DNA from: an uncultured Gammaproteobacteria bacterium
Lineage (GTDB): Bacteria; Patescibacteriota; Microgenomatia; UBA1406; GWC2-37-13
Assembly (NCBI GenBank): GCA_964587115.1
Contig: CAZPKD010000002.1
Span: 1-24,059 of the forward strand
Length of the DNA: 24,059 nucleotides
Direction of reading: 5' to 3'
Shown: positions 1 through 24,059 of the stretch, in pieces
Position numbering within the stretch: the first letter of the stretch is position 1
How the letters are laid out: each line of letters starts with the position of its first letter
The notes under the pieces: model-generated
Databases searched by the model: none
Told to the model about the DNA's origin: nothing
What the model saw: the letters and a program-made list of their open reading frames with translations, nothing else
Program-made: the position numbers and the translations under genes

Positions 1-1
1 G

Positions 2-94
2 TTTCTCAATACTTTTTATTCTAAAAATAACTTTCCTGATAAATTGAGTAACCGTCAAATTTTTACCAGTCTTGTCTTTAATTGGTAAATCCAT
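2..94 (-). CDS. 5' fragment of a gene running off the left edge (MDLPIKDKTGKNLTVTQFIRKVIFRIKSIEK...), product unknown
   Basis: Translated by hand: ATG at 94 opens 31 codons with no stop before the window edge. A TATAAT (108-103, minus strand) lies 8 nt upstream, mirroring the divergent patatin promoter. Confidence 0.55.
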   Translation of the reverse strand, partial: MDLPIKDKTGKNLTVTQFIRKVIFRIKSIEK

Positions 95-124
95 ATAATG
101 ATATTATAATATAATTGAAATTAT

Positions 125-973
125 ATGAAACTTTTTTCTCTTCCTAAAGTCGGTCTAGCCTTAGGTGGCGGTGGCCCCAAAGGGTTAACCCATATAGGGG
201 TTATTAAAGTTCTAGAAAAGAACAAAATTCCCATCGACTATATTAGTGGGACAAGTATTGGTTCTTTGGTTGGTGGCCTATATGCGGCTACCAAAGATAT
301 TAAATTAATTGAGCGAATTGCTCTTGACAATAACTGGCGCGAGCTTGGAGGTTTATTTTTAGATCCCACCTTTAGACTAGGATTTATTCAGGGAGAAAAA
401 ATAAAGAAATTTATTAAAAAATATATCGGTGACATTGACTTTAAGGACCTAAAGATTCCTTTTTCTACTACCGGAACTGACCTTAAGACCGGTAATTTGG
501 TCGTAATCAACCGTGGAAAAGTGGCTGAGGCAATCAGAATTAGTATTTCTATCCCAGTTTTATTCAAACCCGTAGAAAAAGACGGTCGGATTTTAGTTGA
601 TGGAGGCCTATCTGCTCCAGTTCCGGTCGAGGTAGTTAAAAAAATGGGGGCCCAATTTATTGTCGGTGTTGATCTATATAACGATTATTCTGATAGAAAG
701 ATTGGATTGACCGATATTCCCTATGACTCGGTTAATATTTTACTTCACAACTTAGGCAAAAAAGATACGGAAATGGCCGATATAACCATATCGCCTAAAA
801 CATCGACTTTAGGATGGGGCAAGTTCTTTTCACAAAAAGGCAGTCTTGAAGGAATTCGTTTTGGCGAAGAAGCCACGGAAAAAATTATTCCTAGATTAAA
901 GGTCCTTTTAGCTCAAAAAAGAACCACTAATTTTTTTGCCAATTTGTTTAATTTATTTAAAAAGAAGGTTTGA
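125..973 (+). CDS. Patatin-like phospholipase (RssA/NTE-type)
   Basis: Glycine-rich GGGGPKG, nucleophile motif GTSIG (GxSxG) and catalytic DGG motif (LVDGGL). Confidence 0.92.
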   Translation: MKLFSLPKVGLALGGGGPKGLTHIGVIKVLEKNKIPIDYISGTSIGSLVGGLYAATKDIKLIERIALDNNWRELGGLFLDPTFRLGFIQGEKIKKFIKKYIGDIDFKDLKIPFSTTGTDLKTGNLVVINRGKVAEAIRISISIPVLFKPVEKDGRILVDGGLSAPVPVEVVKKMGAQFIVGVDLYNDYSDRKIGLTDIPYDSVNILLHNLGKKDTEMADITISPKTSTLGWGKFFSQKGSLEGIRFGEEATEKIIPRLKVLLAQKRTTNFFANLFNLFKKKV

Positions 974-981
974 TTTCAACC

Positions 982-2748
982 TCAATCGTTATTATCACCA
1001 ACTTCTTCAAGAAAGCGTGACCTACTTGCTTCAATCCGCCTACCAAATATAAACCGGCGTCTGGCATAAGTAATATAAAGACGTTTTTTCGCGCGCGTTA
1101 CCCCCACATAAAAAAGCCTTCTTTCTTCTTCTAACTGAAAATGATCATCGACCGATCTGGCATGAGGAAGAATTCCTTCCTCTACTCCAACTATAAAAAC
1201 ATATGGAAACTCTAGTCCCTTGGCTTGATGAAGTGTCATCAGTTTTATACCATGATAGTTGTGTCCTAGTTTTTTTTCTCCTTCAAAATATTCTGACTCC
1301 ACTAGGGCAATTTGTTCAAGAAACTCAGTTAATTTTGGATAGTTAATGGCAACAGATTTTAGTTCTTTAATATTTTCCAATCTCGAGTAATCTTCTTCCT
1401 CAGATGGATTATATAAGTTAAGATAACCGGTCGCCGCAAATATCTCTTCCATTAATTGGTCACTCTTTTTGTCTTCTGGCTGGTTTTTTCTATTTTGAAA
1501 ATACTTTTTAAAGGCTTCATATTTTCTTTTCCCAATTTTTTTTACTCGCTCTAATGAAACTTGATCGGTTGGATGAATAAGTAATCTCAAATAAGCCAAA
1601 ACATCTTTTATCTCTTTTCTTTCGTAAAAACGAGTCCCTCCAATTAAAATATATGGAATTCCATAGTGCAAAAAAACTTCCTCAATAATCCTTGATTGAA
1701 CATTGGTCCGATACAAAATAGCCGTATTTTCCTGATCGTCTAAGCGAATCGTCTCTTCGGCAATAAAAACAGCCTCATCTTCCTCATTTTGAGCTTGATA
1801 ATAAACCACCTCTTCACCCTCATCATTCCGAGTAAAAAGATTTAAGATTGGGTGAGTTTCGTTTTTTGAAATTACTTTATAAGCAAAGTCAAGAATTTTT
1901 TGAGTTGATCGATAGTTTTCTTCAAGATAAAACATTTTTGCCTTGGGAAAATCTTCTTTAAACTTTTCCAAATTGTTAATATCGGCTCCCCGCCATGAAT
2001 AGATGCTCTGTGAAAAATCACCTACGACGGTTACTTTTTTATGCTTCTCTCCTAAAAGTTTTATCAATACATACTGGGCATAATTAGTATCCTGGAACTC
2101 ATCTACCAAAAAATGTTTAAATTTATCTTGTATCGCATCCAAAACTATTGGTTTTTTTAAGAAAAGATCAATTGTTTTGACAATCAAATCATCAAAATCA
2201 AGAGCTTTGTTTTTTTCTAGTTGTTTTTGGTAATCTTGATAGACTTTAAAAGTTGTCAGGGCGTTATGGTCCGTAAAAAGTCTTGCGTACTGTAATGGTT
2301 TTATAAGTTGATTTTTAGCCCCAGAAATTTGATTTAGAAAATATCCAGGAGAATATTTATTTATCTGTCTTTTTTTAAGAATTTCCTTAATTAAAGCTAA
2401 CTGGTCCTGCTCGTCATAGATAATAAAGTCATTATCAAGATCGATTTGCAGCGCATAGCGACGTAAAATCCTAACACATAAAGAATGGAAGGTGCCGACA
2501 AATCCTAAACCAACTTTAAGGTTTTTACTTATTCTTTCTTTCATTTCATTGGCGGCCTTATTAGTAAAGGTAATCATAATAATCGAAGAAGGTTTTACTT
2601 GTTTATTTTTTATTAAATAGAGCACTTTATAAACCAAAACTCTTGTTTTCCCTGAACCAGCCCCGGCCAAAATTATCGAAGGATTATCAGTACAAGAAAC
2701 AGCTTTTTGTTGTTGTTTGTTTAAGTGGTTGAATATCCCGTCTTTCAT
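982..2748 (-). CDS. pcrA: ATP-dependent SF1A DNA helicase PcrA/UvrD (compact form)
   Basis: Motifs AGAGSGKT (I), TFTNKAA (Ia), GTFHS, VDEFQD (II), VGDFSQSIYSWRGA (III), ENYRS (IV), TLHQAKGLEF (V) and EERRLFYVGVTRA (VI). Confidence 0.95.
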   Translation of the reverse strand: MKDGIFNHLNKQQQKAVSCTDNPSIILAGAGSGKTRVLVYKVLYLIKNKQVKPSSIIMITFTNKAANEMKERISKNLKVGLGFVGTFHSLCVRILRRYALQIDLDNDFIIYDEQDQLALIKEILKKRQINKYSPGYFLNQISGAKNQLIKPLQYARLFTDHNALTTFKVYQDYQKQLEKNKALDFDDLIVKTIDLFLKKPIVLDAIQDKFKHFLVDEFQDTNYAQYVLIKLLGEKHKKVTVVGDFSQSIYSWRGADINNLEKFKEDFPKAKMFYLEENYRSTQKILDFAYKVISKNETHPILNLFTRNDEGEEVVYYQAQNEEDEAVFIAEETIRLDDQENTAILYRTNVQSRIIEEVFLHYGIPYILIGGTRFYERKEIKDVLAYLRLLIHPTDQVSLERVKKIGKRKYEAFKKYFQNRKNQPEDKKSDQLMEEIFAATGYLNLYNPSEEEDYSRLENIKELKSVAINYPKLTEFLEQIALVESEYFEGEKKLGHNYHGIKLMTLHQAKGLEFPYVFIVGVEEGILPHARSVDDHFQLEEERRLFYVGVTRAKKRLYITYARRRFIFGRRIEASRSRFLEEVGDNND

Positions 2749-2766
2749 AAGTTATAATACTAGCAT
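2749..2766. promoter_or_regulatory. Back-to-back, probably leaderless sigma70 -10 elements for pcrA and tpiA
   Basis: Plus strand: TATAAT 2753-2758, 8 nt before ATG 2767. Minus strand: extended -10 TGcTAGTAT (2765-2757), 8 nt before ATG 2748. No SD or room for one. Confidence 0.65.
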
Positions 2767-3420
2767 ATGAAATACTTTATCGCCAACTGGAAGGCTAATA
2801 AAAACCTTTCCCAAACCCAAGATTATATAAACAAATTTCTCGAGATCGTTGGAATGTTAGAACAATCTAAAGTCATAATCTGCCCTCCTTATCCCCTAAT
2901 ATCATCTATTAAAGAAAAAATCGTTGGAAAAAACAATCTTTACGTCGGTTCTCAAGATCTTTCCGTATTTGAAGAGGGTTCTTATACTGGTGAAGTAACG
3001 GCAAAAACACTCCAAGGACTGGTTGATTTTGTTATCCTTGGTCATAGCGAAAGACGAAAAAATTTTAATGAAACTCAAGAAACCATAGCTAAAAAAGTGA
3101 CCTTAGCTAAAAAATATCAGATTGAGTCAATCATCTGTATAAGAAATATTGAAGATTGGCAAGCCATAAGGGATCAGGCAAAGATTGTCGCTTATGAACC
3201 GGTAGCCGCCATTGGTACGGGAATGAATGAAGATCCAAAAAAAGTCACTGATTTCAAAAAAACCCTTAACCTAAAACCGGAAACTGTCTTTATATACGGT
3301 GGCAGCGTTAAAAGCGATAATGCCAATAGCTATCTAGGAACAAAAGAAATTGATGGTTTTCTCATCGGAGGAGCTTCCTTAGATCCAGAAAACTTCAAAA
3401 AAATAATTGAGTTGGCCTAA
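2767..3420 (+). CDS. tpiA: Triosephosphate isomerase (short form)
   Basis: ANWK (catalytic Lys), GHSERR (catalytic His), AYEPVAAIGTG (catalytic Glu and loop 6), YGGSV and GFLIGGASL. Confidence 0.95.
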   Translation: MKYFIANWKANKNLSQTQDYINKFLEIVGMLEQSKVIICPPYPLISSIKEKIVGKNNLYVGSQDLSVFEEGSYTGEVTAKTLQGLVDFVILGHSERRKNFNETQETIAKKVTLAKKYQIESIICIRNIEDWQAIRDQAKIVAYEPVAAIGTGMNEDPKKVTDFKKTLNLKPETVFIYGGSVKSDNANSYLGTKEIDGFLIGGASLDPENFKKIIELA

Positions 3421-3422
3421 AT

Positions 3423-4532
3423 ATGAAAAAAAAGTTGACGGTTATCGGCTTAGTTTTTTTTGTGGTTTTATTTCTACTGATAAGGCCTTATTATTTATTT
3501 TTAACTCAAAAAGTTAAAATTTCTCCTTTCAAAACCATATTCTCATTTGATTCTCTGAAAATCTATGATAATCAAGTCAGCATCCTAATACTGGGAATTG
3601 CTGGAGAAAGTCATGACGGTCCCAATCTAAGCGATTTAATTATTGTCGTCAATTATAATCTTGAGACCAATCAATTAACGACAATGGCCGTTCCTCGGGA
3701 TATTTGGAGCGACACCCTAAAAGACAAGATTAATTCTGCTTATGCTTACGGAGCGGAAAAAAATGGTCTACCACTTCGACCCCTTGATGGTTTAAAACTT
3801 GCTAAAGCTGAAATCACAGCTATTTTCGGCAAACCAATTCAGTATGCTACTGTCATCGATTTTGAAAAGTTCAAAAACCTAATCGACTTTTTTGGCGGTA
3901 TAGATGTAAAAGTGACCAATACTTTTGATGATTATGCTTTCCCTATCCCTGAGGAAAAGATAAAAGACCCCTCATGTGGCCATACCGATACTCAGATTAA
4001 GGAATTTACTAATAGTAATCCTACTGAAAAACAAATATGGGATTACTTTCCTTGTCGTTACGAACACATCCATTTTGACGCCGGCATTGTTCATATGGAT
4101 GGCGCTACCGCTTTAAAATTTGTCCGTTCCCGCCATGCTGAAGGTAATGAAGGGAGTGATTTTGCCCGTGGGCAAAGACAACAGCAGGTTATCGTTACCT
4201 TAAAAAATCGTATCCTACAAGAAGTCAAAAGTCTTAATCTAAAAAAGATACAGGCTCTTTACGAAGAACTTGATTTGTTAGTCGTTAGGGATATCACCAA
4301 TCAGCAGCTATCGATTCTTGGGAAAAACATAGTTTTTAAATCTAATTTGAAGCAAAAAGAGATTGTTCTTGATGAAAGTTTCTTTACGGTCCCAAATTAT
4401 GATCTTTATGAGGGCAAGTACGTCCTTATCCCTGAAACAGGCAACTTCAATCAGATACATCAATACATTGAATGTAGCTTAAAAAGCTTATCAAATTGCG
4501 ACTCCTTAAAAAATAAAGGAGAAAATAATTAA
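3423..4532 (+). CDS. LytR-CpsA-Psr (LCP) family glycopolymer transferase
   Basis: N-terminal TM helix, ILILG, SDLIIV, VPRD, KINSAY, IDFEKF..LIDFFGGIDV, ALKFVRSRH and SDFARGQRQQQV. Confidence 0.93.
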   Translation: MKKKLTVIGLVFFVVLFLLIRPYYLFLTQKVKISPFKTIFSFDSLKIYDNQVSILILGIAGESHDGPNLSDLIIVVNYNLETNQLTTMAVPRDIWSDTLKDKINSAYAYGAEKNGLPLRPLDGLKLAKAEITAIFGKPIQYATVIDFEKFKNLIDFFGGIDVKVTNTFDDYAFPIPEEKIKDPSCGHTDTQIKEFTNSNPTEKQIWDYFPCRYEHIHFDAGIVHMDGATALKFVRSRHAEGNEGSDFARGQRQQQVIVTLKNRILQEVKSLNLKKIQALYEELDLLVVRDITNQQLSILGKNIVFKSNLKQKEIVLDESFFTVPNYDLYEGKYVLIPETGNFNQIHQYIECSLKSLSNCDSLKNKGENN

Positions 4533-4964
4533 TACTGAAGCCGCAGTAAATAAAATTAACGAATTATTTATAAATCCCGTTTCTGGCAAGCTTATCACTT
4601 TGGTTGGAGAAATGGACGTATTAACTTGGGCTGTCTGACTAGCCGAACCCTTACCGCTATCTAGAGCTAATATTATTTCCGTTGGACTTGGAGACACCAC
4701 TTCGGTGGGACTAATTTGACTTGTGGTTGGACTTGGTTCGATGGTTGGTGTGATCTCAACCGTTGGAGTAATAGAGACAGTGTTTAAAGCAATCAGTTTG
4801 CTGTAGGTAACAGCCGCAGCTTTAGTTTTTTTAGGAGCGAGACTGGCCGTTTCAACCTCTTCTTCACTAGTAATCACTCGGGTTATGTAAAAAATAGAAC
4901 CGAGGAGAAAAAAAATCATTACCATTAAAACTATAGTAATTAATTTTGGTTTATTATTTCTCAT
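4506..4964 (-). CDS. Membrane protein with Thr/Pro/Ser-rich linker and C-terminal LPETG plus hydrophobic anchor
   Basis: N-terminal TM segment, TPT/SPT-rich middle, LPETG at aa126-130 (4589-4575) followed by 22 mostly hydrophobic residues to the stop. Overlaps the LCP 3' end convergently by 27 bp. Confidence 0.75.
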   Translation of the reverse strand: MRNNKPKLITIVLMVMIFFLLGSIFYITRVITSEEEVETASLAPKKTKAAAVTYSKLIALNTVSITPTVEITPTIEPSPTTSQISPTEVVSPSPTEIILALDSGKGSASQTAQVNTSISPTKVISLPETGFINNSLILFTAASVLIIFSFIF

Positions 4965-4965
4965 A

Positions 4966-5610
4966 TCAATCTCCTAGCCAGCCATCAGTCTGAGAATGAA
5001 GCTGGGCTTCAATCCTTAACTGACCTTGATTACTGGCTACTATATAATTAATGTAATAAATATTTAATTTATTGTCAAAGTCTAAAGTTATATTTTCCGT
5101 TTTCCAGGTATCGGAATTAACTCTAATTCTAGCTCGGTCAGTATCTGTCTCAGATACATTTTCAATTCCAATAATAATACTCTCACCAGATTTAACCGCA
5201 CTTAAGCTCGCCCCAGACATTGGTTCAAAGTTACTATCAAAAATTTTGATACCTTTAGAGTTAATAAAACTAATAATCGGCGTTGGACTAACCTTTGAAG
5301 TTCTTGTTTTTTTCTCAAGATTGGAAAATCCCAGCAGACTGGCTAAACCAAAAAGAGACATAAAAACAACTAATATAATAATGATTAAGTTGTCGGATTT
5401 TTTTACTATTCTTACCGGCTGATCGTTTAAATCTTTAGCTTGCCCTGCTTGAACGGCTATATTTTCCTCGAAATTAGGTATCTTTGGCTTGGTTTTTGTC
5501 CGATTATTTTTTTTCAATAAGTAAATTTCATAGCCTAAAAAACCGAAGGTGACTAAAAAAGCTAGTAGGCTTATTTTATTGATTGATACCAAAAAATAAA
5601 CAATATCCAT
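4966..5610 (-). CDS. Hypothetical membrane protein (two hydrophobic segments, C-terminal beta-rich domain)
   Basis: Hydrophobic aa3-30 and about aa75-95, SPTP linker and alternating beta-strand pattern. Tightly coupled to neighbours, with its own TAGAAT 6 nt before the ATG. Confidence 0.75.
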   Translation of the reverse strand: MDIVYFLVSINKISLLAFLVTFGFLGYEIYLLKKNNRTKTKPKIPNFEENIAVQAGQAKDLNDQPVRIVKKSDNLIIIILVVFMSLFGLASLLGFSNLEKKTRTSKVSPTPIISFINSKGIKIFDSNFEPMSGASLSAVKSGESIIIGIENVSETDTDRARIRVNSDTWKTENITLDFDNKLNIYYINYIVASNQGQLRIEAQLHSQTDGWLGD

Positions 5611-5635
5611 ACTTAAATTCTAGCTTATTTTAAGC

Positions 5636-6895
5636 TTAAAATGCAAGAAGAATCCCTAAACCAAGAATTATCAGACTCCCACTAGCGATTGCCATGGGAA
5701 TAGTGTTGGTCCCTGAAGTTGGTCGAGGAGGAATTGTCGCCGATATCTGAATTGTTTCGGTTGGAGTAATCACGGTTGGACTAGCCTCTGCGGTAGCTGA
5801 ACCTAAAACCTGCTCCCCTGATTTGGCAATGGTAAATTTGCGGACAACCTTAATATCTTGACCGTTAGTATCCTTGGTGGTTAGAGTCATCGTATGACTA
5901 CCGGCTGGTAGTTTTTCATTCAAAGAAAGCTTCCAGAGACCTTCTTTGTCTGCAGTTACTCTAAATGAATAACTCACGGGGGAGTTAATGGTAATAAATA
6001 CATCCGAATTGGGGATAGCCAAACCTTTAATTAAAGGACTTTGGGCAGGAATAATACTATTTTCTTTTGGAAATAAAATCTCAATCTGACCGGTCTTAGA
6101 TTGACTCGTGGCTGATAGGACATTATCTTTCTCACCGAACTTGTAATCATTACCAATAATCAGTGTTTGTGGTAAGGGCCCTAGATTATCGGCATTTGTC
6201 TCAACGTTTGTTTTTAAACCATCCTCGCTAATTATTTCTATTAATCCCGATTCATTTTTTTCAATTGGTCTAATTTTTCCGGATTGAGAGTCGACTACTC
6301 CATTTAGTGGAATCAACCATTCACCGGTCAGTTTAGTTAGGGCGAAAAGAGAGTCGCTGTTTTTAAAGGTTAAAATAACCGCCGCATCGGTTAGAGGTAA
6401 TCCATTACTCTTAATAATTTTTCCATAGGCTGGTTTTAAACTAGCGGTCTGGTTCACACCTGTCGGGGTCTGAAATGAAAAAGATTTTTGATCGGTTTGC
6501 CCAACAACTTGATCTTGGCTAATAATCTTAAAATAATATTTCTTTCCAGATTGCAGATTTTTAATTAAAACATAGTGGTTTAAATATTGACCTTTTTTTC
6601 CGCTAGTATCTCTGTCATCAGAAAAGGTCTGCTTAAGGTCATTTTCTTTTTCACCCAGAATAAGCCAACCTTTTTCTTTTGTGTCGGTTTGCCAATAAAC
6701 ACCGGCCTGATTCGATAAAAGATTAACTACTTTTATCTGGCGGACAGCTTTTTTTGTCGCTCTTGAAGGCAAAGAGCTGGTTTGAAAAAAACGGCTAAGA
6801 ATAAAGATCACCAAAACTAAAATCACCACTAAAACCGGAGTGGGAATTTTTATTGAATTTTGTTGCTGGTTTAAATAATAGCGCGAATAAACCAT
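5636..6895 (-). CDS. Multidomain surface protein: FN3/purple-acid-phosphatase N-terminal-like domain plus Ig-like domains, C-terminal RPTSG plus TM
   Basis: FN3-like pattern (VYWQTD...HYVLIKNLQSGKKYYFKI), a second beta-sandwich (YGKI..NGLPL..AAV...GEWLIPL) and an Ig-like segment (IKGLAIPNSDV...ADKEGLWKL....LPAGSHTMTL). TM segments at both ends. Confidence 0.75.
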   Translation of the reverse strand: MVYSRYYLNQQQNSIKIPTPVLVVILVLVIFILSRFFQTSSLPSRATKKAVRQIKVVNLLSNQAGVYWQTDTKEKGWLILGEKENDLKQTFSDDRDTSGKKGQYLNHYVLIKNLQSGKKYYFKIISQDQVVGQTDQKSFSFQTPTGVNQTASLKPAYGKIIKSNGLPLTDAAVILTFKNSDSLFALTKLTGEWLIPLNGVVDSQSGKIRPIEKNESGLIEIISEDGLKTNVETNADNLGPLPQTLIIGNDYKFGEKDNVLSATSQSKTGQIEILFPKENSIIPAQSPLIKGLAIPNSDVFITINSPVSYSFRVTADKEGLWKLSLNEKLPAGSHTMTLTTKDTNGQDIKVVRKFTIAKSGEQVLGSATAEASPTVITPTETIQISATIPPRPTSGTNTIPMAIASGSLIILGLGILLAF

Positions 6896-6896
6896 A

Positions 6897-7082
6897 TTAA
6901 GGGTTTCTTTGTTTTAATATCTCAAGAACCTGACTATCAATTTTAATATTTTCCACCACAACATACTTGGTGGTTAACCCTTGGTTGGTAGTCGCCTTTA
7001 CTCTGTATATTTCCAGTAAAACCCAGGCAACCACGGTAAAAAATATTGTTAAGGAAATATAAAACAACTCTTTTTGGTTCAT
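6897..7082 (-). CDS. Small single-pass membrane protein downstream of PilO-like gene
   Basis: 61 aa with one TM (LFYISLTIFFTVVAWVLL). 4-bp overlap with the upstream gene and 1-nt gap to the downstream gene. Confidence 0.7.
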   Translation of the reverse strand: MNQKELFYISLTIFFTVVAWVLLEIYRVKATTNQGLTTKYVVVENIKIDSQVLEILKQRNP

Positions 7083-7657
7083 AAATAATATCCTTCGATA
7101 TTCATCTCAATGTTTAATAATCCACTCGTTGAACTTTCTTTTGTATCCCGTCCAATAACGGCACTTTGGACCATTTTTATCCTTCTTTGACTATATAAGT
7201 CTTTGGTTAATTTAACAAAGTCATCAAAGCTCCCTTTAAGAATAACATTAAACACAACTGATTTTAAAGTATCTTCTTTTTGACTTTTTTTAAGATTGAT
7301 ATCGACAATGGTTAATTTATCTATTACAAGATTATTATTTTTAATTGATGAATTCAAATCTTCAAGCAGCTTGTTTACTTGCGGCATTTTAGAAATAGCC
7401 TCCCCAAGGACACTGAGGTTATCACGATTTACCTCCAGTGACGACTGAATCGAGACTAAATTTTGAATTTGTTTTTCAAGAAAAGTATCATCTCTCACTA
7501 AATCGTCAATTTTCTTGTTCGCTTGAAAAATTGACAAAAGGTTTGGTCTAATGACAAAAAATATAAAAAAGGAGAAAATAATTAAAAAAAGGATTGTATA
7601 AGTATAATCAATGGTCTTCTTAGTAAAGATTTTTTTAAACGATAGTTTTTTTTCCAT
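7079..7657 (-). CDS. pilO: Type IV pilus alignment protein PilO-like
   Basis: TM, coiled coil, then a ferredoxin-like pattern (LKGSFDDFVKLTKDLYSQRRIKMV). Lies directly after a PilN-like gene. Confidence 0.7.
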   Translation of the reverse strand: MEKKLSFKKIFTKKTIDYTYTILFLIIFSFFIFFVIRPNLLSIFQANKKIDDLVRDDTFLEKQIQNLVSIQSSLEVNRDNLSVLGEAISKMPQVNKLLEDLNSSIKNNNLVIDKLTIVDINLKKSQKEDTLKSVVFNVILKGSFDDFVKLTKDLYSQRRIKMVQSAVIGRDTKESSTSGLLNIEMNIEGYYL

Positions 7658-7659
7658 GT

Positions 7660-8181
7660 TTAATTTAGTTTTGATAACTCTATCTCAAAACTCAGGCCTA
7701 CGTCTATTTTTTTTAATGATTTAAGATTAATGTTGGCAAACTTTTTGTCAGTTTTAAGCCTCTGATAAAAACTCTGAATTAACGAGCCATTATCTCCAAA
7801 ACCCTCGAGCTTCATTGAGTTGTCGGTAACCGTTAGTTTCGATAAATACAATTTGTCTGGGAAGATGGTTGAAAGATAATTGAGAATGTCAAGAAACTTA
7901 TCTTGTCTTTCAATAATGTGCTTTACTTCCTTTATCTGAAAATCAGTTGTCTTAGCCTCAACAAATAACGGTTGGGTTACTTCAATTATTTCCTTTTTTT
8001 GCCCCACTGAATCTTGATAATCAACTATCTCCTGATCTACTTTAAACTTATAAAAAAACACTCCAATAACAATAATCTGCGTAATAATCAAAATATACCT
8101 CAAATAAGAGAGGGCAAAATATATTAGCTTATCGGTTAAACTTTCTTTTTTCCTCGATAAAAGGTTAATTTTATATTTCAT
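7660..8181 (-). CDS. pilN: Type IV pilus alignment protein PilN-like
   Basis: N-terminal INLL motif (PilM-binding INLLP-like), TM, coiled coil, and PilN core (LSTIFPDKLYLSKLTV...LEGFG....IQSFYQRLK..KKFANI). Confidence 0.75.
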   Translation of the reverse strand: MKYKINLLSRKKESLTDKLIYFALSYLRYILIITQIIVIGVFFYKFKVDQEIVDYQDSVGQKKEIIEVTQPLFVEAKTTDFQIKEVKHIIERQDKFLDILNYLSTIFPDKLYLSKLTVTDNSMKLEGFGDNGSLIQSFYQRLKTDKKFANINLKSLKKIDVGLSFEIELSKLN

Positions 8182-8429
8182 TTTTTGTTCAAAAATTTAG
8201 CCACAAGAGATTTTAACCTGGCGGCTTTATTTTTGTGAATAACCTTTTTTTTATAAGCCTTATCAATTTTTGAATAGGCTTTTTTAACTGAACTAATTAA
8301 ATTTTCCTTTTTTTTACTGTTTTTGACATCTTTAATAGCTTTTTTATACTCTTTTTCATAAACAGTGTTTCTTTTAGTTCTTTTGACATCTTGTCTTAGT
8401 TTCTTTTTAGCTGACTTAATTATTGGCAT
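8178..8429 (-). CDS. rpsT: 30S ribosomal protein bS20
   Basis: MPIIKSAKKKLRQ N-terminus, IDKA.KK.VIHKNKAARLKS C-terminal signature, 83 aa and highly basic. Confidence 0.95.
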   Translation of the reverse strand: MPIIKSAKKKLRQDVKRTKRNTVYEKEYKKAIKDVKNSKKKENLISSVKKAYSKIDKAYKKKVIHKNKAARLKSLVAKFLNKK

Positions 8430-8436
8430 GAAATAA

Positions 8437-8461
8437 CACCTCCTCTCAAATAGTATTGAGA
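8437..8461 (-). promoter_or_regulatory. Strong Shine-Dalgarno for rpsT with adjacent 6-bp hairpin
   Basis: AGGAGGTG (8444-8437) lies 7 nt before ATG 8429. An inverted repeat TCTCAA-N6-TTGAGA (8444-8461) has the -10-like TACTAT as its loop. Confidence 0.75.
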
Positions 8462-8462
8462 A

Positions 8463-8918
8463 TTAATAATCCTTGTTAAAAACTTTTTCGCCATAATCTC
8501 CACTAAAATTCAGTGATAATTGTATTTTTCCCACCACCTCATGATAAACACAACTTCCAGATGAACAAGTTCCCAGAGTTATTTTTTTTTCAATATCAGA
8601 TTCTCCTTCTTGGAGAGAAATTCTTGCCATAACTCCTTGTAATCCTTGTTCAGCCGTTTTATATGATAGCTGATACTCAATTGCGGTTGTCCCTTTTGGA
8701 ATATTGTTAATAGTCAAAATTACTTCTTTACCTGAAGTTGTTTTCTCTAATGATGCTTTAACTGAAGCATCGACGGTTGGAATTAAAACCTCAGTTGGAA
8801 AATTATCTTCACTTACTTTTTCTGTATTTCCGTTACTCTTACTAAAAATAATAAAGGCAACCAAAACTATCCCCAGAATCACTAAACCAACAATGATGAT
8901 TTTGTTTTTATTTTTCAT
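8463..8918 (-). CDS. Hypothetical single-pass membrane protein with LGTCSSGSC motif
   Basis: N-terminal TM, beta-rich ectodomain and a closely spaced Cys pair. Sits between glyQS and rpsT on the same strand. Confidence 0.75.
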   Translation of the reverse strand: MKNKNKIIIVGLVILGIVLVAFIIFSKSNGNTEKVSEDNFPTEVLIPTVDASVKASLEKTTSGKEVILTINNIPKGTTAIEYQLSYKTAEQGLQGVMARISLQEGESDIEKKITLGTCSSGSCVYHEVVGKIQLSLNFSGDYGEKVFNKDY

Positions 8919-8930
8919 AAAAAAAACAAC

Positions 8931-10199
8931 TTATAAATGATCGGTTAAGTATTTTTCTAACTGATCAACTTTTAATCTAATCTGTGTCATTGAATCACGA
9001 TCGCGAACCGTAAGAGTATCATCTTCTAATGTCTGAAAATCAACCGTAACGCAAAAAGGGGTACCAATTTCATCTTGAGAAAAATAACGTTTTCCGATGT
9101 TTCCTCGATCATCCCAGTTGACTTGAAGTCTATTTTTTAATTCCTTATAAATATTCCAAGCTTTTTCTTTTAATTTTGGTTTATTAGCTAATAAAGGGAA
9201 TATGGCTGCTTTATACGGAGCAATTTTAGGGTTTAGCTTTAGGACTACCCTACCCTCAATTTCTTTATAAGCGTCTATTAAGAAGAAGAGTGTTGCTCGA
9301 TCGACTCCGCCTGAGGTTTCAATTACCCAAGGAGTATATTCTTCATTCGTGTCTTTATCTTTATAGGTTAATTTATGTTTGGATAGGTCATAATCGCCCC
9401 GATGATGAATCCCCTCAAACTCAGACCAACCAAAAGGAGCGTCGTATTCTATGTCGGTAGCAAATCTAGCATAGTGGGCTCTTTTTTCGGGTTCGTGGTC
9501 GTGAAATCTTAACTTATTCTTATTTATACCCAATGACTGATACCAAGACAATCTTTGACTTTTCCAGTATTCAAAATTTTCAAGGCCGCTTTTTTCATCG
9601 GGCTTAATAAAGTATTCTAATTCCATTTGTTCAAATTCGCGACTACGGAAAGTAAAGTTCCCCGGAGTAATCTCATCTCTGAAGGCTTTACCAATTTGGG
9701 CAATTCCAAAAGGAATCTTAACCCGTGACGAATCGACAATATTTTTAAAATTAACAAAAACCCCTTGGGTAATTTCACCCCTAAGATAAGATTTCTGTTT
9801 TGGCTCAACTGTTCCTAGGAGCACTTCAACCATCAGATTAAAAGTTTTTACTTCAGTCCAACTGTTTTTTCCTTGGTGTTCTTGATTGTGATCAGAAAGC
9901 ATCTTTTTATCATCAGCCTTAATCCTTTTATGACAGACTTTACACTCGATTAACGGATCGGTAAAGGCTTTAAGATGGCCAGACCTATCCCAGACGGTCG
10001 GATTCATGACAATAGCCGCATCAATACCAACAACATCTTCTCTGGAATAAACCAGACTCTTCCACCATTCTCTTTTTATGTTGTTTTTAAGCTCTGTTCC
10101 CAATGGACCATAGTCCCAAAAACCAGCAAAACCACCATAGATTTCACTCCCAGGATATATAAAACCTCTTCTTTTGCATAAAGAAACAATTTTATCCAT
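8931..10199 (-). CDS. glyQS: Glycine--tRNA ligase, alpha2 (homodimeric) type
   Basis: KRRGFIYPGSEIYGG, YGPLG, YLRGEIT, motif 2 AFRDEITP..FTFRSREFEQME, motif 3 IETSGGVDR and HGTP anticodon domain (IGKRYFSQDEIGTPFCVTVD). Confidence 0.95.
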   Translation of the reverse strand: MDKIVSLCKRRGFIYPGSEIYGGFAGFWDYGPLGTELKNNIKREWWKSLVYSREDVVGIDAAIVMNPTVWDRSGHLKAFTDPLIECKVCHKRIKADDKKMLSDHNQEHQGKNSWTEVKTFNLMVEVLLGTVEPKQKSYLRGEITQGVFVNFKNIVDSSRVKIPFGIAQIGKAFRDEITPGNFTFRSREFEQMELEYFIKPDEKSGLENFEYWKSQRLSWYQSLGINKNKLRFHDHEPEKRAHYARFATDIEYDAPFGWSEFEGIHHRGDYDLSKHKLTYKDKDTNEEYTPWVIETSGGVDRATLFFLIDAYKEIEGRVVLKLNPKIAPYKAAIFPLLANKPKLKEKAWNIYKELKNRLQVNWDDRGNIGKRYFSQDEIGTPFCVTVDFQTLEDDTLTVRDRDSMTQIRLKVDQLEKYLTDHL

Positions 10200-10248
10200 A
10201 AAACTTATTTTTTAATAAAAATATTACAGATTTTAACCTGTGCTTTCA

Positions 10249-10773
10249 TTATATAACAAAGTTAGGCAGTTTTTCACGAATTAACTCTTCTAAAAAGAGC
10301 TTCTGTTCATCAAAAGCCATGTTTCTTTTGGAGTAACCGAATATTGATAAGAACTTATTAATATAGGTTGTCATATTAACCTGAGTAATGTTATTTTTTG
10401 ATATATCAATTAATACTTTCTTAGTCAAATTGTAGGCGGTAATTTCTTTTTGTTCTTCAGGTAATAGTCGATCAAGAATAAAAAATAAATTATACAGAAA
10501 GCCAATTTTTCTCTCATCTTTTTTTATATTAGAAAAGGCGCTAATAAGGTCTGTTTGTTGAAGATATAGATAATCACCTTTTTTATTAATAACCACTTTA
10601 ATTAAGTTTCCGGTCTGAATATGGGGAAGACGACGACTGGTAATTTTTTTTACTCCTTTAGCTAAAATTCTTGTTTTGCCTAATTCTTTAGTAAATAGAG
10701 TTAAAATTAAGTCTTTTTCCAATAAAGAACGTTTCATCAAAACAATCGCCTCTGTTTTTATGGTTTTCCGCAT
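10249..10773 (-). CDS. recO: DNA repair protein RecO (short)
   Basis: RecO_N OB-fold pattern (EAIVL...LEKDLILTLFTKELGK..ILAKGVKK..SRR). Overlaps the upstream peptidase by 16 bp. Confidence 0.85.
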   Translation of the reverse strand: MRKTIKTEAIVLMKRSLLEKDLILTLFTKELGKTRILAKGVKKITSRRLPHIQTGNLIKVVINKKGDYLYLQQTDLISAFSNIKKDERKIGFLYNLFFILDRLLPEEQKEITAYNLTKKVLIDISKNNITQVNMTTYINKFLSIFGYSKRNMAFDEQKLFLEELIREKLPNFVI

Positions 10774-11837
10774 AGATAAAGAAGTTCTTTGAGAATCAGA
10801 TAATAATCATTAAGGCTTTTCATATCAACCCACTCATTGTCAGTGTGAAGACCATATCCAATCGGCCCAAACTCAACACCAGAACAGCCGACTTCGTCAT
10901 AATGTCTTAAGTCAGAAGCACCATTTTTTCTGATTACTTTTGGAACCTTTTTGATTATTTTTTTAGAAACTTCCTGAATTAACTTAATATATGGATTGTT
11001 TTTTTCTGTAAAATGGACTGGTTCATTCTCACTGATAGTAATTTTTGACTCGGGCGGTGCAAATTTTCTTAATTTAGTAAGAATATTTTTAGCGTCGCTC
11101 GGAACATAACGTATATCACAAAAAATACTACAATCATCGGCCACTTTATTAAATGTTTTATTGGTACTTTCAATTCGCGCCACATTTATAGTTGTTTCCC
11201 AAACCGCTTTTTTTGGAACCGGATACTGTGTTCTAATTTTGTTAAGAATTTTGTTAGCTTTTATTATCGCATTATCTCCTTGCCATGGATAAGCACCATG
11301 AGCAGTTTTTCCAAAAACAGTATACTTTATCCAGATAATTCCTTTTGCTTCATTACCTATATCGAAGTTTGTCTGCTCCCCAACCAAAACAAAATCACTT
11401 CTCACTCCCTGTTCTACCTGATATTTGGTTCCGTTGAACCCACCTATTTCTTCATCAGTAACAATTTGAAGTCCTATCGGAACCGTTAGCTTTTTAGCCA
11501 TCTCCTTAAAAGCTAATATTTCAGCAACCGCAGCTCCCTTCATGTCAAAAGCACCCCGACCATATAGTCGATTATTCTTCTCTTTTGGTATATATTGACC
11601 ATCTTTGGCCGAAACAACATCTAAATGGGCGTTAAAAAGCATTTTAAACTTTCTTGGCCGCGTCTTAGTATTGTAAGCTAAAAAACTGGGAATACCATCT
11701 TTTATAAATTCTTCTAGGTGATATTCTTTTACCTCATTCTTTGCCAAAGCAATTGCCTCCGTTAGTCCCTTTGAATTATCGTTTGTTGACCGAACAGATA
11801 TTAGTTTTTTTGTCAGAGATAATATTTTGTTAAACAT
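10758..11837 (-). CDS. M20 family metallopeptidase/deacylase (DapE/ArgE-like)
   Basis: Metal-ligand motifs NAHLDVV, GRGAFDMKG, DEEIGG, VGEQT, HGAYPW and C-terminal LHTDNE. Confidence 0.92.
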   Translation of the reverse strand: MFNKILSLTKKLISVRSTNDNSKGLTEAIALAKNEVKEYHLEEFIKDGIPSFLAYNTKTRPRKFKMLFNAHLDVVSAKDGQYIPKEKNNRLYGRGAFDMKGAAVAEILAFKEMAKKLTVPIGLQIVTDEEIGGFNGTKYQVEQGVRSDFVLVGEQTNFDIGNEAKGIIWIKYTVFGKTAHGAYPWQGDNAIIKANKILNKIRTQYPVPKKAVWETTINVARIESTNKTFNKVADDCSIFCDIRYVPSDAKNILTKLRKFAPPESKITISENEPVHFTEKNNPYIKLIQEVSKKIIKKVPKVIRKNGASDLRHYDEVGCSGVEFGPIGYGLHTDNEWVDMKSLNDYYLILKELLYLCGKP

Positions 11838-11849
11838 ATCGATTATTTT

Positions 11850-11922
11850 ACTCTATTTTTCCTGACTTAACACAATTTGAGATAGATAATCTCTACGATA
11901 AGAGGTATAGGAAAAAAAGAGT
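11850..11922. repeat. 14-bp imperfect inverted repeat enclosing two small hairpins
   Basis: ACTCT(A)TTTTTTCCT (11850-11864) versus AGGAAAAAAAGAGT (11909-11922). Internal GAGAT-N5-ATCTC and CTCT-N6-AGAG. Confidence 0.6.
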
Positions 11923-11950
11923 TAATATAACTATCCCTAAATGGTTCATA

Positions 11951-11988
11951 TAAGAAAAGACCCCGCCTTTAGCGGGGTAAATTTTTTT
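11951..11988 (-). terminator. Intrinsic terminator hairpin (possibly bidirectional)
   Basis: ACCCCGC (11960-11966), loop, GCGGGGT (11972-11978). Followed by CUUUUCUU on the minus strand and AAAUUUUUUU on the plus strand. Confidence 0.8.
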
Positions 11989-12080
11989 AATTGGCTTTAT
12001 TTAATCATAATTTCCCCGCCACACATGACGTGGTCTTTTGGAAAATAATGAATGATAAAACCTGCTTCTCCATGATTATT
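11951..12080 (-). ncRNA. Candidate structured leader/attenuator RNA with 22-codon ORF (MEKQVLSFIIFQKTTSCVAGKL, 12073-12005)
   Basis: Bounded by a sigma70-like promoter and a terminator, with mutually exclusive pairings found by eye (see findings). No known Rfam family recognised. Confidence 0.45.
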
Positions 12081-12082
12081 TC

Positions 12083-12110
12083 ATTAAAGTTAGATGACAA
12101 TATTTGTCAA
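12083..12110 (-). promoter_or_regulatory. Sigma70 promoter TTGACA-N16-TTTAAT overlapped by the palindrome TGACAA-TAT-TTGTCA
   Basis: Perfect -35 at 12110-12105 and a 5/6 -10 at 12088-12083. Palindrome at 12095-12109. Confidence 0.6.
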
Positions 12111-12114
12111 GATG

Positions 12115-13944
12115 TTATTTGTTTTTCAGTTCTTTATCAACGGTGAACAAACCATCATAAAGGACTCTTCCATTAAAATCTACTTTAATCTTTTGGTCAT
12201 CAATCCCTGGCTGTTTTTGGATTAATAATTTATAATCCTTGTTGACGAGTGAAGATGGCAATTCATATTTAATGTTAACCGTTGCCTTACCTAAAGGATT
12301 GACAGTTAGAAAGCCTTCAAAAACGGTTTTCCCCAAATCATTATAAGTTTGTACCGGTTTTATCGATCCTTCAAAACTAATTAACTTTGACCCTTGAGGC
12401 ACATAAATTCTAACCCAGTTTCTTAGCGTTGCGTTCAGACATAATCCTCCCCTTTCTAGATTACAGTCAGAGTGAGGATATGGATTCCGATAATCAATGA
12501 TTACTTCACGAGTAATTTTATTAGATGATAATTTTGCCTTAGAAGTAATTGTTTCGGAAACAAATAAATTGGCTTTAGCACCGGCAAAGTTAACATTGTT
12601 GACGTGTAAATAATCTCCGTCATATTTTTTAATTGAGCCGGCAAAATTAAGCTTTTCTGCCGCTGTTTGTAGATTTTTGTCGGTAAAATACAATAAAATA
12701 TGTTTTTCTTGAAGATTTTTAAACATCTGTTGAGCCAAAGTGCCCCAATATTTTGACGGTGAAAAACCAAGAGCTTTATATAAAAGCTCATACATCAATT
12801 CTCCTAAAATTCCCTTACGATTAGTTCTTTCATAGGGAACCGGTCGATCAACCATGTCAAAAAGTTGATATAAAACCTGAGGACAGTCGCATCGACTATC
12901 AATTTTTGAAGAGAAAATAACTCCGCCAGCTTTTGTGTCACCAAAAATAGTTAACATATCAACCAATACCTTTGAATCAAGCATAATAATCCCATCATAG
13001 TCAACTTTAACGTCGCTTAATTTATACAAACTATTAAAAAGCTTAATTGAACTCGGTAGATCTGGAGACAAATTACTATCGCGAATGTAAAATTTATAGA
13101 CTTCCTTATGATAGGTTAAAATCTCTTTAGGAGCTGTGGGATGGGAAGAAATACTGTTGTCTAGGGAATAGATATCATCTGATTTTTGAATCTTTAGTTT
13201 TCCATCCTTGACCTTAAAGATAGCATAGGCGGTTAAAAATCCACCAGTAGCCCGTCTTTCTTTATCGTTTTGAAAAAGTAGTAAGTAGGTTTGTTCTTTT
13301 TTTGTGCCAAAAATTTCTGGCAGTCTTTTAACCAGAGGTTTAGCGTCAACAAATAATGAGGCCAAACCAACAAACTGTTCTTTAATATTTACTAGCCTCG
13401 AACGAACAACCGTTTTGCCTAATTTCTCTGGATAACGATTTGGATTGATCTTGGCGATTCTTACTTCTGCTTGATTAATATCTTCTGAAATAACATCAAT
13501 GTTGGATAAAACTTTATCCAGGGTTAATATGGCTGTTTGCAACCTGTCTTCGGACGATCTTTCAACAAACGAAGTTTGACCTTTTTTAAACCCAATCAAA
13601 TCTGCGTAGGGATTAATGGTCTTGACTATCTCTTGTCCTGCCTTAACTAGATAACTACCCGCTTCAACTCCATTCTTAAGATCGGCAAAATAAGGAATAA
13701 AGGATAACCAGTAGACTGATTTTGCTTCCTTTTCCAACAAAGAATACTTCCCAGAAAAAGATTCTAGTTTGGTATTTAAAAGATCAATATCGTTTTTAGA
13801 GAAAGTTTCTTTAAGTTGTTTGGCTTCAGCTATAACTCCGTTGGTCGCTGTCTTTATCTTTATAAACGGCCTAACAATAAAAAAATATCCTAAGATTACT
13901 AATAATAAAATAGCGATAATAATAGTTTTTTGTTTTTTTTTCAT
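12115..13944 (-). CDS. DUF4012-type large single-pass extracytoplasmic protein
   Basis: N-terminal TM, helical stalk, signature LLLFQNxxExRATGGF, RDSNLSPD, DGII.LD and C-terminal beta-sandwich (NWVRIYVPQGSKL...YKLLIQKQPG). Confidence 0.8.
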   Translation of the reverse strand: MKKKQKTIIIAILLLVILGYFFIVRPFIKIKTATNGVIAEAKQLKETFSKNDIDLLNTKLESFSGKYSLLEKEAKSVYWLSFIPYFADLKNGVEAGSYLVKAGQEIVKTINPYADLIGFKKGQTSFVERSSEDRLQTAILTLDKVLSNIDVISEDINQAEVRIAKINPNRYPEKLGKTVVRSRLVNIKEQFVGLASLFVDAKPLVKRLPEIFGTKKEQTYLLLFQNDKERRATGGFLTAYAIFKVKDGKLKIQKSDDIYSLDNSISSHPTAPKEILTYHKEVYKFYIRDSNLSPDLPSSIKLFNSLYKLSDVKVDYDGIIMLDSKVLVDMLTIFGDTKAGGVIFSSKIDSRCDCPQVLYQLFDMVDRPVPYERTNRKGILGELMYELLYKALGFSPSKYWGTLAQQMFKNLQEKHILLYFTDKNLQTAAEKLNFAGSIKKYDGDYLHVNNVNFAGAKANLFVSETITSKAKLSSNKITREVIIDYRNPYPHSDCNLERGGLCLNATLRNWVRIYVPQGSKLISFEGSIKPVQTYNDLGKTVFEGFLTVNPLGKATVNIKYELPSSLVNKDYKLLIQKQPGIDDQKIKVDFNGRVLYDGLFTVDKELKNK

Positions 13945-13947
13945 AAT

Positions 13948-14622
13948 TTAAACAGCTCCACTACCGGTAAGCATAACGATAGGAGTCTTAATGATAATTT
14001 TTAAATCTACTAATAATGATACATTATCAACATAAGAAGCATCAATGGCAATTCTTTTATCAAAATTAATCTCTGATCTTCCGGTTACTTGCCAAAGACC
14101 GGTAATTCCAGGTTTAACAGAAAGAACCTTAGAAACCAATTTTTGAGTATGAGGAAATTTTTTTTGCTGTTCCTTGAGCTCGTCTGGATAATAAGCTCGT
14201 GGCCCAACCAAACTCATTTCTCCCTTAAGAACATTAAAAAACTGAGGTGTCTCATCAATTGAATGCTTGCGGATGAAACGACCAACTTTGGTTACTCGCG
14301 GGTCGTTTCTTAGCTTATAGCTTCCCTGCTGATATTCCCTAAATAGTTTTTTGAAACGCGGATCGTTACGTAAAAGATAATGAGCGTTAACAATCATCGA
14401 GCGAAATTTATACATTTTAAAACGACCGCCATTTTCGCCGACTCTTTCGGGAACATCAGCTAAAATCGGGCCTTTTGAATCAGCTCTTATAATAATGGAG
14501 GTAACTAGATAAACCGGTGAAAAAACAATAAGCAGAAGTATCGAACCGATAATATCGATTAATCTTTTTGTGTATTTGCGATAACCCTTACCTTTAAACA
14601 AATAAAGTAAATTAACGGTCAT
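13948..14622 (-). CDS. Small monotopic phosphoglycosyl transferase (bacterial sugar transferase; PglC/WbaP C-terminal family)
   Basis: KRLIDI membrane segment, RVG..G..FKMYKFRSM, DPRVTKVGRFIRKHSIDETPQFFNVLKGEMSLVGPR (catalytic DE dyad) and PGITGLWQV. Confidence 0.93.
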   Translation of the reverse strand: MTVNLLYLFKGKGYRKYTKRLIDIIGSILLLIVFSPVYLVTSIIIRADSKGPILADVPERVGENGGRFKMYKFRSMIVNAHYLLRNDPRFKKLFREYQQGSYKLRNDPRVTKVGRFIRKHSIDETPQFFNVLKGEMSLVGPRAYYPDELKEQQKKFPHTQKLVSKVLSVKPGITGLWQVTGRSEINFDKRIAIDASYVDNVSLLVDLKIIIKTPIVMLTGSGAV

Positions 14623-14653
14623 TTCTATATTGTATCAAAATTAACTTATGTTT

Positions 14654-15739
14654 TTACATTAGGTTCTCATGCTCTGTTCCTTCAAAATTCTTAACCAAGC
14701 GTTGAAGTTTGGAAATGGAGTTTTTTTTAGTAATCAAAATTACATCATTGGTATTAACAATAATGTTTTCATCCAAATCAATGGCCACAATTAATTTTTT
14801 GTCTTCATAATTATAGATTAGAGAATCACGCACATGCTCCATGTGGACTTTTCCACGAATTATATTCTCATACTGATGAGTTTCAAGAGCTTCTTTCAGG
14901 GCCTCCCAAGCACCAATATCACTCCAACCAATGTCTTCCATTACTACCAAAGCATCTTTCTTGTCTAAATTTTCAAGAACGGCGTTATCAAAGTTTATTC
15001 CTTCGACTTGACCATAATTGTCTTTAAGAACTGTCTCATAATTTTTCTTTCCGTAGGAAGAAAGAATCTTTTCGGTATTGCTAAAAATATTTGGGGCAAA
15101 CCTTTTGAAAGCTTCATAAATAAAGACGGGAGTAGTCACGAAATAACCTAAGTTCCAGGCATATTGACCAGAGCGATAAAATTCTTGGGCAGTTTTTTCG
15201 TCTGGCTTATATTTAAAACCTTCAAACTGATGAAAGTGAATCCCTTTCACAGTCTTAACTTTTTTTCCTAGATGAATATAACCAAGATTGACGCTAGGGT
15301 ATCTTGGTTTATGGGCGACAAAAATAATTTTATTAGGGTCTTTTTCAATAAACTCACCACAAATCTGCAATATTTTTCTAAATAGGGCAACTTTTTTTAC
15401 TAAATGATCACTCCATAAAATAGCAATTGGCTGTTTGGGGTATGTTTTATGGAAAATTCCCATTGCTAAAGCCATCGCCGGAGCGACATCTTTTTTTTCC
15501 GGTTCAAAAATAAAGTTTTTTGCAGGAATTTGTTTTAACTGCTGCTTAATTATGTCTTTATAGGCAATATTGGTTGAGATGTAAATATCTTCTTCTCTAA
15601 AGTTGGGAATCAATCTGTCAATCGCTAACTGCAATGTTGATTTGTCGCCAACTAATTTTTCAAATTGTTTGGGAGATTTTTTCCTTGATAGTGGCCATAG
15701 TCTCGTTCCTGTACCACCGGCAAAAATAATTGCTTTCAT
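14654..15739 (-). CDS. manC: Mannose-1-phosphate guanylyltransferase (no cupin isomerase domain)
   Basis: FAGGTGTRLWPLSR..SPKQF, EPEKKD, SDH, F.YKPD, WNLGYF and WSDIGAW. Confidence 0.88.
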   Translation of the reverse strand: MKAIIFAGGTGTRLWPLSRKKSPKQFEKLVGDKSTLQLAIDRLIPNFREEDIYISTNIAYKDIIKQQLKQIPAKNFIFEPEKKDVAPAMALAMGIFHKTYPKQPIAILWSDHLVKKVALFRKILQICGEFIEKDPNKIIFVAHKPRYPSVNLGYIHLGKKVKTVKGIHFHQFEGFKYKPDEKTAQEFYRSGQYAWNLGYFVTTPVFIYEAFKRFAPNIFSNTEKILSSYGKKNYETVLKDNYGQVEGINFDNAVLENLDKKDALVVMEDIGWSDIGAWEALKEALETHQYENIIRGKVHMEHVRDSLIYNYEDKKLIVAIDLDENIIVNTNDVILITKKNSISKLQRLVKNFEGTEHENLM

Positions 15740-15747
15740 TTAAGTAA

Positions 15748-16890
15748 TCAATTTTTAACTAAGTCTAATAATTTATTTTCAAAATTAACTCGGTTAAATT
15801 TTTGTCCTTGTTTTGGTCCATTAACCTTAGTGCTTTGCTTCAAATTGTAAGATAACTTATTAAATCTTTCAAGCGCTGCCGCAAGAGATTCTTGATTTTG
15901 ATCGTTAAAAAAAAGACCGGTGGTATTTTCAAGAACGGTTTCTTCAGCCCCACCTTTTCGATAAGCAATTACAGGACAACCAAAAAATTGTGATTCGAGT
16001 GACACATAGCCAAAATCCTCTTCCTGAGGCATAATCAATGTTTCTGCCGATGCATAAAGTTGAGCCAACTCACTATCACTTACGTAGGAAATAAAGGTAA
16101 TATTTTTTTTTGCATCATGTTTTAGTTTTTTTTCTTCACTCCCTTGACCAACAATAACTAGATTTAAGTTTGATTTTTGATTAAAGATCTTAATAACCAA
16201 ATCAACCTTTTTATAAGGCTCTAATCTAGAAACAACAAGAAAGAACTTTTTACTTTGAGTCCTTTTTAATTTTTTATTTATATTTTTGATTTTTGATATT
16301 TGATGTTTGATACTACTCCAATAGTCTATATCAAACGGTGGATAAATTATTTGCGAATCTCTTTGATAATATTTATTCGTTCTTTTGGCAACCGCGCTAG
16401 AGATTGAAATTAGAACATCTGGTCTTTTTGAAACTATCAAATCCCACTTTTTTAATGAATTCAAGTAAGGAGTCACAAAAAAATTCAATATTTTATTTTT
16501 AAAATAAAGATCTTTTTGAAACCAAAAATAACGAGTTGGCGTTAATAGATAACAAATATGGCGTGTGTTTGGCTTGGTAATGATAGACTTGGCAAACGAG
16601 GAGGAAACTGAAATCACTAATTGATAGTTGGAAAAGTCAAACGTTTCAAAAGCATAAGGATAGAAAGGTAAGGAAAAGATTCTTCTTTTTTTAATGAAGT
16701 TGGGTAGTTTTTGAATAAAAGAGGTTTTTGCCTGAAGGTTTTTTGCCCAAGGAGCCTTTTCTAAATTCTGATAAGAGGTGTAAAAATCTGCACTAGGAAA
16801 CAAATGTTTAAATTCAAGAAGGACTCTTTCTACTCCACCCCACTTATCAAGCCAATCATAAACGATAGCAATTTTCAAATGGTTAGACAT
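15748..16890 (-). CDS. GT4 glycosyltransferase (WbaZ-like, putative mannosyltransferase)
   Basis: YDWLDKWGGVERVL, VSRLEPYKKVD and EDFGYVSLESQFFGCPVIA (EX7E motif). Confidence 0.9.
   Translation of the reverse strand: MSNHLKIAIVYDWLDKWGGVERVLLEFKHLFPSADFYTSYQNLEKAPWAKNLQAKTSFIQKLPNFIKKRRIFSLPFYPYAFETFDFSNYQLVISVSSSFAKSIITKPNTRHICYLLTPTRYFWFQKDLYFKNKILNFFVTPYLNSLKKWDLIVSKRPDVLISISSAVAKRTNKYYQRDSQIIYPPFDIDYWSSIKHQISKIKNINKKLKRTQSKKFFLVVSRLEPYKKVDLVIKIFNQKSNLNLVIVGQGSEEKKLKHDAKKNITFISYVSDSELAQLYASAETLIMPQEEDFGYVSLESQFFGCPVIAYRKGGAEETVLENTTGLFFNDQNQESLAAALERFNKLSYNLKQSTKVNGPKQGQKFNRVNFENKLLDLVKN
16277..16311 (-). repeat. Heptanucleotide tandem repeat ATCAAAN x4 plus one degenerate copy inside the GT4 gene
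   Basis: Coding strand reads ATCAAAC ATCAAAT ATCAAAA ATCAAAA ATATAAA and encodes IKHQISKIKNIN. Confidence 0.75.
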
Positions 16891-17977
16891 AACTTCTGTA
16901 TAAAGCTAAAATTTCTTGAGCCATCTTCTTAAAAGAGAACCTGTCCATTGTTATTTTATAAGAATGCTTGTCCTTTGCCTGTATAAACTGGTCAATCTGA
17001 GTCTTAATTTCATTTTCATTATTAGGATCAAAAGACAAATAGCGGTTGCCAAGGAGTTCTTTAAAAACCTGTATATTTGAGGCAATAATGGGTAGTTGAT
17101 AATAAACCGCCTCAACAATCGGTAAACCAAAACCTTCAGATAACGTTGGGTGAATTAAAGCTTTGGCATTTTTATAAAAGAAAACCAAATCTTCTTTTTT
17201 GGGATTAAAATAGAATCTAATTCGTTTTTGCATATTAAGACTATTAATTAAAGTTTTTAACCGTATAGAAAAATAGTCGTTCGGTCCAACCAAAATCAAC
17301 TGATACTTATTTTTTGTTCTACTAAAAGCCTTGATTAATCTTTCAACGTTTTTATGGGGATAAAAATTACCAACATAAATAAAAAAATCTTCAACAAAAA
17401 GTTTTTTTAGATCTTGATTTTCTTTGGCTAAGGTTAGTTCTTTGTTTATACCCTCATAAACAGGAAAGATCTTATCTTTGAACCGAATACCATAATGCTT
17501 AATTATTTGTTCTTTAACGGCATTGGTCGGGGTAATAATCGCAGCTGAGTTTTTTATTTGCGAATTAATGACTAAACGATAAAAAAAATATTTTAATTCA
17601 TAAACAAGGCTCGATTTGGTTGACGATTTACCGGTTTTAAAAAAAAGCGGGGTCAAATCATGAAGCGTGGTGATAAATTTTCTTCGGTAAAAAACCGGGT
17701 AACTAAAGTAGGTAAAGTGCATTAGATCAAGTTTATCGCGGTTAATAATTTTCAGAAACCCAATCTGTTCGTCAAAAGTATGCCAATGGTAGTCAGCCTT
17801 TTTTTTTATAAAATGATTATTTTTAAAGTTAAACTTAGCAAAGTCATTGCTCGTTAGATAAACATAAAATTCAAGGTCTTTTAAATCTTCTTGCTGTAAA
17901 TAATTTAGGAGGTTTCTGATGTAAACACCAACTCCTGTTTGCGAGTAAAGTCGAGCGTCAATGCCAATTTTTTTCAT
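16883..17977 (-). CDS. GT4 glycosyltransferase (family 1 protein, putative mannosyltransferase)
   Basis: IGIDAR..SQTGVGVY, TLHDL, VGNFYPHKN and EGFGLPIVEA (EX7E motif). Confidence 0.9.
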   Translation of the reverse strand: MKKIGIDARLYSQTGVGVYIRNLLNYLQQEDLKDLEFYVYLTSNDFAKFNFKNNHFIKKKADYHWHTFDEQIGFLKIINRDKLDLMHFTYFSYPVFYRRKFITTLHDLTPLFFKTGKSSTKSSLVYELKYFFYRLVINSQIKNSAAIITPTNAVKEQIIKHYGIRFKDKIFPVYEGINKELTLAKENQDLKKLFVEDFFIYVGNFYPHKNVERLIKAFSRTKNKYQLILVGPNDYFSIRLKTLINSLNMQKRIRFYFNPKKEDLVFFYKNAKALIHPTLSEGFGLPIVEAVYYQLPIIASNIQVFKELLGNRYLSFDPNNENEIKTQIDQFIQAKDKHSYKITMDRFSFKKMAQEILALYRSYV

Positions 17978-18858
17978 TTTGTAAGTTTTCTTTTAATGTC
18001 GATAAAAGAATATACTAACCAATTGACTAAAAAGAGATTCTTTTTTTCATAATGCTTTCGATAAAATATTTTCATTGATTCATAAAAATGATTTTGCGTT
18101 CTGATTCTAACTTTCTGATCGTTATTTTTTAGCCCACTAATATACTTTAAATGAAGCACTTCATATAAAGGATAATAGATTATTATATATCCTAGTTCTT
18201 TAATTCTGAAAGAAAGGTCCAGATCTTCACCATACATAAAAAACTCCTTGTCAAAACCGCCTATTTTTTCAAGAATTTTTTTTCTTGTTAGAAAAAAAGC
18301 GCCTGTTGGTGAGTCAATTTCATGAATGGTCCTTAAATTCTTATGCGTCAGATGATAACCACCAAATAACCTGTTCAAAAATGGTAATTTTCCAAATATT
18401 TTTTCTAGCTTGGCATAATAACAGAAAGATCGCCAAACCGTGGGAAAACCACGATGTGAGGCTGGATCAATCTCATGGTCGGGTAAAACTACCTTAATGG
18501 TCATTACCCCAATTTCAGGCCGGTCATCCATTAGGGCAAAAAGGTCACCAAAATCCACCTCGCCCATCAGGGCGTCAGAGTTCAGATAAAGAATGTACTC
18601 TCCTTCACTGTTGGCAACACCAAGATTATTGGCTTTACCATAACCAAGATTTTTTTCACTTAAAACGACTTTTAAATTCGGCCATTGTCGAGCTTTGTCT
18701 TTTAATAGTTGTTGACTCCCGTCTGTCGAATCATTATCAACAACGACCACTTCATAGTCAAGAGGGTATTTCTGGAAGTTTTTTTTTATCCGTTGAAAAC
18801 ATTTGGCAGTTACCTCACGAGTATTGTAAGAAACGATAACAATTGAAAGTTTTTTCAT
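17974..18858 (-). CDS. GT2 glycosyltransferase (WbbL/rhamnosyltransferase-like)
   Basis: SIVIVSYN, VVDNDSTDGS, NLGYGKANN, YLNSD and FFMYGEDLDL. Start placed at ATG 18858 rather than TTG 18873 of the ORF track. Confidence 0.88.
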   Translation of the reverse strand: MKKLSIVIVSYNTREVTAKCFQRIKKNFQKYPLDYEVVVVDNDSTDGSQQLLKDKARQWPNLKVVLSEKNLGYGKANNLGVANSEGEYILYLNSDALMGEVDFGDLFALMDDRPEIGVMTIKVVLPDHEIDPASHRGFPTVWRSFCYYAKLEKIFGKLPFLNRLFGGYHLTHKNLRTIHEIDSPTGAFFLTRKKILEKIGGFDKEFFMYGEDLDLSFRIKELGYIIIYYPLYEVLHLKYISGLKNNDQKVRIRTQNHFYESMKIFYRKHYEKKNLFLVNWLVYSFIDIKRKLTK

Positions 18859-18873
18859 TAAAAACAAAAACAA

Positions 18874-19353
18874 TTAACGTTTTGGTGATTGTTTTTGCCG
18901 TCTTGATTTACCGCCTGTCCCCACATGTCTTCTTTCTCTAGTTCTGGGATCACGAGTTAATAAACCTGCTTTCTTGAGAGTAATTCTATATTGATCCTTA
19001 TCGGCTTTTTCAATCGCCCTAGACAACCCATGAATAATTGCTTCAATCTGACCGTTTTTACCTCCACCAATGGCAATAATTGAAATTGCAAATCTATCTT
19101 CGTTATTGGTTAGTTTTAATGGGATCGAAAATCTGGCCCGATCCGCCAGAGATGGAAAATAAATAGCCAGTGGCTTTTTATTGACAAATATTTCCCCTTG
19201 TTTAATGGTTAAGGCTTCTTTTCCAATTAAAATATGTTTTAAAACTACCTTTTTTTCTTTATTGGTAACTAAATATAAACGAACCCTGGCGACAGCTTCT
19301 TTGCGTCGACCAATCGCTTCATAAAACTGAATATTTTTAGTTTTTCTTACCAT
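18874..19353 (-). CDS. rpsI: 30S ribosomal protein uS9 (with insertion)
   Basis: GRRKEAVARV, GGGKNGQ.EAI.HGLSRA, LLTRDPR..ER..G....R...Q.PKR. Confidence 0.95.
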   Translation of the reverse strand: MVRKTKNIQFYEAIGRRKEAVARVRLYLVTNKEKKVVLKHILIGKEALTIKQGEIFVNKKPLAIYFPSLADRARFSIPLKLTNNEDRFAISIIAIGGGKNGQIEAIIHGLSRAIEKADKDQYRITLKKAGLLTRDPRTRERRHVGTGGKSRRQKQSPKR

Positions 19354-19355
19354 AA

Positions 19356-19799
19356 TTAAGTTAATTTTTGACTTTTAAATTTACTTTCATACGGATGTTT
19401 GTCGTCGGCATAAATAAACAATCTGGTTAATCGTTTATCTCTTAGTTTGTTTTTTGGCAGCATACCGCTAACCGCTCTTTTAATTATTTCCGTAGGATTT
19501 TTTTCTAGCAGATTAGCAAAGGTAATGTTTTTTTGACCACCCGGGTAACCTGAATAACTTGAGTATATTTTAGTTTCGGCTTTCCTACCAGTAACCTGAA
19601 CTCTTTTGGCATTAATAACAACTACATAATCTCCATTATCAAGATATGGGGCATAATTAGTCTTGTGTTTTCCTTGAAGAAACTTAACAATCTCTGGGGC
19701 TGATCTACCCAAAACTTTTTTTGAGGCGTCAATAAGATGCCAGTCGCGTTTAATATCTTTATCCTTAGTTGGATTGGTTGATTTTGTAATATTTACCAT
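19356..19799 (-). CDS. rplM: 50S ribosomal protein uL13
   Basis: WHLIDA...LGR, GKHK..YAP.LD.GDYVVVINA, SGYPGG and GMLPKN. Confidence 0.96.
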   Translation of the reverse strand: MVNITKSTNPTKDKDIKRDWHLIDASKKVLGRSAPEIVKFLQGKHKTNYAPYLDNGDYVVVINAKRVQVTGRKAETKIYSSYSGYPGGQKNITFANLLEKNPTEIIKRAVSGMLPKNKLRDKRLTRLFIYADDKHPYESKFKSQKLT

Positions 19800-19801
19800 A
19801 G

Positions 19802-20251
19802 TTATTTCTCCTGTTTAACTTTTTTTTCTTTAACTTCTGTTTTAGTCGCTTCTTTTTTGACAACCTTTTTTTTAGACTTAGCGGTTTCCAAAACTACTGG
19901 ATATACCCATTCCAATCTTACTGTCTGGACACCATCTGATTCTCTAGCCCCAAGCCTAATTAATCTAGTAAAACCGCCTGTTTTTCCTTTTAAAACCGGC
20001 CCGATCGTCTTAAAAAGCATATCAACCAATTTACGGTTGGCTAATTTTTTCATTAAGAAATTTTTATTGGCTTCGGTTTTCTCTGAAGTTTTGACTAAGA
20101 TTTTATCCAAATAAGATTTCAGAATCTTACCTTTAGCAATAGTTGTTGTCATCTTGCCTCTGGTCAAAAAATTGAGAACCAGTTTACGCAACATCATTTG
20201 CTTGGCGTCAACTCCCAACTTAAATTTTATTTTTTTTACTCCGTGTCTCAT
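19802..20251 (-). CDS. rplQ: 50S ribosomal protein bL17 (divergent, Lys-rich tail)
   Basis: MRH start, TTT.AK, GGFTR.I.LG.R..DG and position directly after rpoA. Confidence 0.88.
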   Translation of the reverse strand: MRHGVKKIKFKLGVDAKQMMLRKLVLNFLTRGKMTTTIAKGKILKSYLDKILVKTSEKTEANKNFLMKKLANRKLVDMLFKTIGPVLKGKTGGFTRLIRLGARESDGVQTVRLEWVYPVVLETAKSKKKVVKKEATKTEVKEKKVKQEK

Positions 20252-20269
20252 TTTATCAATAAAAATGAT

Positions 20270-21196
20270 TTAACTTAAACTTAACTCCATTTTTTTTAAC
20301 TCTTCTTCAATTAGCTCGATTGATTTTTTGCCAACCCCCTTCATTCCGGCTAATTTATCTCGACCGACTTTTATTAAATCGGCTACCGTTTCAATATTCT
20401 CTCTTAAAAGGGCATTAATTACTCTTGAGGGAAGATTTAGTTCATCAATAATGATTTCTGAAAGCTTTTTATCGATTGAGGCCTGTTTTTCATTGGCCTT
20501 TTCCTCGTCAATCTTTGGCTTGGCTACATCTTGACCTGACATCAAATGCCCAAAGTGTTCTGAGAGCATAGTCGTCGCCTGGCGAATGGCTTCAGATGGT
20601 TTAAGACTACCATCGGTTGAAACTTCAAGGACCAATCTATCAAGGTTTGATTTTCTTCCCACCCGAGCCTCTTCCACTTTAAAAGTAACTTTTTTCACCG
20701 GAGAAAAAAAAGCATCAACCGGAACAAATCCAAACTCTCTTTTCTCTTGTTCCTCAGCTGGCAAATAACCAAAGCCCACTTCAACAAAAGCTTCAATTTC
20801 TAACTTCCCTTTTTGATCTGTGATCTCTCCTATATACAGATCCTTATTGACAATTTCAACTTCACCTTCAACATCTTTACCATAAACTTTTCCTTTTCCT
20901 TTTGTTTCAAGTTTGATTTTAAATGGACCTTCACCTTCATACTTAAATCTTAATAGCTTTAGATTAGAAACAATTTCCAAGATTGATTCTTTAACCCCTT
21001 TAATACCAGTGAACAAATGAGGGGCTCCCTCGATTTTGACCTGAGTAATAGCTGCCCCGGTTAAAGATGATAATAGGGTTCTTCTTAAAGCATGACCAAG
21101 GCTCTGACCAAAACTAAGCGGTAAGGGTTCAATAACAAACTTACCATAAGTAGCACTATCTTCAATTCTTTGTGTATAAAAATTAGGGACAATCAT
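20270..21196 (-). CDS. rpoA: RNA polymerase alpha subunit
   Basis: EPL..SFG.SLGHALRRTLLSSL.G, GVKE....I..NLK, VDAFFSPV and alpha-CTD (IDELNLPSRVINAL). Confidence 0.97.
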   Translation of the reverse strand: MIVPNFYTQRIEDSATYGKFVIEPLPLSFGQSLGHALRRTLLSSLTGAAITQVKIEGAPHLFTGIKGVKESILEIVSNLKLLRFKYEGEGPFKIKLETKGKGKVYGKDVEGEVEIVNKDLYIGEITDQKGKLEIEAFVEVGFGYLPAEEQEKREFGFVPVDAFFSPVKKVTFKVEEARVGRKSNLDRLVLEVSTDGSLKPSEAIRQATTMLSEHFGHLMSGQDVAKPKIDEEKANEKQASIDKKLSEIIIDELNLPSRVINALLRENIETVADLIKVGRDKLAGMKGVGKKSIELIEEELKKMELSLS

Positions 21197-21219
21197 AATA
21201 TTTAAAAATTTATAAATTA

Positions 21220-21840
21220 TTAACGGGAATAAAATTCAATTACTAATCTTAAATTAACTTGTTTAGCAATGTCTTCTGAGGTCGGTTCGGCCACCAGTTT
21301 ACCTACTGTAGCTTGTCTTTCTAACCATTTTGGCAAGATTATGTCTTTATTATTCAGTTGTTTCTCAATGTAGGGTATTTTTATTGATTTTTCTTTAGCA
21401 AAAGTGATTATATTACCCGTTTTTGTCTGATAAGAAGGAATATTAACTAATTTATCATCAATTTTAATATGTCTATGAGTAACCAGCTGACGAGCCGCAG
21501 CTCTAGTAGGAGCAAATCCTAGACGAAAAACAACATTGTCCAGTCTTTTTTCCAAAAACTTGGTCAAATACTCAGCCGTATTACCTGGTTTTTTAATGGC
21601 AATATTAAAATATTTTTTTAGCTGGTTTTCCGTAACTCCAAAGATAAAACGCAGTTTTTGTTTTTCTTTCAACTGAAATCCATGCTCAGAAATTTTTTTT
21701 CTGGTTCTAATCCCATGCTGTCCAGGGGGAACATTAAGTTTACGTAAAAGTCTCGCGTGGGCTTTTGTACCGACGGTTTTTAAACCTAGGTCAACTCCCT
21801 GGCGACGGGCAATTCTGTTTCTTGGGCCAATATGTCTCAT
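21220..21840 (-). CDS. rpsD: 30S ribosomal protein uS4 (no Zn-binding Cys motif)
   Basis: PPGQHG, QLKEKQK, LEKRLDNVVFRLGFA.TRAAARQLVTH and S4 domain. Confidence 0.96.
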   Translation of the reverse strand: MRHIGPRNRIARRQGVDLGLKTVGTKAHARLLRKLNVPPGQHGIRTRKKISEHGFQLKEKQKLRFIFGVTENQLKKYFNIAIKKPGNTAEYLTKFLEKRLDNVVFRLGFAPTRAAARQLVTHRHIKIDDKLVNIPSYQTKTGNIITFAKEKSIKIPYIEKQLNNKDIILPKWLERQATVGKLVAEPTSEDIAKQVNLRLVIEFYSR

Positions 21841-21853
21841 ATAAAAATAAAAA

Positions 21854-22228
21854 TTATACTCGCCTCACTTTTGGTGGTCTAACCCCATTATGAGGAATAG
21901 GTGTAACATCAATAATTCGATCAATTTCCACGCTTGATTCTTTAATTGTTCTTAAAGAAGCCTCTCTCCCTGGACCAATCCCTTTAACAAAAATGTCGGC
22001 TTGAATTAACCCATGATCAGTAACGGCTTTTCTTATGGCTGCTTCCGTGGTAATTGAGGCGGCGTGTGGAGTTGATTTTCTAGTACCAGAAAAACCATGC
22101 ATCCCGGTTGAACCAACAACAACAACCTCTCCTTTTTCACTAGTAATTGTAATTAAAGTATTGTTAAAAGTGGCGGTAATATAAATCCTTCCTCTTTCAA
22201 CAATCCTTCTTTGTTTCTTTTTTATCAT
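21854..22228 (-). CDS. rpsK: 30S ribosomal protein uS11
   Basis: TFNNT.ITIT, GF.G.RKSTP.AA, VKG.GPGRE and DVTPIPHNG.RPPK.RRV. Confidence 0.96.
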   Translation of the reverse strand: MIKKKQRRIVERGRIYITATFNNTLITITSEKGEVVVVGSTGMHGFSGTRKSTPHAASITTEAAIRKAVTDHGLIQADIFVKGIGPGREASLRTIKESSVEIDRIIDVTPIPHNGVRPPKVRRV

Positions 22229-22238
22229 AGTTTAATAA

Positions 22239-22688
22239 TTATTTTTTAGCTGTTGGTGTGGCGGCTTTGGCGGCGGTTACTTCCTGACCAACTTTGTTTT
22301 GTTCAATCTTGGCCCAGGCTTCTTTCTTTAAAGCGCCAACTGTCTTTCTCTTGCCTCTTTTAGTTCTGGCATTTGATCTCGTTCGCTGTCCTCTAACCGG
22401 CAAACTTTTAATATGTCTAATTCCCCTATAGCTGCCAATATCCTTTAAACGCTTAATGTTTTCGCTAATTTCTTCTCTAAGGTCTCCCTCTACTTTATAC
22501 ACTTTATCTAAAACTGCCGTGATCTTTTTCCATTCTTCTTCAGTAATATCTTTAACCTTTTTGTTCTTCTCAATCTTTACTTGGGATAAAACTTTCCCGG
22601 CTGTATGCCAACCAACTCCATAAAATAAAGTCAGGGCATACTCAATTCTTTTGTCGTCCGGTAAAATTATTCCTAATATTCTTGCCAT
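22239..22688 (-). CDS. rpsM: 30S ribosomal protein uS13 (extended C-terminal tail)
   Basis: MARILG, VEGDLR and YRGIRH...LPVRGQRTRSNARTKRG. Confidence 0.96.
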   Translation of the reverse strand: MARILGIILPDDKRIEYALTLFYGVGWHTAGKVLSQVKIEKNKKVKDITEEEWKKITAVLDKVYKVEGDLREEISENIKRLKDIGSYRGIRHIKSLPVRGQRTRSNARTKRGKRKTVGALKKEAWAKIEQNKVGQEVTAAKAATPTAKK

Positions 22689-22692
22689 AAAA

Positions 22693-22806
22693 TTATCCTT
22701 GTTTCTGTTTGTGTTTTGGATTAGAACAGGTAATATATAATCGCCCTTTCCGCTTAACCAACTGACACTTTGGGCATATTTTTTTTATTGATGATCTTGT
22801 ATGCAT
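22693..22806 (-). CDS. rpmJ: 50S ribosomal protein bL36 (Zn-ribbon form); absent from the ORF track
   Basis: Translated by hand: [37 protein letters not shown], with C-x2-C...C-x4-H and KQxQG end, between infA and rpsM. Confidence 0.95.
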
Positions 22807-22808
22807 AT

Positions 22809-23024
22809 TTATTTTCTATAAACAATTCTGCCTCGATTTAGATCATAAGGTGTTAACTCAATCCTAACCTTATCTCCAGGCAAAATTTTAATATAATTTT
22901 TTCTCATTTTTCCTGATAAATAACACAAAATAACTCTTTCCGAGTCGTCCAACTTAACTCGAAACAGAGTGTTGGGAAGGTTCTCGGTAACCGCTCCCTC
23001 GACCACAATGACATTGTCTTTCAT
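22809..23024 (-). CDS. infA: Translation initiation factor IF-1
   Basis: [44 protein letters not shown]. Confidence 0.97.
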
Positions 23025-23047
23025 AAAAGGTATATTTTACCACAATT

Positions 23048-23797
23048 TCAGGTTAAAATTAAAGCTTTTTTATCTGTGACGGCAATCGTGTGCTCAAAAC
23101 AGGCAGACAGACTTCTATCAGCCGTAATAATTGACCATTCGTCAGATTTTTCAAACTTCATTTTCTCCGTACCTTGTGAATAAATGATCTCTATTGCCAA
23201 TGTCATTCCTGGCTTAATCAGATCAGTTTTTTGTATTGGCCGATCGACAAAACCAAAGATATAGGGATCTTCGTGCAGATCTCGACCGATTCCATGACCC
23301 GTTAAATCTTTGATTACAAAGTATCCGGCTTTGTTAATTTCCTGTTCAATCGCCTGAGAGATATTCCCGATTCGCTTACCTACTTTAACCGTCTCAATCG
23401 CTTTAACCAAAGTTTGTTTCCCAACCTCAAGAAAAAGATTTGTTTTGGGATGACTTTGTCCAATAACAAAAGTGTCGGAAAAGTCAGTATGAAAACCTTT
23501 ATAAAACATCCCTATATCAATTGTTAAAACATCCCCATTTTTTAAAGTTCTTTTTGACGGTGGCGTATGAACAATTTGTTCGTTGATTGGCAAACAGGTC
23601 GTCCAATAATAATTTTCAACTCTTTTAAAAGATGATTGACCCCCAGCCTCAATAATTAATTTTTCAGCCATCTTGTCTATTTGTTCCGTGCTCATGCCTA
23701 CTTTGACAATTTGCTTTAGTTGTTTGTATACCTGTTTTAATCTTGTTCCTCCTTCTATCATCAGGGCGACTTCTTCGGGTCGTTTGAGTTTAATCAT
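23048..23797 (-). CDS. map: Methionine aminopeptidase type I
   Basis: NEQIVH, IDIG...GFHTD, GHGIG..LHEDP, LAIE and FEHT metal-ligand motifs. Confidence 0.95.
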   Translation of the reverse strand: MIKLKRPEEVALMIEGGTRLKQVYKQLKQIVKVGMSTEQIDKMAEKLIIEAGGQSSFKRVENYYWTTCLPINEQIVHTPPSKRTLKNGDVLTIDIGMFYKGFHTDFSDTFVIGQSHPKTNLFLEVGKQTLVKAIETVKVGKRIGNISQAIEQEINKAGYFVIKDLTGHGIGRDLHEDPYIFGFVDRPIQKTDLIKPGMTLAIEIIYSQGTEKMKFEKSDEWSIITADRSLSACFEHTIAVTDKKALILT

Positions 23798-23800
23798 TTT

Positions 23801-24058
23801 TCAGGAAAAATAAACAGTTCGATAAACTTCTTCTAACTTATCACGAAACTCATCGATAGAAAAATTGTTTTTAACCAAATAATCAGCAAAGGCAAAAGTC
23901 GGCCCCATATTAGTCCCGGTAATTTCGTTCATATCTCTTTCTTCTCCGTAGAGCTCATTTCTCGACCTTCTAATAGAAACACGCTTGTATCTAAGATGCT
24001 TATCAGCAAATATTGCTAAAAGGTAAATTCTGACTTTTGGAAGTTCCTTTTTTAAATA
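23801..24058 (-). CDS. 3' fragment of a P-loop nucleotide-kinase-like protein (UPF0200/dephospho-CoA-kinase-like C-terminus)
   Basis: Translated by hand: ...IYLLAIFADKHLRYKRVSIRRSRNELYGEERDMNEITGTNMGPTFAFADYLVKNNFSIDEFRDKLEEVYRTVYFS*. Pattern R..R...R....RD..E...AD....N....F. Confidence 0.6.
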   Translation of the reverse strand, partial: YLKKELPKVRIYLLAIFADKHLRYKRVSIRRSRNELYGEERDMNEITGTNMGPTFAFADYLVKNNFSIDEFRDKLEEVYRTVYFS

Positions 24059-24059
24059 A

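Follow-up and report, generated by a model that had tools for sequence, protein, structure and literature searches.

Organization of the locus

The window analyzed here, a stretch of 24,059 nucleotides of genomic DNA, belongs to Candidatus Roizmanbacteria (Microgenomates); that the host is a CPR bacterium had been surmised in a preliminary description of the same DNA. It includes a row of minus-strand genes in the order pilN-pilO-p61-p419-p214-p152, in which the genes 3' of pilN and pilO overlap or lie 1-25 nt apart, and five co-oriented genes around p152 and p419 encode membrane-spanning products. The PilN-like protein, with INLL in its N-terminus (7660..8181, minus strand; Pfam PF05137, 39.5 bits, cut-off 22.8), and the PilO-like protein (7079..7657, minus strand; PF04350, 28.7 bits, cut-off 22) both score above the gathering thresholds and contain a single N-terminal transmembrane (TM) helix, and no pilM, pilB or pilC gene was found within the window. 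The small single-TM protein p61 (6897..7082, minus strand) is always encoded between the PilO-like gene and p419, in 62 sources, and p214 (4966..5610, minus strand) combines a two-TM N-terminus with an extracytoplasmic domain of approximately 110 aa. The gene for an LCP (LytR-CpsA-Psr) glycopolymer transferase (3423..4532, plus strand; PF03816, 100 bits) is convergent with p152, which it overlaps by 27 nt at its 3' end, and this adjacency is kept in 39 sources. The surrounding genes are cell-wall oriented (LCP, VanW/PG_binding_4, PBP), and synteny across the lineage extends over the whole region of approximately 40 kb.

The 419-aa protein p419 (5636..6895, minus strand) consists of an N-terminal TM helix (aa 19-36, 6788..6841, in the AF2 model; apolar run of 14 aa), three beta-sandwich (FN3/Ig-like) domains, a disordered T/P-rich linker (aa 361-390, 5726..5815, pLDDT below 50), the motif RPTSG (aa 391-395, 5711..5725) and a C-terminal helix. 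The 152-aa protein p152 (4506..4964, minus strand), whose orthologues are annotated solely as 'hypothetical protein', has an N-terminal anchor, a disordered T/P/S-rich linker with a conserved PTEIILA motif (4590..4787), the motif LPETG (aa 126-130, 4575..4589) and a hydrophobic C-terminus of 22 aa; it contains no folded pilin domain. Thr, Pro and Ser together account for 48% of the stretch ahead of the motif in p152 and 45% in p419, compared to 21% in the rest of p419, in agreement with the Thr/Pro-rich runs noted previously. The N-terminal apolar run of p152 (aa 8-27 of a 21-aa run, 4884..4943, delineated by rule only), which follows MRNNKPK, is probably an uncleaved signal-anchor. By the same kind of reading, neither protein has an A-x-A-type site near the end of the N-terminal helix, so that both N-terminal runs look like anchors, in line with the uncleaved-looking N-terminal TM segments of the preliminary description, with the caveat that this is a rule of thumb. 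On the same basis, precursors anchored at both ends appear plausible.

Conservation of the C-terminal segments

In p152, LPETG is followed by exactly 22 aa, FINNSLILFTAASVLIIFSFIF (4509..4574), consisting of the polar spacer FINN and an apolar run of 18 aa that extends to the last residue; in p419, RPTSG is followed by exactly 24 aa, TNTIPMAIASGSLIILGLGILLAF (5639..5710), with an apolar run of 19 aa that is modeled as a helix (AF2, 399-418). Both segments end on Phe, lack K, R, H, D and E altogether and match the ends given in the preliminary description, including the lack of a basic residue past the hydrophobic helix.

Among 41 p152 orthologues, Pro is invariant (41/41), Leu and Gly are each found in 37/41 and T, A or S occupies P1 in 40/41, the dominant form being L-P-x-[TAS]-G; the distance from Gly to the end is 22 residues in all 40 of the orthologues in which the motif was found. 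Past the motif, F(-14), A(-11), F(-3) and F(-1) are conserved, as is S/A(-4), which is present in 41/41, and in a search with the p152 C-terminus, 12 of 12 library matches align at their own extreme C-terminus. The p419 motif is only loosely LPXTG-like. Even so, no other segment of p419 is conserved to the same extent, and the motif Gly lies 24 residues before the end in 147 of 164 orthologues. The family consensus is P-P-[VT]-S-G, mostly with Ser at P1 and without Leu, with LPKTG or LPDSG in deep branches, sometimes K-x-G, and some members that lack Pro (IKKAG, LAKSG); the element [TV]-S-G-[GFST]-N recurs in the family, with SGG in 36/164. The helix retains S(-15), S(-13), G(-8), G(-6) and F(-1), and its column conservation of 0.42 equals that of the folded domains, compared to 0.23 for the N-terminal TM helix. 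Because orthologues keep the C-terminal pattern at a constant distance from the end of the protein, it is far beyond chance, and the non-canonical C-terminal signal proposed at the outset, which would have fallen had this distance varied, is borne out.

No member of either family has K, R or H after the helix; in the members examined, the rare K, R or H residues are confined to the short spacer just past Gly. Of the other proteins with a C-terminal apolar run in the sampled loci, 9/10 have K/R tails and the tenth has a glycine-rich low-complexity end. In this sample, the absence of a tail is specific to the p152 and p419 families.

The possibility that tails were lost through premature stops due to assembly errors, which the preliminary description had named as a potential refutation, or through stop recoding was considered and rejected. 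UGA recoding is known in some CPR lineages. All three stop codons are used in both families (p152 orthologues: TAA 23, TAG 14, TGA 4; p419 orthologues: TAA 28, TAG 16, TGA 14), and the in-frame continuation past the stops is neither basic nor open. The sequence with this pattern does not differ between JGI 3300037067, Logan SRR13007705 and NCBI GCA_037975375.1, which are independent assemblies, and the same ends recur in more than 200 orthologues from many assemblies, so that the chance of an artefact is negligible.

A sortase encoded next to the window

The window itself contains no sortase gene, by either an HMM of the lineage sortase or a TLxTC regular expression, in accord with the preliminary description. 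A PF04203 sortase is encoded approximately 5.5 kb past the left end of the window in GCA_037975375.1 (99.45% identical), next to a class A PBP gene. In a relative with 85% identity, sortase and p419 are on one 348-kb contig; in 10 further cases, the sortase match and the p419 match come with a longest contig of equal size; and p676, the immediate upstream neighbor of the sortase, borders 10 further loci on their downstream side. Given that the whole region of approximately 40 kb is syntenic across the lineage, this linkage is weak evidence of a functional connection.

The protein scores 87.9 bits with PF04203 and 62 with TIGR01076 (cut-off 39), its structure model has the sortase fold, and the sortase domain includes the His-Cys-Arg triad: among the homologues, GHS is present in 120/120 and xLxTC in 117/120, and Arg235 is invariant in an alignment of 32 sequences. 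None of the class A-F cut-offs is reached in the comparison with the NCBIfam class C to F, SrtD and GN models, the best score being that of class C (69.7 bits, cut-off 160), followed by E (54.8), D (49.3) and F (20.2), and the identity to PDB sortases of classes A, C, D and E is 19-30%, roughly equidistant. The enzyme is conserved throughout the lineage and, judging by these comparisons, matches none of the curated classes. The family is reported to be near ubiquitous in Microgenomates (PMC6744442), and we found no description of its substrates in the literature.

Comparison with known sorting signals

The C-terminus of p152 resembles a canonical LPXTG signal (PF00746, TIGR01167) in the pentapeptide near the end, a feature that p419 shares in part, and both proteins do so in the preceding Pro/Thr-rich stretch, the short spacer, the apolar helix of approximately 18 aa and the presence of a sortase in the same genome. 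They differ from such signals in the lack of a basic tail, with the chain stopping at the final residue of the helix, most often Phe, and in the conserved helix sequence, an N-terminus that looks like an uncleaved anchor, and the CPR host. The LPXTG models fall short: TIGR01167 gives no match at E<=1, and PF00746 (Gram_pos_anchor) remains below threshold on p152 (13.6 bits, cut-off 20), in an alignment of model positions 3-30 of 43 that covers the motif and the helix and ends where the tail would start. A Lys of the YPKN kind, as in sortase-polymerised pilins, was not found; the Lys in the TYSK sequence of p152 is not kept (K 16, R 8, Q 1).

A further comparison is with the (S/P)PxTG signals of Clostridioides difficile SrtB substrates (PMC4155245). 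The p419 family form PP[VT][ST]G is similar to PPKTG and SPKTG, so that some sortases do accept Pro in place of Leu; p419 differs in having mostly Ser at P1 and no tail, and the Roizmanbacteria sortase is not of class B by the NCBIfam models. Published definitions of the sortase signal all include a basic tail (PMC3237569, PMC4155245, PMC4617865). The GlyGly-CTERM/rhombosortase, PEP-CTERM/exosortase and PGF-CTERM/archaeosortase systems have a tripartite signal with a basic cluster, which is present on many unrelated proteins per genome and is paired with a polytopic membrane enzyme (PMC3237569). The proteins described here share with these systems a short C-terminal motif joined to a TM helix as a conserved unit at the extreme end of extracytoplasmic proteins and, in p419, an S-G-G-like element, but have no basic cluster, comprise only two families seen so far and have a sortase as the sole candidate enzyme. 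TIGR03501 (GlyGly-CTERM) gives no match at E<=1, and the PEP-CTERM and PGF-CTERM motifs are absent, with no model match.

In Actinomyces oris, the LCP enzyme LcpA modifies the LPXTG protein GspA before it is anchored by SrtA. The arrangement in the window is reminiscent of this system in that the gene for an LPxTG protein rich in T/S/P borders on an LCP gene and the lineage has a sortase of the housekeeping type; it differs in that the two genes are convergent rather than co-transcribed and adjoin within a wholly syntenic region. Among CPR bacteria, the Pam pilus operon encodes PamC/D/R, which contain Ig/FnIII-like domains together with a TM helix at the C-terminus and were proposed to be pilus tethers (bioRxiv 10.64898/2026.03.03.709456). 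As CPR envelope proteins with a C-terminal TM helix, p152 and p419 are comparable to these, whereas the Pam locus is a different one, next to ATP synthase genes, no LPxTG is mentioned for it and homology was not found.

Possible roles of the C-terminal segments

Two main explanations of these C-termini compete, a sorting signal that is cleaved and an anchor that stays in the membrane. We lean slightly toward the former, namely that p152, and probably p419 as well, end in a variant of the sorting signal peculiar to this lineage, made up of a motif and a hydrophobic helix without the tail; p152 makes a strong case and p419 a weaker one. Conservation of the motif and its spacing, tail absence, the presence and synteny of the sortase and the extracytoplasmic domain architecture are established; from these we infer cleavage, wall attachment, a retention role of the N-terminal anchor and a link to the pilus. 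Under this scenario, Sec would insert both proteins with an N-in signal-anchor, leaving the (L)Px[TS]G motif and the T/P-rich linker outside the membrane along with the ectodomains, with the last 18-19 residues within the membrane and the C-terminal Phe at its cytoplasmic face. The single conserved Roizmanbacteria sortase, encoded approximately 10 kb away, would then cleave after T/S and join the protein to peptidoglycan. The basic tail normally holds the precursor until sortase acts; here the N-terminal membrane anchor would do so, and with the precursor already retained, the tail would be dispensable. In the finished product, the N-terminus would remain fixed in the membrane while the C-terminus is linked to the wall. 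Given the compact row in which the genes come after pilN-pilO, such tethers would form part of the envelope portion of a type IV pilus-like machine, in a cell that lacks an outer membrane. The preliminary description had suggested a divergent sortase or another enzyme; of those it listed, the sortase is now the favored candidate, for a processing step that so far is only proposed. The uncleaved proteins would retain the C-terminal peptides …GFINNSLILF… (p152) and …SLIILGLGILLAF (p419 family).

A less likely but serious alternative is that the C-terminal helices are permanent anchors, so that p152 and p419 would be extracytoplasmic loops held at both ends, with helices packed against the TM segments of PilN, PilO, p61 and p214 and Pro-x-[TS]-Gly serving as a hinge or helix cap. 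The membrane-spanning neighbors encoded by the five co-oriented genes fit this arrangement, as do the missing tail, the failure of the LPXTG models and the frequent departure of the p419 motif from LPXTG. The helices are conserved residue by residue, with the C-terminal helix on a par with the folded domains and far above the N-terminal TM helix, which would not be expected of a discarded peptide and is just as compatible with a permanent anchor, and small residues are spaced by seven positions (S-15/G-8 and S-13/G-6 in p419, A-11/S-4 in p152), a typical helix-packing pattern. The conserved helices, together with the missing tail, the failure of the LPXTG models and the p419 motif that usually has Ser at P1 and no Leu, argue against processing by sortase. 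A cleaved helix with a function of its own could reconcile conservation with cleavage, by analogy with C-peptide sensing in Streptococcus gordonii (cited in PMC11326707), in which the membrane remnant of sortase cleavage is functional; no sensor kinase or comparable partner is known here. A permanent anchor would leave unexplained why an exact L-P-x-T-G with an invariant Pro occurs at a fixed distance in a lineage that has a sortase, and why deep-branch p419 proteins have LPKTG or LPDSG. Furthermore, it would be unusual for a stop-transfer helix to lack any flanking positive charge, and K/R tails are present on other C-terminal TM proteins from these genomes.

Processing of one or both signals, p419 especially, by a different enzyme, be it rhomboid-type (rhombosortase-like), exosortase/archaeosortase-like or undescribed, seems improbable. 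The [TV]-S-G-[GFST]-N element of p419 is loosely similar to the SGGS of GlyGly-CTERM (PMC3237569), the p419 helix is rich in small residues (…AIASGS…GLG…) and the helices of the two families differ, so that they need not share one enzyme. Nevertheless, a basic cluster is part of all such systems described (PMC3237569), none of the sorting-domain models, GlyGly-CTERM and PEP-CTERM among them, matches at E<=1, and no rhomboid, exosortase or CPBP gene was found in the approximately 44 kb examined of the same genome, nor in the flanks of relatives, whereas a sortase is present and p152 has an exact sortase motif.

p152 and p419 are probably the first plausible substrates of the Roizmanbacteria sortase. 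If they are indeed substrates, they provide an enzyme-substrate pair that is concrete and open to testing in a lineage without cultured members, their signal works without the basic tail that textbooks regard as essential, and they hint at how a pilus platform might be tied to the wall in a monoderm-like CPR envelope. More tentatively, and with a likelihood that we put well below even, motif and conserved helix might form a two-part signal that in Roizmanbacteria, and perhaps in Microgenomates generally, marks N-anchored proteins for conversion by sortase into covalent membrane-to-wall staples. In this tentative scheme, p152 would be a bare T/P-rich tether and p419 a three-domain stalk, the two forming the wall-spanning part of a PilN/PilO-based pilus machine; they would then become the first named substrates of an enzyme reported to be near ubiquitous in Microgenomates, and the basic tail would not be a universal requirement of sortase sorting. 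If the proteins are not cleaved, they still form a conserved and clearly delimited pair of envelope proteins with an anchor at either end, attached to PilN/PilO, and a warning against taking LPxTG and a helix as proof of sortase processing. p152 represents a family annotated as 'hypothetical protein' on which the curated LPXTG models stay below threshold.

The extracytoplasmic domain of p214, the product of the gene between p419 and p152, has neither a family match nor a structure model and ends with EAQLHS..DGWLG[DE]. In many relatives, the N-terminus of p214 is instead fused to a linker and an LPxTG C-terminus.

Conserved tail-less C-terminal signals in two protein families

The 152-aa protein p152 (4506-4964, minus strand) ends with LPETG followed by 22 residues (…LIIFSFIF) and the 419-aa protein p419 (5636-6895, minus strand) with RPTSG followed by 24 residues (…GILLAF), and neither contains a charged residue after the motif (motif-spanning stretches: …VISLPETGFINN… in p152, …RPTSGTN… in p419 and …PPVSGGN… in the p419 family). 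Thr, Pro and Ser make up 48% (p152) and 45% (p419) of the residues just before the motif, and both N-termini consist of a basic start and a long apolar run. The preliminary description of these proteins, as carriers of LPxTG-like signals that lack the basic tail and of uncleaved-looking N-terminal TM segments, was correct in every checkable detail.

Altogether, more than 250 homologs of p419 were found, mostly under the name Candidatus Roizmanbacteria. Of 164 distinct sequences of this family, 147 have the motif Gly 24 residues before the C-terminus. The motif is most often PPVSG (47), PPTSG (24) or PPVTG (11), and the helix retains Gly at -8 in 150 and at -6 in 142 sequences and a terminal Phe in 135. 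A protein with an [LM]Px[TAS]G ending is encoded downstream of p214 in 41 loci; Pro is invariant (41/41), Leu and Gly are each present in 37 of the 41, and the distance from Gly to the end is exactly 22 in all 40 proteins in which the motif pattern was found. Position -4 is occupied by Ser or Ala in 41/41 and the terminal residue is Phe in 33. Stop codons of all three types follow both signals, reading on in frame past the stop yields no basic stretch and no open frame, and the p152 sequence is identical in the JGI, Logan and NCBI assemblies, which excludes an artefact, stop-codon recoding or read-through. With the spacing of the motif conserved and the stops genuine, the two objections raised in advance, namely drift of the motif relative to the C-terminus and loss of basic tails through misassembly, both fall away.

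The tail screen covered 1192 non-nested ORFs (minimum 120 aa) from all loci; a C-terminal apolar run was detected outside the two families in ten proteins, of which nine have K/R tails and one a glycine-rich low-complexity end. The absence of a tail is not a general trait of the membrane proteins of this lineage. A search of related loci totalling about 1.2 Mb for canonical LPXTG proteins with basic tails found none besides the two families, a result that says little about whole genomes because all these loci represent the same genome region. A profile built from 40 C-termini of the p152 family was uninformative against a set of 5.8 billion proteins, as the word index passed just 82 candidates and none of them scored. 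With the 40-aa C-terminus of p152, phmmer against 1.84 billion representatives returned only 12 proteins at E<=0.001, all from the p152 family. The phmmer search thus gave no hint of a sorting domain shared more widely, though its sensitivity is low for a 40-aa query. For a metagenome-wide DNA pattern of LPxTG, about 22 codons, F and a stop, the estimated chance matches number from hundreds to tens of thousands. In the p419 ortholog of one related locus (L062:10245-11219), two LPD[TS]G motifs are located 10 residues apart (…TLPDTGDGLTPAPSTLPDSG…).

Gene neighborhood and its variants

The two genes belong to a tight row on the minus strand, in which adjacent genes overlap by 4 nt or are 1-25 nt apart: PilN-like (7660-8181; Pfam, 39.5 bits), PilO-like (7079-7657; Pfam, 28.7 bits), p61, a 61-aa single-TM protein (6897-7082), p419, the 214-aa protein p214 (4966-5610) and p152. 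The gene for an LCP (LytR-CpsA-Psr glycopolymer transferase) protein (3423-4532; Pfam, 100 bits) is convergent to p152, such that the 3' ends of p152 (minus) and LCP (plus) overlap by 27 nt (4506-4532), and the two genes are neighbors in 39 sources; that they are functionally linked, for example through modification of the T/S-rich linker, is no more than a guess. The genome scan for p419 yielded 61 loci with 10-kb flanks, which share the near-invariant order DUF4012-RecO-GlyRS-p151-S20-PilN-PilO-p61-p419-p214-p152-LCP<-TpiA<-UvrD. The Pam pilus operon, also considered, is a different locus.

In roughly one third of the loci (L005, L006, L008, L009, L011, L013 and others), p214 and p152 are replaced by a single gene of about 205-250 aa, located just downstream of the p419 ortholog, in which the two-TM N-terminus of p214 is joined to the T/P linker and LPxTG C-terminus and the C-terminal domain of p214 is lost. 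The proteins of a deep p419 branch (L044-L047, L050, L052, L054, L063) end with …G[VL]xLLL rather than …LLAF; downstream of them, aromatic amino-acid genes are found instead of p214 and p152.

Protein architecture

Pfam recognizes Pur_ac_phosph_N/FN3 and Big_13 domains in p419. The AlphaFold2 model (mean pLDDT 77.8) consists of an N-terminal helix (residues 19-36), beta-sandwich domains (53-142, 156-234 and 272-356), a disordered linker that includes the motif (361-398) and a C-terminal helix (399-418); its matches in the PDB are generic, comprising tandem FN3 and adhesin stalks. There is no globular domain in p152, a family annotated as hypothetical in databases, where the N-terminal anchor is followed by a conserved element, a T/P/S-rich chain, LPxTG and the helix. 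The p152 family is disordered except for two short conserved motifs, K.[KR]A....TY.[KR]..aL just after the anchor (4785-4832, aa ~45-60) and PTEI[IV]LA in mid-linker (PTEIILA in p152; ~4668-4688, aa ~93-99). As beta strands, these might pair with the beta-sandwich domains of p419 or with the uncharacterised C-terminal domain of p214. The residue after TYS in the p152 family is K in 16 cases, R in 8 and Q in 1; this candidate Lys is not conserved, hence it is not a pilin-type nucleophile and pilin-type polymerization of p152 was rejected.

The p214 protein contains two TM helices separated by a K-rich loop, which is predicted to place its C-terminal domain outside. A hidden sortase-like enzyme in p214 was also considered and dismissed, given that the protein has no Cys and no family match. 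With the topology of p152, p419 and p214, the motifs lie on the outer side of the membrane, which is where a sortase acts.

A sortase outside the window

There is no sortase in the window, as had been stated from the sequence at the outset. In two related loci (L011 and L031), a canonical sortase (GHS…TLITC…R) is encoded about 9 kb downstream of p419. A search with this sortase gave at least 2000 matches at E<=0.001; the best 120 of these share 66-100% identity with it and have Roizmanbacteria or Microgenomates names, so that the sortase family is better conserved than p419. A sortase match and a p419 match had a longest contig of the same length in 11 cases. An 85% relative (348-kb contig) displays the order …p419-p214-p138-LCP<-TIM<-UvrD-patatin<-hexapep-VanW<-SBP-675aa-sortase-PBP1. 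Contig JBAWSS010000045.1 (430 kb) of GCA_037975375.1, found via the patatin protein of the window, is 99.45% identical to window positions 8-10973, and its sortase would fall at about -6.2 to -5.5 kb on the window scale, which puts it some 10 kb away from p152.

Immediately upstream of the sortase, with a gap of 1-2 nt, lies the gene for p676, a protein of about 676 aa without a Pfam or NCBIfam family (L067:4365-6395, minus strand; L064:7972-9999, plus strand), and a class A PBP follows the sortase. Ten further loci have the p676 gene at their downstream edge, and the sortase is next in 5/5 loci that extend past it. The sortase passes the Pfam Sortase model (87.9 bits) and the general TIGR01076 model and scores below the cut-offs of classes C, D, E, F and GN, the best being class C (69.7 vs 160). 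Its distance to the solved sortases is much the same for classes A, C, D and E, and its structure model is of low confidence (pLDDT 62.5), with the class not resolved by structure search.

Sortases of CPR bacteria are already known, and a sortase family is reported as near ubiquitous in Microgenomates, with substrates not described (Méheust et al. 2019, PMC6744442). The literature searched contained neither candidate substrates for the Microgenomates sortase nor any N-anchored proteins of a pilN-pilO row with conserved LPxTG-type signals that lack the tail. Given that the whole region is syntenic, the linkage of the sortase, p152 and p419 genes alone carries little functional weight. The PilO-like protein (window 7079-7657; L065:9239-9817) weakly matches the HMM of the Roizmanbacteria sortase family (E 0.002-0.006, 14-16 bits), probably through the N-terminal TM region only.

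A possible two-part sorting signal

On balance, we lean toward the view that p152 is processed by sortase, its signal having two parts, and that p419 is probably a further substrate, its motif being of a more degenerate PPxSG type. Retention of the precursor in the membrane until sortase acts is the role ascribed to the basic tail (PMC4617865, PMC3237569); in p152 and p419, an uncleaved N-terminal anchor would take over retention and make this role of the tail unnecessary, which provides a simple reason for its loss. Each product would be tethered to the membrane by one end and linked to peptidoglycan by the other, and the place of the genes in the PilN-PilO row suggests a role as a scaffold across the wall that serves a type IV pilus-like apparatus. 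The wall-oriented neighbors, namely LCP, the VanW/PG-binding protein, PBP1 and the sortase, are compatible with such a scaffold. What is shown is confined to the sequence level; cleavage, wall attachment and the pilus link are inferred.

The C-terminal helices might instead be permanent membrane anchors, which is the main alternative and a serious one, if less likely: column conservation of the p419 helix (0.42) equals that of the folded domains (0.40-0.42) and is nearly twice that of the N-terminal TM (0.23), and small residues recur with heptad spacing in the helices of both families, features expected of helix-helix packing and not of a discarded peptide. Nevertheless, a cleaved remnant can be functional, as is the C-peptide of S. 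gordonii, which is sensed in the membrane according to work cited in PMC11326707, and the helix could itself be the recognition element of the sortase where the tail is absent. A permanent anchor would leave unexplained the exact LPxTG, the invariant Pro and the fixed distance in a sortase-bearing lineage, as well as LPKTG and LPDSG in deep-branch p419 proteins. Processing of p419 by a rhomboid- or exosortase-type enzyme appears improbable. The [TV]SG[G…]N element and the small-residue helix loosely recall GlyGly-CTERM (PMC3237569), but p419 lacks a basic cluster and matches no sorting-domain model, and the roughly 44 kb that was read of the same genome contains no rhomboid or exosortase gene.

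Other features of the region

Scans for Rfam families, tRNAs and promoters or terminators revealed nothing relevant in the region, with no tRNA or Rfam family in window 1-24059. An envelope glycopolymer cluster (12115-18873), located between RecO/M20 and ribosomal protein genes, encodes a DUF4012 protein, a Bac_transf sugar transferase, an NTP_transferase and three glycosyltransferases. All window genes from 4506 to the right end are on the minus strand, and the cumulative GC skew (1-24059) declines steadily to -2.0, in keeping with a single replichore. The Roizmanbacteria-type locus is present in many representative MAGs (L006, L010, L015, L017-L021, L023, L050 and others) that are titled 'uncultured Gammaproteobacteria bacterium' (TPA assemblies) or 'Weeksellaceae' and are evidently mislabelled.

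Follow-up and report, generated by a model that had tools for sequence, protein, structure and literature searches.

The window, by which the whole stretch of 24,059 nucleotides analysed here is meant, carries on its minus strand an element that we take, with a probability of roughly 0.77, to be a ribosome-mediated transcription attenuator with a leader peptide, akin to those of the trp/phe/ilv/thr type, its function being deduced from its architecture and its relatives. The signal that it would sense is most likely the supply of phenylalanine and/or isoleucine. This reading is based on parts that can be located in the DNA (Table 1), on the statistical excess of the antiterminator pairing, on the conservation of the parts and the joint change of the paired regions across a family of homologous copies, and on the match between codon runs in the leaders and the genes that follow them.

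Table 1. Parts of the putative attenuator and of the gene behind it, with positions in the window
Feature	Positions	Strand	Basis or remark
-35 hexamer TTGACA	12110-12105	minus	read from sequence; same in relatives L043/L044
-10 hexamer TTTAAT	12088-12083	minus	16 nt past the -35 hexamer, 9 nt before the ATG
Leader ORF, 22 codons and UGA stop, MEKQVLSFIIFQKTTSCVAGKL	12073-12005	minus	ATG at 12073; translation predicted
Stop codon UGA of the leader ORF	12007-12005	minus	
Proposed sensing codons UUC AUU AUU UUC (F8 I9 I10 F11)	12052-12041	minus	putative sensor
Hairpin A basal helix, 5' arm GGUUUUAU	12062-12055	minus	minimum-energy folds and RNAalifold
Hairpin A basal helix, 3' arm AUAAAGCC	12000-11993	minus	minimum-energy folds and RNAalifold
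Region 1, AUUUUCC (12046-12040) and CCACG (12033-12029)	12046-12029	minus	minimum-energy fold; would sequester region 2
Region 2, GUGGCGGGGAAAUUA, antiterminator 5' arm	12022-12008	minus	duplex energy against shuffles
Region 3, AAUUUACCCCGCUA, common to antiterminator and terminator	11983-11970	minus	duplex energy against shuffles
Intrinsic terminator hairpin ACCCCGCU-AAA-GGCGGGGU	11978-11960	minus	top terminator-like site
U tract of the terminator, CUUUUCUU	11959-11952	minus	
Candidate second -10 box, TAAAAT, separated by 7 nt from the ATG of M20	11850-11845	minus	putative leaderless-type M20 promoter
M20 deacylase (ArgE/DapE family), first gene under proposed control	11837-10758	minus	Pfam and NCBIfam

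The initial annotation had described a promoter, a 22-codon ORF and, downstream, a terminator with a U tract, and all of them are found where it had placed them, the ORF having an equivalent in all 20 copies of the family. Because the -10 box is only 9 nt from the ATG, the 5' untranslated region would measure about 0-3 nt, so that the transcript, whose start is predicted from the sequence, would be near-leaderless. In two relatives that are 97% identical (L043/L044) the -10 box is the consensus TATAAT. The terminator stem has 8 bp, 6 of them G-C. Among the terminator-like sites at positions 5000-24059, the part of the window that was scanned, the hairpin ranked first, and it was the sole canonical terminator match in the window. 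Its 3' arm contains GGCGGGG, of which region 2 is a direct repeat. The end of an IS200/IS605 element was considered for this hairpin and rejected, since a search of the whole window allowing up to 3 mismatches gave a single copy and no transposase family or signature was found among the scanned genes; copies elsewhere, moreover, differ in sequence and are always paired with a promoter and an ORF, which also counts against such an origin.

The pairing between regions 2 and 3, proposed earlier from the sequence as an antiterminator, is borne out by its energy: the duplex reaches -17.0 to -17.6 kcal/mol, and when the upstream segment was dinucleotide-shuffled, 2/1000 and 0/1000 shuffles equalled it. 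Hairpin A, which would sequester region 2, has a minimum-energy fold of -21 kcal/mol (z = -2.4; 7/200 shuffles equally good). The inner helices claimed for it, AUUUUCC/GGGAAAU and CCACG/UGUGG, are present in that fold. The outer helix that had been proposed, UAAUCAU/AUGAUUA, did not hold: the two 7-mers are complementary, yet they lie outside the minimum-energy fold, and the 5' arm is probably located in part upstream of the transcript start. The outer helix backed by folding and comparison is instead GGUUUUAU/AUAAAGCC, plus UCAU/AUGA. All 8 pairs of this basal helix are kept in every sequence of a 6-member subfamily analysed with RNAalifold, with compensatory changes at 2 pairs, and a U.G pair of the window is replaced by C-G in L043/L044. 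Region 1:2 constitutes the weakest part of the model because its duplex alone does no better than shuffles, being matched by 134/1000 of them in the window and reaching p < 0.05 in 2 of 19 copies (combined p = 8e-4).

In the proposed mechanism, transcription would begin a few bases 5' of the AUG, and a ribosome would load on the near-leaderless ORF as RNA polymerase moves on. A ribosome reaching the UGA codon would mask region 2, leaving region 3 to pair with region 4, and the resulting ACCCCGCU/GGCGGGGU hairpin, together with the U tract, would end transcription. The outcome would be the same if no ribosome had loaded, as hairpin A would then sequester region 2. When charged tRNA is scarce, the ribosome would stall at the Phe/Ile codons 8-11, covering region 1 as well as the 5' arm of the basal helix, and the free region 2 would pair with region 3, so that no terminator forms and RNA polymerase reads through into the M20 deacylase, recO and glyS genes. 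The start of transcription, the translation of the leader and the stalling are all predictions drawn from the nucleotide sequence. In a ribosome-mask simulation of the window, the antiterminator was kept with the A site at codon 14 or earlier and lost beyond it, and the expected switch was obtained in 10 of 12 copies, the profiles of L057a and L057b being flatter or different. In the window, the leader stop codon starts 15 nt past the beginning of region 2; in the 11 copies tabulated it lies between -10 and +20 nt from that point. In the equilibrium fold of the truncated window transcript without ribosome, region 3 is about 70% paired, and hence the translation-free "off" state rests on a kinetic argument.

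The element belongs to an apparently undescribed family. Including the window, 20 copies were read in 10 Microgenomates lineages; they came from nhmmer searches, from a sequence-blind scan that looked for a terminator together with a region 2:3 duplex, and from reading sequences directly. A profile of 12 copies from outside the window matched positions 12072-11960 end to end (E = 4.6e-6), and this was the only significant match in the window. Nearly all copies have a sigma-70-type promoter with the -10 box 7-12 nt before the ATG, and in most copies read a -35 hexamer (TTGACA, TTGAAA, TTGATT or TTGACT) lies 16-18 nt before the -10 box; these promoters were assigned by eye, an automatic -35/-10 finder having misassigned several. 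A leader ORF of 13-32 codons begins at the same position in 20/20 copies (22 codons also in L052), and nearly all of them have a G+C-rich terminator followed by a U tract.

The region 2:3 pairing beat 1000 dinucleotide shuffles (p < 0.05) in 18 of the 19 copies tested (Fisher p = 1.8e-22). The terminator stems vary from copy to copy (CCCCGC, CCCGCC, CCUCC, CCUCUC), and regions 2, 3 and 4 change jointly, as in GGCGGGG/CCCCGC/GCGGGG, GGCGGG/CCCGCC/GGCGGG, UAGGAGG/CCUCCUA/GGGAGG, GAGAG/CCUCUC/GAGAGG and GGAGGUU/AACCUCC/GGAGGUU. The arms are thus kept with compensatory change, and the 1:2 / 2:3 / 3:4 logic put forward in the initial annotation appears to recur in the homologous copies. MAFFT alignments of all copies were 1-2 columns out of register between the CCCCGC-type and the CCCGCC-type stems, for which reason per-copy shuffle tests and the 6-member RNAalifold analysis were used. 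The window copy departs from most others in its interrupted U tract (CUUUUCUU), in a region 1 devoid of a Pro codon or C-run, in the 114-nt spacer that separates it from the M20 gene, and in the leaderless promoter that this gene may have to itself.

As had been recognised, the genes downstream in the window are a peptidase (the M20 deacylase), recO, which the M20 gene overlaps by 16 nt, and glyS, encoding a class II GlyRS. The best NCBIfam match of the M20 protein is the TIGR01910 subfamily, below its cut-off. An exact look-up retrieved no identical entry; in genome and metagenome contigs its matches are mostly from Actinobacteria, at 35-38% identity, and these scans yielded no syntenic relatives through the M20 protein. 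Relatives were reached through the DUF4012 neighbour, which is better conserved. In 10 of 11 lineages, the window's own counted, the M20 orthologue is preceded by a leader that belongs to this family. The operon upstream of the element comprises genes for ribosomal proteins, glycosyltransferases and DUF4012, and is probably also insulated by it.

The hairpin could be viewed as nothing but the constitutive terminator of that long upstream operon, followed by an unrelated promoter, with the ORF and the GGCGGGG repeat being coincidental. Indeed, an array of co-directional genes spanning 18 kb has no other canonical terminator, DUF4012 reaches its stop codon only some 135 nt upstream, and the M20 gene may own a promoter (TAAAAT, 7 nt, ATG), although the -35 hexamer of this candidate is weak; a leaderless M20 homologue in L004 shows the same layout (TATAAT, 7 nt, ATG). 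Coincidence would nevertheless have to account for an antiterminator pairing rarely equalled by shuffles, and for a module that recurs, with promoter, ORF and co-changing paired regions, before other genes. Elsewhere in the family, the U tract is usually followed at 0-40 nt by the start of the next gene, which leaves no room for a promoter of its own; its transcription must cross the terminator, and the latter is not a mere operon end. Furthermore, the element is missing from those relatives in which the M20 gene is missing, DUF4012 there running directly into recO with no terminator. A purely constitutive terminator is consequently very unlikely.

The proposal had been worded as an attenuator or a riboswitch; the homologues favour the first, and the second finds no backing, as there is no conserved aptamer-like core and no Rfam match. 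At gathering thresholds, the window and 7 loci returned tRNAs only, in agreement with the earlier statement that no T-box or other known aptamer was recognised. A search by E-value added only sub-threshold matches driven by the terminator (rimP, Arrc14 and Trp_leader), with Trp_leader scoring 19.6 bits against a threshold of 41 (E = 0.23) and the other leader families absent. T-box and riboswitch models gave no match in 11700-12300 at E values up to 10. SRP RNA, 5S, 6S and tmRNA, considered for their size, were rejected, having no Rfam match and a different architecture. A T-box or glycine riboswitch serving glyS was likewise rejected for lack of any model match, and the one Gly codon of the leader, which lies within region 2, argues against glycine sensing.

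These results bear on the possibility that the same 2:3 / 3:4 switch is set by an aptamer, by tRNA in a T-box-like manner or by an RNA-binding protein, the ORF being incidental. Hairpin A, which is long, conserved and imperfect, with internal loops, would suit such a reading, a protein could bind the pyrimidine-rich tracts, and the UUU/UUC runs would read Phe-rich in two of the three frames in any case. An aptamer or protein site would, however, leave unexplained the in-frame Thr runs before thrS and Phe run before pheS. The ATG found 7-12 nt past a -10 box in nearly all copies read, and the fixed distance of the stop codon from region 2, also speak against it. Across the copies compared there is no conserved core outside the stems, and together with the Rfam result this makes a switch operated by anything other than the ribosome highly improbable.

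Attenuation by a translating ribosome predicts a codon run ahead of region 2, and the statement in the initial annotation that no amino acid codon run was recognised can be refined. The stretch of 7 codons that ends 14 nt or more ahead of region 2 reads SFIIFQK in the window and thus contains the F-I-I-F codons. At the same position, the other 10 of the 11 copies tabulated read VIGILLI, LFIFILI, HVMFFFF, SIIVALL, QIIVVLL, FNFSFFF, NYFFFFF, INSMIRI, NGFFFFF and ITILLLG. The identity of the runs, which are of Phe, Thr or Ile/Leu/Val, can be compared with the genes that follow. The Thr runs TITTTT and TTTTTT precede thrS in two genomes, and a Phe run precedes pheS. Phe runs (e.g., FFFFF) also precede aminotransferase-M20 or GNAT-M20 operons, and Ile/Leu/Val-rich leaders (e.g., IIVVLLL) are found before ilvB-ilvN, M20 operons and a ThrC/IlvA-like enzyme. 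The run of the window copy is short and mixed, and U-rich codons are common in a genome of 35% G+C; the link of Phe/Ile to the putative M20 deacylase is in this case circumstantial.

A mixed run, and regulated genes that include recO and glyS, could also be expected from a ribosome-dependent attenuator responding to the general state of translation (delayed termination at Pro-stop, nascent-peptide arrest or antibiotic stalling) and not to a specific amino acid. Several leaders of the family contain X-Pro-stop or X-Pro (NP-stop, QP-stop, NPL, TPL, YPT, KPT), as do pheL and tnaC. The C-run of region 1 falls on the Pro codon, however, which may for that reason be dictated by the RNA and which is missing from the window copy. 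The fact that the run follows the downstream gene (Thr with thrS twice, Phe with pheS, Ile/Leu/Val with ilvBN) points to amino acid specificity, so that a general sensor of translation appears very unlikely.

The unit may finally be regarded as a stand-alone small gene, whose product, a 22-residue hydrophobic peptide or a small RNA of about 120 nt, would act in trans, possibly alongside attenuation. Its strong promoter and its terminator would suit such a gene, and so would hydrophobic peptides with a basic or polar N-terminus (MK.., or MEKQ in L045a); the window copy, moreover, is separated by 114 nt from the next gene, which may own a promoter. Trans-acting attenuator RNAs and leader peptides have been described in Sinorhizobium (PMC6614838, PMC7298713). 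Against a function in trans, the leader peptides share composition only across copies, at lengths of 13-32 residues, the position of the stop tracks the RNA regions and not the peptide, and most copies form one unit with the gene that follows them. This is a very unlikely alternative to the leader-peptide attenuator.

The element appears to have the general design of the Proteobacterial attenuators (trpL, pheL/pheA, pheM/pheST, ilvL, leuL, thrL, hisL), that is, a promoter-proximal ORF with regulatory codons, overlapping 1:2 / 2:3 / 3:4 pairings with an intrinsic terminator, and a stop codon sited for the terminating ribosome to mask region 2. The make-up of the leaders is also familiar: thrL contains ...TTITTTITITT..., ilvL is rich in V/I/L, and the composition of pheL is close to that of the family. 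The pheST operon is a precedent for a tRNA-synthetase operon under leader-peptide attenuation, as proposed here. The differences are nevertheless considerable. There is no sequence homology to the Rfam families Trp_leader, Phe_leader, Leu_leader, Thr_leader and His_leader, the phylum is another one, and the leader ORF is seemingly translated near-leaderless, without a Shine-Dalgarno sequence. Moreover, the family would regulate an M20 deacylase with GNAT, aminotransferase or 560-595-residue partners, and also thrS, whose control in E. coli is translational. T-box leaders occupy the same niche (aminoacyl-tRNA synthetase and amino acid genes, with a terminator/antiterminator choice reporting tRNA charging), but the element is much shorter, at about 120 nt, and charging would be read by the ribosome instead of through direct tRNA binding.

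Beyond Proteobacteria, leader peptides and terminators before amino acid biosynthesis and aminoacyl-tRNA synthetase genes are shared with Actinobacteria, where classical attenuators precede Streptomyces trpS and leuS and the actinobacterial trp and ilvB genes (Seliverstov et al. 2005, PMC1262725), and a three-hairpin attenuator precedes C. glutamicum ilvBNC (PMC11857589). Phylum, sequences and gene set all differ from those of the element, and no description of an M20 deacylase regulon in Actinobacteria was found in the literature. In mycobacteria, leaderless polycysteine short ORFs at many loci form a ribosome-directed regulon, or "ribulon" (Canestrari et al., bioRxiv 10.1101/834739). They resemble the element in having a leaderless first-cistron ORF in which stalling at a codon run reports amino acid supply; the element, however, has an intrinsic terminator as its switch, and its family carries runs of Phe, Thr or Ile/Leu/Val, not Cys.

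A full-text literature search retrieved no paper joining leader peptide and attenuation with Patescibacteria or the candidate phyla radiation, and a looser query gave nothing relevant on riboswitches or cis-regulatory RNAs in the latter, making this the first candidate leader-peptide attenuator for the phylum as far as that search goes. The family also suggests that near-leaderless translation is routine in the lineage. A broader view, which we hold tentatively and at slightly less than even odds, is that Microgenomates (Roizmanbacteria, Woesebacteria and relatives) possess a genome-wide, ribosome-read amino acid regulon built of near-leaderless leader-peptide attenuators. If so, it would span thrS, pheS, a hisC-like/hisS operon, the ilv genes and a hydrophobic-amino-acid module, consisting of the M20 deacylase with GNAT, an aminotransferase, an enolase-superfamily racemase-like enzyme or a 560-595-residue protein, and attenuation would be the role of most canonical intrinsic terminators in these genomes. 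The M20 deacylase of the window would be switched by the Phe/Ile-sensing copy in front of it, and the enzyme may serve to free or recover hydrophobic L-amino acids from their N-acyl precursors. The Geobacillus pathway of GNAT, N-succinylamino-acid racemase and M20 desuccinylase resembles the proposed module.

The candidate phyla radiation consists of uncultivated bacteria whose genomes are small and which are usually called poor in biosynthesis and regulation; to our knowledge, almost nothing is known about their gene control. The element and its 19 relatives would supply a concrete and testable regulatory mechanism for these organisms, and would be a candidate entry for RNA and small-ORF annotation resources. 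The family would also mark the genes with which the cell answers a shortage of Phe, Thr or Ile/Leu/Val, thereby giving functional leads for the M20 deacylase and for several protein families that have no Pfam or NCBIfam match.

Between a DUF4012 gene and an M20 metallohydrolase gene, both on the minus strand, lies a 277-nt gap that contains a candidate leader-peptide transcription attenuator, composed of a promoter, a 22-codon ORF, a long imperfect hairpin (hairpin A), an antiterminator and a terminator. The initial annotation had placed the promoter and ATG as TTGACA-N16-TTTAAT with the ATG 9 nt on, and the sequence reads exactly so. The predicted fold of the whole element is -40.1 kcal/mol (z = -4.4) and that of hairpin A by itself -21 kcal/mol (z = -2.4). 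The terminator ranked first in a consensus scan of 5000-24059 and occurs once in the window. The antiterminator proposed earlier, in which region 2 pairs with region 3, held up, its ~-17 kcal/mol being equalled by 2/1000 and 0/1000 dinucleotide shuffles; the outer helix proposed for hairpin A (UAAUCAU/AUGAUUA) has to give way to the supported basal helix listed below.

Features of the window locus in minus-strand order
Feature	Position	Strand	Remarks
DUF4012 gene	13944-12115	minus	
-35 box TTGACA	12110-12105	minus	16 nt before -10 box
-10 box TTTAAT	12088-12083	minus	9 nt before ATG
Leader ORF MEKQVLSFIIFQKTTSCVAGKL, then stop	ATG 12073, to 12005	minus	sequence reading
Hairpin A		minus	listed between leader ORF and terminator
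Basal helix GGUUUUAU/AUAAAGCC	12062-12055 with 12000-11993	minus	
Antiterminator GUGGCGGGGAAAUUA with AAUUUACCCCGCUA	12022-12008 with 11983-11970	minus	
Terminator hairpin ACCCCGCU-AAA-GGCGGGGU, then CUUUUCUU	11978-11960 (hairpin)	minus	
18-codon ORF MNHLGIVILTLFFLYLLS, then stop	11893-11949	minus	starts at 'cttatATG', two bases past the terminator's U tract
M20 gene	11837-10758	minus	

Further copies were sought with a profile, built first from the window and L052 copies and later from seven copies, and by a sequence-blind scan for a terminator with a strong region 2:3 duplex, which found the known copies again as well as new ones; one of its hits, inside a gene of the Microgenomates loci, was clearly false. 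In this way, 20 copies in 10 lineages, window included, were read out of ~480 kb of fetched DNA (L-numbers denote loci from other genomes, and suffixes separate copies in one locus). A profile made without the window matches it at 12072-11960 with E = 4.6e-6.

Copies read, with their leader peptides and downstream genes
Copy	Leader	Downstream
Window	MEKQVLSFIIFQKTTSCVAGKL	M20, recO, glyS
L052	MKNLVLSVIGILLINPLKGGRR	584-residue gene, M20, recO, glyS
L045a	MEKQALFIFILITPLSGGRM	157-residue gene
L045b	MKQHVMFFFFYPTYGGELF	GNAT-like, M20
L021a	MLRNSSIIVALLINP	562-residue gene
L021b	MKMKQIIVVLLLNP	M20
L047	MKITNLFNFSFFFSPTFCGAMLKS	HisC-like aminotransferase, M20
L056	MINKAINYFFFFFNPTKRGAII	GNAT-like, M20, HAD hydrolase
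L055	MNHTVLSINSMIRISQP	ThrC/IlvA-like enzyme with LeuA regulatory domain, RidA, 242-residue gene, M20
L057a	MTITRNGFFFFFTS	309-residue gene
L057b	...ALLTVVITILLLGA	595-residue gene, M20
L057c	MRILVTTCKRSQVLLTITTTTCVS	thrS, infC, rplT, pheST
L058a	MRNMELIIVSVLLFKGEV	class III aminotransferase, 475-residue gene, enolase-superfamily enzyme
L058b	MKFGNTFRFFFFKPTLSG	aminotransferase, M20
L058c	MKSVFKTTTTTTSQIGEELLWI	thrS
L058d	MIFKSTSFSFRIK	pheS
L060a	MDIRVLSMYFILITQP	ilvB, ilvN and following genes
L060b	MEPIAILILIMFFLFLFS	next leader (L060c), then M20
L060c	MRSDQVFNFHFYFFYPFSGES	65-residue gene, M20
L060d	MCIQATNHWYFYSFFREVGSTIT	HisC-like aminotransferase, hisS

Few canonical intrinsic terminators (G+C-rich stem plus U run) occur in the Microgenomates loci scanned; of the convincing ones, most are part of family leaders, and an 'AGUU' recurs directly 3' of the U tract in many of them. 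At L060:9288-9734 two attenuator-like leaders, one Ile/Leu/Phe-rich and the next Phe/Tyr-rich, stand in tandem before one M20 gene; the 87- and 65-residue 'genes' called over or between them may be spurious.

Pairing of regions 2 and 3 exceeds shuffles (p < 0.05) in 18/19 copies (Fisher p = 1.8e-22). Regions 2, 3 and 4 vary jointly: CCCCGC in region 3 goes with GCGGGG in regions 2 and 4, CCCGCC with GGCGGG and AACCUCC with GGAGGUU in the same places, CCUCCUA with UAGGAGG and UGGGAGG, and CCUCUC with GAGAG and GAGAGG, and in the pheS copy (L058d) CUGGUGGAGA is paired with UCUCCACCAG. All six copies sharing a 'VLS' start keep the 8-bp basal helix whole, with compensatory changes at two of its pairs. 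The weak point of the structural case is the region 1:2 pairing (the anti-antiterminator), which exceeds shuffles individually in 2/19 copies (combined p = 8e-4).

In 11 copies, the seven codons ending at least 14 nt 5' of region 2 form hydrophobic or Thr runs, and relative to the region 2 start the stop codon is at -10 to +20 nt. The ribosome footprint was masked codon by codon in 12 copies, the readout being region 3 held by its upstream partner before region 4 is made; in 10 of them the antiterminator is kept until the A site has moved beyond the run, and is then lost. The window switches between codons 14 and 15, and for the L057 thrS leader to form the antiterminator the A site must be on L15-C22, its Thr run; L057a and L057b gave flatter or different profiles. 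Runs match the genes behind them: Thr precedes thrS (twice), Phe precedes pheS and Ile/Leu/Val precede ilvBN. Together with the masking behaviour, this corresponds to the logic of classical attenuation. Since the next gene begins 0-40 nt past the U tract in most copies, its expression must come from readthrough.

Thr-run leaders (...TITTTT..., ...TTTTTT...) with antiterminator and terminator precede thrS at L057:10962-11092 and L058:16959-17075, and are read as a putative attenuator on the threonyl-tRNA synthetase gene in two different Microgenomates genomes. The rplT-pheS spacer at L058:20400-20500 holds the small ORF MIFKSTSFSFRIK with UCCACCAG / CUGGUGGAGA / UCUCCACCAG / GAGAGCUU and a U tract, a predicted attenuator with all four regions ahead of pheS, recalling pheM-pheST of E. 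coli; the automatic scan under-scored it because the terminator loop takes part in its region 2:3 pairing.

The protein neighbours of the window point to the Microgenomates group of the candidate phyla radiation (best matches Roizmanbacteria-like; G+C ~35%). The element lies within an 18-kb run of co-directional genes, with map, S13, S11, S4, rpoA, L17, L13, S9, glycosyltransferases, nucleotidyltransferase, sugar transferase and DUF4012 upstream and M20, recO, glyS, a hypothetical gene, S20, pilN and pilO downstream. Most window genes lack a Shine-Dalgarno sequence, and the -10-like hexamers 5-8 nt before the ATG of several operon-first genes suggest that leaderless mRNAs are common here (for example the gene starts at 2767 (+), 5610 (-), 11837 (-) and 14622 (-)). 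Unlike these, the S20 gene (8178-8429, minus) has a strong GAGGAGG.

Close relatives are limited to L043/L044 (M20 97% identical, same synteny and 277-nt spacer), which carry three substitutions within the element: one makes the -10 box consensus TATAAT, another is C12074 to U, and the third turns a basal-helix U.G pair into C-G, the same base changing the peptide (V5A). In L049/L050 and L054 (DUF4012 90% and 71% identical) the M20 gene and element are both absent, recO coming 22-32 nt after DUF4012 (L049:5831-5852). L051-L053 (DUF4012 76% identical) have a homologous element behind DUF4012, with TTGAAA-N17-TATATT, the 22-codon ORF MKNLVLSVIGILLINPLKGGRR, a long hairpin, GGCGGG and the terminator CCCGCC-GAAA-GGCGGG-U8; a 584-residue gene starts 0-36 nt past the U tract, then M20, recO and glyS. 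Leader and M20 gene (10758-12114) behave as a cassette, absent from L049, L050 and L054; that of L051-L053 additionally carries the 584-residue gene. The M20 gene and recO start overlap by 16 nt (10758-10773, minus), a sign that translation of the inserted gene may be coupled to that of the older recO-glyS operon.

The window M20 protein is an ArgE/DapE-family deacylase falling below every NCBIfam cut-off. Among lineages with enough upstream sequence, its orthologues stand behind a Phe-type or Ile/Leu/Val-type leader in 10/11 (the window's own counted), L004 being the exception. In L055, L056, L058 and L060, M20 lies within or beside ilv/leu-type genes (ilvB, ilvN, ilvC, ilvD, leuCD-like, leuB-like, RidA, a ThrC/IlvA-like enzyme carrying a fused LeuA regulatory domain); genes of the GNAT, aminotransferase and enolase-superfamily (MR_MLE) types are nearby as well. 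Among its partners, several (157, 309, 365-369 and 560-595 residues) had no NCBIfam match and at most weak Pfam families.

The window copy has its peculiarities. Its codon run is short and mixed (F-I-I-F), its region 1 is AUUUUCC plus CCACG (the other type is a C-run with a Pro codon), and its U tract is interrupted and lies 114 nt from the M20 ATG. This spacer contains a possible second, leaderless-type promoter (TAAAAT, 7 nt, M20 ATG) and the 18-codon ORF, which may be what is left of a first gene since lost, or else a second small ORF. The downstream genes of L045a and L056 ('agttatATG') start at the same position and that of L060a ('agttATG') one base closer to the U tract; the sole L043/L044 change within the ORF is synonymous. 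The long spacer does not exclude function, because the thrS copies (L057c, L058c) also have spacers of ~120 nt.

The Rfam check proposed initially was run and returned no family in the window at gathering thresholds (weak terminator-driven matches only by E-value), and none over any copy in the seven loci scanned; membership of any Rfam leader family was ruled out by score. In full-text searches, no paper brought leader peptides and attenuation together with Patescibacteria or the candidate phyla radiation, and a looser riboswitch/cis-regulatory search listed nothing relevant. For these reasons the element is rated new within a known kind of regulator, to which it is predicted to belong, outside every Rfam leader family. 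Read from sequence, its working principle would be that of the trp/phe/ilv/thr attenuators of Proteobacteria and of the classical type predicted for Actinobacteria (PMC1262725). A leaderless sensory short ORF is common to it and the mycobacterial polycysteine attenuators, but the latter act on translation, not termination (bioRxiv 10.1101/834739). The element would function by attenuation set by the position of the ribosome on the leader codon run.
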